In this document: positions 1 to 48,288 of the stretch, in pieces | How positions within the stretch are numbered: the first letter of the stretch is position 1 | How the letters are laid out: each line of letters starts with the position of its first letter | Source: a plasmid | Direction: 5' to 3' (one strand) | Sequence record: NZ_CP009216.1 | Length of the DNA stretch: 48,288 nucleotides | Notes under the pieces: generated by a model | Told to the model about the DNA's origin: nothing | Database searches by the model: none | Seen by the model: the letters and a program-made list of their open reading frames with translations, nothing else | Translations under genes and position numbers: made by a program

Positions 1-23
1 GGTTCAATTCCCGGCGGCTCCAC
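1..23 (+). tRNA. 3' end of a host tRNA gene (T-arm and 3' acceptor strand); the 5' part lies outside the window
   Basis: GGTTCAATTCC T-loop/stem followed by a GC-rich 7-nt acceptor strand and CCA-like end. An integrase gene lies immediately downstream, as expected for attL at a tRNA 3' end. Confidence 0.55.
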
Positions 24-29
24 CGAGGG

Positions 30-71
30 GAATCCCCAGGTCATTGTTGGCCTGGGGATTCTTTCGTTTCC
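30..71 (+). terminator. rho-independent terminator-like hairpin after the tRNA end (11-bp stem GAATCCCCAGG/CCTGGGGATTC, 10-nt loop, TTTCGTTTCC tract)
   Basis: Perfect inverted repeat followed by a T-rich run. Phages that integrate into tRNA 3' ends commonly re-supply the tRNA terminator. Confidence 0.5.
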
Positions 72-93
72 GCAGCGTGTGGCACTATTCCAT

Positions 94-112
94 AGTAGAC
101 ACGAGTAGACAC
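94..112 (+). repeat. two direct 9-mer repeats AGTAGACAC (10-bp period), candidate integrase arm-type (P') sites
   Basis: AGTAGACACgAGTAGACACa lies about 70 bp from the tRNA end. The same 9-mer recurs at 1405-1413. Confidence 0.4.
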
Positions 113-157
113 ACGCGGACATGAAACGACTTACGGAAGGGAACGCAAGGGGAACGC

Positions 158-1384
158 ATGGCCCGGAGAAGAACCTGGGGCAAAATCACCAAAAAGCGGA
201 CACGCTTCTACGCCGAATACACCGGCCCCGACAGCAAACGCCACACCCCCGGCCACAGCTTCGCAACCCGGGGCGACGCGGAGGGCTGGCTCGCCCACGA
301 ACGCCGCCTAATCGACCTCGACGCATGGGAGCCCCCCACAACCCGCGCAGCCAAGGCGGAGGCGGACGGCATAACCGTTGGGGAATGGCTGGAAACCTAC
401 CTCGAAATCCTGACGTCACGGCTGAAGCCGTCGACGCTGCAAAGCTATCGGAGGGAAGTACACAACCGCATTCTCGCCCCACTCCCGCCCGGGGACAGTG
501 ACCCACGGGTGGTGGGGCTGAAAAACATTCCCCTCACCCGCCTCACAACAGCGGACGTGTACAAGTGGTGGGACGGCCTGCAAGCCGCCTACCCCGACGC
601 GAAGACAACGAACCAGCATGCCTACAAGCGACTTCGAGCCGCGTGCGCAGAAGCCGTCCGGCGCGAGATGATAGACGCGAACCCCGCGGCAGTACGGGAG
701 GCCGGCAAGCGGGTACAGGCGCAGGAGAAGTACCTGCCGGAGGACTGGGAGCTCGCCGCGATACTCGACCACATGGACGCCGCGTACAAGCCGTTGACGT
801 CGCTCATCCTTCATCATGGGGCGCGTATCGGTGAGGCTATAGCGGTGGAGGTGGAGGATGTGACGGTGACGCCGCGCCCGGTGCCGTGGCTCCCTAAAGT
901 CGCCGTGGCGGTACGGCAGAACGCGCAGCGTCTCACCATCGACGGGAAAACCCGGATGGTGGTCATGTCCACCCCCAAGACGTCCGCGGGGAGGCGCACG
1001 ATACCCATCATGGACGCGGACGCCCCGCTGTTCCTCGCTCACCTATGGGCGCATGACGGGTTGGCCACGTTGGTAGAGACTGACCGTGGGACGCGCAAAA
1101 TGGTGCTGCTCACCCGCACCGCGACGGGGCAGATGGTGATGGACACCAGCTACCGCAGTATCTTGAACCGGGTGAAGCGGCGGGCCGGCGTCGACGCGGG
1201 TATCAACCCTCACACCGGGAGGAACTGGCTGATTACCCGCTTGGCGGAGCAGGGCGCGCACCTGAAGGAGATAGGCGCGCTGCTGGGGCAGGATGATGTT
1301 TCCACCATCCTCGACGTGTACATGAAGGTGCGTTCCGGGCGTACGGACGAGCTCATGGAGCGGGTGAGCGCCACCCTCCGGTAG
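158..1384 (+). CDS. int: tyrosine-type site-specific integrase
   Basis: 408-aa ORF. N-terminal SAM-like/arm-binding region and C-terminal catalytic motifs (LHHGARIGE, NPHTGRNWLITRL HxxR, ILDVYMKV tyrosine). It sits adjacent to the tRNA end. Confidence 0.9.
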   Translation: MARRRTWGKITKKRTRFYAEYTGPDSKRHTPGHSFATRGDAEGWLAHERRLIDLDAWEPPTTRAAKAEADGITVGEWLETYLEILTSRLKPSTLQSYRREVHNRILAPLPPGDSDPRVVGLKNIPLTRLTTADVYKWWDGLQAAYPDAKTTNQHAYKRLRAACAEAVRREMIDANPAAVREAGKRVQAQEKYLPEDWELAAILDHMDAAYKPLTSLILHHGARIGEAIAVEVEDVTVTPRPVPWLPKVAVAVRQNAQRLTIDGKTRMVVMSTPKTSAGRRTIPIMDADAPLFLAHLWAHDGLATLVETDRGTRKMVLLTRTATGQMVMDTSYRSILNRVKRRAGVDAGINPHTGRNWLITRLAEQGAHLKEIGALLGQDDVSTILDVYMKVRSGRTDELMERVSATLR

Positions 1385-1393
1385 TGTGTACTG

Positions 1394-1415
1394 TAGTGTC
1401 CACTAGTAGACACTA
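1394..1415. promoter_or_regulatory. 22-bp near-perfect palindrome TAGTGTCCACTAGTAGACACTA in the int-xis intergenic region, embedded in GTAGTGT repeats
   Basis: Its reverse complement differs at 2 symmetric positions. It contains the AGTAGACAC 9-mer and is likely an operator or Int/Xis binding site. Confidence 0.4.
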
Positions 1416-1441
1416 GGAGACGGAGAAAGGAACCGTGAAGC

Positions 1442-1618
1442 ATGGCTGCAACCTTGCTCACTCGACAGCAGGCCGCGGACATTGTCGGCTGCAATGTCCG
1501 CACGATTGACCGGCGTATCCGGTCAGGCGACCTACCGGCCCGACGCTCAGGAAGGATGGTGCGTATCGACCCGGCAGACCTCGACAGGATGTTCAGCGAC
1601 CCGAAACGCTGGGCCTAG
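1442..1618 (+). CDS. xis: excisionase-like / MerR-type HTH DNA-binding protein (58 aa)
   Basis: GGAGAAAGGA RBS 10 nt upstream of the ATG. QQAADIVGCNVRTIDRRIRSGDLPARRSGRMVRIDPADL is a typical Xis/HTH_17 pattern. It is below the 60-aa track cutoff. Its stop overlaps the repressor stop (CTAG). Confidence 0.6.
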   Translation: MAATLLTRQQAADIVGCNVRTIDRRIRSGDLPARRSGRMVRIDPADLDRMFSDPKRWA

Positions 1619-1971
1619 CGTTCCAGCTGCTCGATAAGGTTCAGCGCGGCTGGTAGTAGCCGGTCAGGTAGACCCTCCACCTTGCTGTGGAGGGTCTTTC
1701 TTTGCACGTCGGCGGGGTTGTAGCCGGCTGCGGAGAGAACCGCGTGGGGGTCTGCGCTGACTGCTTTAGCGGCGGCGGTGAGCTTCTCCACAGAGGGGTT
1801 GACGGGTGTGAACTCGCCGTTGATAAGGTGCCCGCCGTCTTCTATGCGCCTGTAGAACGTGGGGGTTATTCCGGCGTTGAGGGCAGCTTGGCGTTTAGAC
1901 AGTCCCGCCTGTTCTCGGGCGGTTTGGAGTATGCGCCCGGGGAGCCATTGTGGGGGCGGGTTGGGTGTCAT
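1615..1971 (-). CDS. XRE-family HTH transcriptional repressor (cI-like), divergent from the early operon
   Basis: 118 aa with HTH QTAREQAGLSKRQAALNAGITPTFYRRIE. It is oriented opposite to the early genes and is followed by an AT-rich promoter region. Confidence 0.75.
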   Translation of the reverse strand: MTPNPPPQWLPGRILQTAREQAGLSKRQAALNAGITPTFYRRIEDGGHLINGEFTPVNPSVEKLTAAAKAVSADPHAVLSAAGYNPADVQRKTLHSKVEGLPDRLLPAALNLIEQLER

Positions 1972-1992
1972 GGGTTTTAGCGTATCGCACTA

Positions 1993-2030
1993 GGTTTGAC
2001 TTTTTTACAAACTGTGTACTAGAGTGCATA
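1993..2030 (+). promoter_or_regulatory. early rightward promoter/operator box A (TTTGACTTTTTTACAAACTGTGTACTAGAGT), with GTGTACT/AGTACAC and AGAGTGC(A/G)TAC repeats nearby
   Basis: TTGACT -35 element with TAGAGT (TAnnnT) about 19 bp downstream, in an AT-rich island of a 65% GC genome. It is paralogous to boxes at 5918 and 11935. Confidence 0.45.
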
Positions 2031-2056
2031 CCAGTACACACCGCAGAGTGCGTACA

Positions 2057-2072
2057 CCGGGCTGCAACCCGG
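2057..2072 (+). promoter_or_regulatory. CTGCAA-loop hairpin copy 1 (CCGGG-CTGCAA-CCCGG); a degenerate second copy lies at 2091-2104
   Basis: Member of the 8-copy hairpin family upstream of GGAGAAAGGA RBSs. Confidence 0.5.
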
Positions 2073-2143
2073 CAAAACGAAGGCCCGGCTGGCGCTGCAA
2101 CACCAACCGGGCAAAGACGCTCACGGAGAAAGGAATTCAGACC

Positions 2144-2755
2144 ATGAGCACCTCTAATCCTAACCACCCCGCCACACAGGGGCAACTAACCAAAAACGAG
2201 CGCGCAGCACGCCTCATCAAGCAGAAGTTCGTGCTCGACATGCTGTACGCCGTCCACAAAGACGAAACCGCCGAGCTCGCCGCGCAGTACGAACCCGGCG
2301 ACAAGGCCGAAATCAAGAACGACAACGGCGTGAAGATTGGCACCGTGTCCATGTCCACCCCGAACAAGAAGGCGGTGCCGGACGATGATTCCGTGCTGCT
2401 GGGCTACGCCGTCGAGCACGGCCACGAGGTCGAGGACATGCTGCCGGCCAACGGCACACCGGAAGCCGCGGAAATCGTGAAGCTGGTCGAGGCCGCAGGC
2501 CGCGAAGACCTGCTGGTGCCGTCCGTGACCGCAGAGGTGGAGAAGGAAGTCTGCCAGGAGGTTCTGAAGGGCTGGGAGTTCAGCGGGGGCAAGGAGCTGC
2601 CGTTGGGCTGGGAGATTCAGGACGCCTCGAGCCCGCGATTCACAGTGGCGAAGGGGCGCAGCGCGCAGGCGAAGGCCGCGTTCGAGCGCGAGATGGAACC
2701 GATTAAGGACGCGCTGGCGCAGTCAGCGTTCCGCGAGATTGAGGAGGGCAAGTAA
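2144..2755 (+). CDS. hypothetical early protein (203 aa), first gene of the rightward operon
   Basis: ATG preceded by GGAGAAAGGA. The longer track ORF 2024..2755 has no RBS at its upstream start. Confidence 0.7.
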   Translation: MSTSNPNHPATQGQLTKNERAARLIKQKFVLDMLYAVHKDETAELAAQYEPGDKAEIKNDNGVKIGTVSMSTPNKKAVPDDDSVLLGYAVEHGHEVEDMLPANGTPEAAEIVKLVEAAGREDLLVPSVTAEVEKEVCQEVLKGWEFSGGKELPLGWEIQDASSPRFTVAKGRSAQAKAAFEREMEPIKDALAQSAFREIEEGK

Positions 2756-2757
2756 CA

Positions 2758-3789
2758 ATGACCATCACCACTAGGAAACCCACCGGGCAGACCTCATGGC
2801 CGTTTATCCTCCTCGCCGGCGTCGAGGGTGGAGGTAAAACTTGGGCCGCTGTCGAAGCAACCGGCATGGAATCGGTCGACAGGGCATTCTTCATCGAGCT
2901 TGGCGAGGGCATGGCCGATGAATACGGGCAGGTTCCGGGTGCTGACTTTGAAATCATCGAGCATGACGGCACCGTGGGGATGATTCGTGAGGCGATTGCG
3001 TGGGCGTCGGCGCACCCCGCTGCTGAAGGCAAGAACAACATGCTCATCTTCGATTCGCTCACCGAATTGTGGGAGCTGATCACGGAGAATGCGCAGGCCG
3101 AGGCAAACCGGCGCGCCACCCGCAAGGGGCGCAAGATTCCCGAGGGTGGCATTCGTATTGACATGGATCTGTGGAACCGGGCTGGCGACACCTGGGAGGG
3201 GGTGATGGGCCAGCTGCGTCGATTCCCGGGTGTGGTGATCGGCACCGCCCGCCTGGAGAAGGTCACGCTTATGGACGATGAGGGCAGGCCGACGAAGGAG
3301 AAGGACTGGAAGATTCAGGCGCAGAAGCGCTTGCCGTACCGGGTGCAGGTGATTGTGCAGGCCCGTCAACCCCGCACCTGGACAATGACGAAGATCGCTA
3401 CCACGGTTCCGGCGTTGCAGCTGCAGCCCGGGCAGGAGCGGACGTTCAACGACTTCTCCGTGGTGAAGCTTTTGGAGACGATGGGGGTGGGGGCGAATAC
3501 CGCGCCGGCGACGTTCCGCGAGGCGGTGCAGGACGATTCACTAGCCGATAATCCACAGCCGAAGCAGAAGCCGCAGCAGGAGGCGACGGCAGAGCAGCTG
3601 GCGGAGTTCGCTCGCAAGGCTACCGAGCAGTCCGACGAGGCGCTGAAGAAGGGGCTGGTGTACTACCAGCGCATGAAGGACACGCAGCGGGTGGAGATTG
3701 TGCAAGCGGAGATTAGCCACCGGGCGCAGCGCAACGTGCAAGACCAACTCGACGGGGAGGTGGTTGAGGGTGAGCTTGTCGAAGCCTAG
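2758..3789 (+). CDS. RecA-like NTPase (AAA_24 / Sak4-like recombination ATPase)
   Basis: Walker A ILLAGVEGGGKTWAA, a Walker B-like hydrophobic-D/E stretch, and an acidic C-terminus. The position is typical for phage recombination genes. Confidence 0.65.
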   Translation: MTITTRKPTGQTSWPFILLAGVEGGGKTWAAVEATGMESVDRAFFIELGEGMADEYGQVPGADFEIIEHDGTVGMIREAIAWASAHPAAEGKNNMLIFDSLTELWELITENAQAEANRRATRKGRKIPEGGIRIDMDLWNRAGDTWEGVMGQLRRFPGVVIGTARLEKVTLMDDEGRPTKEKDWKIQAQKRLPYRVQVIVQARQPRTWTMTKIATTVPALQLQPGQERTFNDFSVVKLLETMGVGANTAPATFREAVQDDSLADNPQPKQKPQQEATAEQLAEFARKATEQSDEALKKGLVYYQRMKDTQRVEIVQAEISHRAQRNVQDQLDGEVVEGELVEA

Positions 3790-3967
3790 CCTGCGCGCCC
3801 TTAGCTGGCGTGACCGCCAGGCGGTGCGGGTTATCGATTGGTGCATTACCCACTTGCCGTCGCGGGAGCTGTCCGAGGCCATTACGGAGGCGTTGAGCGC
3901 GGGGACAGTGCAGGTGCTCCTAAGGCACCTGCAGGAGTGGGAACGGCGCGCCAGGCCAAACACCTAG
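3770..3967 (+). CDS. hypothetical small protein (65 aa), GTG start overlapping the upstream stop
   Basis: In-frame GTG inside track ORF 3698..3967. The upstream part of that ORF overlaps the ATPase gene. Confidence 0.4.
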   Translation: MSLSKPSLRALSWRDRQAVRVIDWCITHLPSRELSEAITEALSAGTVQVLLRHLQEWERRARPNT

Positions 3968-3969
3968 AC

Positions 3970-3983
3970 GGGGCTGCAACCCC
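3970..3983 (+). promoter_or_regulatory. CTGCAA-loop hairpin copy 2 (GGGG-CTGCAA-CCCC)
   Basis: Followed by GGAGAAAGGA at 3997 and the ATG at 4019. Confidence 0.5.
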
Positions 3984-4018
3984 AATTTTGAAGCACGGAG
4001 AAAGGAAAAGCACGGACG

Positions 4019-4402
4019 ATGAAGCGTTCCTACATGAAGCGCAAACCCGCGAAGAACGGGCGGGTGCCGGAGGAAGTGTACGCGGCGGTGATGATGCGCA
4101 ACGGGGGCCGGTGTGAGGTCGGATTCCCCGGTGTCTGCACCGGGCGGGCGGAGGAGTTTCACCACCGCCAGTCGCGGGGGGCGTCGCGCAACCCGCACAC
4201 CATCGGGAATGGTTGCGCGGCGTGCCACGCCTGCCACGACTACCTGACGCACCGCTCCCCGCAGGCGGGGCGCGACGTGGGGGCCGTGGTGTCGCGCCAC
4301 TACACCGGCGACCCGGCGTATAAGCCGATGAAAGTACCGGGCCGGGGCTGGGTGTACCTCACCCCGGGCGGTGGCTACGAGAAAGCCGAGGGGGTGCAGT
4401 AA
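4019..4402 (+). CDS. HNH-family endonuclease
   Basis: Cys/His pattern CEVG..C...EFHHRQSRG..RNPH...NGCAACHACH, consistent with an HNH/zinc-ribbon nuclease. Confidence 0.6.
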   Translation: MKRSYMKRKPAKNGRVPEEVYAAVMMRNGGRCEVGFPGVCTGRAEEFHHRQSRGASRNPHTIGNGCAACHACHDYLTHRSPQAGRDVGAVVSRHYTGDPAYKPMKVPGRGWVYLTPGGGYEKAEGVQ

Positions 4403-4623
4403 TGAGGCAGGTAGGTATACCCGCTGACTTGTCGGCCATGCCCCCACGGGCGTTGAAGGTGTACGCGGTGCTGGCCGCGAATCGGTGGCCCCAAGGGTTG
4501 ACGGTGAATCAGGTATCGGGTCTGACCGGGTTGACGTGGCGCACGGTGGATACCGCGTTGGAGGAGCTACGCGCAGCCGGCTACCTGGACGAGCACAACC
4601 AGCCGGTGGGAGGTGCTGCGTAG
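4402..4623 (+). CDS. winged-HTH DNA-binding protein (73 aa)
   Basis: LTVNQVSGLTGLTWRTVDTALEELRAAGYL. It is paralogous in fold to the N-terminus of the next gene. TAATG start overlap. Confidence 0.55.
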   Translation: MRQVGIPADLSAMPPRALKVYAVLAANRWPQGLTVNQVSGLTGLTWRTVDTALEELRAAGYLDEHNQPVGGAA

Positions 4624-5475
4624 GTGGCGATTTATCGTGACGGCTCCATTGACGAGAACTGGGCGACGATTCCCAACGCCCTGTTTCGTTCCGGGTTCCC
4701 GCTGCGTGTGGTCGCGGTGCTGGGGAACCTGCTCACGCACCGGCCTGACTTCCCAGTGACGGTGAAGCTCATGGCCGAGCAGCTCGGTGTGACCCCGAAG
4801 ACGGTCACGCAAGCGATCAATGACTTGGAGGAGCTGGGGTTGGTTGAGCGTGTCCCGGTTCCTGGGGAGCCTGGCAAGTTTGGGCGGAATGACTACCGGC
4901 TGCGTGAGCAGCGTTTGGTGACGTGGCAACCGGAGGTAAAAAATACCGACGGTGAGGGGGAGCCGGAGGTAAAAATTACCCACGGGCCGGAGGTAAAAAT
5001 TACCCACGGGCCGGAGGTAAAAAATACCTACATAGAAGACCAAGATAAAACACTAGGTAGAACACCAACTTCCCCCCAAGCCCCCCAAGGGGGGCAGGGG
5101 GAGCTGGCCGTCCCGGTGCCGAGCCTCGCGGAGGACTTCGCGGACTGGTACGCGACCTATCCGCGGAAGGTGGGGAAGAAGGACGCGGAGAGGGCGTACA
5201 AGCGGGCCCGCAAAGACGGGGCGACCCGGGAGGAGCTGCTGGCCGGTGTCGAGCGTTCGGTGCGTTCCTGGCGCGTCGAGGGGCGCAGCAAGGACAAGCT
5301 GCCGTACCCGGCCACCTGGTTGAACCAGGGGCGCTGGGAGGACGAGGAAACGCTCGGCGCGGACGTGGGGCAGCGCGGCGATTATCAGCCAACGGCGAAT
5401 GATGTGGCGCAGCAGATGATTCAGCGCATGCAGCAGCAGCGCCAGGGCAACGAGTGGAAGGAGCTTGAGCGGTGA
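4624..5475 (+). CDS. replication initiator / replisome-organizer-like protein with N-terminal wHTH and internal iterons
   Basis: N-terminal wHTH (VKLMAEQLGVTPKTVTQAINDLEELGLVERV). The middle region encodes PEVK(N/I)T repeats from DNA iterons. C-terminal WYATYPRKVGKKDAERAYKRA...YPATWLNQGRWEDEE is typical of phage DnaD/primase-associated C-terminal domains. Confidence 0.6.
   Translation: MAIYRDGSIDENWATIPNALFRSGFPLRVVAVLGNLLTHRPDFPVTVKLMAEQLGVTPKTVTQAINDLEELGLVERVPVPGEPGKFGRNDYRLREQRLVTWQPEVKNTDGEGEPEVKITHGPEVKITHGPEVKNTYIEDQDKTLGRTPTSPQAPQGGQGELAVPVPSLAEDFADWYATYPRKVGKKDAERAYKRARKDGATREELLAGVERSVRSWRVEGRSKDKLPYPATWLNQGRWEDEETLGADVGQRGDYQPTANDVAQQMIQRMQQQRQGNEWKELER
4927..5025 (+). repeat. four 18-bp direct repeats CCGGAGGTAAAAA(T/A)TACC (iterons; candidate origin of replication) inside the initiator gene
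   Basis: Copies at 4927, 4960, 4984 and 5008 with spacings of 33/24/24 bp. They form an AT-rich core inside a GC-rich gene. Confidence 0.6.
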
Positions 5476-5909
5476 CGCCCGAGGAGAAGATTGAGCTTGC
5501 CGGCAACGTGATTACCTACGGCAAGGCGCTGGCACCTGACCGGTTCCCGCGCCCCACGGAGCAGGTGGTGGCCGTGTGGGCCGACGTGCTCGGGTCTATC
5601 AGCGTGCCGAAGGGCGTGTGGCCGGAGGCGGTGCGTGTGTGGGCCGTGGAGATTGCGGGGGAGCGGATGTGTACCCCGCGGGAGCTGAAGCAGGCTGCGC
5701 GGGCTGTGCTGGCGCGGTGGGAATCCGAGCCGGTGAAGCGTGAGCTGCTGGCTGCGCACCGTGAGGCGCGGCGGGTGCAGCGTGACCGGGAGCTGTCGGA
5801 GGGCCGGTTTGGTGAGGTGCGTGGGCACGCAAGGCCGGTGCTGGAATCGCGGCCTGTGGTGTCGGGTGCGGTGTTGGACGCGGTGAAGGATGTTGTAAAG
5901 CGTGTTTGA
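5472..5909 (+). CDS. hypothetical protein (145 aa), GTG start overlapping the upstream stop
   Basis: ORF track entry. It is translationally coupled to the initiator gene. Confidence 0.55.
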   Translation: MTPEEKIELAGNVITYGKALAPDRFPRPTEQVVAVWADVLGSISVPKGVWPEAVRVWAVEIAGERMCTPRELKQAARAVLARWESEPVKRELLAAHREARRVQRDRELSEGRFGEVRGHARPVLESRPVVSGAVLDAVKDVVKRV

Positions 5910-5917
5910 CCTGTACG

Positions 5918-5948
5918 TTTGACATTATTACAAACTATGGAATAGGAT
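5918..5948 (+). promoter_or_regulatory. promoter/operator box B (TTTGACATTATTACAAACTATGGAATAGGAT), preceded by a GTTTGAC direct repeat
   Basis: TTGACA -35 and TAGGAT -10-like element about 18 bp apart. It is paralogous to boxes A and C. Confidence 0.4.
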
Positions 5949-5966
5949 TAGGGCAACAACGAAAGA

Positions 5967-5980
5967 GGGGCTGCAACCCC
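5967..5980 (+). promoter_or_regulatory. CTGCAA-loop hairpin copy 3 (GGGG-CTGCAA-CCCC)
   Basis: Located 16 nt upstream of the ATG at 5996, with an AGAAAGGA RBS between. Confidence 0.5.
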
Positions 5981-5995
5981 AGAAAGGACACCGCG

Positions 5996-6211
5996 ATGAA
6001 AACCACCGCCGACAACCTCACCGCACAGAACATCGTCGACAAGCTCGAAACCGAGATGGCCATGCAGAACGGTTGGGAGTTCAGCACCACCCTGAAGGAA
6101 TCCCTCGAAGACACCGTCCAAGAGCTTATGTACGCCGACGGCTCAGCCCTCCCTGCGTTCCTCCGCGACCTGGCCTACGCCCTCGACAACCTGGCCCTCG
6201 AGCTCGACTAA
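5996..6211 (+). CDS. hypothetical small acidic protein (71 aa)
   Basis: ATG with RBS. The track ORF 5906..6211 extends upstream without an RBS. Confidence 0.6.
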   Translation: MKTTADNLTAQNIVDKLETEMAMQNGWEFSTTLKESLEDTVQELMYADGSALPAFLRDLAYALDNLALELD

Positions 6212-6258
6212 CCGCAACCGCCAGCCTCCGGGCCGGCAATCAGCCCGACCAGCAGGCA

Positions 6259-6306
6259 GGGGAGTGCGAGCCTCCCCACGGGCACTAGGGGCACCCGCCC
6301 CGCACC
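6259..6306 (+). promoter_or_regulatory. intergenic GC hairpin element A (GGGGAG-tgcgagc-CTCCCC, then ACGGGCAC...TAGGGGCACCCGCCCC)
   Basis: Paralogous to elements at 12228, 7605 and 6965. It is terminator-like or a processing-site candidate. Confidence 0.4.
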
Positions 6307-6311
6307 AAGAC

Positions 6312-6325
6312 GGCGCTGCAACGCC
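6312..6325 (+). promoter_or_regulatory. CTGCAA-loop hairpin copy 4 (GGCG-CTGCAA-CGCC)
   Basis: Located 18 nt upstream of the ATG at 6343. Confidence 0.5.
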
Positions 6326-6342
6326 GAGGAAGGAACACAACG

Positions 6343-6627
6343 ATGGACATGCTGCTCGAACGCGCACCCCACATCGCAAAGCACTGGCGGAGGGTGGGTG
6401 ACCACCTCGCGTACGAGAACCTCACCGCGACCCTCGACTTCGACCCGGGGTGCCACGCCATCACGTTGCGCAACGAGGACAACGGGAACACCGAAACGAT
6501 CCGCGTCATGACCGTGCGCAGCGTCGGGGCAGTCCTGCAGACGGCGCGCCTCGCCTACGACCTGCTGGCCGGCCCCGAGGCTCCGCGTGACCCCGAGGTG
6601 GACACGCTCGACGGGTGGGAGCGGTAG
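6343..6627 (+). CDS. hypothetical protein (94 aa)
   Basis: ORF track entry with an RBS. Confidence 0.6.
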   Translation: MDMLLERAPHIAKHWRRVGDHLAYENLTATLDFDPGCHAITLRNEDNGNTETIRVMTVRSVGAVLQTARLAYDLLAGPEAPRDPEVDTLDGWER

Positions 6628-6848
6628 TGAACAGCAAAGCGCAGGAAGCCGACCGGGTGCGCATGGAGCGCGCCCTGCTCGGTGCCGGCATGGACGCGAA
6701 GCGGGCGTTGGAGAGCGCCGCCCGGGTAGCTCCGTACGACGAGCGACTGCGGGCATGGGAGGCGCTGGCAGACGCGGCGTCCCGGGCGAACCAGGCCCTC
6801 GCCGGGTACATGACCGAGTACGGGCTGATGGGGAAGGAGGGCGAGTGA
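6627..6848 (+). CDS. hypothetical protein (73 aa), GTG start overlapping the upstream TAG
   Basis: In-frame part of track ORF 6615..6848. Confidence 0.45.
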   Translation: MNSKAQEADRVRMERALLGAGMDAKRALESAARVAPYDERLRAWEALADAASRANQALAGYMTEYGLMGKEGE

Positions 6849-6964
6849 TGGAGGCTGCAATGCAGGTCGAGTTCTGGAACGCGGTGCTCGACGTGGCGTG
6901 GGTGCTGCTGCCGCAGGAGTGCCTGAACGCCCTGGCGTACAACTAGCGCGGGTGGAACCCTCTC

Positions 6965-6991
6965 CGGTTCGAGGCCGGGGCGCGCACGAGG
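6965..6991 (+). promoter_or_regulatory. intergenic GC hairpin element D (CCGG-ttcgagg-CCGG, then GGCGCGCACGAGG)
   Basis: Weaker member of the hairpin+CGGGCAC family. Confidence 0.3.
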
Positions 6992-7016
6992 TGGCAACAC
7001 CGCCACCACTACTAGA

Positions 7017-7032
7017 CCGGGCTGCAACCCGG
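7017..7032 (+). promoter_or_regulatory. CTGCAA-loop hairpin copy 5 (CCGGG-CTGCAA-CCCGG)
   Basis: Located 18 nt upstream of the ATG at 7050. Confidence 0.5.
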
Positions 7033-7049
7033 AGGAAGGGGACACCACC

Positions 7050-7502
7050 ATGTCCAAGAAGCCAGAATCCGCCCCCATGTCGGAGTACGCCGGCGCAACG
7101 CTAGACGAGCTGCCGAAGACCAACCCGCCCCGCTCATACGACGACGTGAAGCCCTACTGGGGCAATGTTGAGGGCGCGCAGCTGTTCACGGTGAACCAGC
7201 TGGTGCTGGAAACTCCGGAGCTGCTCGACCTGTGGAAGACGCTGGTGGCTGCAGCACACGAGAACCCGCTTGCCGAGGTGGACGGAACAACCATTCGCCG
7301 TGTGGCCGACGGCGACGAGATTAACCGCCAGATTCGGGAGAAGCGGTCCCGCTACGACCAAGAGCGCGAGGCGTTCCACCGACTGATCAACGGCGAGGTC
7401 AAGTACACCGTCTACCCCTCCACCACCAGCTACTACATGGAGCGGGAGAACATCGGATGGGATGAGGACTGGGTGCAGGAGAATTACCCCTCCCAGTCCT
7501 GA
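7050..7502 (+). CDS. hypothetical protein (150 aa)
   Basis: ORF track entry with an RBS. Confidence 0.65.
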   Translation: MSKKPESAPMSEYAGATLDELPKTNPPRSYDDVKPYWGNVEGAQLFTVNQLVLETPELLDLWKTLVAAAHENPLAEVDGTTIRRVADGDEINRQIREKRSRYDQEREAFHRLINGEVKYTVYPSTTSYYMERENIGWDEDWVQENYPSQS

Positions 7503-7604
7503 CCGCCACCGGAGCCGGGCGATACTGCGCCTCGTGCCGACGGCTGGCACACCACACAATCGAATAGGTAGCCCGCGCCGGGCCCGCGCCCTTCACCGGG
7601 TGCG

Positions 7605-7652
7605 CTGCGGTTCAACCCCGCAGGCGGGCACGCAGGGGCGGTGGTGCGTTTT
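7605..7652 (+). promoter_or_regulatory. intergenic GC hairpin element C (CTGCGG-ttcaacc-CCGCAG, then GCGGGCAC GCAGGGG ... TTTT), tRNA T-arm-like
   Basis: A 6-bp stem plus TTCAACC 7-nt loop followed by the conserved CGGGCAC/CAGGG motif and a T tract. It lies in a 293-bp non-coding gap. Confidence 0.4.
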
Positions 7653-7766
7653 GGCGTACTTCAGCACCGCGCAAGGGCGTACCCGCTCACGGGCAATGCG
7701 ACGGCACTATTCCCACCGTCGCGGGAGCGGCACTGCGACCCTGCGCCCCTCACCAACGTCACAAGA

Positions 7767-7780
7767 CCGGCTGCAACCGG
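7767..7780 (+). promoter_or_regulatory. CTGCAA-loop hairpin copy 6 (CCGG-CTGCAA-CCGG)
   Basis: Located 16 nt upstream of the ATG at 7796. Confidence 0.5.
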
Positions 7781-7795
7781 AGAAAGGACACCACA

Positions 7796-7999
7796 ATGAA
7801 ACTGCCCACCTTCACGGCCCTGGGCAACCTCGAAGGCGCACTCACGGGCGCGCTCGAGGAATGCTACGAGGCGCTGCACAGCTACCAAGACGCCGGCCTC
7901 GACAAGCCGTACGTCCACGCGAAGCTGAACCAAGCGGTCGCGGAACTGCGCGAGGCACAAAGCTACCTCCGCGCCTTCCCGGGGGCACCGTCGGCATGA
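7796..7999 (+). CDS. hypothetical protein (67 aa)
   Basis: ORF track entry. The long ORF 7462..8316 in another frame is R/P-rich and spurious upstream of 7996. Confidence 0.6.
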   Translation: MKLPTFTALGNLEGALTGALEECYEALHSYQDAGLDKPYVHAKLNQAVAELREAQSYLRAFPGAPSA

Positions 8000-8316
8000 T
8001 GGGCACGCAAGACCCGCTGTGGGGCGAAACGCACCCGGCAGAAGCCGCCTACTACGCCAACATTGCTGTGCACCGCGGCTGGCACGTCGCAGCAGACCGG
8101 GCTATGGGCTACCTGGCGAACACCGGGCGTGAGTTCACCGCCGACGATTTACGCCGCCTCCTCGACCAGGCCGGCGACCCCACAACCCCGAACGCATACG
8201 GAGGCCTCCTCATGGCCTGGTCGCGCCGCGGGATTATCCGCAAGACCGGATACCGCTGCTCGACGCAGCCGAAGCGCCACGGAGGGGTGAACGCCGTATG
8301 GGTAGGCACCAAGTAG
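7996..8316 (+). CDS. hypothetical protein (106 aa), ATGA start/stop overlap
   Basis: C-terminal part of track ORF 7462..8316, starting at ATGATG. Confidence 0.55.
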   Translation: MMGTQDPLWGETHPAEAAYYANIAVHRGWHVAADRAMGYLANTGREFTADDLRRLLDQAGDPTTPNAYGGLLMAWSRRGIIRKTGYRCSTQPKRHGGVNAVWVGTK

Positions 8317-8477
8317 GGCACTGCCAGTACAGCCGCTGCACGGGGTTCATAGACCCCCACGACCGGCTAGGAGCGTACTTCGGGCTGTGCCCAACGCACG
8401 CCCGAGACGCGGAGACGAAACTGAAACTCAACCGAGACGAATTCAACGCAAGGAACAGGAAACATGGCACTTCCTAA
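8298..8477 (+). CDS. possible small Cys-containing protein (59 aa)
   Basis: ATG with CQYSRC...CPTH spacing. It bridges the gap to SSB and is below the track cutoff. Confidence 0.25.
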
Positions 8478-8961
8478 CATCAACATCGAGGGCGGAACCC
8501 TGGTCACAGACCCGGAGCTGCGCTACACCCCTTCGGGCGCTGCGGTGGCGAACTTCCGCGTCGCTGCCAACAGCCGCCGGTTCAACAAGGAGACGAATCA
8601 GTGGGAGGGCGGCGACACCACGTTCCTCACCTGCAACATCTGGCGGGAGGCCGCGGAGAACGTGGCCAACAGCCTGCAGAAGGGCATGCGGGTGAACGTC
8701 ACCGGCGAGCTGCAGCAGCGCTCCTACCAGACGAAGGAGGGGGAGCAGCGCACCGTGTTTGAGGTGAACGTGCGCGAGGTGGCTCCGTCGCTGAAGTTCG
8801 CCACCGCGCAGGTGAACCGCAACCAGTCGAATGGCGGCGGGGGTCAGCAGCAGGGTGGCTGGGGGCAGAAGAGCGGCCAGACGCCGCAGAATGACCCGTG
8901 GGGCGGCGCGACCGGCGACACGGGCGGGTTCGGCGGCGGCGACCCGGAGCCGCCGTTCTAG
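8464..8961 (+). CDS. ssb: single-stranded DNA-binding protein
   Basis: OB-fold N-terminus, Gly/Gln-rich linker and a C-terminal DPEPPF acidic tail. Confidence 0.9.
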
Positions 8962-9021
8962 GAACGCTCGCCGGGTAAGGTAACGGCGGGAACACAGAAA
9001 ACAACAAGGGAGACGGAACCC

Positions 9022-9441
9022 ATGAATAAGAAAATTGCAGCTTTGGCCGCGGCCACCGCGCTCACCCTCACCGCGTGCGGCGACACCTCCGACGAGGACG
9101 CAGAGCCAGCCACCAGCACCTACGAGTACAAAGACCCAGTAGATGAACAGGCGAAACCTACCCATGATTGGCTCATGGAGCAGGGTGCGAAGTCTGTAGG
9201 GCTGTCAAACGATACATTCCGCAGCGTCGTTATTTTGTCTTGCGGGTACGCGGAACAGGAACAGTCAGAGTCCCTTGAGACAATCCGCGCCAAGGGGGAA
9301 TCTGCAATTCGTGCCCAGGTGAAGGACGTACCGGAGGATAAGGTGACCCCGGCGTTCTTAGCAGCTACCGCTACGGGTTGCCCTCACCTTATTCAAGGGC
9401 AGGGCGTGAATGGTTTGAAGCTAGTTCTTGCGGGGCAGTAG
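9022..9441 (+). CDS. secreted lipoprotein (signal peptide + lipobox LTAC), low-GC moron
   Basis: MNKKIAALAAATALTLTACG. The gene is clearly lower in GC (about 52%), with A/T-ending codons. Confidence 0.7.
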   Translation: MNKKIAALAAATALTLTACGDTSDEDAEPATSTYEYKDPVDEQAKPTHDWLMEQGAKSVGLSNDTFRSVVILSCGYAEQEQSESLETIRAKGESAIRAQVKDVPEDKVTPAFLAATATGCPHLIQGQGVNGLKLVLAGQ

Positions 9442-9641
9442 TGGACAGTGAGCATGACGAGCTGTTGGCCGCTGCCGTTGAGGCGCACCAGGACTACGAA
9501 GGCGCGGTGGAGGCTGCTAAGGCTGCACGCCGTTTGGAGTTCCAGCGAGCCGTAGACGGTGGAGTGAGCCGTGGGCAGATTGCGCGCCGGTTGGGTCGTT
9601 CAACAGCGTGGGTGAGCCGGATTGTTTCTGGCGACCGCTGA
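9441..9641 (+). CDS. small HTH DNA-binding protein (66 aa), GTG start
   Basis: C-terminal HTH VSRGQIARRLGRSTAWVSRIV. Overlaps the lipoprotein stop. Confidence 0.45.
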   Translation: MDSEHDELLAAAVEAHQDYEGAVEAAKAARRLEFQRAVDGGVSRGQIARRLGRSTAWVSRIVSGDR

Positions 9642-9644
9642 CCA

Positions 9645-9673
9645 TTGACAAAATGGCAAGGGTCGGGTAAGTT
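9645..9673 (+). promoter_or_regulatory. strong sigma-70-like promoter TTGACA-17-TAAGTT
   Basis: Near-consensus hexamers with 17-bp spacing, upstream of the antirepressor gene. Confidence 0.5.
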
Positions 9674-9676
9674 AAA

Positions 9677-9716
9677 GGGCACTAGGTCACTTAGACCTGG
9701 TGCCCGATATTTTTGG
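9677..9716 (+). terminator. 29-bp palindrome GGGCACTAGGTC-actta-GACCTGGTGCCC followed by ATATTTTTGG (terminator/attenuator or operator)
   Basis: A 12-bp stem with 1 mismatch plus a T tract, located immediately after the promoter -10. A further hairpin follows at 9718-9745, and an RBS-sequestering hairpin CAACTaataaggAGTTG at 9754-9770. Confidence 0.5.
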
Positions 9717-9774
9717 GCCACGGCGGTGCTACCAACACCCCGTGGCGTGGACTCAACTAATAAGGAGTTGAATC

Positions 9775-10620
9775 ATGGGTCAGTTTGTCATACCCGCAGG
9801 GGCAGAACAATCCCCCACCCCTTTTGACGTGTATCGCCAGGAGCGCGAGGACGGCTCCGAGTTTTGGAGCGCCCGCGACCTCGCCCAACTCATGGGCTAC
9901 CGCAAGTGGCAGAACTTCGAGAACGCACTGAACCGCGCCATTAAGGCAGCGCACAACCAAAAAATGGACGTTACCAGCCTTTTTATCCGATCTAGTAAAA
10001 AGACCGCGGGCCGTCCACAAGAGGACTACGAGTTAACCCGGTTCGCGGCGTACCTCGTCGCCATGAACGGCGACCCTAACAAGCCGGAAGTCGCGTCCGC
10101 GCAGGCATACTTCGCCACCCGCACCCGCCAGGCCGAAACGCAGCAACCCGCACAACTCACGGACGAGGAACTACTCTCCCGTGCCCTCATGGTGGCCAAC
10201 TCCAAGATGGAGCGCCTGGAGGCCGAGAAGGCCGAAGCGGTGGAACTCTCCGAGGCTGCAATGGCGCGTGCCCACGTCGCGGAAGCCGAAGCGGACGAGG
10301 CGCGCCCCAAGGCAGAGGCGTTCGACAGTTTCATGCGAACCGACGGCACCTACTACATGGGTGCAGTAGCGAAAATGCTGGGCATGGGGCAAAACGAGTT
10401 GTTCCGCAGGCTACGGAAGGAACGAGTGCTTATCCCGTCGGGGCACCTGTACAACACCCCGTACCGGCAGTATGAGCGCTACTTTCTGGTTCGTCCGCAC
10501 AAGTATGTTAACGCGGACGGGCGGGAGTTCTTGAAGCACACAACGTACGTGAAGCCGGCGGGGGTTGAGTTTATCCGACGACGGCTGGGGGTTGAGGCTC
10601 CGTTCGTTTCCGTGTCGTAG
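9775..10620 (+). CDS. phage antirepressor (Bro-N/DinD-like N-terminal domain + KilA-C C-terminal domain)
   Basis: N-terminal FWSARDLAQLMGYRKWQNFENALNRAIKAAHNQ (Bro-N/DinD signature). C-terminal MGAVAKMLGMGQNELFRRLRKERVL...NTPYRQYERYFLV (KilA-C). Confidence 0.7.
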   Translation: MGQFVIPAGAEQSPTPFDVYRQEREDGSEFWSARDLAQLMGYRKWQNFENALNRAIKAAHNQKMDVTSLFIRSSKKTAGRPQEDYELTRFAAYLVAMNGDPNKPEVASAQAYFATRTRQAETQQPAQLTDEELLSRALMVANSKMERLEAEKAEAVELSEAAMARAHVAEAEADEARPKAEAFDSFMRTDGTYYMGAVAKMLGMGQNELFRRLRKERVLIPSGHLYNTPYRQYERYFLVRPHKYVNADGREFLKHTTYVKPAGVEFIRRRLGVEAPFVSVS

Positions 10621-10771
10621 TTGGTTTCACGGAGAAGGGGAGTTTTGGGGTAGTGCTGCAACGCTATCCCCGGCCATGTAATTAGAACGTGTGTTCGTGT
10701 ACGTCGCAAATGTGTTCTACCATTGACGGCACCGAGCCGACCGCATAACCACCCGGAGCAGACTTCCTAAC

Positions 10772-10951
10772 ATGATTGAGACAACAGCCCTCACCCCGCC
10801 TGGTGCGCCCTGCAAAGTCACCAGGGCGCACGACCCGAAGGACACCTTCACCGCCTACGAAATAGAGGTCAACGGCCAAACCATCGAGCTAGAACCCTCC
10901 CACGTCGCGGAGCTCTCCCGCGTGCTCACCCTCATTGCGGGTGGGAACTGA
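10772..10951 (+). CDS. possible small protein (59 aa)
   Basis: ATG with a weak GGAG. It is below the track cutoff. The overlapping - strand ORF 10855..11943 is R/P-rich and spurious. Confidence 0.3.
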   Translation: MIETTALTPPGAPCKVTRAHDPKDTFTAYEIEVNGQTIELEPSHVAELSRVLTLIAGGN

Positions 10952-10984
10952 AACCGCTCGCAATACACACCCGATGGTGTTAGT

Positions 10985-11557
10985 GTGGCCGATGTGGAAG
11001 GCGCGAAATGCACATACCAAGACCGGGAGCTGTTTACCAACCCGGCTGGCCGTGACGCACCATCGACAGTGCGTGCGATACAGATTTGCGAAGAGTGCCC
11101 CATCATCAACCAGTGCGCGAAGCAGGCGCTGACAGCCGGCTCAAGTATCGACTTCAGCAACCAACACCCCGCGGTCGGTGTGATCCAGGCCGGGGTGTAC
11201 TGCGACGGCTCGCAGCGCGCAGCTATGGAGCTCGCGGCCCGGGCGGGGGAGCTTCCCCCTGCCGTCGAGGTGACGCCGCGGGCGAAGGCAGGGGACAGGT
11301 GCAAAAGCTGCGGCACGCCAATGGTGCGGTGGACGCGTGACCGTGTGCCGGACGGGTACGCAATGCACCGGGGGCGGGGGTTCTGCACGAACTGCCGTAA
11401 GGCGTACAACGAGGAGTTGGCTCGGGCCCGGGCTAATGGTGAGGTACGGGTGGGGCTGCGGAAGCAGGTTGACCGGAAGCGCCACTCGGCCCCGCCCCGC
11501 CGTGACCGCGAGGTGGTTATCCAGTTCTCGTTGTTTGAGCGGGAGGCGCTGGCGTGA
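10985..11557 (+). CDS. whiB: WhiB-like Fe-S transcription factor with an extra C-terminal zinc ribbon
   Basis: C-x22-ICEECPIINQCAKQAL (CxxC-x5-C) WhiB signature, and a C-terminal CKSCG...CTNC. Confidence 0.7.
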   Translation: MADVEGAKCTYQDRELFTNPAGRDAPSTVRAIQICEECPIINQCAKQALTAGSSIDFSNQHPAVGVIQAGVYCDGSQRAAMELAARAGELPPAVEVTPRAKAGDRCKSCGTPMVRWTRDRVPDGYAMHRGRGFCTNCRKAYNEELARARANGEVRVGLRKQVDRKRHSAPPRRDREVVIQFSLFEREALA

Positions 11558-11940
11558 CGCAGTGGGACTTGAAGTTGCCGTGGGTGAAGCCGCCGCTGTC
11601 GCTCAATGACCGCGAGCATTGGGCTCCTAGGGCGAAGAAGCAGAAGGCGGTGCGGGAGGCGTCGGCGCTGCTGGCTCGGCAGGCGGGTATCCCGCGGTTG
11701 GGGACGGCGAAGGTGCGGCTGGTGTGGTTGGTGGCTGACCGGCGTCGGCGTGACCGGGAGAACATCACTGCGACGCTGAAGCCTGCGATTGACGGGCTGG
11801 TGGACGCGGGTGTTGTTGAGGATGACTGCTGGTGGATTGTGACTGAATCGTCGTGTGCGATTTCGTTGGTAGAGAAGGGGTGTGAGGGGGTTTACCTGCA
11901 GGTTTTGGGTGAGCCGGAGGGCGTTTCGGTTTCCCTTTGA
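11554..11940 (+). CDS. rusA: RusA-like Holliday-junction resolvase
   Basis: RRDRENITATLKPAIDGLVDAGVVEDD matches the RusA D-x-D-N...K...D...DD pattern. GTGA overlap. Confidence 0.6.
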   Translation: MTQWDLKLPWVKPPLSLNDREHWAPRAKKQKAVREASALLARQAGIPRLGTAKVRLVWLVADRRRRDRENITATLKPAIDGLVDAGVVEDDCWWIVTESSCAISLVEKGCEGVYLQVLGEPEGVSVSL

Positions 11941-11966
11941 CATTATGACAAAGTGTGTAATAAACT
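11935..11966 (+). promoter_or_regulatory. promoter/operator box C (TTTGACATTATGACAAAGTGTGTAATAAACT)
   Basis: TTGACA -35 and TAAACT -10-like element. It is a 17-bp quasi-palindrome, paralogous to boxes A and B. Confidence 0.4.
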
Positions 11967-11988
11967 AGGGGTACAAACAAAGAGCAGA

Positions 11989-12002
11989 GGGGCTGCAACC
12001 CC
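11989..12002 (+). promoter_or_regulatory. CTGCAA-loop hairpin copy 7 (GGGG-CTGCAA-CCCC)
   Basis: Located 15 nt upstream of the ATG at 12017. Confidence 0.5.
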
Positions 12003-12016
12003 AGAAAGGACACAAG

Positions 12017-12211
12017 ATGGCCACCTACGCCACCACCGCCGACTACATCGAGCAGAACATCACCCCGGGCCTCGGAGATGTCGAGCTCACCAGCGAGCAA
12101 GCGCAGGAAGTCGCCCACCGCATGACCGAATGGAACGAGGACGGCCAGCTCGTGGAGCGCGAGGGCATGGACTTCTGGGACGTCGTAGCCGACGTCCGCG
12201 GCGACAACTAG
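12017..12211 (+). CDS. hypothetical acidic protein (64 aa)
   Basis: ORF track entry with an RBS. Confidence 0.6.
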   Translation: MATYATTADYIEQNITPGLGDVELTSEQAQEVAHRMTEWNEDGQLVEREGMDFWDVVADVRGDN

Positions 12212-12227
12212 CCCGACAAGGCAGGCA

Positions 12228-12262
12228 GGCGGGTTCAAGCCCCCGCCACGGGCACCAGGGCC
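12228..12262 (+). promoter_or_regulatory. intergenic GC hairpin element B (GGCGGG-ttcaagc-CCCGCC, then ACGGGCAC CAGGGCC)
   Basis: Closest paralog of elements A and C. Confidence 0.4.
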
Positions 12263-12287
12263 AACCGGCCCGCACAACCACATAGAC

Positions 12288-12301
12288 CGCGCTGCAACGC
12301 G
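12288..12301 (+). promoter_or_regulatory. CTGCAA-loop hairpin copy 8 (CGCG-CTGCAA-CGCG)
   Basis: Located 18 nt upstream of the ATG at 12319. Confidence 0.5.
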
Positions 12302-12318
12302 GAGAAAGGAACCCCGTC

Positions 12319-12504
12319 ATGTACCACGGGAACAACGAAGGCCTACGCGCCCTCGACATGGCAGAACAACGCCTCAAAGAAGCCCGCACCACCGCCACCC
12401 CAGCGGAACTGCCCGGCCTCAACCTCGCGCTGAACATCGTCCGCGACACCGCCGACGATGTGGCGCCCGCCCGCTCCCTCCACGACATCCTGCAGGGGGC
12501 CTAG
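12319..12504 (+). CDS. hypothetical protein (61 aa)
   Basis: ORF track entry with an RBS. Confidence 0.55.
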   Translation: MYHGNNEGLRALDMAEQRLKEARTTATPAELPGLNLALNIVRDTADDVAPARSLHDILQGA

Positions 12505-12506
12505 CC

Positions 12507-12677
12507 ATGACCAACCGCGCAATCATCTTCCTCATTATCGCGGCACTCGCTGCCCTGTCGGTGCCCGTAATCATGGCCGGCACCGGCGCAATCCTCCCGG
12601 TTGTTTACGCCCTCGCGGGCCTGCTGATTTACGAGCTGGCGACCGACCCCTACCGGAACGGAGACACCAATGAGTAA
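12507..12677 (+). CDS. small membrane protein (56 aa, 2 predicted TM)
   Basis: MTNRAIIFLIIAALAALSVPVIMAGTGAILPVVYALAGLLIY. It ends with the shared NGDTNE junction and is below the track cutoff. Confidence 0.4.
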   Translation: MTNRAIIFLIIAALAALSVPVIMAGTGAILPVVYALAGLLIYELATDPYRNGDTNE

Positions 12678-13200
12678 CGAAACCGCACGCCTAGCCCGTG
12701 AGTGGGCTGAATCCCGCAACCCGAACAGCCTGACGGGTGCCGCTAAGGCTGCTCGCGAGCACATCATGGCCACCACAGACCCACTGACGATGGCGGACGT
12801 GGAGTGGAACGACGAGAAGCACTACCTGGCCGGGGCTGTAGACGCTGATGGGCACGAGGTGGTCATGCTGGATAAATTGCATGGAAATATCCGTGTTTGC
12901 GACGTAGACCAGATGGGCCTGGGTCGCCCGGTGCTGGAATCCCCGAAGACCATCACCCCGAACGGGAAGCGGTACGAACTGCGCGAGGTAGGGGCGCCGG
13001 AAGAACCGACCCACCCGGAAACGCTGGTGACCGAGCAGGACTACGCGAACGCGCCCGCCGGAACCGTAGTCGCGGAATCCCATTACTTTGCATGGCAAAA
13101 GAACCAATTCGGAGCCTGGCGCAAGGTTAAAACCCGGCTTACCGACCGCGAGATGGCAGGCACGGAGCGGCAGGTGCTGCGCTGGGGGTGGGGCAAGTGA
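12670..13200 (+). CDS. hypothetical protein (176 aa)
   Basis: ORF track entry. ATG embedded in the junction cassette. Confidence 0.6.
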   Translation: MSNETARLAREWAESRNPNSLTGAAKAAREHIMATTDPLTMADVEWNDEKHYLAGAVDADGHEVVMLDKLHGNIRVCDVDQMGLGRPVLESPKTITPNGKRYELREVGAPEEPTHPETLVTEQDYANAPAGTVVAESHYFAWQKNQFGAWRKVKTRLTDREMAGTERQVLRWGWGK

Positions 13201-13529
13201 CCACCAACATCACCCCGGACAAGGCCCGCGAGCTACTCAACACGGCACGCCAAGAAGCGGGGGACGGGCAACGCCCCGTGACCGTGGCCGCGAAGTACGC
13301 CCCGCTGGTAGAAGCCACCCCCGCACTCGCGGAACTAGTCGCCAGCATGCACTACGAGTACGCGGTGCAGACAGGCATCGACGACAACGGTGATTACAGA
13401 CACATGTACGACTGGCGACCGACCCACGACGAAGCCGCTGAAATGGTGGCCCTACTCAAGTGCATGAACCCGGACATTAAAACCCGCATTGTCCGCCGCT
13501 TGGTGGGGGAGCCGGAGGTAGTCGAATGA
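13188..13529 (+). CDS. hypothetical protein (113 aa; alternative GTG start at 13197)
   Basis: ORF track entry. Confidence 0.55.
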   Translation: MGQVTTNITPDKARELLNTARQEAGDGQRPVTVAAKYAPLVEATPALAELVASMHYEYAVQTGIDDNGDYRHMYDWRPTHDEAAEMVALLKCMNPDIKTRIVRRLVGEPEVVE

Positions 13530-13876
13530 GCCGCTGGGAAGTGAAGCAGCACATCTACAGCAGGAAGTGGCTGGCCTACCCGAGGGACTACCACTCACTG
13601 CGACCGCAGACGGTGGTGGACGCGAGCGTGCCGTGTGTCCGCATGTTCCACCACCACGCCGAAGCCGTCGCCTACGCCGACCGCATGGCCCGCACCCGCG
13701 AAGTCGTGCTGCCCAGGAACCACGACCTAAAGAAGTCGGTACATAAAGACATTAACGGGGATTTGTACGCCAACTACAGCAGCGCCAACTACTGGGCGCA
13801 AGACAACTGGAACAAAGGCCCAAAACCCCTCGCACTCGCGCTACTCGCCCTCGCAGAACAGGAGGAACACACATGA
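13526..13876 (+). CDS. hypothetical protein (116 aa)
   Basis: ORF track entry. ATGA overlap. Confidence 0.6.
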   Translation: MSRWEVKQHIYSRKWLAYPRDYHSLRPQTVVDASVPCVRMFHHHAEAVAYADRMARTREVVLPRNHDLKKSVHKDINGDLYANYSSANYWAQDNWNKGPKPLALALLALAEQEEHT

Positions 13877-14073
13877 GCAGCACCTACGGCCCGTGGCAGC
13901 GGTGGTTCGCGTGGCGCCCCGTGGAAACCCGCAACCACGGCTGGCGCTGGCTCCGTGTGGTTGAACGCCGCCGCCACTACCCCGACCCCATGCTCCCGCC
14001 ACTAATCGGCGCGCAACCCGGCTGGGAATACCAACCAACCCCCAACAACCGACACGAAACCGAGGAAGCATGA
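13873..14073 (+). CDS. hypothetical Trp/Arg-rich protein (66 aa)
   Basis: ORF track entry, translationally coupled. Confidence 0.5.
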   Translation: MSSTYGPWQRWFAWRPVETRNHGWRWLRVVERRRHYPDPMLPPLIGAQPGWEYQPTPNNRHETEEA

Positions 14074-14312
14074 CCACATTCATTCGACTGTGTGGAGGGG
14101 AAACCGGCGTGGGCACCACCCGTGACGAGTGCCCCCACCGGCTGCATGACTTCCCGCTCCCCGACGGCTATGGGGACGCGGCGGAGGAAGCGGCACGCAG
14201 GATCGGCCACCGCTGGCAAAACGTCCGCTGCCCAGACTGCGGCACCTACGGCTGGAATCCGGGGACAAGCCGCTACAAACTCACACCCACCAAGACGGAG
14301 GAACACGAATGA
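14070..14312 (+). CDS. hypothetical zinc-ribbon protein (80 aa)
   Basis: C8, ECPH and CPDC Cys pairs. Confidence 0.5.
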   Translation: MTTFIRLCGGETGVGTTRDECPHRLHDFPLPDGYGDAAEEAARRIGHRWQNVRCPDCGTYGWNPGTSRYKLTPTKTEEHE

Positions 14313-14596
14313 GCACGTATCTGTACTTGCGGTGCGAATCGCACAACCCGCCAATCGAAAACGACGATGAATCCGGCCAACACCTACACGACCTAGAGCA
14401 AATCTGGGCCGACCTCGACAACCGCGACCGGATCGCCGCCGCCTGGCGCGACGGCATGATCCCCGAAGATTACTTCCGTCTCCACACGGCCCGGTTCCTC
14501 GTCGCGCACCCACACTGCAAAATCGGGGTCGTAGACGAATACGGACGCACCCACCACCCAGACGGCACCACACGAGACGAGGGGGAACAAGCATGA
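14309..14596 (+). CDS. hypothetical protein (95 aa)
   Basis: ORF track entry. Confidence 0.5.
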   Translation: MSTYLYLRCESHNPPIENDDESGQHLHDLEQIWADLDNRDRIAAAWRDGMIPEDYFRLHTARFLVAHPHCKIGVVDEYGRTHHPDGTTRDEGEQA

Positions 14597-14841
14597 GCAT
14601 TGATTACGACCGGCTACGGGAGCTGGTGGGGGAGATGGAGCAGGGTGTGGCGGCGACTACCCGCTACATCTGGATCGACCTCGCCCGCGAACTACTGCGC
14701 TTGCGGGACGGGGTGAAGCAGGTTGCCGATGACCTCGGAGAAAAAGCGGAATACGCCCCCAATGTCCCCCGGCGGGAAGCCTACCTCGAAGCAGAGCAGC
14801 GTCTCACCGACCTACTGAACGGAGACACCAATGAGCATTGA
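14593..14841 (+). CDS. hypothetical protein (82 aa), tandem paralog 1
   Basis: N-terminal 40 aa almost identical to the next ORF (MSIDYDRLRELV.EMEQG.AATTRY). Confidence 0.6.
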   Translation: MSIDYDRLRELVGEMEQGVAATTRYIWIDLARELLRLRDGVKQVADDLGEKAEYAPNVPRREAYLEAEQRLTDLLNGDTNEH

Positions 14842-15091
14842 TTACGACCGTTTGCGGGAGCTAGTCGCGGAGATGGAGCAGGGCGCAGCCGCCACCACCC
14901 GCTACACATGGCTAGACCTCGCACACGAACTGATCCGCCTGCGCGACGGAATCGAAGCGCAGCGCGACACGTGCACCAGCGCCGCGGCAATGTGCCGGGA
15001 CTTCAACAGCCCGGACGCGCCAGCCGTCGCAAGCAACCTCGAATCCGTAGCCCGCGCACTCACCGGCCTACTGAACGGAGACACCGAATGA
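14831..15091 (+). CDS. hypothetical protein (86 aa), tandem paralog 2
   Basis: See paralog 1. The C-terminal LLNGDT(N)E end is conserved. Confidence 0.6.
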   Translation: MSIDYDRLRELVAEMEQGAAATTRYTWLDLAHELIRLRDGIEAQRDTCTSAAAMCRDFNSPDAPAVASNLESVARALTGLLNGDTE

Positions 15092-15444
15092 GCACTATCG
15101 ACCGCGCAGCCGACGTAATCCGCGCCCACGGGTTCGACCCCTGCCGAGAACCGGAATGTATCGCGCAAGACCTCGCAGACGCGGGCCTACTCGCGCCAGA
15201 CCTACCGACCCTGAAATCCGACTACGCCAGCATAGAAGTGCCGGTACGCAGCACCATCATCAACATGCACGACGATCCCGAGCGCTACGACGATGACAGC
15301 ATCCTCGTCGGCACCTGGTTCGGGGAAGTGGAGTTCTCTCTCGGCAAATTCGACGAGGTGTCGGTCTACATGAGCATTGAACAGGCCCGCGACTTCGCCC
15401 ACGCCTTGCTTGGGTCCGCCGACTACTCGGAGGCGAACCAATGA
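15088..15444 (+). CDS. hypothetical protein (118 aa)
   Basis: ATG within the junction cassette. In-frame part of track ORF 14908..15444. Confidence 0.55.
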   Translation: MSTIDRAADVIRAHGFDPCREPECIAQDLADAGLLAPDLPTLKSDYASIEVPVRSTIINMHDDPERYDDDSILVGTWFGEVEFSLGKFDEVSVYMSIEQARDFAHALLGSADYSEANQ

Positions 15445-15602
15445 TGGAGCTCAAGGAAATCAAGGTTGAACGCGAGGGTGGCTACGTGTGCGTCGCGTGG
15501 GACGGCGGACGGCTACGGCTAACCCCCACCACGGCAGCGGAAATGGCACGGCAAATGCGGGTCGCCGCAGTGGAGATCGCTAGCGAGGTGACCCGTGAGT
15601 GA
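15441..15602 (+). CDS. possible small protein (53 aa)
   Basis: ATGA overlap, fills a gap; below the track cutoff. Confidence 0.35.
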   Translation: MMELKEIKVEREGGYVCVAWDGGRLRLTPTTAAEMARQMRVAAVEIASEVTRE

Positions 15603-15822
15603 CCCTGTGAACCACCCGCAGCATTACACCGGGTTCAGCAACGGTGCGGAGGTCATCGATATTGCGGAGAACCTCACGTTTAACTGCGGCAATGCGGCTA
15701 AGTATTTGGCCCGCGCCGGAAGCGTCGACGGACGGGTGAAGGGCGACGTGCTGCAAGACCTGGAGAAGGCCCGCTGGTACATCAACCGCGAAATCAACCG
15801 ACTGAAGGAGAACAACCAATGA
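15595..15822 (+). CDS. DUF3310-like phage protein (75 aa)
   Basis: NHPQHYTG...EVIDI...NAAKYLARAG...KARWYINREI resembles DUF3310 family signatures. Confidence 0.5.
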   Translation: MSDPVNHPQHYTGFSNGAEVIDIAENLTFNCGNAAKYLARAGSVDGRVKGDVLQDLEKARWYINREINRLKENNQ

Positions 15823-16516
15823 CCAGAATCGCCGAACCCGGCGTGACCCTCATTGCCCACACCACTGTCACCACACTGGACGGAACGCTGGATACAGCCC
15901 CCCACGCCGCCGAGTGGCTTGAACCCCAACAGGGCACCGCCCACGCGGAGTACATAACCGAGTTCGCTGGCAGGGCTTGTTACCAGAGCTTCAACCGCCC
16001 GAACCCGGCCACGGCCACCACCGCCGATTACCTACGCCGCACACTGTTCGAGCAGAAGCACTGGAGCATTGCGGAGCACGCCACCGCCACGTTCTACATC
16101 ACCGGCGTGTCCCGCGCCTTCACCCACGAGTTAATCCGCCACCGCCACCTGTCGTACAGCCAACTCTCCCAGCGCTTCGTAGACGAGGGCCGCGCCGACA
16201 TTGTGGTGCCGCCCGCCATGCGCGGCGAGGAGGACGTACTGCTCGAACTCGAGCGCGAAACCTCCCACTACTACAGCACCATCGTGGACGTGCTCACGGA
16301 CGACGGCTTGCCCCGCAAGCAGGTCCGCGAAGCCGCCCGCGCCGCGCTCCCGAACATGACCGAAACGCGGATTGTGGTCACCGGCAACTTGCGCGCATGG
16401 CACGAAGTAATCGAGCGCCGCACCGCCCCGGACGCGGACGCGGAAATGCAAGAGGTCATGGGCATGGTGCGCGACCAGCTCACGACCATTGCACCGACCA
16501 TCTTCCCGGAGGAGAA

Positions 16517-16520
<4 letters not shown>
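15819..16520 (+). CDS. thyX: FAD-dependent thymidylate synthase ThyX
   Basis: ThyX motif RHRHLSYSQLSQR (RHRxxxxxS). Confidence 0.9.
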
Positions 16521-17636
<1,116 letters not shown>

Positions 17637-17637
<1 letters not shown>

Positions 17638-18389
17638 TGGGGAAGGAGAAGGGCCAGTGCCAAGCGACCGGCAGATTCGGCAGGTGCCCCAACCGCGCCC
17701 GCAAACCGGGCTACCCGTACTGCCAGAAGCATGCGGAGGTAAAGGGTCTTCAGCACCCCCTTGTGTCCACCGAGGGCTCGCGGGTGCTCATTGCCGAGCT
17801 GAAGCGCGCCGGGTGGAGCAACCGCACTATTGCCCGCGAATCCGGGCTTGCCGAGAACACGATTCTCGGAATCGCGCACAACCCGACCATGCACCGCAGT
17901 ACCGCGGAGAAGCTGCTGGCGCTGCGCGAGCTCGAGCCCGAACCGTTCCGCGTTGAGGTGTGGCCGTACCGGCGCCGGCTGCAGAGCCTGCAGGCCGCGG
18001 GCCACACCGGGCGCGACATTGCGAAGGGAACCGGCCTCCCAACGTCCACCGTGTCCTTCATCGTCAACGAGGAGGGCGAGTGGATAGCCCGCGGCAGGGC
18101 CGAGGTAATCGAACGGTACTGGCGGGAGCACGCCGCCGACCCGGTGCGCACCGCGACTGCGGCTGCTATGCGCGGTGGCTGGCCGGTGCCTATGTGGTGG
18201 GACGACATTGACGACCTGCGGGAGAAACCGGGGGTTACGCATTGCCGGGTGTGTCACGGCCTGGAGCCGTTCCGCAGCACAGGGCTGTGCAACGCGTGCA
18301 GGAGCCGGTTGTGGAACGCGCAGAACCGTGACGAAGTAAACAGGCGCCGGCGTGAGCGTCGCAGGAAAGCAAAGGAGCAAGCAGCATGA
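17637..18389 (+). CDS. hypothetical DNA-binding protein with N- and C-terminal zinc ribbons and two HTH-like repeats
   Basis: CQ..C..C...C N-terminus. WSNRTIARESGL / RDIAKGTGL HTH-like repeats. C-terminal CRVCHG...CNACRSRLW. Confidence 0.55.
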
Positions 18390-18847
18390 TTGAGTTCTCG
18401 AAGGTGCACCCGGATGTGCCGACCCCGAAGCGGGCGCATCCCACGGACGCTGGCGTTGACCTCACCGCGTGGTCGATTGATACGGGTGAAGGGCAGGGCA
18501 CTGACTGGGAGACGGACGTGATCAGTCCCGGCGTGTCCCGCGTGTTCGGAACCGGCGTTCGCGTCGCAGTACCCGAGGGGTACGTGGGGTTACTGTTCGC
18601 CCGCTCGTCGCTCGGGGTGAAGCGTCGCCTTGACGTGGCCAACGGCACCGGGGTGATTGACGCGGGTTACCGCGGCGAAGTGAAGGTGTGCTTGCGGAAC
18701 ACAGGCCGTATTCATGCGCGCCTTAAGCGTGGGGAACGGGTTGCGCAACTGGTGGTTGTGCCGTGCGACCGCGAGGAGTGGGTAGAGGTAGCGCACCTGG
18801 ACAACACGGAACGCGGTGAAGGTGGGTATGGTTCCACAGGTAGCTAG
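18386..18847 (+). CDS. dut: dUTP diphosphatase (trimeric dUTPase)
   Basis: All five dUTPase motifs are present (AGVDL, RSSL, GVIDAGYRGE, RGEGGYGSTG). Confidence 0.9.
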   Translation: MIEFSKVHPDVPTPKRAHPTDAGVDLTAWSIDTGEGQGTDWETDVISPGVSRVFGTGVRVAVPEGYVGLLFARSSLGVKRRLDVANGTGVIDAGYRGEVKVCLRNTGRIHARLKRGERVAQLVVVPCDREEWVEVAHLDNTERGEGGYGSTGS

Positions 18848-18863
18848 GTCGTATCGTGGGGGC

Positions 18864-19100
18864 ATGGCGACGAAAGTGTGCAACGTTTGCAATCGGGAGA
18901 AGCCGTTGTCGGAGTTCCACCGTCTTACTTCCTCCCCGGACGGGCACCAGTACACCTGCAAGGTGTGCATGAAGGAGCAGCGGGTGAAGTACCGCGCCAG
19001 GGAGAACACGTATGCGCGGGGTGCGCGGGCGGAGGAACGCCGCGAGTTGGCCTGGTATCGGGAGCACTACCCGCAGGAAGGGAAACCGTGGAATGAGTAA
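18864..19100 (+). CDS. zinc-ribbon protein (78 aa)
   Basis: CNVC...CKVC. In-frame ATG within track ORF 18816..19100. Confidence 0.45.
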   Translation: MATKVCNVCNREKPLSEFHRLTSSPDGHQYTCKVCMKEQRVKYRARENTYARGARAEERRELAWYREHYPQEGKPWNE

Positions 19101-19512
19101 TTTCTGGCGGATCAGTGATTATTTGGAGGCGCACCCCACCCCGTGGCGGATAGTGCGCCCGAAGCCCTCCACCACCGGCCTGGAAGGCCTGCGCGTGTAC
19201 CCGGAGCCGGACACGGACGGCTACGAGGGCGTGCTGTACCGGGACGGGCGGGACACGGCAGCGGACGTTGTGGTGGACGCGAACGGCAAGGTGGTTGTAG
19301 AGTCCGCCGACAACGCGGGGGAGGCCTCATGGCTCGAGGGTGATGTGCGCGCCCTGGTGGACTTCGTAAATGCTGCGGGGGCGGCGATAAACGTGCGGAC
19401 AGAGCGGCTATTCCCTGACTGGGCTAGCGGTCGAGCGGGCACATTATCGGAGACGGATAAGCAGCGGATTATGGAGAGTGCGAAGCGCAGGTTTAGTGGC
19501 CCGGTAGACTAG
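19093..19512 (+). CDS. hypothetical protein (139 aa)
   Basis: ATG overlapping the upstream stop. Within track ORF 19012..19512. Confidence 0.55.
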   Translation: MSNFWRISDYLEAHPTPWRIVRPKPSTTGLEGLRVYPEPDTDGYEGVLYRDGRDTAADVVVDANGKVVVESADNAGEASWLEGDVRALVDFVNAAGAAINVRTERLFPDWASGRAGTLSETDKQRIMESAKRRFSGPVD

Positions 19513-19519
19513 CTGGTAC

Positions 19520-19562
19520 GCGAACCCCGCCCTCTACGTTTGTATGGCGGGGTCTTCGCTTG
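19520..19562 (+). terminator. terminator-like hairpin CCCCGCC-(15-nt loop)-GGCGGGG then TCTTCGCTT, at the end of the early operon
   Basis: A 7-bp GC stem followed by a T-rich run. Confidence 0.35.
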
Positions 19563-19701
19563 TGGGGTAGGTTTCGCCGTGGGGTGGGCCCTAACCCCGA
19601 TTCGGCCCGTTGCTTTCATCGCTTCCCCTGGTGGTGCGAGCAGCGGGCCGCTCGTTCACCGTCGCCTGACCGCGTGGCCCGGTGGGGCACCATGCCCCGG
19701 T

Positions 19702-20289
19702 ATGGAGACGAGAACAACCCTGCCGGTGGGTGACCTTCACCCGTACCGTGGGAACCCGCGCAACGGCGACGTGACCCTGATTAAGGCTTCCTTGTTGGAG
19801 CATGGGCAGTACCGCCCTGCGGTGGTGAATGACACCGAGGACGGTTGCATCGTTCTGGCGGGGAATCACCTGGTGCAGGCCATGCGGGAACTCAACGAGG
19901 AACACCCGAACGAAGGGTGGGGCGTGGTGTGGGTGCATATCGTCCACCTGGACGAGCAGCAGGCCCGCCGCCTAGCACTCACCGACAACAGGTCTAGTGA
20001 CCTCGCCTCCTACGACCACGTCGCGCTTCTAGCGGAACTAGAAGCGTTGGATGTGTTCGACGGCACCGGGTGGGGTGAGGCCGACCTGGAAGCGCTCGAA
20101 GCCCTCACCGCCGACGCAGAACCAGAACCGGAGGGTGACGCCCCGGACGAGTTCCCCTACCCGGGCATGGCCACCGTCACTCTGCACCTGCTGCCCCCGC
20201 TGCACGAGCAATGGCAGGACTTCACCCGCGGGTTCGACAGCCCCGAGGAGGCATTGGAACACCTCCTCGACCACGGGGCGGGAGCATGA
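19702..20289 (+). CDS. ParB-like nuclease domain protein
   Basis: LPVGDLHPYRGNPRNGDV...LLEHGQYRPAVV ParB N-terminal/sulfiredoxin-like motifs. Located upstream of the terminase, as in many cos actinophages. Confidence 0.6.
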   Translation: METRTTLPVGDLHPYRGNPRNGDVTLIKASLLEHGQYRPAVVNDTEDGCIVLAGNHLVQAMRELNEEHPNEGWGVVWVHIVHLDEQQARRLALTDNRSSDLASYDHVALLAELEALDVFDGTGWGEADLEALEALTADAEPEPEGDAPDEFPYPGMATVTLHLLPPLHEQWQDFTRGFDSPEEALEHLLDHGAGA

Positions 20290-20525
20290 CCCGCACGGCC
20301 CGTCAGAAGCGCATATCCCGCGAGCGCGCAGCCAGCAAAGCCAGCCTCGGGAAGAACTGCCCCACCCCCAACAAGCACGCCTACCCCAACCGCGGTGAAG
20401 CGCACGCCTCACTGCGCCGGCAATGGCGACAACCCCGCCCCGGCAAGCACCTCCCCACCCGCGTGTACCGCTGCCCCTGCGGAGCATGGCACCTCACCAG
20501 CAAGCCTGACCGCACCCGCAGGTGA
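20286..20525 (+). CDS. hypothetical basic protein (79 aa) with a CPCG motif
   Basis: ATGA overlap. In-frame part of track ORF 20211..20525. Confidence 0.45.
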   Translation: MTRTARQKRISRERAASKASLGKNCPTPNKHAYPNRGEAHASLRRQWRQPRPGKHLPTRVYRCPCGAWHLTSKPDRTRR

Positions 20526-20531
20526 CGCACC

Positions 20532-20933
20532 ATGCGAAGCATGAGTGACGGGAACATCACCTGCCCCGCAGCCGACGAGTGCGACGTGTGCGGGCGCTGC
20601 ACCATGTGCCACCCCCGCGACCCCCGCTACGACCACGGCGGGCCGCTGCCAGCGGGCAATGGTGGGGTGAACCTGCACGGCCCCGGCTGGTACAGCACCG
20701 ACCAAGTACGCGACATGCTCAACAAGGTGGGGGTGGACATGGAACACGCCGAACACCTCATGGAAGAAGCCCGCCAAGTGGTGGACTGCTACGTGCAGAG
20801 CTTCCTCCACACGCCGGACGAACACACGGCCACCCACTACCCCGACGGGGTGCTCCACACCTTCACCGGCCCCAACAACGACGGCCACACCCGCACCTGG
20901 ACAGTAGCCACACGGTACCCCGACACCACCTAA
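20532..20933 (+). CDS. hypothetical Cys-rich protein (133 aa)
   Basis: CPAADECDVCGRCTMC N-terminus. Confidence 0.55.
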   Translation: MRSMSDGNITCPAADECDVCGRCTMCHPRDPRYDHGGPLPAGNGGVNLHGPGWYSTDQVRDMLNKVGVDMEHAEHLMEEARQVVDCYVQSFLHTPDEHTATHYPDGVLHTFTGPNNDGHTRTWTVATRYPDTT

Positions 20934-21009
20934 ACCAGCAGGTAAAGCCCTGACCCGCCCAGGCGCACAGAAGGGGGCGGAACACACAACCACAGCACAG
21001 GAGAACCCA

Positions 21010-21459
21010 ATGCCCGCATACCCCACCGGCATGACCCCAGAACGCGCCGAGCGCGCACAAAAGGTCGTTGAGATGAAACACCGGCAGGGGCTCACGATGG
21101 AGAAGATTGCCGGCAAGCTCGGGGTATCCGAATCGCAGGTGCGGCGTGACTACCGCGACGCGATAGACGCGACGTTCAAACCCACCGTTGAGGAATTCGT
21201 GATGGAGGAGGTTGACCGCCTCGCCCTCGTGTACCAGCGGTTCCTGCCGGACATGTTGCAGCGCGAAGACCACGAGCGGGCGTTCAAAGCGGGGGAGAAG
21301 GTACTGAAGGTGTCGGAGCAGCGGGCGCGGCTGCTGGGCCTGAATGCGGCGGTGAAGTTCGAGGTGAAGGGGGAGCGCGTCTCCGAGCTCGACACGTTGG
21401 CGCAGGCGGTAGCCGCGGAGGTGGCCGCGCTCGAGAAGGCAGCTGGCGAGCAGGAGTAG
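21010..21459 (+). CDS. terS: terminase small subunit
   Basis: HTH LTMEKIAGKLGVSESQVRRDYRDAI plus a coiled-coil C-terminus. Located immediately upstream of TerL. Confidence 0.65.
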   Translation: MPAYPTGMTPERAERAQKVVEMKHRQGLTMEKIAGKLGVSESQVRRDYRDAIDATFKPTVEEFVMEEVDRLALVYQRFLPDMLQREDHERAFKAGEKVLKVSEQRARLLGLNAAVKFEVKGERVSELDTLAQAVAAEVAALEKAAGEQE

Positions 21460-21462
21460 CCC

Positions 21463-22704
21463 GTGGCAGTTACTCTGTCGCCGAAGCAGAAGCAGGCGTG
21501 GGCGCACTCCACCCGCTTCATCAACGTGTGGGACGGCAGTGTGTCCGGTGGCAAAACGTTCACCTGGCTGCTGCTCATGCTCCACAAGATTCAGAACGCC
21601 CCGGCGGAGGGCGACATTGTCATCATGGGGTACAGCCTGCCGTCGGTGTACCGTAACGTCTTCTCGCTTATCGAATCGCACCCGTTGTTCGCACCGTTCC
21701 GTGAGCACGTGCGCTACAACCACAACGCGGACACCGCCCTCATGTTCGGGCGCACCGTGCACGTTATCGGCATGGGCACGATCAAGGCGTCCGACCGTAT
21801 CCGGGGCATGACCATCCGCTACGCCTTCGTGGACGAGGGCACACTCATGCCGCACGAGGTGTTCACCATGCTGCTCACCCGCCTACGTGTTGAGGGGGCG
21901 CAGTGCTTCATCACCACCAACCCGGGCAACCAGCGCCACTACCTGCTCACGGACTACATTCAGCGCCCGGACGAGACGGACACCTATCACGCGACGTTCA
22001 CGATGGCGGACAACCCCGGGTTGCCGGCGGAGTACGTCGAGCGGCAGAAGGCCCTGTATACCGGAGTGTTCTACCAGCGGTTCATTCTTGGGCGCTGGGT
22101 TGCCGCCGAAGGGGCGGTGTTCCAGGGCTGGGACGAGGACACCATGACGGTGCAGGAACTCCCCGAGCTGCTGCAAACGTTCAGCGTCGGCGTGGACTAC
22201 GGCACCGAGCACCCCACCGCAGGGTACGCCCTATCCCTGGGGCGCAGCGTCGAGGACGGGCAAGACACCTACCGCCTGTACCTGCACAACGAATGGTCAC
22301 CCAACCCGACCCGGCGTGCCACAGACTTCGAGCTGGCGACCAGTTTTGAGGAGTGGACGGCGACGCTCCCGCACTGGCCGCAGTACATGTACGCCGACCC
22401 TGCCGCGGCCAGCTTCCGTGAGGAGCTACTACGACGCGGGCTCACCACCCACCGGGCCGACAACAAGGTGCTTGACGGTATCCGCACCTTGGACAGCCTG
22501 CTCATGGCCGGGCAGCTGAAGGTGCACGCCTCATGCGCTCACCTGCTTGACGAGCTACCGACCTACGTGTGGGACGCGAAGGCGGCGGAGCGTGGGGAGG
22601 ACAAGCCCGTGAAGGAGCACGATGACCACGTGGACGCCGCCCGCTACGCGGTGCACTCGTCGCGTCACCTGTGGCGCGCAATGCTGACCGCTCCCGAACC
22701 CTAG
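21463..22704 (+). CDS. terL: terminase large subunit
   Basis: Walker A GSVSGGKT, Walker B FVDEG, and C-terminal RNaseH-like nuclease acidic residues. Confidence 0.9.
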   Translation: MAVTLSPKQKQAWAHSTRFINVWDGSVSGGKTFTWLLLMLHKIQNAPAEGDIVIMGYSLPSVYRNVFSLIESHPLFAPFREHVRYNHNADTALMFGRTVHVIGMGTIKASDRIRGMTIRYAFVDEGTLMPHEVFTMLLTRLRVEGAQCFITTNPGNQRHYLLTDYIQRPDETDTYHATFTMADNPGLPAEYVERQKALYTGVFYQRFILGRWVAAEGAVFQGWDEDTMTVQELPELLQTFSVGVDYGTEHPTAGYALSLGRSVEDGQDTYRLYLHNEWSPNPTRRATDFELATSFEEWTATLPHWPQYMYADPAAASFREELLRRGLTTHRADNKVLDGIRTLDSLLMAGQLKVHASCAHLLDELPTYVWDAKAAERGEDKPVKEHDDHVDAARYAVHSSRHLWRAMLTAPEP

Positions 22705-22718
22705 CGAGCATAAGCGGC

Positions 22719-22943
22719 ATGTACGACACCACGGACACCTGGTTCGACGTCAGCACCACCGAGGACGCGCTAGGTGACTTCATCATCATTGAGGCGAAGC
22801 AGGGGGAGCATGCTACCGGCGCTGCTGTCGCTATCCCGATAGAGGAGGCACCGTTCATAGCGCACGCGCTGCTCGACCTGTGGTGTAGTGACGATGAGGA
22901 GGAGGAGTTGGGGGAGGATGGTTGGCCGGTCGAGGAGGACTGA
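22719..22943 (+). CDS. hypothetical acidic protein (74 aa)
   Basis: In-frame ATG within track ORF 22671..22943. DDEEEELGEDGWPVEED tail. Confidence 0.45.
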   Translation: MYDTTDTWFDVSTTEDALGDFIIIEAKQGEHATGAAVAIPIEEAPFIAHALLDLWCSDDEEEELGEDGWPVEED

Positions 22944-22965
22944 CCGCCCCGCGAAACACAAGAAC

Positions 22966-24534
22966 ATGCCGGGCATGAGTATCCTCCCGCCCACCTCCGC
23001 TTGGCCCCCAGCCCACTACAAGCCGGCGCTCGACCAGGTGCGCCACGACGCTGCGGTGCTGTCCGGTGACCTGGCGGTGCAGAATGACCTGTACGCCGCC
23101 CGCCAGCCGAAGCCGTACACGTCGCAGTTCCAGTTCAACGGCGGGCTGTTCGGCAGCGTGGCTAGGGGCATGCTCGGCACCCCGCGCCCCAACAATGCAA
23201 CCCCCGCGGTGACGCAGTTCGACACGTTGCCGTTCGACCTCGCCACCCTGTCCGCCGACGTGCTGGTGGGGGAACCGCCCCGCTTCACCCTGAACCCCGC
23301 GGACGAAGGCAACACCGACGCCGCGGTGGCGCTCACCAACTTCACCGGCACGGACACCTTCGCAGCCGACCTGCACCAAGCGTTCCGCTCATGCGCCGGC
23401 CTGGGCTGGGTGTACGGCAGGGTGGTGTGGAACACCGACATTGACCCGCACCCGTGGGTGGAGTGGGTAGACGCCGACCAGGGCATGCCCGAGTTCACCA
23501 ACGGCAGGGTCACCGCCATTGTCTTCTGGGACACCTACCGGCAGGGCAAGCATGTGTACCGGCTGTTGCAGCGCCACACCGCGGGGCGTATCGAGTACGA
23601 GCTGCACCAGGGTGACGAGCACAAGCTGGGCATGGTGGTGCCGTTCACCGAGGTGCCGGAGACGGCGTACCTCGCGGACGTGGTGGACGCCGACAGTGGG
23701 GTGACCACCGGTGCTACCCGCCCCACCGCTGTGCTTATCCCGAACCTTGACCGCTCCCCCCAGTGGCGCACCGACCCGTACCTGCGTTACCTTGGCATGT
23801 CCGACGTGGTGAAGGGCGGGGAAGTGTGGCACTCGCTGAACATGCTGTGGACAGACCTCATGCACGAGGTGGACAGTGCGAAGGCGAAGCTCGTTGTGCC
23901 CGAGCACTACCTGCGCTCCAACGGGCCCGGGCGCGGCATGTCGTACGAGTGGTTCCGCGACGTCTACACCAAACCCCAGTCCGCCAGCCCAGACGCCGCG
24001 GACACCATCGAGCGGGTGCAGTTCGACATGCGGGTGGATTCCTACATGCAGGCAATCGACAACACGCATATGCGCGCTGTGTCGTCGGCGGGCTGGTCGA
24101 ACATCACCTTCGGGTTGGAGAACGCCAGCGCCCAAATGACCGCCACCGAGATTCGGGCGCGCTCCACCCGCACCATTCACACCCACAAGGCTAAGAGCCG
24201 ACACGCCCGCGCCGGGCTGGGGGAGTTGCTGACGGCGTGGCTTGAGATGGACGCTGCGCTGAACGGCTACGCCCCACCCACCCATACGGTGAACGTGTCG
24301 GTGGCGGAGCCGGTGCAGGCAACCGAGCTGGACGAGGCCACCACCGTGCAGACGCTGCGCAACGCCGGGGTCGCCTCAACCCGGTACGCGGTCACCCGTC
24401 TGCACCCCGAGTGGACGCAGGAGCAGATTGATACCGAGCTGGCCGAGCTCGCCCGGGAGCAGCGCGCCGAGGTTGGGGTGAACCCGTTCGAGAACGTGGG
24501 GTTGGACGAACCGCCGCGGGGCATGGAGGAGTAG
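22966..24534 (+). CDS. portal protein
   Basis: About 520 aa, located between TerL and the MuF-like gene. The upstream part of the track ORF overlaps the previous gene. Confidence 0.7.
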   Translation: MPGMSILPPTSAWPPAHYKPALDQVRHDAAVLSGDLAVQNDLYAARQPKPYTSQFQFNGGLFGSVARGMLGTPRPNNATPAVTQFDTLPFDLATLSADVLVGEPPRFTLNPADEGNTDAAVALTNFTGTDTFAADLHQAFRSCAGLGWVYGRVVWNTDIDPHPWVEWVDADQGMPEFTNGRVTAIVFWDTYRQGKHVYRLLQRHTAGRIEYELHQGDEHKLGMVVPFTEVPETAYLADVVDADSGVTTGATRPTAVLIPNLDRSPQWRTDPYLRYLGMSDVVKGGEVWHSLNMLWTDLMHEVDSAKAKLVVPEHYLRSNGPGRGMSYEWFRDVYTKPQSASPDAADTIERVQFDMRVDSYMQAIDNTHMRAVSSAGWSNITFGLENASAQMTATEIRARSTRTIHTHKAKSRHARAGLGELLTAWLEMDAALNGYAPPTHTVNVSVAEPVQATELDEATTVQTLRNAGVASTRYAVTRLHPEWTQEQIDTELAELAREQRAEVGVNPFENVGLDEPPRGMEE

Positions 24535-24537
24535 TAG

Positions 24538-25611
24538 GTGCCGGCCCTTGAGCAGCAGTCGCGGGTTGTTGAGGCGTACCGTGACGCCGAGGTGTACCTG
24601 CTGCGCCTCATTGCCCGCTCGGTCGACGGGTCGGGCACGCAACGCCACTACATCGAGCAGCAGCGCGAACTGGCGCGCCTGCTGAAGCTCGCGCAGGCGA
24701 AGCTCGACCAGTTGGCCGGCCACCTTGACGAGGCGGTGCTGCAGGAGATGGAGGCGGAGTACGTGGCAGCGGTGCGGGAAGCCATTGCGCAGACCCCTAG
24801 CCCGGTGCCGTCCCTCATTCCGACGGCGGCTGTTGAGGCGACCGCAGTGTCCACCGCGACGGCGGTGGTGTCGCAGCACCCGCAGATTCTGCGCAGTGTG
24901 CACGACGCCTACCAGGAAGCGCAGCGCCTGACCGTCACCCGGGCCGTCGTGTCCGGCGAGAGCAACCAGCAGGCGGTGCAGTCAATGCTGAACCAGCTCG
25001 CCGACCGGGGCATAACCTCCTTCCGGGACGCAGCGGGCCGACGCTGGGGCATGGACACCTACGCGGACATGGCGGTGCGTACCGGGCGCATGAACGCGCT
25101 GAACCAGGGCCACATGGACGGCTGGCGCGACGCCGGGGTTGAGCTGGTGAAGGTATCGACGCACCCGGCCTCCCACCCGTGGTGCTACCCGTACCAGGGG
25201 AAGCTGCTGGCGATTCGGGGCGGGGCTGGAACCCACACTCTCACCGACCGGGTGACCGGGGAGCAGGTGACGGTAACAGCGGTGGCGACGTTCCAGGACG
25301 CGGTTGCCCGCGGATACCACCACCCGAACTGTAGGCATTCGGAGGGTGCCTACATCCCTGGGTTCACCTACACCGACCCGAAGGTGGTGTCGGAGGGGGA
25401 GAACGAGCGCCAGTACAAGGCGCTGCAGCGTCAGCGGCAGATTGAGCGGAATATCCGCCAGTGGCGCAGGCGTGAAGCCGTGGCCCTTACGCCGGAGGAG
25501 CGGGCCCATGCGAGGCGCAAGGTGCGGGCGTGGCAGGCAGCGCAGCGGGAGCACGTCGGCGCTCACCGCTTCCTCACGCGCCGGCACGAGCGGGAGAAGC
25601 TACGCGCATAA
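24538..25611 (+). CDS. MuF-like minor capsid / head morphogenesis protein
   Basis: HHPNCRH signature of Phage_Mu_F-like proteins. Position directly after the portal gene. Confidence 0.75.
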   Translation: MPALEQQSRVVEAYRDAEVYLLRLIARSVDGSGTQRHYIEQQRELARLLKLAQAKLDQLAGHLDEAVLQEMEAEYVAAVREAIAQTPSPVPSLIPTAAVEATAVSTATAVVSQHPQILRSVHDAYQEAQRLTVTRAVVSGESNQQAVQSMLNQLADRGITSFRDAAGRRWGMDTYADMAVRTGRMNALNQGHMDGWRDAGVELVKVSTHPASHPWCYPYQGKLLAIRGGAGTHTLTDRVTGEQVTVTAVATFQDAVARGYHHPNCRHSEGAYIPGFTYTDPKVVSEGENERQYKALQRQRQIERNIRQWRRREAVALTPEERAHARRKVRAWQAAQREHVGAHRFLTRRHEREKLRA

Positions 25612-25683
25612 AAGAAAGGGCCACCCGGAGGCGCATCGTAGAGAGGCGCGGGTGGTGCTGTTGCTGCACAGTCTAGCAGGCAG

Positions 25684-25702
25684 TTTCAAACGTTGTTTGA
25701 AA
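25684..25702. promoter_or_regulatory. 19-bp perfect AT-rich palindrome TTTCAAAC-gtt-GTTTGAAA in the MuF-scaffold intergenic region
   Basis: A perfect 8-bp inverted repeat in a 187-bp gap. It is preceded by a GC hairpin at about 25623-25655. Confidence 0.35.
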
Positions 25703-25798
25703 GTAGGCAAACTGACCGCCACACGTTCCGTCACATACTCACCTCCGTTACCACCAAGGCGTGGAACACCACCCAAGCCCCCAAGGAGGAGACACACA

Positions 25799-26518
25799 AT
25801 GGCGGACGAAACCCCCACCCCGGCAGACCTCGCCCAGGCCGCAGCTGACAAGGCGCAGCAGGCCCAGCACGACACCGAGCAGGGCGATTACGCCCAGGCC
25901 GGTGAGAACCTGCAGCAGGCCGAGCACGACCTGCAGCAGGCACGCGACAACGCCCCGAGCATGGAGGAGCTGCAGAAGCAGCTTGCCCGCTACGAGGCGG
26001 AGAACCGCAAGCTGAAGGACGAGAACGGCGACCGGCGCGTGAAGGCGAAGCAGGCCGAGGAACAAGCAGCGACGCTGAAGAAGCTCGCCCAGGTACTCGG
26101 CTTCGAACCGTCCGACGATGACCCCGAGGAGCAGATTAAGCAGGCGAAGCAGGCGGCGCAGGAGCGCGAAGCCGAGCGGGACAAACTGCAAGCCGAGCTC
26201 AACCGCATGCGCGAGGACACTACCCTCCGCAAGCTGGCGAAGGACAACGGCGCAGACCCCGACATGCTGGTGCCGTACCTGCGTGGCTCCGGGAACCTCC
26301 CCGAGTGGGGCAGCGACGAGTGGGACAGCAAGGCTGGCGAACTCGTCACCGACACGCTCAACCAGTTCCCCCAGCTGCGCGCCGGCAACGCCCCGCGCAC
26401 GTCCGGGAACACCCCCAGCCCGACCCGCAACGACGCCACCCGCGTCACCCGTGAAGACCTGAAGGAACTCGCGGCGAAGGGCGACTGGGAAACCATCAAC
26501 AAGCTCATGCAGCAGTAA
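25799..26518 (+). CDS. scaffolding protein
   Basis: AAGGAGGAGACACACAATG RBS. Ala/Glu/Gln-rich coiled coil. Position before the major capsid gene. Confidence 0.7.
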   Translation: MADETPTPADLAQAAADKAQQAQHDTEQGDYAQAGENLQQAEHDLQQARDNAPSMEELQKQLARYEAENRKLKDENGDRRVKAKQAEEQAATLKKLAQVLGFEPSDDDPEEQIKQAKQAAQEREAERDKLQAELNRMREDTTLRKLAKDNGADPDMLVPYLRGSGNLPEWGSDEWDSKAGELVTDTLNQFPQLRAGNAPRTSGNTPSPTRNDATRVTREDLKELAAKGDWETINKLMQQ

Positions 26519-26538
26519 CGCCTTAGGAGGCAACCACT

Positions 26539-27420
26539 ATGGCAGCACCCGTAACCAACCCGGGCCTCGACGGCTTCATCCCCGAGGTGTGGGCAGCGGC
26601 AATCATGGAGCCGTTCGAGAAGAACCTGGTGTACGCGCAGCCCACCATCGTGAACGACCGCTACTCCGGCGAGATTAACCGCGTCGGCGACACCGTCCAC
26701 TTCGGCACCATCTCCGCCCCGACCGTCCGCGACTACAACGTGCTCGAGCCGCTGGTGTACGAGCAGGTCAACGTCGAGGACAACACCCTGAAGATTGACC
26801 AGGGCAAGTACTTCGCGTTCTACGTCAACGACACCGACGAATCCATGGCCGCGGGCCCGTTCCGCGACCCGGCTGTGCGCCAGGCTGCTATGCAGCTGCG
26901 CTCCGGCGTGGATACCTACGTCGGCGACAAGATGGTGAAGAGCGCTGGCACGAAGCTCGGCAACGTCGACGTGGAGCGCGGCTCCGAGAACGACCTGTGG
27001 GACGTCATTCTCGACATGCGCGCCGCGCTGAACAAGAACGGCGTGCCGACCGAAGGCCGCTTCCTGGTGCTCGGCCCGGATTCCGAGGCCGCTGCGCTGC
27101 GCACCCCGGGCTTCGTGAAGGCTAACGAATCGGGCTCCGACGAGACGCTGCGCCAGGGCATTATCGGCAAGCTCGCCGGGTTCGACGTCCTGGTGTCTTC
27201 CGACGCCCCGACGAACGCTGGCCGTGAGGGTATTGTGGCCGGCACCCGCGACGCGGTGTGGTACGCCCAGGCCATCACCAAGGTGGAGACGAACCGTTCC
27301 GAGGTTCAGTTCGCGGACTACGTTCGCGGCCTGAACGTGTGGGGTGCTGACGTTATCCGCCCGGAGGCGCTGGCTTCCGCTTGGGTGAAGGTCACCACCG
27401 GCGCAACCGCGGCTGCGTAA
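26539..27420 (+). CDS. major capsid protein
   Basis: 293 aa, strong RBS, located after the scaffold gene and followed by a strong hairpin. Confidence 0.8.
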   Translation: MAAPVTNPGLDGFIPEVWAAAIMEPFEKNLVYAQPTIVNDRYSGEINRVGDTVHFGTISAPTVRDYNVLEPLVYEQVNVEDNTLKIDQGKYFAFYVNDTDESMAAGPFRDPAVRQAAMQLRSGVDTYVGDKMVKSAGTKLGNVDVERGSENDLWDVILDMRAALNKNGVPTEGRFLVLGPDSEAAALRTPGFVKANESGSDETLRQGIIGKLAGFDVLVSSDAPTNAGREGIVAGTRDAVWYAQAITKVETNRSEVQFADYVRGLNVWGADVIRPEALASAWVKVTTGATAAA

Positions 27421-27438
27421 CCGCGCAGCACCGACTAG

Positions 27439-27475
27439 AGGGGGCTAGGGGCATGCAGCCCCTGGCCCCCTTTAC
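27439..27475 (+). terminator. terminator hairpin AGGGGGCTAGGGGC-atgca-GCCCCTGGCCCCCT then TTT
   Basis: A 13-bp stem with 1 mismatch, immediately after the capsid gene. Confidence 0.45.
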
Positions 27476-27495
27476 CTGTATCGAGGAGAGACACG

Positions 27496-27930
27496 ATGAA
27501 CAACCCGTACCAGGCGGAGCTGCTCGACACGCTGCGGGAGCATGACAACGCCGGCGACGAGCGCGAACTGAAGCGCCTTATCAACTGGTCGACGTCCGGC
27601 GTGCTGAAGTACACGCAGGCCGCGGTGTACGCGACGAACGATGATTACACGCCTGCCGAGACGTACCAGCGTGAGGCAATGGTGGAGGCGATTGAGGTGC
27701 AGTGCGCCACGGTGCTGTCGCTCGGTTTGGTGGCCGATGTGCTGTCCGGTGGGGCTGCGGCGGAGCCGACGGTCACCGGCACGTCGGACAACGGTGCCAG
27801 CTTGTCGTTCAGTGACGCGCAGGCCGAATCTGCCCGGGCGTGGCTACGCCGGGGTGAGCTGACTACGGAGGCGCAGATGATTCTGGACGCCGCGGGTCTT
27901 GGCCCGCAGCACCCGTGGGTTCGATACTAG
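27496..27930 (+). CDS. head-tail connector / adaptor protein
   Basis: Position and size (144 aa) are typical. Confidence 0.5.
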   Translation: MNNPYQAELLDTLREHDNAGDERELKRLINWSTSGVLKYTQAAVYATNDDYTPAETYQREAMVEAIEVQCATVLSLGLVADVLSGGAAAEPTVTGTSDNGASLSFSDAQAESARAWLRRGELTTEAQMILDAAGLGPQHPWVRY

Positions 27931-27943
27931 ATGGGAGGAACAC

Positions 27944-28285
27944 GTGGACGCGGCAGCATTACGTTCCCAGCTGTGGGACAGGCACGAAATCGTTTTAGAG
28001 GGCGAGGAGAAGCGCACCGCCTACGGGGTGACACACGGCCCGCAGGTGGTGGTGCGAGGCAGTATCAACGCAACGGCCCGCACAGTCACCGCCCCCAACG
28101 GGAGTGAGGTTGTTGTGTCGGCGACGTGCCGGTGGCACCCGTCGGGCCCGCTTCCGAAGGTGGGGGCGAAGGTGACGCTGCCCGCACAGTTCGGGGTCGC
28201 GCCCCGGCGCGAGGTGGTGACCGCACGGCTGGTGGATTCCGGCACCGGGCTAACCCCCGCCCACGTGGAGGTGACGCTGCGGTGA
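27944..28285 (+). CDS. head closure / head-tail joining protein (GTG start)
   Basis: GGGAGGA RBS. In-frame part of track ORF 27899..28285. Confidence 0.45.
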   Translation: MDAAALRSQLWDRHEIVLEGEEKRTAYGVTHGPQVVVRGSINATARTVTAPNGSEVVVSATCRWHPSGPLPKVGAKVTLPAQFGVAPRREVVTARLVDSGTGLTPAHVEVTLR

Positions 28286-28626
28286 GCTTGGAGTGGAACG
28301 CCGACGCGTTGAAGGCCCGTATCACCGCCGGCGCTCGCGCCGGGGTTGCGGAGGCGGCGCAGGCGGTTGCTACGGCGTCGCAAGACCTCACCCCGGTGCT
28401 CGAGGGCGTGCTGCGCGCCTCAACCTTCGTTCACCGCCCGGTTGAACAAGGCGGCGAGGTGCTGTCCGGCGTGGGCAACAACACCATCTACGCGGCCCGC
28501 CAGCACGAGGAAACTAGCTGGAACCACCCACGGGGCGGGCAAGCGAAGTATATGGAGACGGCCATGAACCAGAACACCGACGCTGTCAAGCAGACCATCA
28601 TCAACCACATCAAGGGAGCGATCTAA
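28282..28626 (+). CDS. HK97 gp10-like tail component
   Basis: GTGA overlap. AARQHE...HPRGGQAKYMETA resembles the HK97 gp10 family. Confidence 0.55.
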   Translation: MSLEWNADALKARITAGARAGVAEAAQAVATASQDLTPVLEGVLRASTFVHRPVEQGGEVLSGVGNNTIYAARQHEETSWNHPRGGQAKYMETAMNQNTDAVKQTIINHIKGAI

Positions 28627-28627
28627 C

Positions 28628-29086
28628 ATGCCGGATTACGGCACCGTGGGCTGGCAGCACGCCCACCCGGAGTTCGCGCTGCAGGTCGCGGAGTACCTGC
28701 ACTCGCGGGGGATCGTGGCTGACCCGCACGGCGAGCAGCGCGACGAGCGCACAGCGGTGTACCTCAACGAGCTGCCGGCCGCCCCCGACCGGGCGGTGTG
28801 CGTGTTCGGCGTCCGGCGCGACCACTACACCTCGGACAGTAACCCGACGATTCGGTTCAGCCTCGCGCACCGCGCCGCCCCCGGCGACGTTCTCGACGCC
28901 GAGCACCTGGCCGAGTTGACGTTCCTCGCCCTGCATGACCAGACCGACCTGCGACTGACCGCCGACCAGACGCTTCTAGTCTGCAGGCAAGTCGTGAGCG
29001 ACCCAGCGCTGCGGGACGGGAACAACCGCTGGGTACGGGTAGACACCTACCAGGCACTCGCGGCAGTCCCGAACACGCTTTCCTAG
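28628..29086 (+). CDS. tail terminator / tail completion protein
   Basis: Positioned before the major tail protein gene. Confidence 0.5.
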   Translation: MPDYGTVGWQHAHPEFALQVAEYLHSRGIVADPHGEQRDERTAVYLNELPAAPDRAVCVFGVRRDHYTSDSNPTIRFSLAHRAAPGDVLDAEHLAELTFLALHDQTDLRLTADQTLLVCRQVVSDPALRDGNNRWVRVDTYQALAAVPNTLS

Positions 29087-29098
29087 CTAGGAGGAAAC

Positions 29099-29695
29099 AT
29101 GGCATTCGCCAAGGCACCCAACAGCTGCGAGCTGAACAAGCAGCTCAACCGCGGCTGGGTCGCGCAGGTCAAGCCGAAGGGCACCGGCCCCGAGAACTGG
29201 CGGTTCGTCCGCGGCGCGACCACCATCAACCCCGTTGTGACCACGAACGGCGTGGACGCAACCGACCTCGATTCCGACGGTTGGGAATCCGAGATTGACA
29301 CCTCGCGCTCCCTCGACATCGAGATTACGCACCAGTACGTCCGCCAGGGCGACACCGATGTGCTGTCCCCCGACCAGGAGCTGCTGCGTTACACCGGCGA
29401 ATCGCTGGGCGCGGAGGGCCAGCTCGATGTGCGCGTGTGGCGCACCGACACCGACGAGGGCTGGGAGGCCACCTTCAACAACCGCTACGCCCCGGCTGGT
29501 GGTGAGGCGAACGGTATCCGCGAGGCGACCGCGAACCTGAAGTCCTCCTGCGCGCCGACGCGTATCCACTCCGTCGAGGAGGGTGCGGAGCGTCAGGATT
29601 CCGTCCCGTTCACTGATGAGGAGCTGCGCGCCCGTCTGCGCATCACCCCGGCCCCGGAAACCGAGGCCGACACCGAGGGTGAACCCGCCGCCTAA
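29099..29695 (+). CDS. major tail protein
   Basis: CTAGGAGGAAACATG RBS, 198 aa, followed by a strong hairpin and the chaperone genes. Confidence 0.7.
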   Translation: MAFAKAPNSCELNKQLNRGWVAQVKPKGTGPENWRFVRGATTINPVVTTNGVDATDLDSDGWESEIDTSRSLDIEITHQYVRQGDTDVLSPDQELLRYTGESLGAEGQLDVRVWRTDTDEGWEATFNNRYAPAGGEANGIREATANLKSSCAPTRIHSVEEGAERQDSVPFTDEELRARLRITPAPETEADTEGEPAA

Positions 29696-29711
29696 CAGCG
29701 GCCCACATTCC

Positions 29712-29757
29712 GGCAACCCCCTGCGCCGTTCCCGTCTCCCGGGCGCAGGGGGTTGCC
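29712..29757 (+). terminator. 16-bp perfect-stem hairpin GGCAACCCCCTGCGCC-(14-nt loop)-GGCGCAGGGGGTTGCC (I-shaped terminator)
   Basis: A perfect inverted repeat immediately after the major tail gene. Confidence 0.5.
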
Positions 29758-29833
29758 TCATGCCCACTGACCGCAGGCCGGCGCGGGGGACACTACCGGA
29801 GTACATGACCACAAGCGGGAGACGGGAGACACC

Positions 29834-30370
29834 GTGGCTATTGACCTTGGCGACCTGAAACAGTACAACGCCGAGCAGGGACTGAAGTTCGAGTGGGCGG
29901 GACGCAGCTACCACGTCCAAGCCGACGTGGAGCACGGGCTGGGATTCCACGCCACCCACCACGAGATGGACACCAAGCGGGAGGAGCTGCGTGAGAAGAT
30001 TCGCAGCACCGACGCCGAGGAATCCAAGGCTGCAGCTGACAAGCTGCGCAGCCTGAACCGGTTCGGCACCTTCGAGCTCATGGCCCCCATGTTCGGCTCG
30101 ACCTTCCACTACCCCACCAAGACGAAGGGGGCGCGGTTCACCGGGGGTATCCTCGCGGAGCTGCAGGAGAACGGCATGGACTGGGGCACCCTTGAGCGCA
30201 TTGTCACCACCCTGTACCTGATGATGGTGAACTCCGAGGCTGTGGCGCAGGAGTACATGAAGACGGGAAAATTGGAGCAGGCCGTGGCAGTGGTGGCGGC
30301 GCGGGAGAAGTCCGAAACCGACGCCCTGGCGACCCAGCAGGCACCTGGCGCGACCAGTGGGAACGACTAA
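29834..30370 (+). CDS. tail assembly chaperone (gpG-like)
   Basis: GTG start. Positioned between the major tail and tape measure genes. Confidence 0.75.
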   Translation: MAIDLGDLKQYNAEQGLKFEWAGRSYHVQADVEHGLGFHATHHEMDTKREELREKIRSTDAEESKAAADKLRSLNRFGTFELMAPMFGSTFHYPTKTKGARFTGGILAELQENGMDWGTLERIVTTLYLMMVNSEAVAQEYMKTGKLEQAVAVVAAREKSETDALATQQAPGATSGND

Positions 30371-30765
30371 GACGCGACCTCGACGGGTGGGCGTGGGCGC
30401 AGGACAGTGAGTTCTGGTACGACCCGAACCCGGGCGCGTACTTCGAGGGCGACCCGGGCGGTGGCCCACCCGACATGGAACTACTGGGTGCCGACGGGGA
30501 GATTCTGACCCGCGAGTGGTTCCTACCCACCGAGGACAAGGGCGAGGTGATTCCCTTCATCGAGGTGTTGTCCCACTGGGTGCAGCTCGAGGGGGACATG
30601 CACCACTACTTCGGCGCTGACCTGGAAGACCCCGCGGTGAAGGCAAGGCCGTGGCGGTGGTTCGCGGTTCGCGTGGACTGGCTCATGTCGCGTGATTCGA
30701 CGCTACGGCGCGCTGTCCGACCGCCGAAGGAACCCGAGCAGAATAGCGCGCATGGCGACGCTTGA
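29834..30765 (+). CDS. tail assembly chaperone, frameshift-extended form (gpGT-like), about 309 aa
   Basis: The -1 frame downstream of GGGAAAA encodes DLDGWAWAQDSEFWYDPNPGAY...MELLGADGEIL... It ends 11 nt into the tape measure gene. Confidence 0.5.
30265..30271 (+). promoter_or_regulatory. -1 programmed frameshift slippery heptamer G GGA AAA
   Basis: A canonical XXXYYYZ heptamer in the zero frame of the chaperone gene. The -1 frame is open from here to 30765. Confidence 0.55.
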
Positions 30766-33700
30766 CCTGGGTAAACTTGGCTTTGAGATTGGTGTGGAGA
30801 CGTCGGGCCTGGATAAGGGCCTGGCGGACGCGAAACGCCGCGTAACCGACTTCGAGAAGCAGCTGGACAGCGCCGGCAAGAAGAAGCTGGCTCCGGTGGT
30901 GGACGCCACCCAGATTACGAAGCTGGACACCTCGCTGGGGAAGGTGTCGCAGTCGGCGTCGAAGCTGTCTTCCTCGCGCATTAACCCCACGGCGGACACC
31001 GCTGGGCTTGACCGGCTGCAGTCTGCGGTGCAGTCGGCGGAGAAGTCGAGCGACGAGCTGTCGAAGAAGAAGATTCGGCCCGACGTTGACGAATCCGGCG
31101 TTGACCAGGGGTTCAAGAGCATTGTGGGGAAGGCGGCGGGCGCTGCTGCAGCGGTGGGGGCCGCGTTCAGCGTTATCGACTTCGGGCGTGGTGTGCTGCA
31201 GGCCGGCAATGAATTCCAGTCGCAGATGAACACCCTCACCGCTGTGTCCGGGGCGTCGGCGCAGCAGCTGGCTCTGGTGCAGGCGAAGGCCCGCGAGCTG
31301 GGTTCCGCCACTGATCTCACGGCCACGTCGGCGTCGGACGCTGCAGCTGCAATGACGGAGCTGGCGAAGGGTGGGTTCACGGTTGACCAAGCCATGAGCG
31401 CGGCGAAGGGCACGCTGCAGCTCGCGTCCGCTGCGCAGCTCGACGCGGCGCAGGCCGCAACTATCCAGTCGCAGGCTTTGCAGGCGTTCGGTCTGGGCGC
31501 GGAGCACGCTGCCCGTGTGTCTGACATTCTCGCGGGTGCTGCGAACGCCTCGTCCGCTGAAATGACCGGTATCGCGCAGGGTCTGCAGCAGGCCGGTACG
31601 GTGTCTAGGCAGTTCGGCCTCACCATCGAGGACACGGCGACGGCGCTGGCTATGTTCGCCAACGCCGGTATTCAGGGTTCGGACGCCGGTACGCTGCTCA
31701 AGACGGCAATGCTGGCGCTTACCGACCAGGGTAAGCCCGCGCAGCAGGCGATTGAGCAGCTCGGCCTCACTGTCTACGACGTGAACGGGAAGTTCGTCGG
31801 CATGTCGTCGCTCATGGGGCAGCTGCAGGTTGCTTCGCAGAACATGACCGAGGAGCAGTACCAGGCCGCGACCGCCACCTTGTTTGGGTCGGACGCTATG
31901 CGCATGGCGGGTATTGCAGCGCAGCAGGGCTCGGAGGGCTTCGACAAGCTGAAGGAGGCCGTGACCCGCCAGGGGCAGGCCGCGGAAGTGGCTGCTGCGC
32001 AGACGCAGGGGCTCCCGGGCGCTCTCGAACGCTGGGAGAACACCATTGAAGACCTGCAGCTTGGCGTGTTCGACGCCATGCAGGACGAGCTGGTGGGGTT
32101 GGCGAACGCCGGCGTCGATATGGTGAACGCGCTGCAGCCCGCGATTGAGGGGGTGGCGAAGGCCGCTGCTGGTGCTGCGGGGGATGTGCTTCAGTTCGTG
32201 ACGGCTGTGGCGCAGGCCCCGCAAAGCGTGAAGGACGTGACCGTGGGGCTGGGTGAGTTCGCCGCGATTCTGGCGGTGCTGAACTCGAGCCCGGCGCACA
32301 CGGTGTTCGAGAAAATGTCGGGCGGGGCGAAGACGGCGAAGGGGGCGCTGTCCGGCGTGGCGGAGGCGGCGCGTGAGGCGTCGGTGCAGTACGGCGCGCA
32401 GGCTATGGTGCTGCGTGACACTGCGCGGGAGCAGTCGGTGCTGGCGAAGACGGCGGACACTGCGACCGCCCGTTCTAACGCGTTCTGGGCCGCGCATGAC
32501 GCACGGTGGGCTGCTGGCGCTGCGACGGCGAAGGCGCACGGCGCTGCGATTGGTGGCGCACTGCAGCACATTGGTGGGAGCGCGAAGGCGGGGCTCGGCT
32601 CGGTGGTGGCCATGCTGGGCGGGCCGTGGATGGTTGGGTTCGCGGCGGCGGCAACCGCTGTGACCGCGTTCGTGTCGGCTGGTAAGGCAGTCGATGAGGC
32701 GAACCAGCGTATCGAGGATTCGTCGCGTAAGGCCGCTGAAGCGCAGCGCGAGCTCGTCCTGGCGGCGTCTGGCACCGAGGGCATACTGTCCGGCGACGCA
32801 CTATCCGCCGCCGAGACGATGGTTGAGGGTGCGCTGGCGAACATCACCGCCAAGGGCGAGGCCGCGAACAAGGTGTTCGGCAGTGTCCGCACCGCGATTG
32901 ACGAGGTGGGGGTGGGCACCTTCCTCCTACAGGGCATCACCAGCGACGCCACCGCGGAGTACCAGTCCGCGCTCGACGCTGCCCGCGGGTACGGCGACCA
33001 GCAGAAGGCGCTGTCCGACGCGCTGCGCGACACCGGGCTGACGATGGACGATGTGAACCGCGTCGTGGCCGAGGGCGGGCCGGAGTACGACCGGCTGGTG
33101 GAATCGCTGCGTGGCATGGGCCCACAGGGCGAAGCGGTGGCGGATTCGCTGGGGCAGGTGCGTGACGAGATTGAGCGCACCGCGCAGGCTGGGCGCGAGC
33201 TGCCGGAGAACTACGTTCAAGCAGCTCGAGCGATTGACCTGCTGGCGGATTCCGCGACGTCGGCGGAGGACAAGCTGGCCGCAATGGACGCCCTCATGGT
33301 GGCTATGGGCCTGCGCCCGAAGGACGCGGAGCGCGCCATGCTCGACTTCAAGGAATCCCTGGACAAGACCGGCCAGGAGATTGAGATGATCACCCGCTCG
33401 TCGGACTTCATGGGGCAGGCCATGTTCGACGCGTCGGGCAAGCTGCAGCTCGAGGGTGCGAACCAGGCGACGGCGGAGCTGCAGAAGAAGATTGACGGCC
33501 TGGCGACTGACCTTGAGCGCGCTGCGCTGAAGGGCGCGGACATGGACGACGCTATGGCGAACATGGAGCCGACGCTGCAGGCGATTCAGCAGGCGTGGGG
33601 GCTGACCGACCAGCAGATGGAAGGCATCCGTGACAACCTGCGCGAGATTGCTGGCACGTCGACGTTTGCGGTGCAGCTGCAGGGCGCGGACGAGGCGACG

Positions 33701-36700
33701 CAGGAGCTGTCCGCGATTCTCGCCATGCTGAAGGGCGCGGAGGAAGACCAGCACGAGATACGCATGGACATGCCCTCGGAGCATGTCATGGCTGCGCTGG
33801 ACGAGATGGGTGTGGCCGTCAATGACCTGGGCAACGGGAAGGTGTCTATCCCGGTCACGGCTGAAACCCGTGAGGCGATTGACCAGCTGCAGGAGGTGGC
33901 GTGGGTTGCTGACGAGGCCGCGTCTAAGGGCGTGACGATTGACGCCCTGCTGAACACCGACCAGCTTGAGGGGTCAGCGGCGCACGCGCAGGAGATTCTG
34001 GACATTCTGGCTATTCAGAACCCGTCGCCCGAGGCCGACGTGATTATTCAGAAGCTGCTGAACGGTGTGGATGTGTCCCACGGTGAGCTCGCCGCCCTGG
34101 CTGCGGTGTCCTCCGTGCCTACCGCTGACCTTGAGGCGAAGCTGCTGCACGCGGGTGTGGACGGTGCGAACAGGGCCCTGGGCACGATTCCGAAAAGCAC
34201 CAACACCGATCTGAAGGGCAACGCTAACAATGTGGTGAAGGAGGCGGGGCGCGCTAAGGACTCCGTGAACTCTGTCCCCTCGGAGAAGACCGTCACGTTC
34301 TGGGCCCGGTTGCGCGGTGCCTGGGACGCGATTCGCGGACACTTCAACGGTGGCGTGGTCGGCTTCCACTCGGGCGGGCTGGTGCCTGGGTTCGCGGACG
34401 GCGGATTCATCCCCAACATCCCGGGTATCTCGGACACCGAGCGCGACCCGATCCTCGGTATTGATTCCACCGGGGTGCCGGTGGCGCGCATTGAGCCCCG
34501 AGAGTACGTGGTGAACCGTGCTGCCACGGAGAAGAACCTCCCGCTGCTGCACGACATTAACGCGGGCCGTGTCTCGATGGAAGACCTACCGGGCTACGCC
34601 GACGGTGGTGTTGTGTCCCCGGCGCAGCTGCTGGCGTTCGCCGGCGGCAAGACGGTGAACGGCAAGACTGCCCCGCGCTCCCTGGAGGGCGCAACCTACG
34701 TGTGGGGCGGCGGTCTGCTCGGAAACTGGGGCGACTGCTCCGGCGCCATGTCGGGCCTCGCTGCAATGGCGGTGGGCATGCCCCTGCAGGGCCGGAAATT
34801 CGCCACCGGCAACGAGGGTTCAGTGCTGTCCTCGATGGGGTTCAGCAGCGGTCTGGGCTCGGGCCCGCGCTTCGCTGTCGGCTGGTTCAACGGTGGCCCG
34901 TACGGCGGACACACCGCGGGCACCATTTACGGCGCTGACGGCACGCGGGTGAACGTCGAAATGGGCGGTGGCCGCGGCAACGGCCAGATTGGCGGGCGCG
35001 CAGCCGGAGCCGACCACTCGAGTTTCACCAACCGGGCGTACCTGCCCCTCATGGGCCCGGGCTCTGGCGATATCACCGACCCTGGTTCGTACGGCGGCGG
35101 CGGCGGGGACGTCGTGAACACGTCGACGGATTCCGTAACGATGAAGAAGGCAGGCAAGACCCGCAAGGTCGATTGGGGCACCGCCTCGCAGCTGGCTTCC
35201 GACGTCGAGGCCCGCAACCACAAGTACAAGCAGCTGGCGCGCTACAACGCCGGGCTGTACGACAAGGGCGGCATTCTGCGCGACGGGCAGATCGCGGTGA
35301 ACATGTCGGGCCACGACGAGTATGTGATACCCCCGGCGCTGACCAACGCGATTGTCACCTACCTGCCTCAGTACGCGGAGGCGCTGCCGGGTGTGACGAA
35401 GGCGCTCAACGACTTCACCACGCTTGGTAACCAGGTCGCCGGCGCGGGTATGAACCGTGCTGCGCTGACGCAGGTGGGGTGGAACACCACCCTGCAGGCC
35501 CGCGCCGACCTGCAGAACCTCCCCGCAGACGCCAGCCCGTTCGACCGGTGGGCCATCTACGCGAACCGCACCGCTGGCGAAGCGCTCATGGGCGCTGCGT
35601 CCATGTCGAACTCGCAGTGGATTGAGGCCGGCGAGAAGCTGGGCCTCGACTTCCTCGGCGAGTATGCGGGCGGCATTGCGAGGGCGCAGGAGGAGATTGA
35701 GGATTCCTACGTCGCGCAGGTCGACGCAGCGGACGCCCTAGTGGAGGCGGAGGCCAATCTGGCGGACGCGCAGCGGGAGCTCAACGAGGTTATGGAAGGC
35801 GCGCCGGAGCTGTCAAAGGCCACCGCCCGCAAGGTTGAAGACGCGGAGCGAAAGGTGGAGGAGGCCCGCAAGGGAGGCGACGCGAAGAAGCTGGCGGACG
35901 CGGAACGGAACCTGACGCGGGTGCGTGAGGACGCTGCCGAGGAGTTGGAGAAGAACGGCGCGAAGGACGCGCAGGCTATTCTCGACGCCCGCCAGGCCGT
36001 CACCGCTGCGGAAGCCGACCTAACCACCGCGCAGGGCGTGGTACAAGCGGCTGCGGTTGCTACCGGGCAGGCGCAGATAGCCATGGCCGTCGAGGTTGCC
36101 TCGGTTGTCATCAAGCTGACAAAGAAGGTCGCAAAGGTAGTCAAGAAGGTCGTGGAGGCCGAGCGTGCGGCTCGTGTGGGTGCTGCCGAAGCGCACGCCC
36201 AGATTATGGCGAACGTGCGCGACTTGACGGAGGCCACGGAGCAGCAGCGCCGTGTTGTCGGCGGGCTCATGGCGGACATGGTGCGCATGAAGCTGCAGGT
36301 GCTCGATTCGACATGGAAGGTGCGCCAGGCGCAGAACTCCGTGTGGACGGCGCACCTCGAGGGCCTGGTGGGTATCCGCAAGGCGGAGGCCGCGCTGCAG
36401 GCGGAGCGCGACAAACTCGCAGGTAAGCAGCACTATAACTTTGTGGGCCTGGACATTGAATACGACCGGCTGATTGGCAACATCCAGTCGGGGCTGCTTG
36501 ATATCGAGGCGAGCGAGCAGGACATGCTGGACATGTCCACCGCCGCGATGGTGGCCCGTATCCGGGGTGAGCAGGGCCTGTCAGACGCTTACGGCGACGC
36601 AATGGCACAGCGGCTGCGCACTACCAAAAACCTCACGAAGGAGGAGGCTCGCCTGGTCTCGGCGGTGTTCGCCGGGCGATTCGCTGGCTACAACGACGAG

Positions 36701-37879
36701 ACGGCGTCCCTTGAGCAGCGAAGAGCGTACGCGAGCGCCTACTACTCCATGCAAAAGGCCGGCCTCGAGGGGCTCATGGAGCAAGCCACACGCACCAGCG
36801 CAGAACTGCAAGCGCTTGAGGCGCTGCGCTCCGCCGCCCAGTGGGAGCGCGAGAAGAACGTTCTAGCAATGCAGCTGGATTCGCTTGAAGCCACCTACAG
36901 TCAGCACGAGGCCGTGAAGCAGCTTGCCCGCCTGGGACGCGACTTCAACGACGAGGTGGCGCGGTACAACCGCCTTCAGTCCGGCGCTATGGGCATGCAG
37001 TCAGACGAGGCGATTATCAAAGCAGAGATTGCGCGCCTGCAAGCGGAGAACGCGCAAGCCCGCAAGGACATTAAGGACACGAACTTCCGGGCCTTCTGGG
37101 ACTTCACCAAGAATGGGCGCATCCTGGGTATCCAGTCGGAGGCGTCGCTGACGAACCAGGCCGCGAAGGCGACACTGGCCGCGAACGACGAGCTGCTGGC
37201 GGAGCTGAACAACCGGCTGGAAGCCCTCGGTAAGACAGTGGAGCCGCTGTCGAAGGAAGACCAGCGCATTATCGAGATGGCGGGCATGTTGCGCGCTAAG
37301 GGTGAGAACGAGCGCGCAGACCAGCTCATGCGCAGCACCTCATACGGCAAGGCTCGTGATGTGCAGCTGCTGGACGATATTGATTCGCGGTTGGCTGACA
37401 TTGCGAGGGAGCGTAAAGACACCTACGACGGGCTCGTGGACGCTATGGACGAGCGTGCCTACCAGGGTCAGCGTCTACCGCTCGACATGCAGCGCTACTA
37501 CGCGGAAGGGATGGAGGCGTCGTATCGGTCGGACGCAGAGGGTTACCGCGAGGCTGACGGGGCTACACGGGATGCCTGGTGGAACCTCGCTGATTGGCAG
37601 CGCGAGTACGCGGGCGCTGCTGCTGACATGTCCAACCGCAACCCGGATTCGATGATGATGGGGCTGAACGTCCAGAACGAGCGGGGCGCTGCGCGCAACC
37701 AGACGCTGATTCGCATGGACTTGACGCAAGGCGCGCTTATGTATTCGGACGATGTGGAGGCGGCGTTCAAGCGCCTCGCGTCCGAGATGGACGGGGTGAA
37801 GATTGACGTGCGACAGTTGCAGCGGGCTGGTGCGCCGACCGGCAAGACGGTGCAGCTGAAGCGCGCCGGCATTCGATAG
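30752..37879 (+). CDS. tape measure protein (2375 aa) with an embedded NlpC/P60-like peptidase domain
   Basis: Very long Ala/Gln/Glu-rich coiled coil. ATYVWGGGLLGNWGDCSG...GHTAGTIYG at about 34690-34940 matches the NlpC/P60 catalytic Cys/His signature. Confidence 0.9.
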   Translation: MATLDLGKLGFEIGVETSGLDKGLADAKRRVTDFEKQLDSAGKKKLAPVVDATQITKLDTSLGKVSQSASKLSSSRINPTADTAGLDRLQSAVQSAEKSSDELSKKKIRPDVDESGVDQGFKSIVGKAAGAAAAVGAAFSVIDFGRGVLQAGNEFQSQMNTLTAVSGASAQQLALVQAKARELGSATDLTATSASDAAAAMTELAKGGFTVDQAMSAAKGTLQLASAAQLDAAQAATIQSQALQAFGLGAEHAARVSDILAGAANASSAEMTGIAQGLQQAGTVSRQFGLTIEDTATALAMFANAGIQGSDAGTLLKTAMLALTDQGKPAQQAIEQLGLTVYDVNGKFVGMSSLMGQLQVASQNMTEEQYQAATATLFGSDAMRMAGIAAQQGSEGFDKLKEAVTRQGQAAEVAAAQTQGLPGALERWENTIEDLQLGVFDAMQDELVGLANAGVDMVNALQPAIEGVAKAAAGAAGDVLQFVTAVAQAPQSVKDVTVGLGEFAAILAVLNSSPAHTVFEKMSGGAKTAKGALSGVAEAAREASVQYGAQAMVLRDTAREQSVLAKTADTATARSNAFWAAHDARWAAGAATAKAHGAAIGGALQHIGGSAKAGLGSVVAMLGGPWMVGFAAAATAVTAFVSAGKAVDEANQRIEDSSRKAAEAQRELVLAASGTEGILSGDALSAAETMVEGALANITAKGEAANKVFGSVRTAIDEVGVGTFLLQGITSDATAEYQSALDAARGYGDQQKALSDALRDTGLTMDDVNRVVAEGGPEYDRLVESLRGMGPQGEAVADSLGQVRDEIERTAQAGRELPENYVQAARAIDLLADSATSAEDKLAAMDALMVAMGLRPKDAERAMLDFKESLDKTGQEIEMITRSSDFMGQAMFDASGKLQLEGANQATAELQKKIDGLATDLERAALKGADMDDAMANMEPTLQAIQQAWGLTDQQMEGIRDNLREIAGTSTFAVQLQGADEATQELSAILAMLKGAEEDQHEIRMDMPSEHVMAALDEMGVAVNDLGNGKVSIPVTAETREAIDQLQEVAWVADEAASKGVTIDALLNTDQLEGSAAHAQEILDILAIQNPSPEADVIIQKLLNGVDVSHGELAALAAVSSVPTADLEAKLLHAGVDGANRALGTIPKSTNTDLKGNANNVVKEAGRAKDSVNSVPSEKTVTFWARLRGAWDAIRGHFNGGVVGFHSGGLVPGFADGGFIPNIPGISDTERDPILGIDSTGVPVARIEPREYVVNRAATEKNLPLLHDINAGRVSMEDLPGYADGGVVSPAQLLAFAGGKTVNGKTAPRSLEGATYVWGGGLLGNWGDCSGAMSGLAAMAVGMPLQGRKFATGNEGSVLSSMGFSSGLGSGPRFAVGWFNGGPYGGHTAGTIYGADGTRVNVEMGGGRGNGQIGGRAAGADHSSFTNRAYLPLMGPGSGDITDPGSYGGGGGDVVNTSTDSVTMKKAGKTRKVDWGTASQLASDVEARNHKYKQLARYNAGLYDKGGILRDGQIAVNMSGHDEYVIPPALTNAIVTYLPQYAEALPGVTKALNDFTTLGNQVAGAGMNRAALTQVGWNTTLQARADLQNLPADASPFDRWAIYANRTAGEALMGAASMSNSQWIEAGEKLGLDFLGEYAGGIARAQEEIEDSYVAQVDAADALVEAEANLADAQRELNEVMEGAPELSKATARKVEDAERKVEEARKGGDAKKLADAERNLTRVREDAAEELEKNGAKDAQAILDARQAVTAAEADLTTAQGVVQAAAVATGQAQIAMAVEVASVVIKLTKKVAKVVKKVVEAERAARVGAAEAHAQIMANVRDLTEATEQQRRVVGGLMADMVRMKLQVLDSTWKVRQAQNSVWTAHLEGLVGIRKAEAALQAERDKLAGKQHYNFVGLDIEYDRLIGNIQSGLLDIEASEQDMLDMSTAAMVARIRGEQGLSDAYGDAMAQRLRTTKNLTKEEARLVSAVFAGRFAGYNDETASLEQRRAYASAYYSMQKAGLEGLMEQATRTSAELQALEALRSAAQWEREKNVLAMQLDSLEATYSQHEAVKQLARLGRDFNDEVARYNRLQSGAMGMQSDEAIIKAEIARLQAENAQARKDIKDTNFRAFWDFTKNGRILGIQSEASLTNQAAKATLAANDELLAELNNRLEALGKTVEPLSKEDQRIIEMAGMLRAKGENERADQLMRSTSYGKARDVQLLDDIDSRLADIARERKDTYDGLVDAMDERAYQGQRLPLDMQRYYAEGMEASYRSDAEGYREADGATRDAWWNLADWQREYAGAAADMSNRNPDSMMMGLNVQNERGAARNQTLIRMDLTQGALMYSDDVEAAFKRLASEMDGVKIDVRQLQRAGAPTGKTVQLKRAGIR

Positions 37880-37882
37880 GAG

Positions 37883-38644
37883 ATGAACATGGGGCGGAAC
37901 GCAACGATTGAGTTGTTCGACGTCAACGGCATGGCGTGGCGGTTGAATGACCCTACTTCCCCCGTGCGGATTGTCCGCGGGGGATTGGGCGAGCTGTCTT
38001 CCCGGGCGGTGGCGACTACGCGAGCCGGTGAGGTGGTGCGTGGCGGGTCGAAGCTCACCCCGGTCACGACTTCGCTCACGGTCGGGTTCTACCCCGCGCC
38101 GGGGGTTGATCTCGGGGAGGTGCGCCGCGCCTTCCGCGCTGGGTGGGCGAATGATGATTACTGCAGGCTGCAGGTGACCCCTAACGACGGGATGGCGGCA
38201 ACGGCGCGTCTTCGCCTACCGGATGATACCGGTCTGCCACCACGCGAAGTACTGACCCCTAACCTGTTCGACACGTTGCAAGTGCCGGTGTACTGGGATG
38301 ACGGGTGCTGGCTGTCCTACATGGTGGGGGAGGGTCGAACCGAGGTACGCAACACCGGTGTGTCGCGGGTGAAGGTGTGGATTCGGTGGCAGCAGGGCGG
38401 GACGGTCACGCTCCCCTCCAGGCGGACGTTTGAGCTGCCGACGGTGCCGGAACCGCGCCGGGTTCTGCTCGACCGGGCTAAGGGCTTCCCGGTTACGACG
38501 GTGGCCGGCGAGCCTGACCGCGAGCTGACTAGGGAACTATGGGGGCAAGTTGTTGAGGAGCGAATCATGCCGCGGAGCAGCGGCGTGTTCACCCCGCCGC
38601 CTGGTGGACGGGTTGAGTGGGAGATAGGAGTGCGGGAGCCCTAA
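37883..38644 (+). CDS. minor tail protein (distal tail/Dit-like by position)
   Basis: The first gene after the tape measure gene. Confidence 0.55.
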   Translation: MNMGRNATIELFDVNGMAWRLNDPTSPVRIVRGGLGELSSRAVATTRAGEVVRGGSKLTPVTTSLTVGFYPAPGVDLGEVRRAFRAGWANDDYCRLQVTPNDGMAATARLRLPDDTGLPPREVLTPNLFDTLQVPVYWDDGCWLSYMVGEGRTEVRNTGVSRVKVWIRWQQGGTVTLPSRRTFELPTVPEPRRVLLDRAKGFPVTTVAGEPDRELTRELWGQVVEERIMPRSSGVFTPPPGGRVEWEIGVREP

Positions 38645-39558
38645 TGCTGACCGAGACACAGTGGCGCGAGGAGCGCGCCCACATCGACCGGGTGGTGGAA
38701 ACCGACGGCGAGTGGGTAGGCATCCTCGACGGAGAGGGGGAGCCACTGTGGGAGCTGGAAGCGTTTGAGTACGACGTTTCTACCCGTAACCTCGATGTGA
38801 CCGAGGGGACGCTGACGGTGCCGGTCGTGACCGGCGACGGCACATTCCACCCCCTCGTAACCGCGTTCTTCGGCGCAGGGTTCGGAACCGACGCGGGGGC
38901 GATTCTGCAGCCCGGGGAGAACCTCGGGTACATGCTGTGCGTGCAGAAGCCAGGTGGGATTGAGGGGCGCATGGTGTCCACCATCTCGTACCCGACACTG
39001 GAACCCGGGCCTGACGGTGAACCGGCGACGCTGACGTTCGAGACGATGGAACTGCTGGGGGAGCTGAACTTCGTTCTCGCCGCGTCTATCCCCGACACGT
39101 GGGGGGCGCAACCATTCGAACGGTGGGACGCCGACCAGGGCGGGGTGTACAAAGTGGCGCGGGAGCTTTCGCCCGTCGAGATTGCCACCACCTCGTGGGT
39201 GCTAACAACCGCACCAAAACAGCAAGGTTCCATTGATGTTCGGCATGTCGTGTCCGGGCCCGCGGTGCAGCGCATATCTGAAGTGATTCAGGACAGCCTC
39301 GACGCAGCCGACCGGCTGGACGGCACGCTGGAAGACCCAGCGTTCGTCGTATCACCGGGGGAGGGCGATTCCCCGGTGGTGCGTATTGCACGGCGCGATG
39401 ACCCAGTGTGGGGGACGGTAGCCGAGACGGCGCGACTGGCGGGCGTCGAGCTGTCGGCGCGGCTGTGGTGGCCCGGCGACGCCCCGGTGCCGACGCTGAA
39501 AGGGGAGCAGCAGTGGCAGAAGGCAATGGGCGTGATTCGAGTGAAGGCGGAGAGCTAA
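38645..39558 (+). CDS. minor tail protein
   Basis: TAATG overlap. In-frame part of track ORF 38617..39558. Confidence 0.55.
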
Positions 39559-41124
39559 ATGGTGAACCTTGTCGGCAAGGTGCCCCCGCTTGAGGCGTCT
39601 GGCGCGGAGGTGACGCTGGTACACCCGACGGCGACCACGGTGGTCGGCCAGTGGGACGTGACATATCCGCAGGACATGCCGGAGGAGCAGCGCCCCGACC
39701 TGGGGCCGACGCGAACCTTCGGCTACGCACATCGCCTGGTGAAGCAACCCCCGCGATTCGCCCGGCGTCATGTACGGCGGGATATCCAGATTGACGCCCG
39801 CGACAAGAACGGGTGGTCGGACGCTGAATCGCAGATTGATTCCGCGGCTCGCGAGCTGTCCGGGGACGTAGTGTTCCAGCGCACTCTCACGGACGATGAG
39901 CTAGGGGCTCTGGTGCCGAATGTCGATTTCGCGCAAGGTGACGTACTCCCGCTTCTGGTGTGGGGCATGGTAGTGCCGGCCACGTGCACCAGTATTCGCT
40001 ACTCTCTGCAAGACGGGGTGCGTACGGCGGAGGTCGGGTTCGGCCCGGCGCTGATGTCTGACACTACCGACCTGGCGGAGAGTATGCGTCAGATTGACCG
40101 CCAGATGAGGGCGGAGGCCGCGGGCATTGACGAACAGCTAGCAAGCCAGCTGGACGAGGCTAAGTCGCACGCTAACGCCGTCGTGGCGGTGGAGCGTTCG
40201 GAGCGTGTGGCTGATGTGGCGCAGGTGCGTGAGGTGCTGGGTGGCGCGCAGGCTGATGAGGGGGATTTGCTGGCGCAGTTGGCGGCGGTGCAGTCGCAGA
40301 TCACCGGGATGGTGGGGGATGGTGAGACCCCTCCACCCCCTGGCTTGCTGAACTCGTATCTGTGGATGAATACCCAGCTGTGGGAGGCGCAGCGTGAGAT
40401 TGACGAGGCTCAGGACCAGCTGGCGGAGCAGCAGAATGCCCGCCAGAATGAGCAGGGCGCGATTATGGACGCGATGCAGGCGCAGCTGGGTCGCATGGGG
40501 GATAGGGCGTGGCAGGTCGGCACTGATGGTGATGGCGTGTGGCGCGTCGACGGGAGCACGGTGCAGGCGCTGGGTTCGTGGGTCGGTACGGCGGTGCTGG
40601 ACGTGACACACACGAGGCGCAGCGGCAACACTGATGTCACGGTGACCACGTATCCGAGGGAGGTGCGTCGGGTGGATGTGGGCACCACCCGCAGCTGGAA
40701 AATGGCCAGCGACGTGCACGCCGCCGTCTTCCACTACCAGCGCGCTGACGGCTCATTGACCCGCCTTGACCAGCGACTGCCGCGATTCGTGGCGGGCACA
40801 TGGTGGACACCAGTGCGCACCGTCACGGTGGAGAAGGACCGCCTGGTCTCGATGGAGCTGCGTGTGGATTGGGCTGCTGCGGATCGCGGGTCACTCTATG
40901 GGGTGCGTATCACGGTCGACGGGCAGACGGTGGCGGAGGAATCGTCCACGAGTGTCGGGCCGCTGAGCTTTCTGGGTAGTGGTGCCAGGTCGCAGTCCGT
41001 GTCGCGGAATATCGATGTTAAGGCTGGTCAGACGGTGCGTTTTGAGGCGCGGTGTAATCACTCGGGCGAAGTGCAGCGTACGGCGTCGGGTGGCAATACT
41101 CGCCTGTGGTGGATGGAAAGCTAG
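39559..41124 (+). CDS. minor tail protein (521 aa) with a central coiled coil
   Basis: ORF track entry. Position in the tail module. Confidence 0.55.
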   Translation: MVNLVGKVPPLEASGAEVTLVHPTATTVVGQWDVTYPQDMPEEQRPDLGPTRTFGYAHRLVKQPPRFARRHVRRDIQIDARDKNGWSDAESQIDSAARELSGDVVFQRTLTDDELGALVPNVDFAQGDVLPLLVWGMVVPATCTSIRYSLQDGVRTAEVGFGPALMSDTTDLAESMRQIDRQMRAEAAGIDEQLASQLDEAKSHANAVVAVERSERVADVAQVREVLGGAQADEGDLLAQLAAVQSQITGMVGDGETPPPPGLLNSYLWMNTQLWEAQREIDEAQDQLAEQQNARQNEQGAIMDAMQAQLGRMGDRAWQVGTDGDGVWRVDGSTVQALGSWVGTAVLDVTHTRRSGNTDVTVTTYPREVRRVDVGTTRSWKMASDVHAAVFHYQRADGSLTRLDQRLPRFVAGTWWTPVRTVTVEKDRLVSMELRVDWAAADRGSLYGVRITVDGQTVAEESSTSVGPLSFLGSGARSQSVSRNIDVKAGQTVRFEARCNHSGEVQRTASGGNTRLWWMES

Positions 41125-41135
41125 GAGGAAAAAGA

Positions 41136-43352
41136 ATGGTTCGTGTTTCTGGCCCGTTGCGGGTTGTGACGGATAGGCCGCTGCTGGTCAGCCAGGTGCG
41201 GGTGCGTGCTGCGCGTGACCGTGCGGAGCAGGGTGGCCTGACTACCTCGTTTGACGATTCAGTACCCGTCGATGGCGGGCAGCTGGACATGGTGGTGCTT
41301 CCTGGGCCTGCGGTGATGATGCTTGAGGTCACGGGCGGCTTCTCCCATGCGGTGAAGCTAGTCGTGCCGGACGTGGCGGAGGCGACACTTGAGCAGTGTG
41401 TGGTCGCTGCCCAGGTGGCGGGCGATACTGACCGGCGTGTGTTGGAGCGTCTTGCGGGTGAGGTGGCGCGTGACGTGGCTGCCGTGTCGGACGCGGCGGC
41501 CAGGGCTGAAGCCTCCGCAGGCAAGGCCGCCGCCTCCGAGCAGGAAGCGACTCGGCAGGCTGAAGTAGCGACGGCGGGCGCTAACCGTGTGGGGTCGGCG
41601 GAGCGCGTCTTGGAGGCGGAAGCGGCGGCGGTTGGTGCTGCCACGTCGGCGGCCGAGGACGCTGAGGCTGTGGAGGCGTCTCGGGCTGCGGTTGCTCAGC
41701 TTTCGCAGCAGGCGGAGCAGTCGAGCGTTGCTGCGGCGGATTCGGCGAGAAAGGCGTTCGATTCGCAGACTGTAGCCGATGAGAAGGCTTCCGCTGTCTC
41801 CCGCACGCTGTCTGAGTTCTCCGCTGGTCTGGACCGCAATCAGTCGCTCTATGAGTCGCTGCAGGACGCGCTGGCCACCACGGAGGCGTTCAGGAGCAAT
41901 CAGGCGTTTTTGGAGGAGGTCAAGACCCTTCTCGCGGAGGGTGACGCCGCAACCATTGAGAAGATCACTGGCGCAGCCCCGGAAGCCTTGGACACTTTGG
42001 GTGAGCTTGCGGCTGCTCTTGAGTCCGGCGACGAGGCTTTGCGCACGCTGATCGAGTCGAAGACCTCTCGTCTGCGTGGCCTGCCGGAGCCTATGGCGAA
42101 GCAGGTGGACGTGGCTGCGCTCGTCGGGGAGAATCGCGCCGGATTGGCGGAGGGCCACACGTACAGTGACCCATCTACGGAGCAGGTGATGGGTATGGTG
42201 TCGGCGGCGATGGCGTTGGCGCGGGGCGTGAAGCCTGCGAGCCTGCCGGACGGGGCGGAGGTCATCGAGGGGTATTCGGCTGCGGCGAAGCGAAACGTGC
42301 GTGTCCTCCGGAGCACGCCTGGCAACGGCCTGTATTGGGGGATGTGGGTATTCCCCGTGGACAGTGTGGTGTCGGGTGTTGTGGAGGCCCCGCACCCTGT
42401 TTTTGACGGTGGCTCCGATGACATTGCTGTGCAGGTGTGGCAGCGCTCCCCTGCGGGGACGGTACTAGCGGTGGCTGGGTCGCACCGCACAAACCCGGAC
42501 GGTACTGACCCTAGGGATGCTGCCCACAATACGAAGTCGATGTGGCACAAGGTGACCACGAAGATTGCGCAGCCGGGGCAGCCGGAGCTGCAACTGCATG
42601 GTTTTGGTGATGCTTCGATGCCTGGTGTGGGGGCGGTGGTGTCGTCCGGGTCGTCCCCGCTGTCGGCGGGCGTGATCCGCACGGAGGCCTTCATCGCATC
42701 CGCTGGTATCACGACGGCACGCCAGTGGGACGGGTCAGCCACGAAGCTCATCGGCATGGCGAACATTCAAGGTGACGTTGCGGCGCAACGCGGAAACCCA
42801 TTCCTGCACATTGAGCTGGCGAAGACGGTACGTGACAACCCGCAGAAGCTGGTGGACGCGATTGTTGGAGCGGGCTTTCTAACAGGGGAGAATGCGGCGC
42901 TGCTCACAAACGAGTACCCAAAGCCAGTAGGCTCCGCTAACTCCCGTGGCTCGTCGATGACGGCGGCGCGGGCTGACCACACGCACCGACTGGTGCAGAA
43001 TGACCCTGCTGACGGTGAGGTTGTGGTGCGTCAGGATGGTGGGTGGCGGTCGGTGCCTACGTCACAGATTGCTCCGCCGATTCCGCAGAGTGTGTTGGAC
43101 GCTACTGCCCAGGTCGAGGCTGCTACTTATAGTGCGACTGCTGGCACCATCATGAGGCGCACGTCGAAGGGAGCTGTGTCGGTTGCTGATCCGACTGCGG
43201 GGGTGCATGCAGCGAACAAGAACTATGTGGACGCCACTGTGCAGCAGGGGTTGGACACGGTGGTGCGGGAGGCGCGGGCGTACACGGACGCGCTGATTGT
43301 GGAGGGTGACACCGGCGCGGCGGACGGCAAACTGCACATCGTCTACGAATAG
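41136..43352 (+). CDS. minor tail protein / tail fibre (738 aa) with an Ala-rich coiled coil and a C-terminal globular domain
   Basis: AGGAGGAAAAAGAATG RBS. Track ORF 41106 extends upstream. Confidence 0.55.
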   Translation: MVRVSGPLRVVTDRPLLVSQVRVRAARDRAEQGGLTTSFDDSVPVDGGQLDMVVLPGPAVMMLEVTGGFSHAVKLVVPDVAEATLEQCVVAAQVAGDTDRRVLERLAGEVARDVAAVSDAAARAEASAGKAAASEQEATRQAEVATAGANRVGSAERVLEAEAAAVGAATSAAEDAEAVEASRAAVAQLSQQAEQSSVAAADSARKAFDSQTVADEKASAVSRTLSEFSAGLDRNQSLYESLQDALATTEAFRSNQAFLEEVKTLLAEGDAATIEKITGAAPEALDTLGELAAALESGDEALRTLIESKTSRLRGLPEPMAKQVDVAALVGENRAGLAEGHTYSDPSTEQVMGMVSAAMALARGVKPASLPDGAEVIEGYSAAAKRNVRVLRSTPGNGLYWGMWVFPVDSVVSGVVEAPHPVFDGGSDDIAVQVWQRSPAGTVLAVAGSHRTNPDGTDPRDAAHNTKSMWHKVTTKIAQPGQPELQLHGFGDASMPGVGAVVSSGSSPLSAGVIRTEAFIASAGITTARQWDGSATKLIGMANIQGDVAAQRGNPFLHIELAKTVRDNPQKLVDAIVGAGFLTGENAALLTNEYPKPVGSANSRGSSMTAARADHTHRLVQNDPADGEVVVRQDGGWRSVPTSQIAPPIPQSVLDATAQVEAATYSATAGTIMRRTSKGAVSVADPTAGVHAANKNYVDATVQQGLDTVVREARAYTDALIVEGDTGAADGKLHIVYE

Positions 43353-43360
43353 GAGCGGGC

Positions 43361-44425
43361 ATGCCTATTTATCATCAGGGCCGGAAGGTCAAAGACGTGT
43401 TCCACCAGGGCCGGAAGGTGAAAGAAATCTGGCACATGGGGCGGCTCATCTACGCCGCGTCGCGGATACGTGGGTTCGAGGGCTTCATCGACCAGATGGA
43501 CTTCCGAATGGCAGCCGCGTCCTTGACTGCGACTACCGCGACAGTACCCGTCCGCAGCAGCAAGCGAAGCGAGTTGCACATGGTGGCGGGGAGCGACTCC
43601 GCCCTTACCGTGACGCAGGGTGGTAGGCGCGCCCTCCGCATGGAGGTGCGGGGCGGAATGGTCTACGCGGAATCCACGTCTCCGAGTGGCCAAAGAGTCA
43701 TTCTAAGCGCGCCGTGGACAGGCGGCATGCACGCAGTAGCGCTTTTGACGGATTTGGACGGACTGACCTCATATAAAGTCACGCTACTGATCGATGGTGT
43801 GCAGGTCGCTACTACCGTCAACAGCGGCGGCATATTCAACAGCCAGGATGTTTTTACGCCTGGTTATGCGTCAGTCGCCGCCACGAACACCGCCGCGTGG
43901 GGCTTCAGAGGGGGCCAAGCCGATAGCCCTGATTGGATTGCGGAGACGCTTCGTCCCGGCTTCGTGTCGTGGCGCACCGTGTCACCCAGCATTCAGCTGT
44001 TGGTGCCTGGGGGTGAGGTTTCGGCGTGGGCCTATAGCGGCGGCCAGGGCGGCCAGGGCGGCGGCACTGACCGTGCGGGCAAGAAGGGTGCACCCGGAAA
44101 CGGTGCGCCGGTGTCGGGGTTCACTCTCGACATGCTCCCCAACGTCACTGTAGGAGAAGGCGGCAAGAGAGGTCGGGGGAGCTCGATTTCGAGTTCCGGC
44201 AACGTGGGTGTCCCCGGCGGTCCCACAACTATCGGCGGCTGGTTCACCACAGCCACAGCCACTACACGCCCCACTCCCCAAGCATGGGGTAGCACATACA
44301 CCGGCACCATCCCCGGAGAAGGTGGTGCAGGAGGTAGCTCAGGCAATAAGACCGCTAGTGGCTATGGGGGTGACGGGTCTTCCGGCGAACCGGGTGGCCT
44401 CGTCATCGCCCGACGCTGGCCATAA
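43361..44425 (+). CDS. glycine-rich minor tail protein
   Basis: N-terminal triple repeat (Y/F)HQGRKVK, and a Gly-rich C-terminus (GGQGGQGGG, GEGGAGGSSG). Confidence 0.55.
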   Translation: MPIYHQGRKVKDVFHQGRKVKEIWHMGRLIYAASRIRGFEGFIDQMDFRMAAASLTATTATVPVRSSKRSELHMVAGSDSALTVTQGGRRALRMEVRGGMVYAESTSPSGQRVILSAPWTGGMHAVALLTDLDGLTSYKVTLLIDGVQVATTVNSGGIFNSQDVFTPGYASVAATNTAAWGFRGGQADSPDWIAETLRPGFVSWRTVSPSIQLLVPGGEVSAWAYSGGQGGQGGGTDRAGKKGAPGNGAPVSGFTLDMLPNVTVGEGGKRGRGSSISSSGNVGVPGGPTTIGGWFTTATATTRPTPQAWGSTYTGTIPGEGGAGGSSGNKTASGYGGDGSSGEPGGLVIARRWP

Positions 44426-44437
44426 CACCCCACTAAC

Positions 44438-44472
44438 ACACAACCCCTGACCGCACACGCGGCAGGGGTTCA
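44438..44472 (+). terminator. hairpin AACCCCTG-...-CAGGGGTT after the tail genes
   Basis: An 8-bp stem, followed by the AAAAGGAGGA RBS of the lysin gene. Confidence 0.3.
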
Positions 44473-44495
44473 CTCATACCCAAAAGGAGGACACA

Positions 44496-45905
44496 ATGAG
44501 TTACCGCAGTTGGCCCCTACCGCGCAACAAAATCCGCATCACGTCGCGGTTCGCTGGCCGCACAAACCCCGTCACCGGCAGGCCGGAGAGCCACTCCGGC
44601 ACCGACTTCGCAGCCCCGGACGGCACACCGTTCTACGCCGTCGCGGACGGCACCGTGCAGTACATCGGTAAGGCGTCCGGCTACGGGCAGTGGATCGTCA
44701 TCGACCACCCCGCCGAGGTTGGCGGAGGGTGCTCCGAGTACGGCCACATGTGGAACGCCTCCGCCACCGGGCTGAAGGCGGGCGACCGAGTGAAGAAAGG
44801 CCAGCTGCTCGGTTACGTCGGCTCGAACGGTCAATCCACGGGCCCGCACCTACACCTCACCATCTACGAGCGCGGCTACCGCTCGAAACGCGTCGACCCC
44901 GAAACCTGGCTAGCCGGAGCAGACTACCCAGGCGAAGCACCCGCCAAACCCTGGACGCCACCAGCGGTGCCGGGCACCATCTTCGGTATCGACATCTCGA
45001 GCTGGCAGAAGAATTATCCGCTGTCGAAGGTCAAGGCGGACGGCATGGAGTTCGTCATCATCCGCTTGTGCGACGGCACCTACCAAGACCCGCTGTTCCA
45101 GTCGCACCTTGAGGACGCGGAGAAGCAGGGTCTGCTGGTGTCCACCTACTGGTACCTACGCGCACCCTCCGAAGGCACCACCATTGCCCAGCAGGTGGAC
45201 GTCATCGACAAGCAGATGAACGGGCGGCGTGACCTCGGCGTGTGGATTGACGTCGAATCCGTCGACAAGCAAGGCCGCGCCCTGCTCACCAAGGACGATG
45301 TGTGGGCGGCGAAGCGCGAACTCGAAGCCCGCGGCTACCACGTGCCCGGAATCTACTCCGGCGCGTGGTACTGGGAAAAAATGCCCGGCGGCGAACCGCC
45401 CATGCACGGGCTCGGCCACCTGTGGGTGTCCAACTACGGCAAGAACCGCAAGGGTGACCCGCGGGAGACGTACCTTGCCGACGGTGGGGCGAACCACCGC
45501 GGCTGGACGTACCCACTCGGCGACCGCAAGCCGGACATTCTGCAGTTCGGCTCCGAAGGTGTCGTGGGCGACCACTACCCGGTCGACGTGAACGCCTACC
45601 GCGGCACCCGAGATGAACTCGCCCGAATCTTTAACCCGAACAACACCAAGGAGGAACCCATGACCACCTCCTACCCGTGGCCGGACAGCCCCGCCGCACT
45701 CAACGACGCGAAAACTGCCGCCCAGGCCGCAGCCCGCGACGCTGCGGACATCCGCGAGCAGCTGCGTGGACGCGGAGACGCGGGCTGGGAACAGCTCGGC
45801 CAAAACCAGAACGGCCAGAACCTCACACTCGTGGACGCGGTAGCTGCACTACGCCACGACGTGGCGGAATTGTCCCGCAAAATCGACCAGATCGGAGCCA
45901 AGTAA
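44496..45905 (+). CDS. endolysin: M23 peptidase domain + GH25 muramidase domain
   Basis: N-terminal HSGTDFAAPDGTPFYAVADGTV...GPHLHLTIY (M23). Central GIDISSWQKNY...DGMEFVIIR (GH25). Confidence 0.85.
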   Translation: MSYRSWPLPRNKIRITSRFAGRTNPVTGRPESHSGTDFAAPDGTPFYAVADGTVQYIGKASGYGQWIVIDHPAEVGGGCSEYGHMWNASATGLKAGDRVKKGQLLGYVGSNGQSTGPHLHLTIYERGYRSKRVDPETWLAGADYPGEAPAKPWTPPAVPGTIFGIDISSWQKNYPLSKVKADGMEFVIIRLCDGTYQDPLFQSHLEDAEKQGLLVSTYWYLRAPSEGTTIAQQVDVIDKQMNGRRDLGVWIDVESVDKQGRALLTKDDVWAAKRELEARGYHVPGIYSGAWYWEKMPGGEPPMHGLGHLWVSNYGKNRKGDPRETYLADGGANHRGWTYPLGDRKPDILQFGSEGVVGDHYPVDVNAYRGTRDELARIFNPNNTKEEPMTTSYPWPDSPAALNDAKTAAQAAARDAADIREQLRGRGDAGWEQLGQNQNGQNLTLVDAVAALRHDVAELSRKIDQIGAK

Positions 45906-46273
45906 TGAACACGAACATCTTGGAACGCGCCGTCAAGGGCGTGCGCAGCAAGCAGTCCTCACTCGCATTGCGTAAGGAGTCCCTGTCCGCCCTCGCTGCG
46001 CTTCTGGCGTGGATGGTCACGCTCATTGCGGAGAATGCTGACACTATCCCGGCTGCGGCTGGCAGTGTGGGCCAGGTGGTGGCGGTTGCGGCGTCGGCGT
46101 TGGCGTTTGGTATCGCCCGTTTCACTGTTCCGGCGTTGACGGTTGGGCAGCAGCAGCAGATCATTGCGGAGGCGGAGCGTATTGAGCGTGCCGATTCGGA
46201 GGCTGCGGAGCCGGTGACGCTGCCGGTCTACACTGGCCCGACTGTGAACGGGGGGAAGCACCGTGCCGATTGA
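45905..46273 (+). CDS. holin-like membrane protein (122 aa)
   Basis: TAATG overlap with the lysin gene. It has 1-2 predicted TM segments. Confidence 0.5.
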   Translation: MNTNILERAVKGVRSKQSSLALRKESLSALAALLAWMVTLIAENADTIPAAAGSVGQVVAVAASALAFGIARFTVPALTVGQQQQIIAEAERIERADSEAAEPVTLPVYTGPTVNGGKHRAD

Positions 46274-46733
46274 GCACCTACCGGAGCGCATGAAGCCGGG
46301 TGCGCGGCAGGTGCGTGACTGGGCGCGCACCGTCGGTCCCGCACTTCTTATCCTCGGTGTGGGCGCGGTAGCTCGCGGCATCTCCTACACCCCGTTGCTC
46401 ATGTCGGAGCATGCGCGGCAAGCGCATCCGGTAGAGGGAACATTGCCCATGTCGGTGTGGGCGTGGGTGTGGATTATCGCCGGGGTGGCTGCGATAGTGG
46501 CGGCGTGGTGGCCGCGTGCCGCCCCCGTGGCGGTTGGTGCCTGCGTCGGCTTGAACCTGCTGTGGGGCGCGTCGTTTATCGCGGACGCGATTGCGAAGGG
46601 CGCCGTGCGTGGTTGGCTACCCGCAGTCGGCTACCTGTCCATCGCAGCCCTCGTCCTGTGGGCCGTGTGGTTCGGTAGTCGTGAGCCGACGGTGAGCAGG
46701 GAGGAGATCGCTTGTGAGCTTCGACGTGAATAG
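46263..46733 (+). CDS. membrane protein with 4 predicted TM segments (156 aa)
   Basis: Hydrophobic stretches LLILGVGAVA, VWAWVWIIAGVAAIVAAWW, VAVGACVGLNLLW and VGYLSIAALVLWAVWF. Confidence 0.55.
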   Translation: MPIEHLPERMKPGARQVRDWARTVGPALLILGVGAVARGISYTPLLMSEHARQAHPVEGTLPMSVWAWVWIIAGVAAIVAAWWPRAAPVAVGACVGLNLLWGASFIADAIAKGAVRGWLPAVGYLSIAALVLWAVWFGSREPTVSREEIACELRRE

Positions 46734-47019
46734 CGTCGCCCCCATCATCATTGCTGTAGTCACAGCGCTAGGTGCGTACGCGGGCACGAAGGTGACTACA
46801 AAGGCGCAGAAGGAGGCCGCGGAGCCCGCGAACTGGCAGACGTTGACCACGGAGATGAAATCCTTCTTCAAAGAACAGCTGGCGGAGCGCGACAACCGCA
46901 TTGACGCCCTTGAGTGCGAGCTGGACGCCACCCGCGCCTACATCGACCACCTCTCCACCATTCCCGAATTCAAAGACCCACCATTCCCCAGCTTCAACAA
47001 GTGGCGCGCCTGCCGCTAA
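46714..47019 (+). CDS. small membrane protein with an N-terminal TM and a C-terminal coiled coil (holin/spanin-like)
   Basis: VAPIIIAVVTALGAYAGT TM segment. Confidence 0.5.
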   Translation: MSFDVNSVAPIIIAVVTALGAYAGTKVTTKAQKEAAEPANWQTLTTEMKSFFKEQLAERDNRIDALECELDATRAYIDHLSTIPEFKDPPFPSFNKWRACR

Positions 47020-47066
47020 CCCACCTGGCCCCCATTCTGGCTATGCGCCAAGGTGGGGTCTTTTTA
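47020..47066 (+). terminator. rho-independent terminator CCCACCTGG-...-CCAAGGTGGG then GTCTTTTTA
   Basis: A 9-10-bp stem plus a T tract at the end of the lysis cassette. A second hairpin GCCCCGCGTTAGCGGGGTTTTC lies at about 47143-47165. Confidence 0.5.
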
Positions 47067-47165
47067 CGTTTGTGGGGTGTGCTACATTCTGGGTGTTCCC
47101 CGCCTTGCGGGGGTGAGCCGTAGTACAAAGGCGGCTTCTTTCTGCCCCGCGTTAGCGGGGTTTTC

Positions 47166-47612
47166 TTATTTCACCCAGCGCTGCACCGTGGACGGGGTGC
47201 GACCGCACAGCTTCGCCACCTGGTACGCAGTCACGTCGTACGACATAGCGTCGCGCACCCACTCCGTGCGGGCGTCTTTCAGCTCCGTGGTGACCGCTTC
47301 GAGCTCGCGCACCTGGTCGTCGGACCACTTAATCTGGGCCATGTAGACGGCCTGGTGGTAACCGTCGCGCCCAGCCCGCGCCTTAGCGAGCGCGTCCGCA
47401 AACAGGCTTTCCACCCACACGCGCTGCTCCGGTGCAAGCTCGGACATGGCATTGTCGTAGTCGGCTTCCGACGCGGCCAAGCTCTCGCGTGCGGAGCGCA
47501 GTGCCACGGCGTTACCGCCGGCGACCTCCGCGCCCACAGCCTTAGCCGCCAAGCCGATGAGGATGATCTTCTCGCCAATGTGGGAGAGGGTATCCGGGCT
47601 GATGATTTGCAC
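47166..47612 (-). CDS. hypothetical protein with a C-terminal HTH (148 aa); second gene of the right-end - strand operon
   Basis: C-terminal YQVAKLCGRTPSTVQRWVK HTH. GTG start overlapping the upstream stop. Confidence 0.55.
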   Translation of the reverse strand: MQIISPDTLSHIGEKIILIGLAAKAVGAEVAGGNAVALRSARESLAASEADYDNAMSELAPEQRVWVESLFADALAKARAGRDGYHQAVYMAQIKWSDDQVRELEAVTTELKDARTEWVRDAMSYDVTAYQVAKLCGRTPSTVQRWVK

Positions 47613-47614
47613 GG

Positions 47615-48031
47615 CTAGTTCTCCTGCTCGAAGTAGCTGGCGACCTGCTCTGCGGCCTTCGGGATTTCCCGGTCGCGGAACTCGCGCATGAACGCCTCCA
47701 CCTCGCCTAGGCGGCCCGCGTCTGCGAGTTTCGGCAGAATGTTCATGCGTTCGCGGCGGGTTTTGTTTTCGAGGAAGTGCGCGTACATCTGCTTCGAGGA
47801 GTCGTAGTCTAGTCCGTGGTGCTCGGCGCGGATGCGGTCGGCGAGGCGGGGGTTGATGACGTCGAGCAGCTCAAGCTTTGCGATTGCTCGGCTGTGGTGG
47901 ATGTCCATGATGTTGGTGTAGGCGTCCCAGGATTCGTCGTCTTTGTAGTCGCGGAGGATGTCGAGGTGGGTTGCGTAGATGCTGTTTTCGAGGATCTGGG
48001 TGGTGATGGTGATGATCTGTTGGCGGTTCAT
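47615..48031 (-). CDS. hypothetical all-alpha protein (138 aa from MNRQQ; the track alternative start at 48082 lies inside the palindrome)
   Basis: AAGGAGACACC-ATG RBS at the 48031 start. Confidence 0.5.
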   Translation of the reverse strand: MNRQQIITITTQILENSIYATHLDILRDYKDDESWDAYTNIMDIHHSRAIAKLELLDVINPRLADRIRAEHHGLDYDSSKQMYAHFLENKTRRERMNILPKLADAGRLGEVEAFMREFRDREIPKAAEQVASYFEQEN

Positions 48032-48077
48032 GGTGTCTCCTTGTGGGGGCTGTTCTTTGCTTGTGAATCCATTATGA

Positions 48078-48103
48078 CGCATTGCGCACTAGTATGCAAT
48101 GCG
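48078..48103. promoter_or_regulatory. 26-bp quasi-palindrome CGCATTGCgcACTAGTatGCAATGCG followed by TACTAGTGTAG; candidate operator/promoter of the - strand operon
   Basis: 8-bp perfect outer arms and an ACTAGT centre. It shares a CACTAGTA core with the int-xis palindrome at 1394-1415. Confidence 0.4.
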
Positions 48104-48288
48104 TACTAGTGTAGGGGTAGGAAACGGGGGTGACGCCAACGCCCGCGGGTCACTGTCGCGTCACTTTCCACAGTGACAGCACAGTGAGGAAAGTGACACC
48201 GCAATTACGGCGGGAGGTCTGGAGGTTGGGGGAAAGTTGAGGGAACGTACCTTCTTCCCCTGGTGAATATGCCGGTGGGCGGGGTGTC

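Follow-up and report, generated by a model that had tools for sequence, protein, structure and literature searches.

Three predicted sigma-A promoters sharing a conserved spacer block in a Corynebacterium prophage, with a candidate repressor operator at the first of them

The window analyzed here, i.e. the whole stretch of 48,288 nucleotides, is, judged from its sequence, an uncharacterised temperate Corynebacterium prophage of about 48 kb integrated in ssrA, and three short AT-rich boxes within it are predicted to be its three strongest host-type (sigma-A) promoters. The comparison with related prophages suggests that the phage repressor has its operator at the first box only. The explanation that we favor, and to which we would give about an even chance, combines these three sigma-A promoters with a repressor operator confined to box 1, copied cassettes at boxes 2 and 3, and a second factor acting on the promoter spacer. 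At the left end of the window, the following features were found:

1..25, + strand: terminal 3' portion of the tmRNA gene of the host, at the attL side of the prophage (match to positions 350-374 of the Rfam model RF00023, E=2.4e-7)
158..1384, + strand: tyrosine integrase (Pfam Phage_integrase)
1442..1618, + strand: 58-aa HTH_17 protein, excisionase-like (Pfam PF12728, E=3e-11)
1615..1971, - strand: XRE-family repressor, CI-like, 118 aa (Pfam HTH_31/HTH_3), with a single HTH and no peptidase domain
2144..2755, + strand: first early gene, 203-aa product (phrog_29726)

The smpB gene adjoins the related prophages L107 and L112, and every relative has an orthologue of the XRE repressor. A second conserved DNA-binding regulator was sought with Pfam, PHROGs and PDB sequence searches and none was found, the only DNA-binding proteins retrieved being the XRE repressor, the Xis-like protein, a WhiB protein and the replication initiator. 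Induction of the prophage probably proceeds via an ANT/Bro antirepressor, the gene of which lies at 9775-10620, and LexA is possibly involved as well.

According to the original prediction, three paralogous AT-rich boxes lie at 1993-2030, 5918-5948 and 11935-11966 of a 65% GC genome, each with a TTGAC(A/T) hexamer, a TAnnnT hexamer 18-19 nt downstream, a CTGCAA hairpin and a gene. Searching the window on both strands with the degenerate 24-mer TTTGACWTTWTKACAAASTRTGKA and allowing up to three mismatches gave exactly three matches (1995-2018, 5918-5941 and 11936-11959, all on the + strand), which fall inside these coordinates, and no further copies, while the chance expectation from 100 shuffles was 0. 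The 17-mer TTTGNNNTTNTNNCAAA was confined to the same three places, with 0.05 occurrences expected. The boxes are therefore real, and they are also the three best sigma-70-type matches in the window (score 9-10/12):

1995..2025, + strand: box 1, predicted early lytic promoter; -35 TTGACT (1996-2001), 18-nt spacer, -10 TAGAGT (2020-2025)
5918..5948, + strand: box 2, predicted internal sigma-A promoter; -35 TTGACA (5919-5924), -10 TAGGAT (5943-5948)
11936..11966, + strand: box 3, predicted internal sigma-A promoter; -35 TTGACA (11937-11942), -10 TAAACT (11961-11966)

Both hexamers are as described, and the spacing, given as 18-19, is 18 nt in all three boxes. The boxes are indeed AT-rich islands, with a GC content of 27-30% against 64.6% across the window, and the 200-nt GC fraction falls to 0.515-0.545 at each of them. 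A CTGCAA-loop hairpin (2057-2072, 5967-5980 and 11989-12002) and a gene start preceded by a Shine-Dalgarno (SD) sequence (2144, 5996 and 12017) were likewise seen downstream of boxes 1, 2 and 3, respectively.

Boxes occur at the same positions in about 12 related prophages, the orthologous positions being taken from the window, L107 (C. coyleae), L109, L113, L116, L119, L122, L125, L126, L129, L130, L131, L132 and L136, and box 1 is orthologous in all relatives. Among 25 distinct orthologous or paralogous copies, the TTG of the -35 and positions T1, A2 and T6 of the -10 are invariant (25/25), positions 4-6 of the -35 are variable (0.4-0.8 bit), as is -10 position 3 (0.16 bit), and -10 positions 4-5 are weakly conserved. 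With TTG and TA...T fixed and the rest of each hexamer free to vary, we read this pattern as the footprint of sigma-A promoters. The box hexamers fit the C. glutamicum sigma-A consensus, TTGNCA / GNTANANTNG (PMC3917453), which asks for a TTGNCA-like -35 and a TAnAnT -10 spaced by 16-19 nt, and this supports the prediction of the boxes as promoters, with sigma-A as their type.

The conservation extends into the spacer. In the block TTATTACAAAC..TG, AA is present in 25/25 distinct copies, C in 22/25 and TG in 23/25, and the block is kept although the neighboring proteins are no more than 60-77% identical. In the lineage L119, the three internal promoters share 13/13 bases of AAAAGTTTTAGCA, a different dyad that replaces the usual block, although they no longer resemble one another in the -10 hexamer, the leader or the upstream flank; no copy of this dyad is present at L119 box 1. 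A fourth good promoter of the prophage, predicted for the antirepressor gene (9646-9674), lacks the block and has a GC-richer spacer unrelated to those of the boxes, so the block is not general to this phage's promoters. On these comparative grounds, the spacer block is under purifying selection and conserved beyond promoter needs. A second factor that recognises a specific DNA sequence, either a phage protein or a host regulator, would most likely bind the segment TT(A/T)TTACAAA(C/G)T(G/A)TG and occlude RNA polymerase.

Box 1 differs from the other two in carrying an inverted repeat of its own, which lies next to the putative promoter of the repressor gene:

1979..1984, - strand: -10 TACGCT assigned to a leaderless repressor-gene promoter, 7 nt upstream of the repressor ATG
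2013..2055, strand unspecified: box-1-specific half-sites TGTGTACT (2013-2020), AGTACACA (2033-2040) and GTGCGTAC (2048-2055), bracketing the -10 and the predicted start site

The arrangement TAnGCT/TAGAAT/TAGACT + 7 nt + ATG is kept in the intergenic regions of 12/12 lineages, and the repressor mRNA accordingly appears to be leaderless; box 1 and this predicted promoter stand back-to-back, 11 bp apart. The inverted repeat at box 1 is perfect (8+8 nt), and it changes with the recognition helix of the repressor in three informative lineages, L113 being ambiguous. The half-sites read AGTGCGC/GCGCACT in L126/L129 (helix ISPTHYRQLE), GTGAGTAG/GTACTCAC in L119 (helix LSQTYYRWIE) and GCGGGGGGTA/TACCCGC in L133, from whose contig the repressor gene is absent, and in L107 and L132 the repeat is unchanged and the TP(T/S)FY helix is kept. 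The repeat that changes with the helix is found at box 1 only, and we take it, rather than the shared core, as the likely immunity operator of the XRE repressor. The downstream half-site pair could alternatively form a 5'-terminal RNA hairpin. Several observations count against the suggestion that the repressor binds all three boxes: (i) the repeats covarying with the helix bracket the -10 of box 1 only, (ii) box 2 of L126/L129 lacks their own half-site, GTGCGC, as seen in L129, the one lineage that could be checked, and (iii) the L119 dyad is missing from L119's own box 1. Boxes 2 and 3 of the window keep a degenerate TGTGTA...GTACAAAC that resembles the box-1 half-sites, with a gap of 10 instead of 14 nt, which counts against an operator at box 1 only.

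Boxes 2 and 3 are copies of a cassette of about 85 nt consisting of the promoter, a leader of about 35 nt, a CUGCAA-loop hairpin and the SD, and the whole cassette is common to both in most lineages. The stop codon of the upstream ORF lies 9 nt before box 2 (5907-5909), that preceding box 3 is a TGA (11938-11940) inside the -35 itself, and no terminator was found between these stop codons and the boxes. The claim that the boxes head early transcription units is therefore right insofar as each of them precedes a block of early-region genes, but boxes 2 and 3 do not begin separate units in the strict sense. Their position directly after stop codons, with no terminator between, indicates that they would re-start or boost transcription, box 2 into a middle block with small genes, SSB, the antirepressor and WhiB, and box 3 into a block running on into the late genes. 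Box 1, in turn, would drive early lytic transcription in a divergent switch resembling that of lambda, back-to-back with the leaderless repressor promoter, and the repressor would act at TGTGTACT...AGTACACA plus GTGCGTAC around its -10 and start site. Motif statistics, promoter-type conservation, positions and comparative patterns come from the data; that the promoters are active, where transcription starts, which site each protein occupies and in which direction it regulates are what we infer. If the repressor does not act at boxes 2 and 3, these near-consensus promoters would need another silencer in the lysogen. In the lineage of the window, the spacer block is common to all three boxes, box 1 included, an observation that counts against the explanation favored here.

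The original prediction was a different one: a dimer of the XRE repressor would sit on the shared core and shut three dispersed early promoters. This would account for the silence of boxes 2 and 3 in lysogens, the repressor is the only conserved HTH regulator of the lysogeny module, and a protein bound to the core, which extends over the -35 and into the spacer, would block RNA polymerase. The core had been called quasi-palindromic, which is true of the outer TTTG/CAAA pairs, always complementary, but the inner four pairs of the 17-mer match in 0/4, 2/4 and 3/4 cases in boxes 1, 2 and 3 of the window, leaving a weak palindrome. Over 17 distinct copies, inner-pair symmetry (34/68) is slightly above that of shuffled sequences (29.9, P about 0.015), and L107 boxes 1 and 2 as well as L126/L129 box 1 carry the 17-mer as a perfect palindrome (7+3+7). 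However, the perfect 17-mers of L107 and L126 box 1 are identical despite different repressor recognition helices, and the shared 17-mer does not co-vary with repressor specificity in heteroimmune relatives. Its conservation is moreover asymmetric, the left NNN varying freely and the right TTACAAA being fixed; box 1 of L113 has only 6/17 spacer positions (our count) in common with L113 boxes 2/3, and the internal dyad of L119 does not recur at its box 1. We therefore regard it as improbable that the repressor is the protein that binds the spacer block, and this model as a whole as unlikely.

Two further explanations dispense with a phage-encoded binder or with any binder at all. The three boxes might need no trans-acting factor if they were duplicated cassettes kept alike by common descent, by gene conversion and by selection for an easily melted AT-rich spacer in a high-GC host. 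The sharing of the whole ~85-nt cassette by boxes 2 and 3 in most lineages, the lineage-specific changes common to both boxes within L107 and within L113, as by gene conversion, and the weakness of the palindrome all agree with this. Against it, the likeness of boxes 1 and 2 is confined to the segment from the -35 to the spacer, their flanks being unrelated; the L119 promoters have kept all 13 spacer bases with everything around them fully diverged; the fixed bases are C-A-A-A and T-G rather than a general AT-richness; and the predicted antirepressor promoter does without such a spacer. We consider this explanation likewise unlikely. Alternatively, the islands might be targets of a host factor, either a xenogeneic silencer of the Lsr2/CgpS type or a regulator with a TTTGCAAA-like site, such as RamB of C. 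glutamicum, and either would tie the internal promoters to the physiology of the host. The sharp drop in GC at each box, the lack of a phage-encoded candidate binder in the Pfam, PHROGs and PDB searches, the persistence of the spacer block across lineages with different repressors and the presence of TTGCAAA in the L107 boxes speak for it. Yet xenogeneic silencers generally require AT-rich tracts longer than the ~33 bp of these islands, base-specific conservation is unexpected for a silencer, and the C. glutamicum RamB motif, AA/GAACTTTGCAAA, is matched at 8-9/13 positions by eye. Since, in addition, no box copies were seen in about 43 kb of flanking host DNA and L119 has a different dyad, we judge a host target very unlikely.

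Two kinds of feature are more unusual than the boxes themselves, the CUGCAA hairpins, of which each genome has roughly ten, and a pair of tRNA-like minihelices. In the window they are located as follows:

2057..2112, + strand: leader of box 1, containing CUGCAA-loop hairpins at 2057-2072 and at 2083-2112
3970..3983, + strand: CUGCAA hairpin upstream of gene 4019
5967..5988, + strand: CUGCAA hairpin (5967-5980) abutting the SD AGAAAGGA (5981-5988), gene start 5996
6243..6287, + strand: tRNA-like minihelix 1, a T-arm-like hairpin within an acceptor-like stem (GCCCG/CGGGC) that is followed by ACUA
6311..6326, + strand: CUGCAA hairpin and SD upstream of gene 6343
7017..7032, + strand: CUGCAA hairpin and SD upstream of gene 7050
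7767..7780, + strand: CUGCAA hairpin and SD upstream of gene 7796
10647..10670, + strand: long (9-bp) CUGCAA hairpin, 3' of the antirepressor gene
11989..12010, + strand: CUGCAA hairpin (11989-12002) abutting the SD AGAAAGGA (12003-12010), gene start 12017
12211..12257, + strand: tRNA-like minihelix 2, GCCCG...GGCGGG-TTCAAGC-CCCGCC-A-CGGGC-ACCA
12287..12302, + strand: CUGCAA hairpin and SD upstream of gene 12319

The box-1 leader hairpins occur as 2-3 tandem copies in the relatives. Early regions (110 kb) contain 81 CUGCAA hairpins on the + strand and a single one on the opposite strand, late regions (62 kb) contain none, and host DNA (43 kb) has 0 (+) and 1 (-). The loop and its closing G-C pair are conserved, the stems vary, and an SD-like sequence, outside the element, follows 2-3 nt past the stem in 37/86 copies. 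A freely covarying stem with a fixed 6-nt loop and a 3' SD suggests an RNA structure that is recognised by its loop. The closest parallel is with the Start-Associated Sequences (SAS) of Cluster K mycobacteriophages, a fixed 13-mer GGGATAGGAGCCC that includes the SD, and with ESAS, for which RNA pairing found no support in the study describing them (PMC3203893). Like these, the CUGCAA modules occur in ~10-19 copies per genome, at non-structural genes only, all oriented alike, directly before start codons and conserved in front of orthologous genes; unlike SAS, they lack the 13-mer, combine a covarying stem with an invariant loop, and have their SD on the 3' side of the hairpin.

As to the boxes, the stoperators of Cluster A phages number more than 20; they are asymmetric 13-mers that mostly occupy short gaps between genes outside promoters, and are bound by a monomeric repressor of ~183 aa with an HTH plus a Stoperator domain, which blocks elongation (PMC9283540). 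With L5, Bxb1 and TipsytheTRex, this temperate actinophage shares repeats that keep one orientation relative to transcription and recur within the early region, one copy of which overlaps the early lytic promoter beside the repressor gene. All three boxes have the + orientation of the genes, which is trivial, since the copies are promoters. There are, however, just three copies in 48 kb, each a complete -35/-10 promoter, and the repressor is a small 118-aa single-HTH XRE protein; its comparison with the PDB gave weak XRE, MBF1 and HigA matches only, with the Cluster A repressor not among them. The description of the boxes as stoperator-like is thus not borne out, and that of a dispersed immunity operator is mostly unsupported, as the dozen relatives point to box 1 only.

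The repressor of phiC31 reportedly has multiple conserved inverted-repeat operators near near-identical early promoters (Smith, Ingham and colleagues, 1990s). Its early promoters reportedly do not follow the sigma-A consensus, and its operators are numerous. Both are temperate actinophages with several near-identical early promoters that share an element beyond the -35 and -10, but here these are three predicted promoters of textbook sigma-A type, of which boxes 2 and 3 are doubtful targets of the repressor. The likeness to the lambda PR/PRM switch is threefold: transcription of the repressor gene runs away from that of the early lytic operon, out of a region of ~170 bp between them, putative inverted-repeat operators overlap the -10 and start site of the lytic promoter, and operator sequences and recognition helix co-vary among heteroimmune relatives. 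It differs in that the 118-aa XRE repressor has no RecA-cleavable domain and a seemingly leaderless mRNA, and in that no cro-like gene was recognised in this prophage, the first early gene encoding the 203-aa protein. Finally, the boxes share with C. glutamicum sigma-A promoters the -35 TTGNCA, the -10 TAnAnT and a G/TG-containing extended -10 (PMC3917453); whereas the -35 of host promoters is poorly conserved and their spacers are not conserved, the phage boxes combine a near-perfect -35 with a fixed spacer block.

The window has the gene content of a complete temperate phage and is a prophage integrated in ssrA. Genes at the left end encode an integrase, a small Xis-like protein (HTH_17) and, leftward, a 118-aa XRE repressor, and rightward genes span about 45 kb (recombination, replication, SSB, ANT/Bro antirepressor, WhiB-like, ThyX, portal); a 2395-aa ORF presumably encodes, from its size alone, the tape measure protein. 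Megablast and blastn of the region revealed no close relative among cultured phages, and the portal is about 30% identical to those of Streptomyces, Gordonia and Rhodococcus phages. No relatives were retrieved when GTDB representative genomes and IMG/VR were scanned with proteins as guides, while a 21-mer composed of a CTGCAA hairpin and its Shine-Dalgarno (SD) sequence was absent from both collections and had two matches in JGI metagenomes. The first early protein has homologues at 54-97% identity, one of them from Corynebacterium coyleae (L107), and the contigs encoding these homologues, about 12 distinct prophages or phage genomes from human metagenomes, served as the relatives (L numbers). 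All of them share the gene order int, xis, repressor (leftward) and early genes (rightward), and they are integrated beside smpB/ssrA or at a second site. In L109, L122 and L126 the different site adjoins a GlpR-like gene, yet the integrase is similar. Positions 1-21 of the L133 contig are Nextera adaptor-like (…AGATGTGTATAAGAGACAG), and its first ~200 nt, where the repressor gene is missing, are untrustworthy.

1-25, + strand: 3' end of tmRNA, attL (Rfam RF00023, E=2.4e-7)
47166-48082, - strand: two leftward genes beside attR, of 148 aa (weak C-terminal HTH_23) and 155 aa

The two right-end genes are missing from the circularly assembled relatives L116 and L130 and may be lysogeny-expressed cargo. 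Mosaic modules lie between conserved genes in the relatives and in the window (2758-3789 and 4402-5475), and the position of the recombinase is taken by AAA_24, ERF or Slr1353_N-type proteins, depending on the relative. The replication initiator (283 aa) is highly variable; that it is split is suggested by a 73-aa ORF upstream, whose match to the same PHROG covers the N-terminal part.

Three AT-rich boxes occupy the same places in the window and its relatives:

1995-2025, + strand: box 1, between the repressor gene and the first early gene
5918-5948, + strand: box 2, after a conserved 145-aa gene
11936-11966, + strand: box 3, after a RusA-like gene downstream of WhiB

The original prediction had described them by a degenerate 24-mer, which, searched on both strands with up to three mismatches, matched only 1995-2018, 5918-5941 and 11936-11959, all on the + strand (0 expected, 100 shuffles); the 17-mer core TTTGNNNTTNTNNCAAA was also found in the window solely at the three boxes (0.05 expected). 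The proposed promoter hexamers were confirmed as well: TTGAC(T/A) is followed after 18 nt by TAGAGT, TAGGAT and TAAACT in boxes 1, 2 and 3, respectively, and a neutral sigma-70 scan of the whole window returned the boxes as its top three sites. They are indeed AT-rich islands (27-30% GC versus 64.6% for the window, with a GC dip at each), and downstream of every box come a CTGCAA-loop hairpin and then a gene start. Among 25 distinct copies, the -35 always has TTG and the -10 always has T1, A2 and T6; -35 positions 4-6 and -10 position 3 are free to vary, conservation at -10 positions 4-5 is only weak, and the -10 hexamer takes fourteen different forms. Invariant contact bases combined with free variation elsewhere are what functional housekeeping promoters should show, and the hexamer pattern agrees with the C. 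glutamicum sigma-A consensus TTGNCA / GNTANANTNG (PMC3917453). The promoter prediction, here specified as sigma-A type, is well supported by this comparison. No copy was seen in ~43 kb of host DNA flanking the relatives, so host promoters do not commonly carry this motif. In IMG/VR, a relaxed version of the box pattern matched 106 times, always singly and always on low-GC contigs (maximum 52% GC); we attribute these matches to chance. A candidate antisense promoter within boxes 2 and 3 (TTGTTT-19-TAGTTT) was discarded: it is not conserved, being confined to copies with AAACTA.

Box 1 lies 11 bp from an opposite-strand TAnnnT followed by 7 nt and ATG, an arrangement conserved among lineages, and its own -10 is bracketed by a perfect inverted repeat:

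1972-1984, - strand: stretch before the repressor ATG, with a -10-like hexamer, TA(C/A/G)GCT or TAGAAT/TAGACT, exactly 7 nt before ATG in every lineage
2013-2020 and 2033-2040: arms of the 8-nt inverted repeat
2048-2055: third related half-site

The repressor gene appears, from this spacing, to be expressed from a leaderless mRNA; its -10-like hexamer is often preceded by TGnGn. The repeat has been swapped as a unit between lineages, and wherever the contig carries the repressor its replacement accompanies a changed predicted recognition helix, L113 being ambiguous.

Box-1 inverted repeat and predicted recognition helix of the repressor by lineage
Window lineage: TGTGTACT / AGTACACA; ITPTFYRRIE
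L107, L132: as in the window lineage; TPSFY type
L126, L129: AGTGCGC / GCGCACT; ISPTHYRQLE
L119: GTGAGTAG / GTACTCAC; LSQTYYRWIE
L133: GCGGGGGGTA / TACCCGC; repressor not on contig

The box-1 repeat is therefore likely to be the immunity operator of the repressor, a putative role that rests on this concerted change. It was not found in box 2 of L129, the sole informative case outside the window's lineage. We also considered the 17-mer as two back-to-back -35 hexamers (TTGACT rightward; TTGTAA leftward, for the repressor promoter), and rejected this because the distance to the repressor -10 is 20 nt in every lineage counted.

The spacer of the boxes, TT(A/T)TTACAAA(C/G)T(G/A)TG, is conserved beyond the level of the variable hexamer positions (AA in 25/25 copies, C in 22/25, TG in 23/25), despite the fact that proteins neighbouring the boxes are only 60-77% identical. 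The likeness of boxes 1 and 2 is confined to this block, their flanks being unrelated, and boxes 2 and 3 co-vary within genomes: both read TTATTGCAAACTGTGC with a 16-nt spacer in L107, and both read CAAACTATGTTATATACT in L113. In L119, the most divergent relative, three internal promoters (5885-5913, 7372-7399 and 11413-11441) have the block replaced by a different dyad, TGCGAAAAGTTTTAGCA, identical at 13/13 bases in all three, while their -10 hexamers and all flanks differ. The segment-only likeness, the paired changes and the dyad swap argue for selection by a trans-acting factor. We consider it improbable that no such factor is involved at all; bound in the spacer, the factor would occlude RNA polymerase, i.e. 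repress. As to its identity, the original prediction had the XRE repressor binding all three boxes. The strongest evidence for a protein other than the immunity repressor is that the L119 dyad is absent from L119 box 1, the very site that the repressor must control. Nor does the box-1 17-mer follow the recognition helix, since L107 and L126 carry an identical perfect 17-mer and their helices differ, and in L113 box 1 has 6/17 spacer positions in common with boxes 2 and 3 (manual count). The quasi-palindrome that had pointed to a dimeric repressor proved weaker than predicted: its outer TTTG/CAAA pairs up in every box, but of the four inner pairs 0/4, 2/4 and 3/4 do so in boxes 1-3; dyad symmetry beyond TTTG/CAAA is marginal (34/68 versus 29.9 in shuffles), and conservation is asymmetric, with the left NNN free and the right TTACAAA fixed.

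On the other side, near-consensus promoters need some silencing in lysogens, boxes 2 and 3 of the window lineage keep a degenerate TGTGTA...GTACAAAC, though with spacing 4 nt different, and searches of ~30 early proteins against Pfam, PHROGs and PDB sequences revealed no second conserved DNA-binding regulator. In these searches the 128-aa protein after WhiB was weakly RusA-like, the C-terminal part of WhiB had no DNA-binding match, and the 203-aa and 145-aa proteins were assigned no function; the proteome table of relatives contained no protein lost or replaced specifically in L119 in step with the spacer swap. Taken together, we regard binding of the repressor at all boxes as unlikely and give a putative further phage or host factor, suggested by the comparative pattern, nearly an even chance of being the reader. 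An Lsr2/CgpS-type silencer or a RamB-like regulator is a tentative host candidate. Compared by eye, the RamB motif fits the box partially, and none of the GlxR, LexA, CIRCE and DtxR motifs fits it.

Boxes 2 and 3 have in common, beyond the promoter, a ~85-nt cassette comprising the leader GTACAAACAAAGACAGA, the hairpin GGGGCUGCAACCCC and the SD AGAAAGGA; no similarity was found between the first ORFs that follow. The stop codon upstream of box 2 ends at 5909, that upstream of box 3 (11938-11940) lies inside the -35, and no terminator separates either from its box, so boxes 2 and 3 would be internal or booster promoters. The earlier view that the boxes head early transcription units holds in that a gene follows each, but boxes 2 and 3 are not the heads of insulated units. 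Other candidate regulatory elements occur between them:

9646-9674, + strand: a fourth promoter of good quality (TTGACA-17-TAAGTT), upstream of the ANT/Bro antirepressor gene, without the spacer block of boxes 1-3
9677-9714, + strand: 12-bp hairpin and T-run directly 3' of this promoter
10683-10698, + strand: TAGAACGTGTGTTCGT, between the antirepressor gene and the 59-aa and WhiB-like genes

The antirepressor promoter and hairpin (9646-9714) are conserved as one element in L113, L116, L131 and L136, and the hairpin looks, by its predicted fold, like an attenuator, terminator or small RNA. TAGAACGTGTGTTCGT, also found in L107, matches the core of the actinobacterial LexA box, GAAC-N4-GTTC, which suggests SOS control of the 59-aa and WhiB-like sub-operon.

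Two kinds of predicted RNA structure accompany the boxes:

2057-2072, 2083-2112, 3970-3983, 5967-5980, 6311-6326, 7017-7032, 7767-7780, 10647-10670, 11989-12002 and 12287-12302, + strand: CUGCAA hairpins
6243-6287 and 12211-12257, + strand: tRNA-like minihelices; in the box 2 and box 3 units, each comes straight after the stop codon that ends the first small ORF

The window contains 9-10 CUGCAA hairpins and the relatives 86 distinct copies, whose loop is fixed but was also the search criterion, as were the three inner stem pairs. The closing pair is G-C in 80/86 copies, and the stems (4-6 bp; 4-9 bp across the whole family) covary freely, with 88.5% of cells paired and 69 cells with double changes, a level reached in 0/500 shuffles; the fourth stem pair, not required by the search, is paired in 47/52. 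The hairpins keep strictly to the direction of transcription: early regions of relatives (110 kb) have 81 on the + and 1 on the - strand, none occur in 62 kb of late regions, and host DNA has essentially none (none on the + strand). Mostly they stand 2-3 nt before AG(A/G)AAGGA and a start codon. Box-1 leaders (L107 9881-9990; L116 9879-9990; window 2057-2140) have 2-3 tandem hairpins, several followed by SD-like AGAAAGGAAA without a start codon. Such copies may act as standby sites or decoys for ribosomes, or belong to a bipartite recognition element.

The minihelices take the form GCCCG...[6-bp stem, T(T/G)C(A/G)A(G/C)(C/T) loop]...CGGGC followed by ACCA or ACUA, i.e. a 5-bp acceptor-like stem enclosing a T-arm-like hairpin, with compensatory changes in 12 distinct copies of relatives (e.g. 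GCCTA/TAGGC in L119). Rfam has no family for either structure, matching only the tmRNA end, and ARAGORN found no tRNA in the window and did not recognise the minihelices. They fold like the tmRNA 3' end, but differ from it in sequence and were rejected as secondary att sites; they may be a processing signal for RNase P or tRNA enzymes. Our working idea is that hairpins and minihelices serve as mRNA punctuation and in the control of translation initiation. We tentatively extend it to a modular expression code of this Corynebacterium prophage family, in which fixed-spacer promoters, CUGCAA hairpins and minihelices would gate early mRNAs, though we hold this broader reading to be doubtful. The boxes would be only the DNA end of such a code; an invariant-loop, free-stem hairpin would stand just before the SD at about ten early genes, and each internal unit would have, right behind its first ORF, a minihelix made up of acceptor stem, T-arm and ACCA. 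The early phage mRNAs would then be punctuated and gated by a factor that binds the loop, acting with enzymes of tRNA processing (RNase P, for example). The loop factor could be a phage protein or a host protein, or its part could be played by loop-loop kissing through the self-complementary UGCA of the loop, which is possible from its sequence. If true, it would add a layer of post-transcriptional control that has not been described in actinophages.

The boxes provide a predicted transcription map, with a lambda-like switch at box 1 and internal boosters at boxes 2 and 3, for a widespread uncultured prophage family of human-associated Corynebacterium, including one member in C. coyleae. Furthermore, the comparative data split two layers inseparable in one sequence, the box-1 immunity operator and the family-wide spacer element. 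A reader of the spacer, if real, would be a second regulator of the lysis-lysogeny programme, and Corynebacterium engineering could then gain a compact, regulated promoter. The conserved spacer and the accompanying RNA modules merit follow-up; hairpins and minihelices are more unusual than the boxes, and could open the long-unexplained SAS-type start-associated repeats of actinophages to experiment.

As promoters, the boxes are ordinary. Their nearest analogue is phiC31, an actinophage with several near-identical early promoters, and box 1 would work in the manner of a lambda-type divergent switch. The analogy to the stoperators of L5/Bxb1 had to be abandoned: stoperators are asymmetric 13-mers in more than 20 copies, lie outside promoters and are bound by a monomeric repressor of ~183 aa with two domains (PMC9283540), and these defining features have no counterpart in the boxes and the XRE repressor. 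The CUGCAA hairpins are distributed like the SAS elements of Cluster K mycobacteriophages (PMC3203893), but, unlike these, the element described here is a covarying RNA hairpin that would be read through its loop.

Follow-up and report, generated by a model that had tools for sequence, protein, structure and literature searches.

The window (the whole stretch of 48,288 nucleotides that was analysed, from the plasmid sequence record NZ_CP009216.1) is a Corynebacterium-type prophage. Its early region contains repeated hairpins with the six-nucleotide loop CTGCAA, which are presented in Table 1 together with three promoter-like sequences. All eight hairpins of the original prediction are present at the positions where they were reported, and their stems are as described: GGGG/CCCC in three copies, CCGGG/CCCGG in two, and CGGCG/CGCCG, CCGG/CCGG and CCGCG/CGCGG in one each. 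The second copy of the first leader (2083-2112) is the positional counterpart of a nested leader hairpin of related prophages, which has an outer helix and a 3' bulge AUAAAU and lies upstream of a gene for a protein of 203 residues.

Table 1. CTGCAA hairpins and promoter-like sequences of the early region
Feature	Position	Strand	Context
Early promoter-like TTGACT-18-TAGAGT	1996-2025	+	divergent from cI-like repressor gene 1615-1971 (-)
Copy 1, CCGGG-CTGCAA-CCCGG	2057-2072	+	first early operon leader; 31 nt past -10 box of promoter 1996-2025; 71 nt from start codon
Second leader copy, 12-position stem (10 Watson-Crick + 2 C.A) around CTGCAA 2095-2100	2083-2112	+	
GGGG-CTGCAA-CCCC	3970-3983	+	35 nt upstream of nuclease-like gene 4019-4402
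Promoter-like TTGACA-18-TAGGAT	5919-5948	+	spacer sequence (ttacaaact...) shared with the other two promoters
GGGG-CTGCAA-CCCC	5967-5980	+	18 nt past -10 box of promoter 5919-5948; abuts AGAAAGGA; ATG 5996
CGGCG-CTGCAA-CGCCG	6311-6326	+	abuts AGGAAGGA; ATG 6343; structured element 6243-6301 before hairpin
CCGGG-CTGCAA-CCCGG	7017-7032	+	abuts AGGAAGGGG; ATG 7050 (DUF7432 gene); structured element 6946-7007 before hairpin
CCGG-CTGCAA-CCGG	7767-7780	+	abuts AGAAAGGA; ATG 7796; ends 290-nt non-coding stretch with tRNA-like fold 7571-7630
Long-stem copy GGGGTAGTG-CTGCAA-CGCTATCCC, 9-bp stem, 2 G.U pairs	10647-10670	+	27 nt past antirepressor stop; no RBS after copy
Promoter-like TTGACA-18-TAAACT	11937-11966	+	
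GGGG-CTGCAA-CCCC	11989-12002	+	22 nt past -10 box of promoter 11937-11966; abuts AGAAAGGA; ATG 12017
CCGCG-CTGCAA-CGCGG	12287-12302	+	abuts AGAAAGGA; ATG 12319; structured element 12211-12271 before hairpin

The number of copies is well above chance. On the plus strand of the window ten CTGCAA hairpins with stems of at least 4 bp were observed, while 1000 dinucleotide shuffles gave a mean of 0.245 and a maximum of 3. For the early region the values are nine observed and 0.053 expected from dinucleotide shuffles. CTGCAA is the top hexaloop of the window (n = 10), and the best hexaloop in any of 100 shuffles occurred at most 7 times.

The motif was found in approximately 35 related prophage loci, with 3-9 hairpin copies each. 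The 144 distinct instances in these relatives, nearly all of them on the gene strand, comprise 36 different inner 4-bp stems, and at each inner stem position all four types of Watson-Crick pair were seen. Copy 3970-3983, before the conserved nuclease-like gene, has an orthologous position in 23 relatives. Of the 25 distinct regions upstream of this gene that contain the hexamer, 23 can form four or more pairs between its flanks, and no fewer than 12 different stems are found there. Compensatory stems are found within the phage, among the relatives and at orthologous positions, which bears out the original proposal that selection acts on the structure. The loop, described from the window as invariant, is under strong constraint: CTGCAA hairpins number 108 on the gene strand and only 3 on the opposite strand, and the neighbours of the loop that differ by one mismatch are all at background, with no more than 7 hairpins.

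In this clade of Corynebacterium prophages almost all early units, be they of transcription or of translation, have the hairpin just upstream of the RBS, and it looks like a common control tag of the early genes. It was not found in late genes, where the intergenic gaps contain other hairpins and other Shine-Dalgarno sequences. The predicted linkage to the RBS, the early region and the gene strand was confirmed, but some details have to be corrected. For the six copies close to the RBS, the Shine-Dalgarno sequence does adjoin the stem, while the distance to the ATG is 14-17 nt and not 15-18 nt. Of the RBS given as 'GGAGAAAGGA', the Shine-Dalgarno sequence AG(A/G)AAGG directly abuts the stem, but the G or GG is part of the stem itself. 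The distance from the stem to the Shine-Dalgarno core, AGAAAGGA, is 15 nt or less in approximately 75% of instances. The flanks of the hairpin are A/C-rich and G-poor, with A at position +1 in 68%.

A TANNNT box with a -35 match is located 8-32 nt upstream (peak 19-21 nt) in 57 of 157 instances (36%), compared with 2 of 157 random positions. After each of the promoters of the window at 1996, 5919 and 11937, a copy begins 18-31 nt downstream. Many copies are promoter-proximal leader elements, and several units are therefore separate transcripts anyway. In the lineage of the window, a covarying tRNA-like minihelix precedes the intercistronic copies. In thermodynamic folds of the leaders the hairpin forms in 6 of 8, and the Shine-Dalgarno sequence is mostly unpaired, which suggests that the hairpin itself does not mask the RBS. 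The predicted stem energies are -4.7 to -8 kcal/mol; in single-sequence folding, the energies have no significant advantage over those of shuffles.

The loop is CTGCAA in approximately 30 loci, CCGCAA in four loci and CGGCAA in one locus. The CCGCAA loci (L131 from C. ulcerans, L151, L152 and L153) have 5-6 stem-loops each with differing stems, 3-5 of them per locus upstream of a Shine-Dalgarno sequence. In L127 both copies are CGGCAA, the orthologous nested leader hairpin included. Among the RBS-linked copies no mixture of loop types within one phage was found. Mixed loops would be expected if position 2 were neutral, and a purely thermodynamic need would not be expected to result in lineage specificity. 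The uniformity of position 2 within each lineage is therefore more in line with a reader that recognises the sequence than with a stabiliser that is purely structural. The loop type also tracks the host group, so that a host-encoded reader is possible. The motif is absent from the close relatives L118, L128, L120 and L132. A mimic of a tRNA anticodon stem-loop (tRNA-Cys GCA) was considered and rejected. The anticodon loop has 7 nt with an invariant U33 before the anticodon, while the loop here has 6 nt, and some lineages have C or G in place of its U.

Internal non-Watson-Crick pairs in the stems, six G.U and four A.C, have no RNA-type bias, and C.A mismatches occur on the gene strand in two leader copies. 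Without such a bias, it is the orientation and the linkage to the RBS that argue for action at the RNA level. We infer that the active form is RNA and not DNA.

The original prediction noted a likeness to the start-associated sequences (SAS) of Cluster K mycobacteriophages, which holds for position only. The SAS has a 13-bp asymmetric consensus, GGGATAGGAGCCC, located 3-7 bp upstream of start codons and containing the Shine-Dalgarno sequence, and the ESAS are 17-bp imperfect inverted repeats whose departures fail to support RNA pairing; host or phage factors have been proposed for both (PMC3203893). As in the window, these are motifs repeated in one orientation just upstream of the starts of non-structural genes in an actinobacteriophage (PMC3203893). 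However, the window gives 10 matches to the SAS at up to 3 mismatches, none of them real, against 16 by chance, and the 13-bp sequence is absent. Here the pairing is conserved through compensatory changes and the sequence is free outside the loop, which excludes identity with the ESAS as well; neither SAS nor ESAS has RNA-pairing covariation (PMC3203893). The C-N-GCAA hairpin is thus set apart from the Cluster K start-associated sequence. No match at the gathering threshold of Rfam 15 was found for the window and seven related loci, and nothing relevant for region 1900-12500 at E up to 10. No paper describing the C-N-GCAA hairpin was found in a literature search.

We tentatively favour a shared RNA operator, the loop of which would be read by a lineage-matched trans factor coordinating early-gene translation or mRNA fate. 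In a clade of temperate Corynebacterium phages, the hairpin would act in cis as an RNA element of the 5' leaders that belong to early (lytic, non-structural) transcription and translation units. Each unit would begin either with a sigma-A-type promoter of its own or behind a structured spacer between cistrons. Next in the leader would come a single-stranded stretch rich in A and C, then the hairpin of 4-6 bp and, 0-15 nt further on, the strong Shine-Dalgarno sequence AGAAAGGA. The putative reader would act in trans, recognise the loop by its sequence and match the lineage of the phage; an RNA-binding protein encoded by the phage is the most probable candidate. From a site beside the Shine-Dalgarno sequence, it could adjust together how well all tagged early mRNAs are translated and/or how long they last. 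The hairpin might thus serve as the operator of an early-gene regulon, with a logic similar to that of T4 RegA, which controls many early mRNAs, and an anatomy like that of the hairpin-peptide pairs known from MS2 and lambda boxB. We infer the existence of a reader, its origin from the phage and the direction of its effect.

Known operators adjacent to an RBS are similar in part. In those of the MS2/PP7 coat proteins, T4 gp43 and E. coli thrS, a hairpin is also located a few nt 5' of the RBS, where a bound protein would compete with 30S, and many early mRNAs would be under one regulator, as in the T4 RegA regulon. However, the former operators are single-copy, and the RegA targets are unstructured. 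No convincing reader candidate emerged from presence/absence profiling of the ORFs up to ~10 kb from the anchor gene; the motif-specific families there comprised only acidic or uncharacterised small proteins. Searches of Pfam, PHROGs and NCBIfam found no RNA-binding or ribonuclease domain among the early proteins.

This result of the profiling within ~10 kb also fits a factor-independent hairpin, that is, a 5' stabiliser against RNase J/RNase E decay and/or an insulator keeping the adjacent Shine-Dalgarno sequence unpaired. We regard this as unlikely, though the location near the 5' end of primary transcripts and the mostly unpaired Shine-Dalgarno sequence in predicted folds are consistent with it. 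The loop, which contains GCAA, would then be kept because of the way it folds by itself, as in the T4 C(UUCG)G hairpins. According to PMC8948821, the latter, (X)2-8 CUUCGG (Y)2-8, have many intergenic copies with an invariant loop and variable complementary stems. Some copies are 5'-proximal and mRNA-stabilising, and a 5' stabiliser role is given for gene 32 mRNA (Tuerk 1988 and Gorski 1985, as cited in PMC8948821). They are a precedent for an invariant loop with variable stems and no protein reader. However, the T4 loop is exceptionally stable, while we know of no special stability of the C-N-GCAA hexaloop (CTGCAA, CCGCAA or CGGCAA). The stems here are weak, and the present register does not permit a closed GNRA tetraloop. 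Intrinsic stability also does not account for a position 2 that is U, C or G throughout a given lineage, and the close relatives L118, L128, L120 and L132 manage without the motif. Unlike in the T4 hairpins, one loop position switches between lineages and is uniform within each; the tight link to the Shine-Dalgarno sequence and early promoters, and the actinobacterial hosts, are further differences.

The lineage-specific loops bring to mind the boxB hairpins, whose loops differ between the phage lineages lambda, P22 and phi21. If the hairpin were a nut site, a phage antiterminator would bind it in the nascent RNA and so be brought to RNA polymerase coming from each early promoter, which could then pass the terminators downstream. 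The size and shape are alike (a 4-5-bp GC stem and a purine-rich 5-6-nt loop with GNRA-like GCAA in early leaders), and one copy follows soon after each early promoter. The nested long-stem version separates the first early gene from its successor, which is a nutR-like position, and one copy in L116 comes after a terminator-like hairpin that has a T-run. The boxB loop of nut sites is a conserved 5-nt GNRA-like loop; that of the promoter-proximal corynephage hairpin has 6 nt, C-N-GCAA. However, no boxA was seen 5' of the hairpin, where no flank position is conserved across lineages and there is only an A/C-rich bias. No N-like small basic (arginine-rich) protein specific to motif-bearing phages is conserved in the ~10 kb on each side of the anchor gene. 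A genome has 8-10 copies, against two for boxB, and most abut an RBS, a placement that antitermination does not need. Few intrinsic terminators lie between the units of the window. We consider a nut site improbable.

We consider it very improbable that the hairpin is an endoribonuclease signal, either a target for late shut-off beside the Shine-Dalgarno sequence (compare T4 RegB on early mRNAs) or a site of mRNA-end maturation. It does adjoin the Shine-Dalgarno sequence in early mRNAs only, and the tRNA-like minihelix before the intercistronic copies of the window lineage could be a processing site. However, no nuclease candidate is specific to motif-bearing phages, and the promoter-proximal copies define a 5' end without processing.

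Least probable of all is a DNA-level element, be it a recombination linker or mobile regulatory cassette (PeSL-like), an ssDNA hairpin site, a palindromic protein site or a terminator without U-tract that would serve the gene upstream. In its favour, the early region is a mosaic in which varied small ORFans follow the cassettes, the absent bias of G.U over A.C is compatible with DNA and two copies are terminator-like on the minus strand. Against it, the shared sequence of 6 nt plus the Shine-Dalgarno sequence is too short for homologous recombination, a double-stranded DNA site would keep the arm sequence and not complementarity, the loop is asymmetric with its orientation tied to gene direction, the position follows the downstream RBS and not the upstream stop, and copies are located after a promoter and before a gene, a place in which termination would be detrimental. 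No plus-strand copy was called an intrinsic terminator (GC hairpin with U-tract) by a terminator scan, and the 3' flanks are A/G-rich Shine-Dalgarno sequences. The PeSL cassettes of T4-type phages are similar in their repeated promoter, GC stem-loop and Shine-Dalgarno sequence before small ORFans of a plastic early region (PMC2839356). Their stem-loops are terminators/attenuators that precede the -10 box, overlap it or follow it closely, ahead of the transcription start, and the loops, unlike those of the corynephage hairpin, are not invariant (PMC2839356). Identity with PeSLs is rejected, since here the hairpin starts within the transcribed leader, 8-32 nt past the -10 box.

A broader form of the RNA operator reading is possible but doubtful. 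The hairpins may constitute an RNA-level specificity system for the whole early programme, with a phage-encoded loop reader co-evolved with its C-N-GCAA operators, orthogonal lineages, and promoters partly replaced by tRNA-like punctuation in the lineage of the window. If so, the reader would be a translational regulator, an antiterminator or a nuclease, and the CUGCAA, CCGCAA and CGGCAA lineages would be orthogonal post-transcriptional circuits, an RNA counterpart of repressor/operator immunity groups. The tRNA-like intercistronic elements would create 5' ends equivalent to those of promoters.

Two of the hairpins should be mentioned separately. A further CTGCAA hairpin, located within the integrase gene (574-587), is probably a chance match. 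The copy near 10650 had been called degenerate, but it has a perfect loop, and the same copy is also kept in L121, a 91% relative.

The 48.3-kb window (64.6% G+C) is a prophage, and its start is probably the attL of an element inserted in a tRNA gene. The early genes form a long rightward array starting from a divergent promoter beside the cI-like repressor gene, and nucleotide-metabolism and structural genes are located downstream of them. A search of the GenBank phage collection with the window and with its syntenic relative L116, also retrieved as L046 (L-numbers denote the phage and prophage loci compared with the window), gave no near-identical DNA. The portal protein is only ~30% identical to the portals of Streptomyces and Gordonia phages. 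Homologues of the AAA_24 ATPase carry the source names C. flavescens, C. pseudodiphtheriticum, C. phocae, C. ulcerans and C. nuruki, which places the element among Corynebacterium-type temperate phages.

Coordinates of features in the window and in two related loci
Feature	Position	Remark
tRNA gene 3' end (ggttcaattcccggcggctccacca)	1-25	beside tyrosine integrase
Integrase (tyrosine)	158-1384	
HTH_17 excisionase-like small gene	1442-1618	
cI-like repressor gene	1615-1971	(-), leftward
Early array		203-aa protein, AAA_24 RecA-like ATPase, nuclease-like protein, MarR/HTH protein; further, DUF7432, SSB, antirepressor, WhiB-like and RusA-like proteins
Early promoter	1996-2025	rightward sigma-70-type; hairpin 31 nt after -10 box
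Early promoter	5919-5948	rightward sigma-70-type; hairpin 18 nt after -10 box
Early promoter	11937-11966	rightward sigma-70-type; hairpin 22 nt after -10 box
Structured ~60-nt element	6243-6301, 6946-7007, 12211-12271	window
Structured ~60-nt element	~6493-6560, ~12367-12440	L123
Structured ~60-nt element	~6738, ~7762, ~11752	L125

The original prediction listed eight hairpins with a CTGCAA loop and a variable stem near early-gene ribosome-binding sites, and all eight are present as described. A further copy near 10650 had been called degenerate; in fact, residues 10647-10670 form a perfect loop on a 9-bp stem. A second leader copy, with two C.A mismatches in its stem, is found at 2083-2112. 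The number of copies is well above chance: 10 CTGCAA hairpins lie on the gene strand, compared with 0.245 expected and a maximum of 3 in 1000 dinucleotide shuffles, and 9 lie in the early region alone, compared with 0.053. No hexaloop in shuffled sequence attains the CTGCAA count of the window. The linkage to the ribosome-binding site is also borne out, the stem directly adjoining AG(A/G)AAGG in six copies with the ATG 14-17 nt past the stem. In predicted folds the hairpin forms in six of the eight window leaders and leaves the Shine-Dalgarno sequence mostly unpaired, with stem energies of only -4.7 to -8 kcal/mol. Single-sequence folding z-scores gave no significance in this GC-rich context.

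Stems that vary while remaining complementary had been taken as a sign of selection on structure. The first 22 loci contain 108 CTGCAA hairpins on the gene strand against 3 on the opposite strand, and all single-mismatch loop variants occur there at background. Once duplicates were collapsed there were 144 distinct instances, with stems of 4 bp (n=60), 5 bp (n=47), 6 bp (n=26) and 7-11 bp (n=11) and with 36 different inner 4-bp stems. When 67 distinct hairpins were aligned, GC, CG, AU and UA were all represented at every one of the four inner pairs; these hairpins were chosen for at least 4 bp, which makes the percentage paired circular there. A non-circular test is offered by the region upstream of the orthologous nuclease-like gene (window 4019-4402) in every locus. 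The hexamer occurs in 25 distinct regions of this kind, and in 23 of them it is flanked by at least 4 complementary pairs. At least 12 different stems are found at this position, among them TACGG/CCGTG, GACGC/GCGTC, GCGA/TCGC, TGGCGG/CCGCCA, AATTGGTGC/GCACCGATT and GGGG/CCCC. Selection therefore acts on the structure, as had been proposed, and acts on the loop sequence separately from the stem.

The relative L116 came from a pattern scan of IMG/VR; it has 40-55% protein identity to the window and six hairpin copies with different stems. About 90 loci were gathered by protein-anchored retrieval (IMG/VR, metagenomes, assemblies). About 35 of these bear 3-9 copies each, all inside the Corynebacterium clade (AAA_24 identity ~45% or more). 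A C. flavescens prophage (CP009246, near 2.06-2.08 Mb) has 8 copies. The more distant actinobacterial phages L154-L201 have zero copies, and the motif is also absent from four loci that are related fairly closely: L118, L120, L128 (C. phocae) and L132 (C. nuruki). A scan of one genome per species for SSSS-CTGCAA-SSSS-(0-1 nt)-AGAAAGGA gave 64 single matches, approximately the chance level, with 0 in Corynebacterium; this pattern is too strict, because most relatives have a spacer of 3-10 nt. Among 117 IMG/VR matches to CTGCAA-N4-6-AGAAAGGAG, one had a (weak) stem, which sets the chance rate at ~1%.

The leaders share a common context. The promoter scan of 1900-12600 gave exactly the three rightward sites listed in the table. 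Their common -35 and spacer sequence, TTGAC(A/T)TT(A/T)T(T/G)ACAAA(C/G)T(A/G)TG, is probably an operator, and the similarity of the three sites suggests that this candidate operator serves the cI-like repressor. For all phages together, TANNNT with a -35 match lies upstream of 57 of 157 instances, compared with 2 of 157 random positions. In these 57 the -10 box ends 8-32 nt upstream of the stem, with a peak at 19-21, and therefore many copies begin ~12-16 nt into the primary transcript. The sequence on either side of the hairpin is rich in A and C and poor in G, and A is the first base past the stem in 68%. About three quarters of instances have a Shine-Dalgarno core that starts no more than 15 nt from the stem; in the others the distance reaches up to 38 nt. 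Three special forms recur: a nested hairpin upstream of the 203-aa gene, whose outer helix has 6-8 bp and which carries the 3' bulge AUAAAU, a long-stem hairpin upstream of SSB, and a long-stem copy downstream of the antirepressor. The late intergenic gaps contain unrelated hairpins and ordinary Shine-Dalgarno sequences.

The loop itself differs between lineages. CCGCAA is found in L131 (a C. ulcerans prophage), L151, L152 and L153, each with five or six such stem-loops on differing stems, three to five of them upstream of a Shine-Dalgarno sequence. The C. ulcerans strain GCA_024341845.1 is of the CCGCAA type. Both L127 copies, including the orthologous nested leader hairpin, have CGGCAA, and every other motif-bearing phage has CTGCAA. 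Loop types are never mixed at RBS-linked sites within one phage; the two CCGCAA matches in L144 are both in coding sequence. The consensus is C-N-GCAA, with N fixed within a phage. Given stems that have diverged to saturation, a neutral loop position should show a mixture, and a purely thermodynamic requirement would not lead one to expect a lineage-specific loop. The fixation of N per phage and its difference by lineage is the main argument for a sequence-specific reader, a trans-acting factor that would co-vary with the phage (or host) lineage.

The hairpin is most aptly called a leader tag on early mRNAs. Our tentative preference is for a loop-specific reader which, sited 0-15 nt from the Shine-Dalgarno sequence, would coordinate translation or mRNA fate across all early units. 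The strongest rival, a structural hairpin acting without any factor, is a less probable reading. It has a precedent in the T4 CUUCGG hairpins, for which PMC8948821 describes an invariant loop, variable stems and one 5' mRNA stabiliser among them; however, it leaves the lineage-uniform loop position unexplained. A boxB-like antitermination site appears unlikely, and a signal for a nuclease slightly more so. Orientation and RBS linkage are the grounds for inferring action at the RNA level; asymmetry of wobble pairs is uninformative as proof of RNA and lends it no support (6 G.U versus 4 A.C). DNA-level roles are the least probable of these readings. A plain terminator is ruled out, since the hairpin is in the wrong position and no U-tract follows it.

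When ORFs within ~10 kb around the anchor gene were profiled for presence/absence, only unknown acidic or paralogous small proteins emerged as candidates for the loop-specific reader. Pfam, PHROGs and NCBIfam assigned no RNA-binding or RNase domain to any early protein, and the hunt gave no credible RNA-binding candidate. A search for an RNA reader, as a complementary UUGCAG loop in a conserved hairpin, gave just 3 scattered cases. Among the loci compared, small paralogous protein families are confined to motif-bearing phages (12670-13200 and 15088-15444, with paralogues at 13188-13529, 14593-14841 and 14831-15091). One such family has the motif PTMADVEWDDEKHYLAEA...TPTGKRY (phrog_25349), and other motif-phage-specific families are acidic proteins with AGLLAPDLP. 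This correlation may simply reflect shared ancestry. The motif-lacking L128 (C. phocae prophage, CP009249) has CRISPR_assoc (PF08798) and Csf3-like Pfam matches at 18042-21038, in its early/middle region.

Rfam 15 gave no match for the window and seven related loci, and full-text searches found no description of the motif. The likeness to the start-associated sequences (SAS) of Cluster K mycobacteriophages is one of position only: SAS is absent from the window and the authors' own analysis of SAS/ESAS shows no RNA covariation (PMC3203893). The T4-type PeSL cassettes are similar in placing a promoter, a stem-loop and a Shine-Dalgarno sequence ahead of ORFans, but in them a terminator serves as the stem-loop, and it lies at the promoter or ahead of it, or else just past the -10 box and short of the transcription start (PMC2839356). 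Because of these comparisons the hairpin is rated as a loop-conserved phage leader or operator hairpin. Helix 42 of 16S rRNA (GGGGUCUGCAACUCGACCCC) and the tRNA-Cys anticodon loop, which we took as possible targets of mimicry, were rejected: they have only the hexamer in common with the motif, whose loop is of another length and is variable at position 2.

A loop-specific reader, if there is one, would provide compact multi-target post-transcriptional control of phage early genes in Actinobacteria. To our knowledge, phage RNA regulation is almost unexplored in this group. The hosts include medically relevant species, the C. ulcerans prophage bearing the CCGCAA variant, and natural orthogonal loop variants would offer synthetic biology in Corynebacterium a set of ready-made control parts. 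The motif aids annotation even if there is no reader, by flagging where genes truly start and where early transcription units lie in these prophages, and it forms a clean natural covariation data set of at least 144 instances.

The intercistronic copies are preceded by a covarying ~60-nt element only in the lineage of the window (window, L121, L123, L125). Its outer helix P1 is GCCCG/CGGGC, or GGCCG/CGGCC or GCGCG/CGCGC in other copies, and inside it are a 12-nt linker and a T-arm-like hairpin whose loop is UUCAAGC or UGCAAGC. P1 is followed by A-CCA, A-CUA or A-CGA and then by a covarying third hairpin. Neither Rfam nor ARAGORN gave a match to this element. The element may be a tRNA-like minihelix that serves as a processing (punctuation) signal, and such elements may create processed 5' ends that replace the promoters seen upstream of other copies. 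A 290-nt non-coding stretch (7503-7795) holds a larger tRNA-like fold at 7571-7630, with acceptor-like GCCCGC/GCGGGC and a T-arm CTGCGG-TTCAACC-CCGCAG; ARAGORN made no call here, and shuffled sequence folds at least as stably.

An early leader that ends in CCGGCTGCAACCGGAGAAAGGAG, identical to the window 7767 copy with its Shine-Dalgarno sequence, is conserved ahead of unrelated genes in L012, L023 (1157, 2003), L043, L062, L084 and L111, which are low-GC (29-46%) Clostridia-type phage contigs. This Firmicutes-type leader bears an identical 22-mer, CCGGCTGCAACCGGAGAAAGGA. Homology to the hairpin is not claimable because its stem never varies and, at the ~1% chance rate, one such family is within expectation. 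Extra CTGCAA stem-loops in the divergent cI-like gene of these contigs show synonymous compensatory changes (ATCCG/CGGAT versus CATCTG/CAGATG).

In the window, a promoter-like TTGACA-17-TAAGTT within 9640-9775 leads directly into a strong terminator-like hairpin that has a T-run (9677-9705); a second hairpin comes next, ahead of the antirepressor gene (9775-10620). The arrangement may control the antirepressor, either as an attenuator or as a small RNA.

Follow-up and report, generated by a model that had tools for sequence, protein, structure and literature searches.

The early region of the plasmid record NZ_CP009216.1 raises the question of why short GC-rich hairpins recur between the end of one small gene and the start of the next. 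In the 48,288-nt stretch that was analysed (the window), the first-pass annotation had described four such elements (A to D), of which A, B and C each had a 6-bp stem and a 7-nt loop followed by CGGGCAC and CAGGG motifs, and had proposed that they act as terminators, attenuators or RNA processing sites. Upon re-reading of the sequence, all four were found on the + strand where they had been reported, with true starts upstream of those first assigned (Table 1). The order of gene end, element, and CTGCAA-loop hairpin with RBS is likewise conserved, the CTGCAA hairpin lying approximately 140 nt further on in the case of C.

Each element is a structured RNA of 42–60 nt, encoded on the coding strand, in which an outer stem of 5–6 bp encloses an 11–12-nt linker and a 6-bp T-loop hairpin with the signature T-[T/G]-C-R-A closed by a G-C pair. 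The 5′ strand of the outer stem (GCCCG, or GCGCG in D) begins at or near the stop codon of the preceding gene; in B and D, position +1 is the G of the stop codon TAG (12209–12211, ending ORF 12017–12211, and 6944–6946, ending the 32-aa ORF 6848–6946, respectively). Its 3′ strand is the CGGGC portion of each CGGGCAC, and the GCGCG/CGCGC stem of D represents a compensatory change. Of the motifs noted earlier, CGGGC belongs to the outer stem and CAGGG combines the 3′ tail with the 5′ arm of the hairpin that follows (hairpin 2), whose counterparts in relatives have different stem sequences. A 6-bp stem with a 7-nt loop describes A and C, but not B, in which the loop is 8 nt, or 7 nt with a bulged C. 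The D counterpart in L042 has a CCCCGG stem. Element C, a long form with a three-way junction, sits mid-way in a conserved 290-nt spacer (7503–7795), and both of its inner arms covary in L032, L037, L040, L044 and L048. The outer stem, the D-loop-like linker, the overall tRNA-like shape and the very wide distribution of the elements had previously been missed.

Table 1. Elements A to D and neighbouring hairpins in the window
Feature	Position	Strand	Sequence and basis
Element A, tRNA-like minihelix	6243..6285	+	MFE fold shows both stems; structural scan
A outer stem	6243-6247 / 6279-6283	+	GCCCG / CGGGC
A linker	6248-6258	+	ACCAGCAGGCA; AGC = linker positions 4-6
A inner stem	6259-6264 / 6272-6277	+	GGGGAG / CTCCCC
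A T-loop	6265-6271	+	TGCGAGC; G55 variant
A spacer and tail	6278; 6279-6285	+	spacer A; CGGGCAC, then TAGGGG; 'discriminator' A 6284, C 6285
Hairpin 2 after A	6288-6292 / 6297-6301	+	GGGGC / ACCC / GCCCC; fold; 'TAGGGG' of the first-pass annotation
CTGCAA-loop hairpin before RBS of ORF 6343-6627	6312..6325	+	GGCG/CGCC; context, outside the tRNA-like element
Element D	6946..6987	+	structural scan; covariance model R2
D outer stem	6946-6950 / 6981-6985	+	GCGCG / CGCGC
D linker	between outer and inner 5′ strands	+	GGTGGAACCCT; GG = linker positions 4-5
D inner stem	6962-6967 / 6975-6980	+	CTCCGG / CCGGGG
D T-loop	6968-6974	+	TTCGAGG; after the inner stem CGCGCAC, then GAGG
D tail	6986, 6987	+	A, C
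Hairpin 2 after D	6990-6995 / 7002-7007	+	GGTGGC / AACACC / GCCACC; fold
CTGCAA-loop hairpin before RBS of ORF 7050-7502	7017..7032	+	CCGGG/CCCGG; context
Element C, long form, three-way junction	7571..7631	+	MFE fold
C outer stem	7571-7576 / 7624-7629	+	GCCCGC / GCGGGC
C extra arm	7585-7591 / 7598-7604	+	CGCGCCC / TTCACC / GGGTGCG
C T-arm	7605-7610 / 7618-7623	+	CTGCGG / TTCAACC / CCGCAG
C tail	7625-7631	+	CGGGCAC, then GCAGGGG; A 7630, C 7631
CTGCAA-loop hairpin before RBS of ORF 7796-7999	7767..7780	+	CCGG/CCGG; context
Element B	12211..12255	+	structural scan; covariance models R1 and R2
B outer stem	12211-12215 / 12249-12253	+	GCCCG / CGGGC
B linker		+	ACAAGGCAGGCA; 12 nt; GG = linker positions 5-6
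B inner stem	12228-12233 / 12242-12247	+	GGCGGG / CCCGCC
B loop	12234-12241	+	TTCAAGCC; 8 nt, or 7 nt with bulged C
B spacer and tail	12248; 12249-12255	+	spacer A; CGGGCAC, then CAGGGC; ACCA 12254-12257
Hairpin 2 after B	12258-12262 / 12267-12271	+	GGGCC / AACC / GGCCC; fold; 'CAGGGC' of the first-pass annotation
CTGCAA-loop hairpin before RBS of ORF 12319-12504	12288..12301	+	CGCG/CGCG; context

The composite element is far from chance expectation; CGGGCAC alone is not enriched in the window (16 found vs 22.35 expected). When the window was scanned for the structure, the + strand yielded these copies and no others, and the – strand gave no match; across loci the scan gave 181 matches in real sequence vs 0 in block-shuffled sequence. 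The covariance model R2, trained only on copies from other phages, scored A at 62.1 bits (E 7e-11), B at 50.1, D at 41.5 and C at 23.2 (E 0.006), while the next-best window match reached 15.3 bits (E 0.24), so that these four alone were recovered; with model R1, A scored 65.2 bits and B 67.8 bits. D, previously regarded as a weaker copy, is therefore a full member of the family. In the pattern used to search IMG/VR, the outer strands and five letters of the loop were the only fixed parts and the inner stem was left free; nevertheless, an inner stem of at least 5 bp was present in 69 of the 96 distinct matches listed, vs 9.7 % after shuffling. The earlier observation that stems differ while pairing is kept extends to 80 distinct copies, which are 99.1 % paired, with double changes at 9 of 11 pairs and 138 compensatory cells, values reached by none of 500 shuffles, and slid controls were at most 59 % paired. 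The stems include G-U pairs. Such covariation reflects selection on a folded single strand rather than on sequence identity.

The family is present in other phages, with its placement after stop codons conserved. At least 120 loci in IMG/VR matched the pattern; phages of Mycobacterium, Gordonia and Corynebacterium and Streptomyces-type phages carry copies, with up to 11 per contig, unannotated, among the matches listed. The elements make up a large family, apparently undescribed, that is associated with early genes in many actinobacterial phages. A same-strand ORF stop lies 0–14 nt upstream of 68 % of copies, compared with 11 % of random positions, and copies always share the strand of the genes; as many as 11 separate consecutive small early genes, phage Cuke having such an 11-copy region. 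Copies are followed by a stable hairpin and an RBS, and relatives do carry different genes between conserved elements, as the first-pass annotation had suggested checking. In one IMG/VR subfamily, a direct repeat flanks the element on both sides. Kampy and D29 contain no convincing copies, and sites of this kind go unmentioned in the published RNA-seq studies of cluster A phages.

The elements mimic the 'top half' of a tRNA, in which the outer stem is acceptor-like, the linker takes the D-loop role, and the unpaired A-C stands where the discriminator and C74 would be. The counts that follow refer to 137 distinct copies with the loop T-[T/G]-C-R-A-N-N. Because five loop letters were required by the family scan, it cannot vouch for them; on the other hand, a 13-copy seed alignment found through relatives shows T, C and A in the loop without exception, and the window loops, already described as T-loop-like, were read directly. 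The T-arm features of canonical tRNA, namely the G53-C61 closing pair and the T54-psi55-C56-R57-A58 loop, are present, with the G-C closing pair, which the scan pattern did not impose, found in 79 of 80 copies and G at loop position 55 in about one-third. From loop to discriminator, the 3′ strand measures 11 nt (n=90), 12 nt (n=46) or 13 nt (n=1), the scan having allowed only 11–13. N73 is A in 112/137 (82 %) and N74 is C in 118/137 (86 %), while no more than 17 of 155 tails contain ACCA. The outer stem of 5–6 bp is shorter than the 7-bp acceptor stem of tRNA, and the stack is mostly 11 vs 12 in tRNA.

The linker and the loop also covary. T at loop position 2 co-occurs with linker GG at positions 4–5 (81 and 85 of 93), and G with linker AGC (33/44), an association with p = 2e-22 in a Fisher test on position 4, and the rule is obeyed by 48 of 51 copies in the 14 contigs carrying both loop types. 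This pattern matches the G18:psi55 and G19:C56 contacts of the tRNA elbow, whose geometry would presumably be reproduced. The tRNA elbow is recognised by RNase P and RNase Z (PMC4810234). A canonical tRNA gene was rejected, as no cloverleaf is detectable, the linker is only 11–12 nt, ARAGORN found 0 tRNA or tmRNA genes in the window (the same tool detects the real tmRNA in L048), and the Rfam tRNA model had no match in the window even at E<=10, the Rfam tmRNA model not matching either. The tRNA-like domain of tmRNA was likewise rejected, since pair 3:70 is C-G, not G3:U70, in all window copies and ARAGORN reported nothing. The 4227 covariance models of Rfam 15 gave 0 window matches at gathering thresholds, and at E<=10 only chance-level matches in the window and in the 11-copy region of Cuke.

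Of the three functions originally proposed, RNA processing sites fit the evidence best, and the first interpretation as a whole is partly supported. On this preferred reading, the tRNA mimics would attract RNase P, with RNase E or Z as further candidates, and early polycistronic mRNA would be cut at these points, much as at plant mitochondrial t-elements; we assign it a probability of roughly 0.5. The folded mimic would present a tRNA elbow and an acceptor/T stack to host tRNA-processing endonucleases, and an RNase P cut 5′ of position +1 would separate the upstream cistron. The mRNA downstream of the cut would then begin with a tRNA-like, fully paired 5′ end, with hairpin 2 and the RBS behind it, and this end should be resistant to RNase E and RNase J. 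If the RNA were also cut behind the discriminator A, by RNase E or, in copies lacking CCA, by RNase Z, a tRNA-like small RNA of approximately 42–45 nt may be set free. The elements could thereby 'punctuate' the polycistronic early RNA, dividing it into units with a defined stability, much as mitochondrial t-elements and tRNAs do. In M. tuberculosis, CCA has to be added to over half of the tRNAs, so the CCA-less processing pathway operates in this phylum (PMC10673834). Against processing stand the A at N-1, the conserved C74 and, in the Corynebacterium group, cleavage at TA|G, which would strip the stop codon. Bacterial RNase P prefers U at N-1, and C74 is unfavourable for RNase Z. The short outer stem, the mostly 11-nt stack, the scarcity of CCA, the lack of ARAGORN and Rfam tRNA or tmRNA matches, the silence of the cluster A RNA-seq studies and the absence of convincing copies from Kampy and D29 also count against it.

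A doubtful alternative is that the compact fold and hairpin 2 remain uncleaved, blocking 3′–5′ exonucleases at the end of the upstream cistron and RNase J or RNase E entry to the next, and leaving Rho no unstructured place to load between the reading frames. The structures are indeed very stable and GC-rich, the element and hairpin 2 occupy nearly the entire gap from stop codon to next RBS, operons with many small genes carry copies, and the next 40 nt form more stable folds than do shuffled controls (–10.7 vs –7.1 kcal/mol). However, a plain hairpin would suffice for such a job, and the T-loop letters, the G-C closing pair, the linker–loop covariation and the A-C tail would be left unexplained. 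The strong elbow mimicry would suit a tRNA decoy or a site recruiting a tRNA-binding factor, within the mRNA or released from it, which we nonetheless consider improbable. Such a decoy would titrate or redirect a host or phage protein early in infection, such as the CCA-adding enzyme, EF-Tu, T-arm modification enzymes, RtcB-type ligases, or tRNA-targeting toxins or defence nucleases. The many copies in early operons would suit this role, as would the copy directly upstream of an RtcB-like RNA ligase gene in the Corynebacterium phage PSonyx and the Ocr-like anti-restriction genes in the matching region of the Streptomyces phages closest to contig L151; yet an unsystematic look found no consistently co-occurring protein family, the strict slot after the stop codon and before the RBS would be unneeded, and, since there is no anticodon arm, the mimicry does not extend to anticodon nucleases.

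Factor-independent (I-shaped) terminators or attenuators, read through by a phage antiterminator, the leading proposal of the first-pass annotation, are highly improbable, even though the hairpins are GC-rich and the first small gene past the promoters at 5919 and 11937 is followed by A and B, respectively, like lambda tL1/tR1. The tails of the four elements (ACTAGGGG, ACCAGGGC, ACGCAGGG and ACGAGGTG) contain no U-tract, A–D are absent from the 19 terminator-like sites found in a scan of 1500–14000, and up to 11 copies lie between successive genes, leaving termination unsupported; nor would termination call for a T-loop, for a closing G-C pair or for a loop-covarying linker. Mycobacterial RNA polymerase needs a U-tract. 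The early region of phiC31 is known for terminators without a U tail, but no copy was found in phiC31. With promoters predicted only at 1996, 5919 and 11937 in the entire early region, transcription must read through A, D and B to reach the genes behind them. Equally little weight can be given to a DNA-level element, whether a recombination linker for gene-cassette exchange or a small mobile repeat. The elements border mosaic modules whose intervening genes differ in relatives, and the direct repeat in one subfamily would agree with mobility, but stems vary within one genome with pairing kept, their G-U pairs would be C-A mismatches on the opposite strand, orientation strictly follows the genes, and the covariation points to a folded single strand.

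Several known systems resemble the elements. Phage T7 has RNase III sites between its early genes, and the likeness lies in repeated structures between early cistrons and, putatively, in a host endonuclease whose cuts leave stabilising hairpins; T7 sites are long irregular duplexes, in contrast to the tRNA-mimic fold described here. In animal mitochondria, transcripts are reportedly punctuated by tRNAs (Ojala, Montoya and Attardi 1981), which similarly places tRNA-shaped units between cistrons as cleavage marks, putative in the phages, and stop codons can end up incomplete after cleavage, as they would in the phages. However, the mitochondrial units are functional tRNAs, whereas the phage elements lack an anticodon arm and cannot decode. 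'Top-half' minihelices are used as models in work on RNase P, RNase Z and the CCA-adding enzyme, and pAT1, an acceptor-stem/T-arm minihelix, is said to have served as such a substrate (McClain, Guerrier-Takada and Altman 1987). The phage elements share with them an acceptor stem on a T stem-loop and a single-stranded 3′ tail starting with a purine discriminator and C; unlike these artificial substrates, they are natural, add a D-loop-like linker, have an acceptor-like stem of 5–6 bp and mostly lack CCA.

In mascRNA and menRNA (MALAT1, MEN-beta; RF01684), an embedded tRNA mimic recruits RNase P and then RNase Z, which defines the upstream RNA end and releases a small tRNA-like RNA (PMC11693755). 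mascRNA differs in being eukaryotic and single-copy, with a full cloverleaf-like fold; the RF01684 model gave no match among the window copies and nowhere reached its gathering score of 42.5, its one weak match (17.2 bits) being a relative's copy (L030 4353–4396). The tRNA-like domain of tmRNA and the bacterial Y RNA YrlA (PMC4201824) are bacterial and phage-associated mimics of the acceptor/T-arm and elbow, and resemble the phage elements in their reduced D-loop analogue. The G3:U70 pair and tag reading frame of tmRNA are absent from the phage elements, as are the Ro-binding stem of YrlA and its position next to rsr.

The t-elements of plant mitochondria are non-canonical tRNA-like folds that combine the T (pseudouridine) arm motif GGTTCRANYCC with an acceptor-like stem (Forner et al. 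2007, PMC1920247). They adjoin ORFs, their ends are the mRNA 5′ or 3′ termini made by RNase P and RNase Z, and some of these cleavages yield mRNAs without a stop codon (PMC1920247). Their motif is matched exactly by B (GGTTCAAGCCC) and C (GGTTCAACCCC) and with one mismatch by D (GGTTCGAGGCC), A being the G55 variant. The phage elements belong to bacterial phages rather than organelles, are much smaller, and have an 11–12-nt linker instead of a D or anticodon arm; a single genome can also carry many of them, set at a fixed distance behind stop codons, and their processing is putative. Like t-elements, however, they carry a T-arm motif within a non-canonical tRNA-like fold that follows ORFs.

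Between the cistrons of early phage operons, a conserved RNA fold occupies a fixed site. It is strand-specific and mimics the acceptor, T arm and elbow of tRNA, and four copies of this element (A–D) lie in the window. The first-pass annotation had described them as GC hairpins followed by CGGGCAC and AGGG motifs, all of which are confirmed in place by direct reading. The layout itself was incomplete, as an outer stem had been missed and 'CAGGG' is in fact the beginning of a second hairpin (hairpin 2; GGGGC/GCCCC in A, GGGCC/GGCCC in B and GGTGGC/GCCACC in D). The outer stem is formed by CGGGC and a GCCCG located 11–12 nt (A and B) or further (C) upstream of the inner hairpin; in D, both outer strands are altered (GCGCG/CGCGC). 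The order of the unit is a 5–6 bp outer stem, an unpaired linker, a 6-bp inner hairpin, 0–1 nt, the outer 3′ strand and an unpaired A-C, and in C an extra arm within the linker produces a three-way junction fold. A structural scan of the window detected A, B, D and, under a looser linker rule, C on the plus strand, and zero elements on the minus strand. CGGGCAC by itself is not enriched in the window (16 versus 22.35 expected), and single-sequence MFE z-scores of the elements are not significant (−0.5 to −1.1), the weak values being attributable to the GC-rich background, and are not counted among the evidence. The 290-nt spacer that holds element C (7503–7795) is conserved over its full length in an alignment of relatives, with the hairpin GTGCCgacggctGGCAC upstream of the tRNA-like part and a T-rich stretch after it, and may be a non-coding RNA in its own right, of which the tRNA-like part is one domain.

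The window is a Corynebacterium ureicelerivorans prophage, and the protein encoded at 5472–5906 shares 100 % identity with a protein of that species. The match to relative L048, in which the tmRNA gene (4244–4626 by ARAGORN) is adjacent to smpB, places the prophage in ssrA and identifies the first bases of the window as attL. The integrase gene is followed by a repressor reading leftward and then by the early region reading rightward, inside which all four elements lie on the gene strand. The −35 box of the three early promoters falls within a 17-bp near-palindrome, TTTGAC(A/T)TTATNACAAA, which is probably the repressor operator, and downstream of each promoter come a CTGCAA hairpin and then a small first gene. 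The CTGCAA hairpins, a separate set with covarying stems of 4–5 bp, are positioned 5–40 nt upstream of ribosome-binding sites (RBSs), and their motif GCTGCAAC occurs 16 times versus 2.8 expected. They are shared by all close relatives and by the truncated relative L003, were not found in the compared loci L029–L031, and resemble a protein-binding site or boxB. Elsewhere in the window, four direct repeats CCGGAGGTAAAAAWTACC (at 4930, 4963, 4987 and 5011; span 4930–5028) within ORF 4624–5475 resemble iterons, and a replication origin may lie here within the initiator gene. Between two ORFs, at 9645–9715, a promoter-like TTGACA...TAAGTT is followed at once by a strong terminator hairpin (9677–9705) and a T run, which may constitute a very small transcript or regulatory unit.

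Features of the prophage and positions of the tRNA-like elements in the window
Feature	Position	Strand	Remark
tmRNA 3′ end / attL, GGTTCAATTCCCGGCGGCTCCACC	1–24		identical to tmRNA gene 3′ end (ARAGORN) of relative L048
Integrase gene	158–1384		follows attL
Three near-identical promoter/operator regions	1994–2025, 5917–5948, 11935–11966		sites at 1996, 5919, 11937; in early region
CTGCAA-loop hairpins	2061, 2094, 3973, 5970, 6315, 7021, 7770, 10655, 11992, 12291	+	constant loop
Element A	6243–6285	+	
Element D	6946–6987	+	
Element C	7571–7631	+	
Element B	12211–12255	+	

Searches of INPHARED with the window revealed no close relative by megablast and only a match to the SSB gene by blastn. The DUF7432 protein (7050–7502) found no relative in the genome or viral contig collections, its sole match being one identical Logan contig, and SSB as a query returned 25 loci, none related across the region of interest. 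A pattern search of IMG/VR for the CTGCAA hairpin and RBS gave one true but truncated relative (L003), with no element in its 9 kb, and one unrelated contig; for the small proteins encoded nearby, Pfam was uninformative apart from DUF7432 and Ant. The protein of 5472–5906 has 41 homologues (38–79 % identity), through which syntenic contigs of prophages and phages were reached. These carry the same elements, most starting exactly at the stop codon (TA directly followed by GCCCG), behind genes that vary from phage to phage, the cargo exchange that the first-pass annotation had proposed to check. The earlier observation that stems differ with pairing kept also extends to the relatives (inner stems GGCGGG/CCCGCC, TGGAGG/CCTCCA, GGGAGG/CCTCCC, GACGGG/CCCGTC, CTGGGG/CCCCAG and CCGTGG/CCACGG). 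Thirteen distinct copies were used to build covariance model R1.

A wider family was sought in IMG/VR with a DNA pattern that fixes just AGCCCG, the loop letters TKCRA and CGGGCAC, leaving the inner stem unconstrained, and at least 120 loci matched. Among the matches listed, 69 of 96 distinct sequences have 5 bp or more of inner stem abutting the loop, versus 9.7 % with the 3′ segment shuffled. R1 recovered 96 copies (80 distinct) from 100 of these loci; the distinct copies are 99.1 % paired, a value biased upward by the fitting of the alignment to the model, with 9 of 11 pairs changed on both sides and 138 compensatory cells. Such values were reached in 0 of 500 shuffles, slid controls were at most 59 % paired, and both the unbiased inner-stem shuffle test and an anchor-only listing agree with the R1 pairing result. 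The structural scanner identified 181 copies (137 distinct) on the fetched loci and none on block-shuffled loci, with GCCCG (78), GGGTG (9), GCCTG (8), GCGCG (4), GCCAG (4), CCCGG (4) and others as outer stems. Model R2, built solely from IMG/VR copies, recovered exactly the four window elements (A 62.1, B 50.1, D 41.5 and C 23.2 bits), nothing else in the window exceeding 15.3 bits. In one subfamily (L056 700–790 and similar IMG/VR loci), the element is flanked by a direct repeat AAGCCCGCGC, the downstream copy of which is the 5′ arm of hairpin 2; the repeat may permit alternative pairing or be an insertion trace.

The likeness to tRNA begins with the loop, T-[T/G]-C-R-A-N-N. The family counts cannot support these five letters, since the family pattern and the scanner required them, but they are read directly from the sequence in the four window loops, and the 13 copies of the seed alignment, obtained via relatives, all share the T, C and A. 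A G-C closing pair, not imposed by the search, is present in 79 of 80 copies, and loop and closing pair together correspond to the T-loop signature G53, T54, C56, R57, A58, C61. Between the loop and the unpaired tail, the 3′ strand measures 11 nt in 90 copies and 12 nt in 46 (the scanner allowed 11–13 nt, so that only the split is an observation), and the same strand measures 12 nt in tRNA. The tail consists of A (82 %) and then C (86 %), at the places of the discriminator and C74. Copies with T at loop position 2 have GG at linker positions 4–5 (81/93 and 85/93), and those with G have AGC in the linker (33/44). The association of linker position 4 with loop position 2 (Fisher p = 2e-22, not a true probability given the kinship of phage copies) is outweighed as an argument by within-genome contrasts: in 14 contigs with both loop types, 48 of 51 copies conform, and a single contig holds both accAGCagcca with TGCAAGG and accGGCagtca with TTCGAGA. 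The window follows the rule as well, with AGC and TGC in A, and GG and TTC in B and D. Judged from this covariation, the linker behaves as a D-loop does, the linker/loop pairing apparently mirroring G18:psi55 and G19:C56 of the tRNA elbow, a surface read by RNase P, RNase Z, the ribosome and T-boxes (PMC4810234).

The elements have neither a D arm nor an anticodon arm and are not tRNAs. ARAGORN called no tRNA on them, and Rfam 15 has no family for the element, permissive thresholds giving chance-level matches only, apart from two below-threshold tRNA-related ones in the relative L030 (Corynebacterium phocae). In that locus, the outer stem of a short element (4353–4396) is GCCTA/TAGGC instead; the element scores 17.2 bits with mascRNA-menRNA. 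A full-size tRNA-like sequence 200 nt beyond it (4605–4692; tRNA-Sec 22.9 bits, no ARAGORN call) pairs GCCCGTG with CACGGGC in a perfect acceptor stem of 7 bp, followed by A, and shares its acceptor sequence with the window elements. An origin as att-site tRNA remnants was rejected, given several copies per genome, covarying stems and the real attL at the tmRNA 3′ end (1–24). A tRNA-mimicking structured RNA family is the reading adopted, with a probability of about 0.9.

The position relative to genes is also conserved. A same-strand ORF stops 0–14 nt upstream in 68 % of 159 copies versus 11 % at random positions, and in 26 copies the last base of the stop codon is position +1, the first base of the outer stem. 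Downstream follow A-C-N, a variable but stable hairpin (−10.7 versus −7.1 kcal/mol shuffled), the RBS and the start codon. The Corynebacterium group has a CTGCAA-loop hairpin inserted between element and RBS, which is absent ahead of the RBS from the copies listed for other phage groups.

Carriers include Mycobacterium phage Cuke (contig L096, 100 % identity), with 11 copies among small early genes, and LittleCherry, Bonamassa, Milcery and SWU2, in which a copy follows gene 87 at the right end, on the early strand. Gordonia phages are also among them, as is contig L151, the closest database relatives of which are Streptomyces phages (22 % covered, 74 % identity) with Ocr-like genes in the matching region. 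In Corynebacterium phage PSonyx, the copy (L173 2001–2063, OR521085 50802–50864; outer stem GCCTG/CAGGC, tail ACCA) lies between gene 92 and gene 91, and gene 91, just after it, is annotated as an RtcB-like RNA ligase, a tRNA-repair enzyme. The element is annotated in none of the named carriers' records. No convincing copy was found in phiC31, Kampy or D29. A weak candidate in the 88–89 spacer of L5 (L175 6423–6476, minus strand; record 50422–50475; R2 16.8 bits) reads GCCCCG, a linker with GG, GAGGG TTCGACT CCCTC and CGGGGC. It lies downstream of an unannotated small ORF and immediately upstream of TTGACAGCCACC, a motif repeated ahead of start codons in that stretch, which we take to be the stoperator of the L5 repressor. 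A well-formed copy in an AT-rich contig (L066, IMGVR_UViG_3300045988_098729, GC 0.42), with a human faecal phage contig as closest match and no actinobacterial phage match in INPHARED, indicates that the family may extend past phages of Actinobacteria.

The element may draw in tRNA-processing endonucleases, with RNase P as the most likely enzyme to cut at +1. RNase P grips the elbow and gauges the stacked helix; the pairing of its L15 loop with R73-C74 would account for the conservation of the A-C tail. RNase E or RNase Z could cut again after A73; mycobacterial RNase E cuts 5′ of C, and C74 is unfavourable for RNase Z. After RNase P cleavage, the downstream mRNA would carry at its 5′ end a tRNA-like cap, fully paired and followed by hairpin 2, and this structure should shield it from 5′-end-dependent decay. 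The short acceptor-like stem, the mostly 11-nt stack and A at N−1 are weak points of cleavage, as are copies that split TA from G, in which a cut at +1 would give non-stop mRNAs. The odds that the element marks a site for processing by RNase P, together with RNase E or Z, are put at about even. More tentative is the broader proposal that these minimal mimics (~45 nt) serve as phage 'tRNA punctuation', at which host RNase P and RNase E/Z cut early polycistronic mRNAs, set cistron stability and release abundant small RNAs, possibly decoys, the targets of which may be proteins recognizing the tRNA acceptor end or elbow.

Other roles were weighed against a processing mark. That the element is an uncleaved insulator or stabilizer is unlikely, as the T-loop and elbow constraints would be left unexplained, and a role as decoy for a tRNA-binding protein, or in recruiting one, appears less likely still, as it does not account for the strict register with stop codon and RBS. 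Termination or attenuation, suggested in the first-pass annotation, is very improbable: the elements have no U-tract, copies stand between successive genes, and the genes downstream have no promoters. phiC31 is known for 'terminators without a U tail', and a tie to these was rejected, as phiC31 has no copy. Cluster A phages (L5, D29 and Kampy) have an abundant non-coding RNA at the right end, between Pleft and gene 89. A tie to this RNA was also rejected, Kampy and D29 having no convincing copy and L5 a weak candidate only. Recombination or mobility at the DNA level is as improbable as termination, given the G-U pairs in the stems, the strand specificity, and the conservation of structure rather than sequence.

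If the processing reading is true, the elements are a new and very common structured-RNA class in phages of Mycobacterium, Streptomyces, Gordonia and Corynebacterium. The class would lie unannotated in sequenced genomes by the thousand, among them those of phages from teaching collections and of candidates for therapy. The fold offers a natural minimal tRNA-elbow mimic for structural study, with built-in covariation in which A:G replaces G:U at 18:55, and a possible account of individual expression levels within operons of many tiny early genes. It may also supply portable parts for actinobacterial expression design, combining a cleavage mark with a protective 5′ structure, and opens a broad bacterial mRNA-processing role of RNase P to testing. 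Full-text literature searches found the family nowhere described, although a 2023 survey of structured-RNA candidates in IMG/VR (PMC10690425) may contain it unnamed.

A tRNA mimic as a processing signal is of a kind already known from organelles, nuclei and RNA viruses, whereas a minimal multi-copy tRNA-mimic family in phage operons appears to be new. Bacterial viruses would, if the proposal holds, borrow tRNA-processing machinery for mRNA shaping, as do mitochondria and some nuclear long non-coding RNAs. Close precedents are mitochondrial tRNA punctuation, for cutting at tRNA-shaped marks, and, for tRNA-like processing signals, mascRNA and the t-elements of plant mitochondria (PMC1920247).

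Follow-up and report, generated by a model that had tools for sequence, protein, structure and literature searches.

A candidate portable regulatory module with a three-hairpin leader ahead of an antirepressor-class gene in a temperate actinobacterial phage

Between positions 9022 and 10620 of the window, by which we mean the whole stretch of 48,288 nucleotides that was analysed, a lipoprotein gene, a small helix-turn-helix (HTH) gene, a promoter, three hairpins and a gene of the antirepressor class follow one another on the + strand. The locus raises the question whether these parts work together or merely adjoin each other. Nearly all of the sequence features listed by a first-pass annotation proved to be real and to lie where it had placed them. 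We propose, with a probability of roughly 0.55, that a temperate actinobacterial phage carries here a single portable regulatory module, with a two-unit organisation and the control scheme described below. The anatomy of the region, the conservation of its promoter, the covariation of its three stems and the recurrence of its gene order were observed directly. In the mechanism that we infer, a regulator would act at the -35 region, hairpin 1 would serve both as a terminator and as a 5' cap, and hairpin 3 would tune translation.

The downstream gene, Ant (9775..10620, + strand), encodes a protein of 281 residues with the Bro-N and KilAC (ANT) domains that had been assigned to the gene after the leader. 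Both domains score above their Pfam cut-offs (PF02498, 35.4 bits against 25.6; PF03374, 86.5 bits against 25.3), the protein matches PHROG 63 'anti-repressor Ant' at 1e-35, and NCBIfam also supports the assignment. The antirepressor role is an annotation by family membership and is putative. The best genome matches for Ant were found in Corynebacterium; together with a human-skin metagenome contig and a weak match of the lipoprotein to a WKL-lipoprotein model, they hint indirectly at Corynebacterium as the host. Ant is 76% identical to its orthologues in L125 and L127 and is the most conserved protein of the neighbourhood, followed by SSB (50%), the HTH protein (46-49%) and the lipoprotein (34-36%); overall, conservation is highest in the leader and Ant.

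The order of the module is an exported protein (lipoprotein or membrane-anchored), an HTH protein of about 65 residues, a promoter, a leader and an antirepressor-class gene, the last with a KilAC domain in most copies. The same gene order recurs in distant phages and in differing genome contexts (L125-L129, L135, L190, L141, L142, L170, L050 and L032), and in L190 the cassette adjoins capsid genes and is not part of an early operon. Between lineages the exported proteins are non-orthologous, and the N-terminal domain of the downstream gene is swapped, giving Bro-N/KilAC, AntA/KilAC or AntA only. Identity to L003 is 98.5% over 8953-9882 and about 92% in the flanks, indicating recent exchange. 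A low-GC zone from about 8890 to about 11190 takes in the lipoprotein gene, the HTH gene, the intergenic region, Ant and the next small gene. A DNA search of isolated phages gave no match.

The near-consensus promoter reported for this locus is borne out by comparison with relatives. P_ant (9645..9673, + strand) is a SigA-type promoter with TTGACA at 9645-9650, a 17-nt spacer and TAAGTT at 9668-9673. The pattern TTGACN-16..18-TANNNT has five matches in the window against 0.75 expected, and no shuffle reached five. In L124-L128, L135, L190, L141, L142 and L170 both hexamers are kept at a spacing of 17-18 nt and the spacer sequence diverges, so that P_ant has what is expected of a sigma-70-type promoter, namely hexamers 16-18 nt apart that are retained in relatives.

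The HTH gene (9441-9641, + strand) lies where a small HTH gene had been noted after the lipoprotein gene. It begins at a GTG codon that overlaps the stop codon TAG of the lipoprotein gene (TAGTG), and its product of 66 residues has an N-terminal helix (ELLAAAVEAH..Y) and a C-terminal HTH that passes the Pfam HTH_23 cut-off marginally (25.9 bits against 24.6), together with weak similarity to sigma region 4, Cro and immunity repressors. Each leader copy is preceded by a gene of this same HTH family. The type of the recognition helix tracks the -35 region (TTGACA, TTGCCA, TTGCGA or TAGACA), a co-variation that may be mere linkage, the gene adjoining the -35 region. In L141 one HTH/-35 type is joined to a -10 hexamer and a hairpin 1 that belong to a different subgroup. 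An inverted repeat at the -35 region (TTGACA-AAA-TGGCAA) is imperfect and is not evident in every type; the HTH protein may bind it and thereby set the activity of P_ant. The module would consist of two units. In unit 1, the lipoprotein and the translationally coupled HTH protein would be read together, on a transcript that in the window would end at hairpin 1 and the T tract. Unit 2 would be driven independently by P_ant, three bases 5' of hairpin 1; its transcript would start inside or at the foot of this hairpin, and a leader of about 95 nt with three hairpins would precede the antirepressor-class gene.

Hairpin 1 (9677..9705, + strand) reads GGGCACTAGGTC-ACTTA-GACCTGGTGCCC and is followed by the T tract GATATTTTT (9706..9714, + strand), in agreement with the 29-bp palindrome and T tract described immediately after the promoter. 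Its 12 bp, including one G.U, and loop of five give -24.6 kcal/mol (z = -6.4), and it begins 3 nt 3' of the -10 hexamer, at or around the predicted transcription start. With 8 of 12 bp G-C it has the GC-rich stem-loop of an intrinsic terminator, and together with the T tract it matches a terminator-like pattern. The proposed role as terminator or attenuator could hold for the window's own subgroup only. The T tract is confined to this subgroup: the window, L003 and L124 have it, and L125-L128, which keep the hairpin, lack it. In the window the tract GAUAUUUUU amounts to five U after a 4-nt gap, with GATA between stem and tract; canonical U tracts occur in L001, L002 and L103, with homologous terminators in L001 and L103. 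In further support of a transcription-unit end, a gene in a Corynebacterium genome finishes with this stem and TTTTGT. Given the GATA gap and the absence of the T tract in L125-L128, hairpin 1 is not conserved as a terminator.

We propose that hairpin 1 would stop read-through from upstream and that on P_ant transcripts it would form a 5'-terminal stem protecting the mRNA. A start about 7 nt after the -10 hexamer would leave the outer GGG:CCC pairs, which are invariant, out of the P_ant transcripts; therefore, a role in read-through RNA or in DNA fits these pairs better than a 5' cap. An antiterminator in which the 3' arm of hairpin 1 pairs with sequence flanking hairpin 2 on its 5' side (GUGCCC / GGGCCAC) was considered and rejected, since this pairing would form downstream of the terminator and subgroup 2 lacks it.

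A role in DNA would be the main one if hairpin 1 were an operator. The 12-5-12 palindrome (about -2 to +27 of P_ant) would then be bound by a dimeric repressor, either the 66-aa HTH protein or the main repressor of the prophage (118 residues; 1615-1971, - strand), blocking Ant transcription in the lysogen, and the RNA hairpin would be a by-product. We regard this as unlikely, but it accounts for several features. The arms are conserved in sequence, beyond pairing, across phages with neighbouring genes only 35-50% identical; the loop varies freely yet always has 5 nt; the distance from the -10 hexamer is fixed at 3 nt; and the outer GGG:CCC pairs would fall outside the transcript. In addition, the left-arm 8-mer GCACTAGG occurs only three times in the window, always in intergenic DNA, and one copy lies immediately 5' of the -35 hexamer of the early promoter beside the repressor gene. 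However, nearly every departure from the palindrome is a G.T on the + strand, as RNA pairing would give, whereas DNA half-sites predict no bias. The stem sequence is conserved and its changes preserve G.U pairing; of the 15 pairs in the L001 homologue four are G.U, and only one A.C mismatch was seen overall. As the imperfect pairs are almost all G.U on the + strand, an RNA rather than a DNA function is favoured. Moreover, the palindrome stays unchanged while the HTH recognition helix changes type, its sequence differs in the leaders of subgroup 2, and the homologous hairpins of L001 and L103 stand after genes, with T tracts and with no promoter or Ant gene nearby. The window holds no second copy of the half-site within one mismatch, and the count at three mismatches equals chance.

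Upstream of this control region lies the lipoprotein gene (9022..9441, + strand), reported earlier with its LTAC lipobox. The 139-residue product begins with MNKKIAALAAATALTLTAC, in which a stretch rich in K is followed by a hydrophobic core and then by the lipobox L-T-A-C (pattern applied, [LVI][ASTVI][GAS]C), as in bacterial lipoproteins (Lgt/LspA substrates), which have a positively charged N-terminus, a hydrophobic core and a lipobox within about 15-35 residues. Cys19 is kept in all homologues, with lipoboxes LTAC, LTGC or LAAC. After the signal peptide, the mature domain is predicted to be all-helical and has two more conserved cysteines (C74 and C120) and a TGCPHL motif; the AlphaFold model has a mean pLDDT of 45.7. 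The family is rare, with only five homologous clusters in the databases searched, and in two of the five, which are remote homologues, an N-terminal transmembrane anchor replaces the lipobox. The gene differs from its L003 counterpart at five positions, all third codon positions. Pfam searches found no family at E <= 0.01 and, at E <= 10, nothing above noise, matches to PHROGs were limited to the signal peptide, and the NCBIfam model lipo_Cory_WKLS scored 21.3 bits, below its cut-off of 105. No profile of a named exclusion lipoprotein family (Ltp-type and others) matched above its curated cut-off, and tblastn of the lipoprotein against phage records found no match. A genome scan using the lipoprotein alignment returned 27 pattern matches, none of them real.

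The gene was first read as a separate, recently acquired low-GC moron, with the hairpins as a phage-specific attenuator or antitermination switch. The GC content of about 52% given for it is too low, the value being 56.9% (GC3 0.64; window, 64.6%); it is nevertheless low relative to the window, in the lowest 1.1% of 420-bp windows. This value, the extreme rarity of the family and the block shared with L003 would suit a moron, as would L001 and L002, in which the HTH and Ant genes are absent and a canonical terminator directly 3' of the lipoprotein gene ends it. On the other hand, the whole cassette lies within the low-GC zone, and homologous or analogous exported proteins occupy the slot in relatives with core proteins only 50-60% identical. 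A consensus promoter of its own was not recognised for the lipoprotein-HTH unit, and homology with L001 begins only about 30 nt 5' of the ATG. A possible -10-only element, TAAGGT (8976..8981, + strand), has no -35 match. A TANNNT hexamer stands 34-43 nt 5' of the start of the exported protein in the window, L001, L002, L125 and L127, and in L135 and L190 TAAGGT lies 7 nt 5' of the ATG. Many phages share the hairpins, and attenuation would need a T tract, which is lineage-specific. We consequently give the moron reading little credence. Because the slot is occupied across distant cassettes and its exported proteins vary, the lipoprotein is probably the occupant of a variable slot in a mobile module, not a lone recent moron.

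The lineages of the slot would carry different exported proteins, most simply with exclusion or cell-surface functions, and a variable exported lipoprotein directly upstream is compatible with a candidate exclusion-type accessory gene. Lipoproteins that exclude superinfecting phages include Llp of T5 and Cor of phi80 and N15. Streptococcus thermophilus phage TP-J34 encodes another, Ltp (PMC3952083). Similar to these, the cassette lipoprotein is a small phage surface lipoprotein, fast-evolving and replaceable; however, by Pfam and PHROGs it shows no sequence similarity to them, and it sits among early lytic genes, not in a lysogeny module.

Downstream of hairpin 1, the leader contains two further hairpins. 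Hairpin 2 is real and larger than the 9718-9745 first described, extending from 9717 to 9746 on the + strand, with 7 bp, a bulged C9724, 4 bp and the loop CTACCAA (-20.6 kcal/mol, z = -2.0). Its apex in relatives is GGTG-C(A/T)GCAA-CACC, with a covarying apical stem, and matches the phage-wide family of G[CTGCAA]C hairpins. Hairpin 2 may be a copy of the recurrent CNGCAA-loop hairpin of the phage, read by the same putative factor as that hairpin. Hairpin 3 (9750..9774, + strand) has the core TCAACT/AGTTGA and ends 1 nt before the ATG. The hairpin said to pair the AAGGAG ribosome-binding site exists as a covarying stem-loop at this motif, but the Shine-Dalgarno sequence (9762-9767) is not fully paired: the loop contains 4 of its nucleotides, and only the other 2 belong to the 3' arm of the stem. 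The hairpin is weak alone (-6.1 kcal/mol, z = -1.9 in the window; z = -0.7 in L003). Hairpin 3 would hold the ribosome-binding site in a weak stem-loop, either to tune the translation of Ant or as a site for a protein.

The whole intergenic region folds better than 200 of 200 shuffles (z = -3.9). Among seven close variants 99.5% of the stem cells are paired and five pairs have changed on both sides, three of them in hairpin 3. Among 17 sequences on a covariance model, 29 of 31 pairs change on both sides, including all eight of hairpin 3, and 95.9% of the cells are paired; shuffles reach 72% and slid controls 31-47%. The paired fraction is inflated, the alignment having been fitted to the model. 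All three hairpins are backed by compensatory base changes. With conserved hexamers and covarying stems, the promoter and hairpins form, as had been supposed, an evolutionarily maintained control region dedicated to the antirepressor-class gene.

The same small HTH gene, promoter and three-hairpin leader stand ahead of Bro-N/KilAC, AntA/KilAC and AntA-only genes. Rfam gave no match over the whole window at the gathering score, C4 included, and only chance-level matches at E <= 5 in 9300-10900; the leader is a candidate RNA family absent from Rfam. A looser viral scan pattern returned mostly chance matches, of which a covariance-model filter left six new loci. A metagenome scan with the hairpin 2/3 pattern gave four loci, none confirmed by the covariance model. 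Ant homologues of annotated isolates have no leader, with the possible exception of prophiFVLQ01-1, whose intergenic region gave no model match.

Leaderless Ant homologues, such as those of the isolated phages CicholasNage and ThankyouJordi, would also suit ordinary punctuation, in which a terminator is followed by a promoter that is constitutive and by a structured 5' UTR of generic type, and Ant is under no specific regulation. P_ant is near consensus and has no copy of the spacer motif common to the three other early promoters, and hairpin 2 resembles a hairpin ahead of many early genes. Nevertheless, the leader is tied to small-HTH and antirepressor-class genes in unrelated genome contexts, it is conserved more than the flanking proteins, and the stem holding the Shine-Dalgarno sequence covaries. 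We consider such punctuation very doubtful.

Known phage systems offer a further model for the leader. P1/P7 immI consists of the c4 antisense RNA, icd and ant, and the anti-immunity operon of N15 has a processed CA RNA. KilAC and AntA are domain families of the P1/P7 and N15 antirepressors, which are controlled by structured RNA just upstream in the same transcript. That the leader likewise yields a small processed or terminated RNA acting in trans on Ant mRNA or transcription, as modelled on the C4 RNA (P1/P7), the CA RNA (N15) and the CI RNA (P4), is the least probable reading: a strong hairpin and T tract follow the window promoter within 40 nt, the Ant genes are of P1/N15-type families, and the hairpin apexes are the most variable spots among close variants, as expected of specificity loops, but no Rfam family matches, the T tract is not conserved, inspection found no complementarity of the hairpin 1 or 2 loop to the ribosome-binding site kept across variants, and the loop variants are not in step with those of hairpin 3. 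The cassette shares with P1/P7 and N15 the KilAC/AntA families and a structured RNA upstream, and differs in having no Rfam C4 match, no icd-like coupled ORF and no conserved loop-to-RBS complementarity.

The module reading finds a parallel in the 'ant moron' or immI region (mnt, arc, sar and ant, with sieA alongside) described for P22-like phages (PMC2629481). Both are self-contained inserts at different sites in related phages, with an antirepressor-type gene under its own promoter and a small dedicated DNA-binding regulator adjoining; control of ant at the RNA level, through its ribosome-binding site, and a neighbouring membrane exclusion protein would be shared as well, these being putative for the cassette. 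However, there is no homology between the two. The cassette regulator is an HTH protein, not a ribbon-helix-helix protein as Arc and Mnt are; the cassette Ant is of Bro-N plus KilAC type, with only these Pfam families, and not of P22 type; the cassette genes all lie on one strand; and the host is an actinobacterium. A sar-like antisense promoter was not found on the - strand in the window or L127, and non-conserved matches occurred in L124 and L125 only. The module would resemble the P22 ant moron in logic only, with different parts.

To our knowledge, a good understanding of how antirepressors are controlled is limited to a few phages of enterobacteria (P22, P1 and N15), and for the very large collection of actinobacteriophages, in which 'antirepressor' is an annotation, we know of no regulation. 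We tentatively suggest that the three-hairpin leader and its partner HTH protein might form a secondary-immunity switch of actinobacterial temperate phages, not described before and functionally equivalent to immI. It would gate KilAC/AntA antirepressors at transcription and translation, move as a cassette whose surface-protein or exclusion slot is exchangeable and, through hairpin 2, be tied to phage-wide CUGCAA-loop hairpins that a putative RNA-binding factor would read at many early genes. The covariation-backed leader and the adjacent dedicated regulator offer a testable handle on lysis-lysogeny or anti-immunity gating, and the adjacent slot, with unrelated lipoproteins in each lineage, is a place to seek new exclusion or surface-modifying proteins in corynebacterial and mycolata phages.

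The CUGCAA-loop hairpins that recur in the phage pose a further and wider puzzle, comparable to that of the start-associated sequences (SAS) and extended SAS (ESAS), repeats of Cluster K mycobacteriophages. These repeats occur only among non-structural genes, in one orientation and just 5' of the starts; some contain an inverted repeat with a variable spacer, and they are thought to be linked to translation initiation (PMC3203893). The 13-bp SAS GGGATAGGAGCCC has no match in the window at up to two mismatches. The window's family of G[CTGCAA]C hairpins with a ribosome-binding site, to which hairpin 2 is related, behaves likewise. Unlike the ESAS, in which the arms are conserved and the spacer varies, this family has a varied stem and a conserved loop, and the Ant leader differs from the SAS in carrying two additional hairpins of its own.

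The new element at this locus is a putative RNA leader, conserved and backed by covariation, together with the three-gene cassette to which it belongs. The leader comprises three hairpins between the promoter P_ant and the Ant gene. Hairpin 1 (9677-9705, + strand; -24.6 kcal/mol, z = -6.4), noted in the first-pass annotation as a palindrome directly after the promoter, is the strongest of the + strand intergenic terminator-like structures in the first 20 kb. Hairpin 2 is larger than the extent of 9718-9745 originally assigned, covering 9717-9746 with 11 pairs and one bulged C. Hairpin 3 (9750-9774) is also present, but the AAGGAG ribosome-binding site, described earlier as paired, is split between its loop and stem. 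Hairpin 3 by itself was not significant (z = -1.9); the whole HTH-Ant spacer folded better than all shuffles (z = -3.9). Among seven distinct close variants of the leader, 99.5% of the proposed pairs were standard, with both-sided changes in five pairs (two in the hairpin 2 apex and three in hairpin 3). A covariance model built from the close variants and used to search viral contigs revealed the same three-hairpin layout in the more distant contigs L135, L190, L141, L142 and L170, and also in L050 (twice), L032, L073 and L189. Over 17 leaders, in an alignment fitted to this model, 95.9% of the cells were paired, compared with 72% for shuffles and 31-47% for slid partners, and both-sided changes were found in 29 of 31 pairs. 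The leader has no match in Rfam. The regulatory mechanism of the cassette is plausible, but we infer it entirely.

Across the relatives, the gap between the -10 hexamer and hairpin 1 is always 3 nt, the arm sequence (GGGCACYAGGTC) is conserved, and the loop is variable with a length of always 5 nt. The 8-mer GCACTAGG of the left arm has only three copies in the window (1987, 6282 and 9679), all + strand intergenic, one of them directly 5' of the -35 in the early promoter that neighbours the repressor gene; the number of copies is near chance (about 1.9 expected, an estimate), the placement odd. Asymmetries between the arms nearly always yield G.U on the + strand, and the homologue in the related contig L001 keeps 15 of 15 pairs, four as G.U, which is evidence for selection acting on the + strand RNA. 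Contigs L001 and L002, with the lipoprotein gene but neither HTH nor Ant gene, carry a canonical terminator directly 3' of the lipoprotein gene, and in a Corynebacterium genome the hairpin 1 stem is followed by TTTTGT at a gene's end. Both are evidence for hairpin 1 as a likely mark of a transcription-unit end. Only the window, L003 and L124 have a T tract after hairpin 1, and the linker in L125-L128 and the distant leaders is A/U-rich, not U-rich. Therefore, the terminator/attenuator role suggested earlier is plausible in the window yet is not the shared function of the hairpin. What its copies appear to share is a stable stem with which the predicted P_ant transcript begins. Hairpin 1 could conceivably be a DNA operator instead.

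P_ant itself (TTGACA-17-TAAGTT, 9645-9673) was correctly recognized as near-consensus, and its hexamers and spacing are kept in the relatives. The -35 reads TTGACA, TTGCCA or TAGACA and the -10 TAAGTT, TAAGCT, TAAATT, TAAGGT or TAAAGT, at a conserved distance of 17-18 nt filled by an almost completely diverged spacer. The window has five matches to the relaxed actinobacterial pattern TTGACN-16..18-TANNNT, against 0.75 expected, and four of them lie in the early region on the + strand. The small HTH gene (9441-9641) follows the lipoprotein gene as annotated, its GTG start overlapping the lipoprotein stop codon; the 66-aa product scores just above the Pfam cut-off for HTH_23. Its recognition-helix type goes with the -35 sequence: RSTAWVSRIV with TTGACA, LSESYVGRIA with TTGCCA, LSESTVSAIK with TTGCGA, and M/I/L-S-D/N-T/V-QV-T/S-RI-S/A with TAGACA or TTGACA. 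In L141, an HTH/-35 of one type stands with a -10 and a hairpin 1 that belong to another subgroup. In addition, several -35 regions contain imperfect inverted repeats (TTGACA-AAA-TGGCAA in the window, GACAA-AA-TTGTC in L127 and TGCGA-AATA-TCGCA in L190). The repeats and the pairing suggest a putative operator overlapping the -35; the pairing could also come from gene-promoter adjacency alone. Three other early promoters (1996-2025, 5919-5948 and 11937-11966) have in common an extended motif running through the spacer (TTGACATTATTACAAACTGTGTAATA-like), possibly an operator through which the main repressor or a Cro-like protein acts on all three. P_ant (9645) is no more than a diverged relative of this group; it lacks the spacer motif and is therefore probably under different control.

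The lipoprotein gene (9022-9441) encodes a typical signal peptide and the LTAC lipobox originally reported, and its GC content, first given as about 52%, was recomputed as 56.9% (GC3 0.64). This is among the lowest 1.1% of windows, and the low-GC zone extends beyond the gene to the whole cassette (roughly 8890-11190). The family is very small: 5.8 billion proteins yielded three clusters, and 1.8 billion representatives added two remote members, both TM-anchored. The mature protein is predicted, with low confidence, to be helical; it contains a TGCPHL motif and two conserved cysteines. The gene is under purifying selection, since all five differences from L003 are synonymous. No consensus promoter was found 5' of it, and the sole hint of one is a TANNNT hexamer, similarly spaced in five relatives. 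The protein matched no exclusion-protein family; its place in a variable slot makes an exclusion or surface function a reasonable guess at most.

Ant (9775-10620, 281 aa) exceeds the Pfam cut-offs for both the Bro-N and KilAC domains, in agreement with its earlier antirepressor-class assignment. Relatives were found through contigs with the same or related lipoproteins and graded as L003/L004/L006 (94% identical), L124, L125/L126 and L127-L129. Wherever the flank sufficed, the gene directly 5' of the leader belonged to the same small-HTH family (ELLxAAVxAHxxY ... G.S...V.RI), and the next gene 5' encoded an exported protein, either a lipoprotein or one with an N-terminal anchor. Different lineages carry unrelated proteins in this slot: L135 and L190 have LAGC lipoproteins of 181-182 aa, L170 a 243-aa LTAC lipoprotein, L142 a VTGC lipoprotein, and L125, L127 and possibly L141 TM-anchored relatives of the window's lipoprotein. 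The gene 3' of the leader encodes Bro-N and KilAC in the window, L125 and L127, an AntA-like N-terminus with a KilAC-like C-terminus (by sequence reading) in L135, L190, L141, L142 and L170, AntA only (Pfam-confirmed) in L050, and an uncharacterized protein in L032 and L189. L050 and L032 each contain two HTH-leader-gene units in tandem. Antirepressor-type genes (Bro-N/KilAC, AntA, Rha/KilAC) stand two or three in tandem at 2587-5351 of L050 and 920-3771 of L032, most with a small HTH gene and a leader copy 5'.

In the window's relatives the cassette lies 3' of the SSB gene in the early operon, whereas in L190 it is divergent and adjoins the capsid and scaffold genes. Therefore, the cassette is a mobile module. 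No other element of the neighbourhood is as well conserved as Ant and the leader (identity 76% for Ant, 61% for WhiB, 50% for SSB, 46-49% for HTH and 34-36% for the lipoprotein), and block 8953-9882 is 98.5% identical to L003 between flanks of about 92%; both fit exchange of the putative module between phages. A comparison of the Ant gene with that of L003 (94% identical relative) shows the differences, indels included, packed into a 200-bp patch (9883-10083), while the first 100 bp and the remainder hardly differ; the patch may be a swapped or rapidly evolving segment in the Bro-N domain or linker. Among known systems, the 'ant moron'/immI of P22 comes closest, with small repressors, control by RNA at the ribosome-binding site of ant, and sieA next to it. 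The likeness is one of logic and modularity, and the defining immI features tested in the window all fail: no ribbon-helix-helix repressor or P22-type Ant was found in the cassette, nor a conserved antisense promoter at the leader. A P1 C4-type RNA is absent from the window by Rfam. The first-pass observation is largely confirmed, its interpretation partly supported.

The early region also contains nine + strand hairpins in which a variable 4-5 bp G+C stem encloses CTGCAA (G[CTGCAA]C loops at 2062, 3974, 5971, 6316, 7022, 7771, 10656, 11993 and 12292), most followed directly 3' by AGAAAGGA and then a start codon. The stem is variable and covarying, the apex invariant, and the 8-mer GCTGCAAC occurs 16 times versus 2.8 expected. 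The family, with many different stems, is also found in L001, L125, L127 and L128. None of the nine copies lies 5' of the lipoprotein, HTH or Ant genes, though hairpin 2 of the leader is related to them. The hairpin 2 apex in L125, L127 and L032 is GGTG-C(A/T)GCAA-CACC, which places those hairpins in the family; the window's hairpin 2 has a divergent loop, CTACCAA. The SAS/ESAS repeats of Cluster K mycobacteriophages, whose role is unexplained, are alike in concept, but their sequence is absent from the window.

The window is a complete temperate phage genome (48,288 bp, 64.6% GC) with, in order, the integrase (158-1384), a Xis-like HTH gene, a repressor gene reading leftward (1615-1971), an extended early region reading rightward, structural genes (about 20 to 43 kb) and lysis genes. 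Its end (48212-48288) runs straight into its start in L003 (1226-1304), which indicates a complete genome, either circularly permuted or excised. A tRNA 3' end at 1-24 (GGTTCAATTCCCGGCGGCTCCACC) is probably the attachment core. A DNA search against isolated phages found none with similarity, and the portal protein shares at most about 33% identity with those of known actinophages. Hints of Corynebacterium as the host come from Ant's best genome matches, from a contig of a human-skin metagenome and from a weak match to a lipoprotein family. Within the 3' end of the repressor gene, a strong hairpin that resembles a terminator and has a T-rich tail (1670-1697, + strand) is positioned to halt rightward transcription from the int/xis side. 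About 1.2 kb (47022-48211) is missing from L003 and looks like a separate moron adjoining the attachment site; its two - strand genes (47166-47612 and 47615-48082) have the window's lowest GC (0.545) and no family match, and lie beside a palindromic, promoter-like region (48083-48110). At 5910-6342 the window is about 350 bp longer than L003, and the extra DNA, bearing a promoter (5919) and a 71-aa gene (5996-6211), appears to be another small insert with its own promoter.

Follow-up and report, generated by a model that had tools for sequence, protein, structure and literature searches.

A short DNA cassette reused at gene boundaries in the early region of a Corynebacterium phage is probably, judging from related loci, the conserved terminal piece of a family of small early genes, parts of which related phages exchange with one another. 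The window (the whole 48,288-nt stretch of DNA analysed here) is a temperate Corynebacterium phage (prophage).

The cassette at three boundaries of the early region

The first-pass annotation had described a junction sequence that recurs at three gene boundaries, and its coordinates and sequences are correct: the 13-mer GAACGGAGACACC has three exact + strand copies in the window, at 12656, 14817 and 15073, and none in dinucleotide-preserving shuffles (0 copies in 100/100). The junctions read ..GGAACGGAGACACCAATGAG (12655-12674), CTGAACGGAGACACCAATGAGC (14815-14836) and CTGAACGGAGACACCGAATGAGC (15071-15093), and the first two copies are identical over the 19-mer GAACGGAGACACCAATGAG. The triple coding proposed for them applies to all three copies: each encodes the C-terminus of the upstream ORF (..YRNGDTNE-stop, ..LLNGDTNEH-stop and ..LLNGDTE-stop, respectively), carries inside that coding region a GGAG ribosome-binding sequence that begins 10-11 nt ahead of the downstream ATGAG start, and overlaps the upstream stop, the start/stop overlaps being 8 nt at 12670-12677, 11 nt at 14831-14841 and ATGA at 15088-15091 (Table 1). 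The window thus holds three full cassettes, and six copies of the 8-nt core GGAGACAC, two of which precede late genes (25788, 29825) and one of which lies on the other strand. Two of the three full copies follow simply from the presence of two members of one gene family, copies A and B in Table 1.

The 14817 junction is one G short of the family norm, ACCAATGAG instead of ACCGAATGAG, as a result of which copy A ends NEH-stop within copy B with the 11-nt overlap; this minority variant is present too in locus L033 and proteins P0043, P0057 and P0103. We rejected recent gene conversion as the source of the 19-nt identity between the 12656 and 14817 copies, because the 1-nt deletion variant of 14817 occurs in other phages and because the membrane-protein tail at 12656 is stable across homologues, and we treat the two as the same type of cassette with no recent transfer.

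From 12670 to ~16690, 15 consecutive starts overlap the preceding stop, 11 of them by a 4-nt ATGA/GTGA and the others by 8 or 11 nt, and all three cassettes show the layout of translationally coupled overlapping genes, with start/stop overlap and an internal Shine-Dalgarno sequence. As read from this layout, the early genes are one tightly packed, translationally coupled unit. RNA folds at the three junctions were not significant (z -2.0, +0.85 and -0.47), and we found neither promoter-like nor terminator-like sites on the + strand between 12000 and 16000; on these grounds, RNA structure at the junction and a promoter/terminator unit were both rejected as the function of the cassette.

Table 1. 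Coordinates of cassette copies, family genes and neighbouring features in the window
Feature	Position	Strand	Remarks
AAA_24-domain protein	2758-3789		domain match
RusA-like Holliday-junction resolvase	11554..11940	+	PHROG 34, E 2e-20; recombination context
Small membrane-protein gene, 56 aa	12507..12677	+	tail ..TDPYRNGDTNE-stop carries cassette copy 1
Cassette copy 1, GAACGGAGACACCAATGAG	12656..12674	+	GGAG 12660, ATG 12670, upstream stop TAA 12675-12677
Gene after copy 1, 176 aa, MSNE..RWGWGK	12670..13200	+	PHROG 25349, E 1e-6
Related junction type GGAGGAACAC..ATGAGCA	13861..13879, also 14297-14315; weaker form 14581-14599	+	repeat family D3
Family copy A, 82 aa	14593..14841	+	N module VGEMEQGVAATTRY, C module VKQVADDLGEKAEY.., tail LLNGDTNEH-stop
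Copy A 5' conserved block (ATGAGCATTGATTACGACCGGCTACGG)	14593..14619	+	copy B equivalent 14831-14857
Copy A central conserved block ARELLRLRDG	14683..14712	+	copy B equivalent 14921-14950
Copy A 3' conserved block	14803..14841	+	includes cassette copy 2, 14815-14836
Cassette copy 2	14815-14836	+	GGAG 14821, ATG 14831, stop TGA 14839-14841
Family copy B, 86 aa	14831..15091	+	N module VAEMEQGAAATTRY, C module IEAQRDTCTSAAAMCRDF.., tail LLNGDTE-stop
Copy B 3' conserved block	15059..15093	+	includes cassette copy 3, 15071-15093
Cassette copy 3	15071-15093	+	GGAG 15077, ATGA stop/start overlap 15088-15091
Gene after copy 3, 118 aa, MSTIDRAADVIRAHG..	15088..15444	+	

A mosaic gene family

Copies A and B belong to a family of at least 113 homologous proteins, built of three conserved blocks (MSIDYDRLREL, ARELLRLRDG and LT.LLNGDTE-stop) with two variable modules between them; P0037, from Corynebacterium ureicelerivorans, has the same sequence as copy A. 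The modules reassort: 21 N types and 21 C types occur in 53 combinations, and 38 two-by-two N/C sub-tables contain all four combinations. The 5' block hardly varies among the 11 family genes compared, which come from 9 loci, and 49/114 members end in exactly LLNGDTE. Between otherwise dissimilar genes the 5', central and 3' blocks stand out as isolated matches of 36-54 nt at 83-93% identity, i.e. as short sequences conserved well above background at the edges of exchanged segments, which is one mark of a border sequence. The junction is only one of three conserved blocks, and swaps within genes appear to take place at the central ARELLRLRDG block as well. Tandem arrays of 2-4 family members are found in L003, L005, L022, L032 and L033.

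Each protein has a short helix at the N-terminus and a helical hairpin at the C-terminus. The long form P0066, modelled with AlphaFold, has a pLDDT of 77 and a confident helical hairpin, with the LT.LL before the tail forming part of a confidently predicted helix. Long forms carry an ATPGPW-type insert resembling Ead/Ea22 proteins.

Copies A and B had been read as tandem, diverging paralogs, ~80% identical over the first 125 nt, with unrelated middles and a common LLNGDT(N)E end. Their homology is significant (58% amino acid identity, BLASTP E 2e-30), which answers the concern that the similarity might not be; at the DNA level the identity is 81% across the 119 nt at the 5' end and 96% across the final 27 nt, and the middle does not align. 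What does not stand is the notion of a duplicate pair drifting apart. The N parts of A and B share ~80% over 120 nt, whereas that of A is 88% identical to L025 and that of B 91% identical to L033; because each N part is nearer to genes of other phages than to its neighbour, the pair is, on the sequence comparison, a tandem array of two different alleles with no recent duplication. The C modules behave in the same fashion, recurring elsewhere at 77-86% nucleotide identity with other partners: P0093, P0099 and P0106 combine that of copy A with different N modules, and that of copy B has at least six other N modules as partners (P0005, P0015, P0020, P0023, P0024, P0034), while in L033 a B-like N part is joined to an A-like C module and the order of modules in the array differs from the window. 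Local tandem duplication with later divergence, whereby B would have arisen from A in place and the junction would be a duplicated gene end, accounts for the adjacency and common orientation of the two genes and for the identity at their ends, and other early families likewise have tandem pairs; as the whole story it is nevertheless largely refuted by the cross-phage identities, the recurrence of unalignable C modules with other partners and the unlike module positions in the window and L033, and we regard it as improbable.

The 12656 copy does not behave as the shuffling boundary that it had been proposed to be. All six homologues of the membrane-protein gene (77-100% identical) have the tail DPYRNG(D/G)TNE, the junction with the MSNE gene is stable in all six, and no exchange between it and the family was seen among them; a seventh homologue, in L023, ends DPYREGDTNE. 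The same junction precedes the MSNE gene in L020, L021, L018 and L025, and in L003, L005 and L007 this gene follows a different upstream gene with the variant GAAGGAGAACCCTATGAGTAA. The MSNE gene itself keeps its ends in relatives and has a variable middle. The 12656 copy thus appears to be the same kind of initiation cassette in a separate, stable pair, membrane-protein gene followed by MSNE gene.

Conservation of the cassette as DNA

The core GGAGACAC is, by all appearances, conserved as DNA, since relatives read it in other reading frames and some copies are not covered by an upstream gene at all. In L022 and L023 the cassette is read in another frame as ..EQEETPNEH-stop, and at 25788 and 29825 the core precedes late genes without being part of the coding tail of a gene upstream. 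The L003 orthologue of the 14297 junction has an indel in the ribosome-binding region (a 1-nt variant, reading GGAGACACGCCATGAGC), whereby the upstream tail is QDGDTP-stop in L003 vs TKTEEHE-stop in the window. Given the same amino acid, codon identity is 0.81 in the 3' block, 0.8-1.0 in 5' codons 2-7 and 0.56 in the central block.

These data bear on the reading that the peptide is the conserved feature, with ..LLNGDTE a C-terminal partner-binding or stability tag that the DNA repeat merely follows. The 49 of 114 members with this exact end, the confidently predicted helix before it and the DPYRNGDTNE kept by the membrane protein in all homologues would fit; however, the same DNA is found in another frame and outside upstream genes, synonymous sites are conserved too, and the residues that do vary are those changeable without touching GGA-GA (N to E/K/D/Q; T to A/N/S/Y). 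We give this reading very little credence.

Among 305 distinct start contexts, GGAGACAC is the top GGAG-8-mer with 19 occurrences, a count that is inflated by shared ancestry as related loci are non-independent. It is also a favoured ribosome-binding sequence and spacer elsewhere, late genes included. In relatives the cassette links at least 8 kinds of upstream gene with at least 10 kinds of downstream gene. Upstream partners comprise family genes, the membrane protein, a 67-aa gene, HNH endonuclease genes, a Zn-ribbon gene, an MSTWLYL gene and a 172-aa gene; downstream partners comprise MSIDYD (family), MSTIDRAADV, MSNREKSAEV, MSEPKRYRK, MSDTPVIRIT, MSTWLYLRCESH, MSNE.., MSEPVYDYY and an NrdF chimera. 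The junction is not unique to this phage, and in relatives it lies at gene boundaries and flanks different cargo. We read the cassette as the 3' block of the family fused to a putative translational-coupling signal.

High-identity blocks and gene starts

The ends of high-identity blocks are concentrated at gene starts: 43-48% of distinct ends fall no more than 20 nt from a called start vs ~10% expected, an approximately 4-fold excess that peaks at -20 to +9 and was reached in 0/1000 randomisations, although the counts are inflated by ancestry shared among loci. Several recent blocks start or stop on the cassette. L022 and L023 are 100% identical over 6.5 kb from the ATGAGCAC start codon and differ in their upstream genes; L003 and L005 have in common a 1014-nt stretch, at 98% identity, that begins at GACGGAGACAC; and L022 and L032 are 98% identical over 189 nt ending at GGAGACACCGAATGA, after which different genes follow. 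The claim that the boundary mediates shuffling draws support from these 98-100% blocks and is weakened by the 15073 copy, which lies in the interior of the 292-nt block (14915-15206, 90%) shared by the window with L003 and L005, away from its edge; the identity in that block resumes at the central block of copy B. In the gene after this copy, the first ~40 codons are common to L003, L005, L007 and L033, and the remainder differs.

Recombination functions are at hand: RusA and the AAA_24 protein in the window, which also contains an SSB gene, and ERF, YqaJ and PDDEXK proteins in relatives. Block lengths of 13-35 nt lie near the lower limit at which homologous recombination is efficient. Phage recombinases work on short, diverged homology (PMC3945230, PMC2327257). 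We infer that the cassette may cause recombination rather than merely survive it.

An argument against a recombination role is that selection after random joining also leaves edges at starts, overlapping genes sparing only precise joints. Signal convergence plus selection would dispense with any part for the cassette in recombination: joining would be random (illegitimate), only working junctions would survive, and junctions would look alike where each overlapping pair requires GGAG, an unstructured A/C-rich spacer and ATGA. Most early junctions indeed follow the same grammar with other spacers (GGAGGAACAC, GGAGAACC, GGAGGTGG), the core also stands ahead of unrelated late genes, the same string precedes starts in the unrelated elements L008, L009 and L013, and a scan of 185,579 species genomes gave roughly chance-level matches. 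Yet the identity extends beyond what the signal needs, to CTCACCGRCCTACTGAAC upstream and ATGAGCATTGATTACGAC downstream; HNH tails bear CTACTAGA(C/T)GGAGACAC; the cassette is common to both partners at recent block ends; and with no intergenic spacer, precise random joints are expected to be very rare. Convergence is therefore, in our estimation, unlikely, while it carries more weight than the other rival explanations.

Database searches and known systems

All relatives of these Corynebacterium phages that were found are contigs in publicly available assemblies of genomes and metagenomes, and the phage collections searched contained none. Near and distant DNA searches with 12300-15600 and tblastn with copy A gave no match in 50,697 phage records, and the portal protein shares only ~32% identity with portals of Streptomyces and Gordonia phages. 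IMG/VR contains no family relatives and two exact cassette matches, L008 and L009, which are unrelated elements with this string at one of their junctions. A profile scan of GTDB species genomes confirmed nothing; a motif scan of these gave 8 loci in unrelated taxa, by estimate about the chance number, with L013 as the exception of interest. Copies A and B had no match in Pfam or PHROGs, a PDB sequence search returned noise only, and the P0066 model had no significant structural match in PDB or BFVD.

Junction-mediated phage mosaicism is already known, and this locus would be a variant of it. The PeSL cassettes of T4-type phages are intergenic units of a sigma-70-like early promoter and a stem-loop terminator, and neighbouring copies give rise to circular excision products (Arbiol et al. 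2010, PMC2839356; Comeau et al. 2014, PMC4122927). Like them, the cassette is a short repeated expression signal between small non-essential early genes that bounds insertions, deletions and replacements of close relatives, here at the L022/L023, L003/L005 and L022/L032 block ends, and in both systems recombination between copies is proposed to drive modular shuffling. Unlike PeSLs, it is a ribosome-binding sequence with a stop/start overlap inside coding DNA, with no promoter or terminator on the + strand of 12000-16000 and no stable hairpin at the junctions. A further parallel is relaxed homologous recombination together with the short border sequences of exchanged modules in lambdoid phages, which are likewise conserved in a subset of temperate relatives, where high-identity patches end and phage recombination functions are present (PMC2327257; PMC3945230); here, the host is actinobacterial, the borders are junctions of overlapping genes and also code for protein tails, and the blocks also lie within one family.

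The SAS of Cluster K mycobacteriophages, present in 11-19 copies per genome in the non-structural half (Pope et al. 2011, PMC3203893), is a ~13 bp asymmetric GGAG motif that points one way a few bases before ATG, sometimes with an upstream stop, and serves non-structural genes of different families; in position and orientation the cassette resembles it. It differs in sequence, has far fewer copies (3 full and 6 core, two of these before late genes), lacks extended inverted repeats and is mostly the 3' end of one family. The SAS consensus GGGATAGGAGCCC gave 0 matches with up to 2 mismatches allowed, and identity of the cassette with SAS was rejected on that account. Binding by a factor, of phage or host origin, that regulates early-gene translation, as proposed for SAS, would suit a single-orientation element just upstream of starts with conserved bases unable to pair with 16S rRNA (PMC3203893); against it stand the low copy number, the absent SAS motif and inverted repeats, and the fact that family membership explains most copies, and we hold it to be highly improbable.

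Ea22 of lambdoid phages is a mosaic protein family (Pfam PF13935; PMC10834534), and ours appears distantly Ead/Ea22-like. Both are temperate-phage early genes in which the N-terminal segment is common to the members, the centre is helical and the C-terminal parts can be exchanged, and in the long forms an (A)TPGPW-type segment matches PF13935, with below-threshold matches in 13/23 (best E 5.6e-4; P0030 scores 17.5 bits, cut-off 27). None reached the gathering score. The family proteins are far shorter (80-135 aa), and copies A and B lack the segment and do not match PF13935.

Discussion

In the mechanism that we favour, a family gene consists of a conserved 5' block, a variable module, a conserved central block, a second variable module and a conserved 3' block, and the cassette is that 3' block, CTCACCGRCCTACTGAACGGAGACACC(G)AATGAG, with two roles. 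The first can be seen in the sequence: GGAG and an A/C-rich spacer lie 10-11 nt ahead of the next ATG, which overlaps the stop (ATGA), a layout that would set up ribosomes ending the upstream gene to translate the next one, and the ..GDT(N)E peptide would be largely a by-product of cassette DNA. The second, suggested by comparison, is that of a crossover point for homologous or microhomology-guided recombination, because 20-35 nt of near-identical DNA recur at numerous junctions, both inside a single phage and between relatives that co-infect; where the family 5' block comes next, the near-identical stretch reaches ~60 nt. Such exchange might be the work of phage annealing proteins (ERF, YqaJ-type or AAA_24, encoded in this group) or of replication slippage. 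Whole genes could be gained or lost with a working junction retained, different alleles could be stacked in tandem, and arrays could grow or contract, with the central block doing the same crossover job inside the gene.

A bolder reading, tentative and in our view rather doubtful, is that the ~60-nt composite of 3' block, ribosome-binding sequence with ATGA, and next 5' block is a portable recombination site, and that the Ead/Ea22-like family is an expandable cassette array. If so, the locus would be the equivalent, in translation-coupled coding DNA, of ORFans bounded by PeSLs or of integron cassettes; exchange would be driven by phage annealing proteins, possibly with neighbouring HNH endonucleases; and the >50 module pairings would represent combinatorial diversity under diversifying pressure, e.g. 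in phage-host or phage-phage conflict.

A practical caution is that short C-terminal 'motifs' (..NGDTE) in packed phage operons may be shadows of the ribosome-binding sequence of the next gene. How phage mosaics originate is a long-running question, with random joining filtered by selection set against recombination at short conserved sequences. The locus described here is an unusually clean natural test system for mosaic formation: in it, a translation signal and a candidate crossover site coincide in one defined junction of 20-60 nt, a small gene family combines three fixed blocks with interchangeable modules by the dozen, and there are near-identical relatives whose differences begin exactly at the junction.

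The junction and the phage that carries it

Reading the sequence of 12300-15600 placed the three junction stretches described in the first-pass annotation at exactly the positions claimed. The repeat GAACGGAGACACC occurs in three copies on the + strand (12656, 14817 and 15073) and in none of 100 dinucleotide-preserving shuffles; the looser search with two mismatches allowed is not informative (4 matches versus 1.75 expected). The 12656 and 14817 copies are the same over 19 nt. In all three, GGAG stands 10-11 nt 5' of an ATGAG start that overlaps the stop of the preceding ORF, and the ORF tails so formed are, respectively, ..YRNGDTNE, ..LLNGDTNEH and ..LLNGDTE. The annotated combination of gene tail, ribosome-binding site and start in an exact repeat is thus confirmed, while the interpretation placed on it is partly supported, as detailed below.

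The window has a G+C content of 62-68% and genes almost all on the + strand. Besides an integrase (see Table), it encodes an AAA_24-domain protein, SSB, a WhiB-like protein, a RusA-like resolvase, ThyX, NrdF and dUTPase, as well as a portal protein, and one ORF, at 2,395 aa, has the size of a tape-measure protein. No DNA match to 12300-15600 was found among 50,697 phage records. Copy A, the first of two tandem small early genes, is 100% identical to protein P0037, and the small membrane protein encoded upstream is 100% identical to P0114; since both come from a 2.28-Mb contig and bear the name of Corynebacterium ureicelerivorans, we take the window to be a temperate Corynebacterium phage. Its relatives (L001-L007 and L018-L033) were reached solely via contigs of public genome and metagenome assemblies.

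Coordinates of the features discussed, in the window and in related contigs (L-numbers)
Feature	Sequence	Position
Integrase gene	window	left end
56-aa membrane-protein gene	window	12507-12677
MSNE gene	window	12670-13200
MSNE-family gene, 269 aa	L018	10164-10973
MSNE-family fusion ORF, 276 aa	L033	358-1188
Second mosaic family	window	13197-13529
Second mosaic family	L022	2921-3585
Second mosaic family	L023	3411-4066
Second mosaic family	L025	2708-3252
Second mosaic family	L028	4622-5244
Window orthologue of the 205-aa fusion ORF	window	14309-14596
Fusion ORF, 205 aa	L005	3847-4464
HNH endonuclease gene directly upstream of a family member	L005	4461-4805
HNH endonuclease gene directly upstream of a family member	L022	4684-5025
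Copy A	window	14593-14841
Copy B	window	14831-15091
NrdF, 331 aa, unfused	window	16642-17637
NrdF chimera, 271 aa	L018	13028-13843

Copies A and B belong to a mosaic gene family

Copies A and B are homologous (58% amino-acid identity, E 2e-30). Their DNA is 81% identical in the first 119 nt and 96% in the last 27 nt, with a middle that does not align, which bears out the earlier description of starts about 80% similar, unrelated middles and a common LLNGDT(N)E end. The idea of a diverging tandem duplicate did not hold: in the first 120 nt, identity is 80% between A and B, 88% between A and a gene of L025, and 91% between B and a gene of L033, each copy being nearer to a gene of another phage than A is to B. 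L033 has the gene order of the window (the MSTWLYL gene, two family genes, then the gene of product MSNIDRAAEV..), and its second family member joins a B-like N part to an A-like C module. Arrays of two to four members are found in L003, L005, L022, L032 and L033. As judged by these alignments, A and B are an array of two alleles and not a drifting duplicate.

With copy B as query, 113 proteins were retrieved. Side-by-side comparison revealed three conserved pieces, namely an initial MSIDYDRLREL, a central (LAPDM)ARELLRLRDG and a terminal LT.LLNGDTE, separated by two segments that come in many, mutually unrelated versions. Clustered at 50% identity, these form 21 types on the N side and 21 on the C side, found in 53 combinations; all four combinations are present in 38 two-by-two sub-tables of N and C types, and therefore the two halves must have recombined repeatedly. 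The C module of copy A is found with at least three other N modules, that of copy B with at least six. P0042 has a copy-B-like N half followed, after the central block, by an unrelated Cys-rich C-terminal part lacking the LLNGDTE tail; P0012 and P0017, both on very short contigs, are nearly the same as copy B, yet truncated or frameshifted.

N modules of the long type include an (A)TPGPW segment, and 13 of the 23 proteins that have such modules match Pfam Ead_Ea22, every match being below threshold (best E 5.6e-4); the source database gives weak PF27050 matches for family proteins. In the AlphaFold model of P0066 a helical hairpin is predicted with confidence, along with a short helix at the N terminus and a small sheet of low confidence; no significant structural neighbour of this model was found. 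The Ea22 genes of lambdoid phages are also described as mosaic, having an N-terminal segment in common and a coiled coil at the centre (PMC10834534). We treat the family as Ead/Ea22-like in build, short of demonstrated membership.

The cassette is conserved as DNA

In 11 family genes from nine loci the 3' block, CTCACCGRCCTACTGAACGGAGACACCGAATGA, is nearly constant whichever C module lies before it. Where the amino acid is shared, the same codon is used in 81% of cases in the 3' block and 80-100% in 5' codons 2-7, versus 56% in the central block. Read in another frame, the same GGAGACACCGAATGAGCATTGA forms the end of a non-family gene (..EQEETPNEH) in L022 and L023. The tail TKTEEHE of the window's Zn-ribbon gene lies on GGAGGAACACGAATGAGC; an indel in the ribosome-binding region of its L003 orthologue yields GGAGACACGCCATGAGC and the tail QDGDTP. 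The core also stands 5' of late genes at 25788 and 29825 without an upstream gene tail, and 5' of one minus-strand gene, while two HNH endonuclease genes end in ..FLLDGDT(E/P) past the end of the HNH profile match. Together, these cases show that it is the DNA of the core, rather than the peptide, that is conserved.

Among 305 distinct start contexts from ten loci, GGAGACAC is the commonest GGAG-8-mer (19 times), followed by GGAGGTGG (15 times), which forms the junction in a second mosaic family that occurs in tandem (..RRLV.EPEVVE, then MTPEQA..). From 12670 onward, 15 genes in a row begin within or at the preceding stop; no promoter-like or terminator-like sites were found on the + strand in 12000-16000, and the junction RNA has no notable structure. 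As predicted from sequence, this gene layout is that of translationally coupled genes. ATGAG(C/T), encoding Met-Ser, starts seven of the eight consecutive genes in window 12670-15088, and ATGAGC and ATGAGT make up 47 of the 305 start contexts in related loci, a preference that goes further than the ATGA overlap. At its junctions the second early family (MTPEQA.. / ..YEYAVQ.. / ..RRLV.EPEVVE) repeats a sequence of its own, GGAGGTGGTCGAATGACCCCG; the family occurs in tandem pairs, and some members contain an ATPGPW segment. In L013, a 1.2-kb contig of an unrelated element filed under a Thermoplasmatota MAG, GGAGACACCCAATGA occurs three times before three consecutive ORFs, one copy being apparently intergenic; the contig resembles a high-G+C phage fragment, which makes the binning doubtful.

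At the 12656 junction, the 56-aa membrane protein has six homologues (identity 77-100%), each of which retains ..DPYRNG(D/G)TNE and is followed by a gene of the MSNE.. family. Where the MSNE gene has another upstream gene, L025 keeps the same cassette at the junction, and L003, L005 and L007 have the variant GAAGGAGAACCCTATGAGTAA; the 12656 cassette therefore moves along with the MSNE gene start. That it matches the 14817 copy over 19 nt hinges on the copy A junction being a minority, one-G-shorter variant (ACCAATGAG), present also in L033, P0043, P0057 and P0103, and no sign of exchange between the 12656 junction and the family was found. The MSNE-family protein of L018 has 269 aa versus 176 aa in the window, with an internal duplication in which the HPxTLTTxxDYxNAPxGTIV segment appears twice.

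Junction reuse, block ends and recombination

In relatives, the junction does lie beside different cargo, as proposed: it joins at least eight kinds of upstream gene to at least ten kinds of downstream gene. One downstream partner, in L018, is an NrdF chimera that starts with the family 5' block, and L007 has an additional gene between a full cassette and a 2-mismatch copy. The L018 ORF is a ribonucleotide-reductase small subunit (PF00268) whose start, MSIDYDQLRTELDRFENGDELR, consists of the family 5' block and a stub of one N module. Other fusions occur nearby. In the 205-aa ORF of L005 the junction is 2 nt short (GAACAAG--TGAGCA versus GAACAAGCATGAGCA in the window), so that the stop/start overlap is gone and two genes are fused; the 276-aa ORF of L033, a further in-frame fusion, joins an MSNE-family N part to the ..APALAELVAGMHYKYAVQ..RRLMSAPEVV family.

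We then compared 13 loci all against all and counted the distinct ends of high-identity blocks. Of these, 43-48% have a called start no more than 20 nt away (about 10% expected), a share equalled in 0 of 1000 randomisations, with a peak at -20 to +9; because the loci are related, neither these counts nor those of gene contexts are independent. L022 and L023 are 100% identical over 6.5 kb from the ATGAGCAC start codon, with different genes upstream; L003 and L005 are 98% identical over 1,014 nt from GACGGAGACAC, with different preceding genes, one Zn-ribbon and one HNH; and a 98% block of 189 nt shared by L022 and L032 stops at GGAGACACCGAATGA, after which the genes differ. Two blocks speak against a causal role. 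The 15073 copy is interior to a 292-nt, 90% block common to the window, L003 and L005, which is bounded by the central block (14915) and a point within the next gene (15206). A 95.9% block shared by the window and L005 stops at copy A's ATGAGCA, adjoining a different junction type.

Signal constraints and selection alone could explain both the likeness of the junctions and the block edges: as the genes overlap, only exact joints survive, and selection by itself would gather block ends at junctions. We consider this main alternative rather unlikely. Short, diverged homology is a known substrate of phage recombinases (PMC3945230, PMC2327257), and recombination genes are at hand: those of RusA and the AAA_24 protein in the window, and of ERF, YqaJ and PDDEXK proteins in relatives. 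Of the earlier proposal that a boundary sequence mediates shuffling, the reuse and the block ends on the cassette stand; that the evidence is comparative throughout counts against a causal role. In the reading that we think fairly probable, the cassette is an initiation signal for translational coupling, joined to the conserved 3' end of a hyper-mosaic family of Ead/Ea22-like build; with the 5' and central blocks, it would provide homology for exchange and for the stacking of genes and half-genes. In the L005 and L022 HNH genes the HNH profile does not reach the last 7-8 codons (FLLDGDTE/P), which copy the tail of the family; these nucleases may be linked to junction exchange.

Relation to known systems

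The role that we propose for the Corynebacterium junction has also been proposed for the PeSL cassettes of T4-type phages, which, however, are promoter plus terminator units (PMC2839356). Lambdoid phages, in which short border sequences are conserved and homologous recombination is relaxed, are among the closest analogues (PMC2327257, PMC3945230). The start-associated sequences of Cluster K mycobacteriophages are alike in position and asymmetry, but differ in motif and are present in far more copies (PMC3203893). These three are the closest analogues, and none fits fully. While no description of the family or the junction was found in the literature searched, junction-based phage mosaicism is already known, and the Corynebacterium junction is a variant of that kind.
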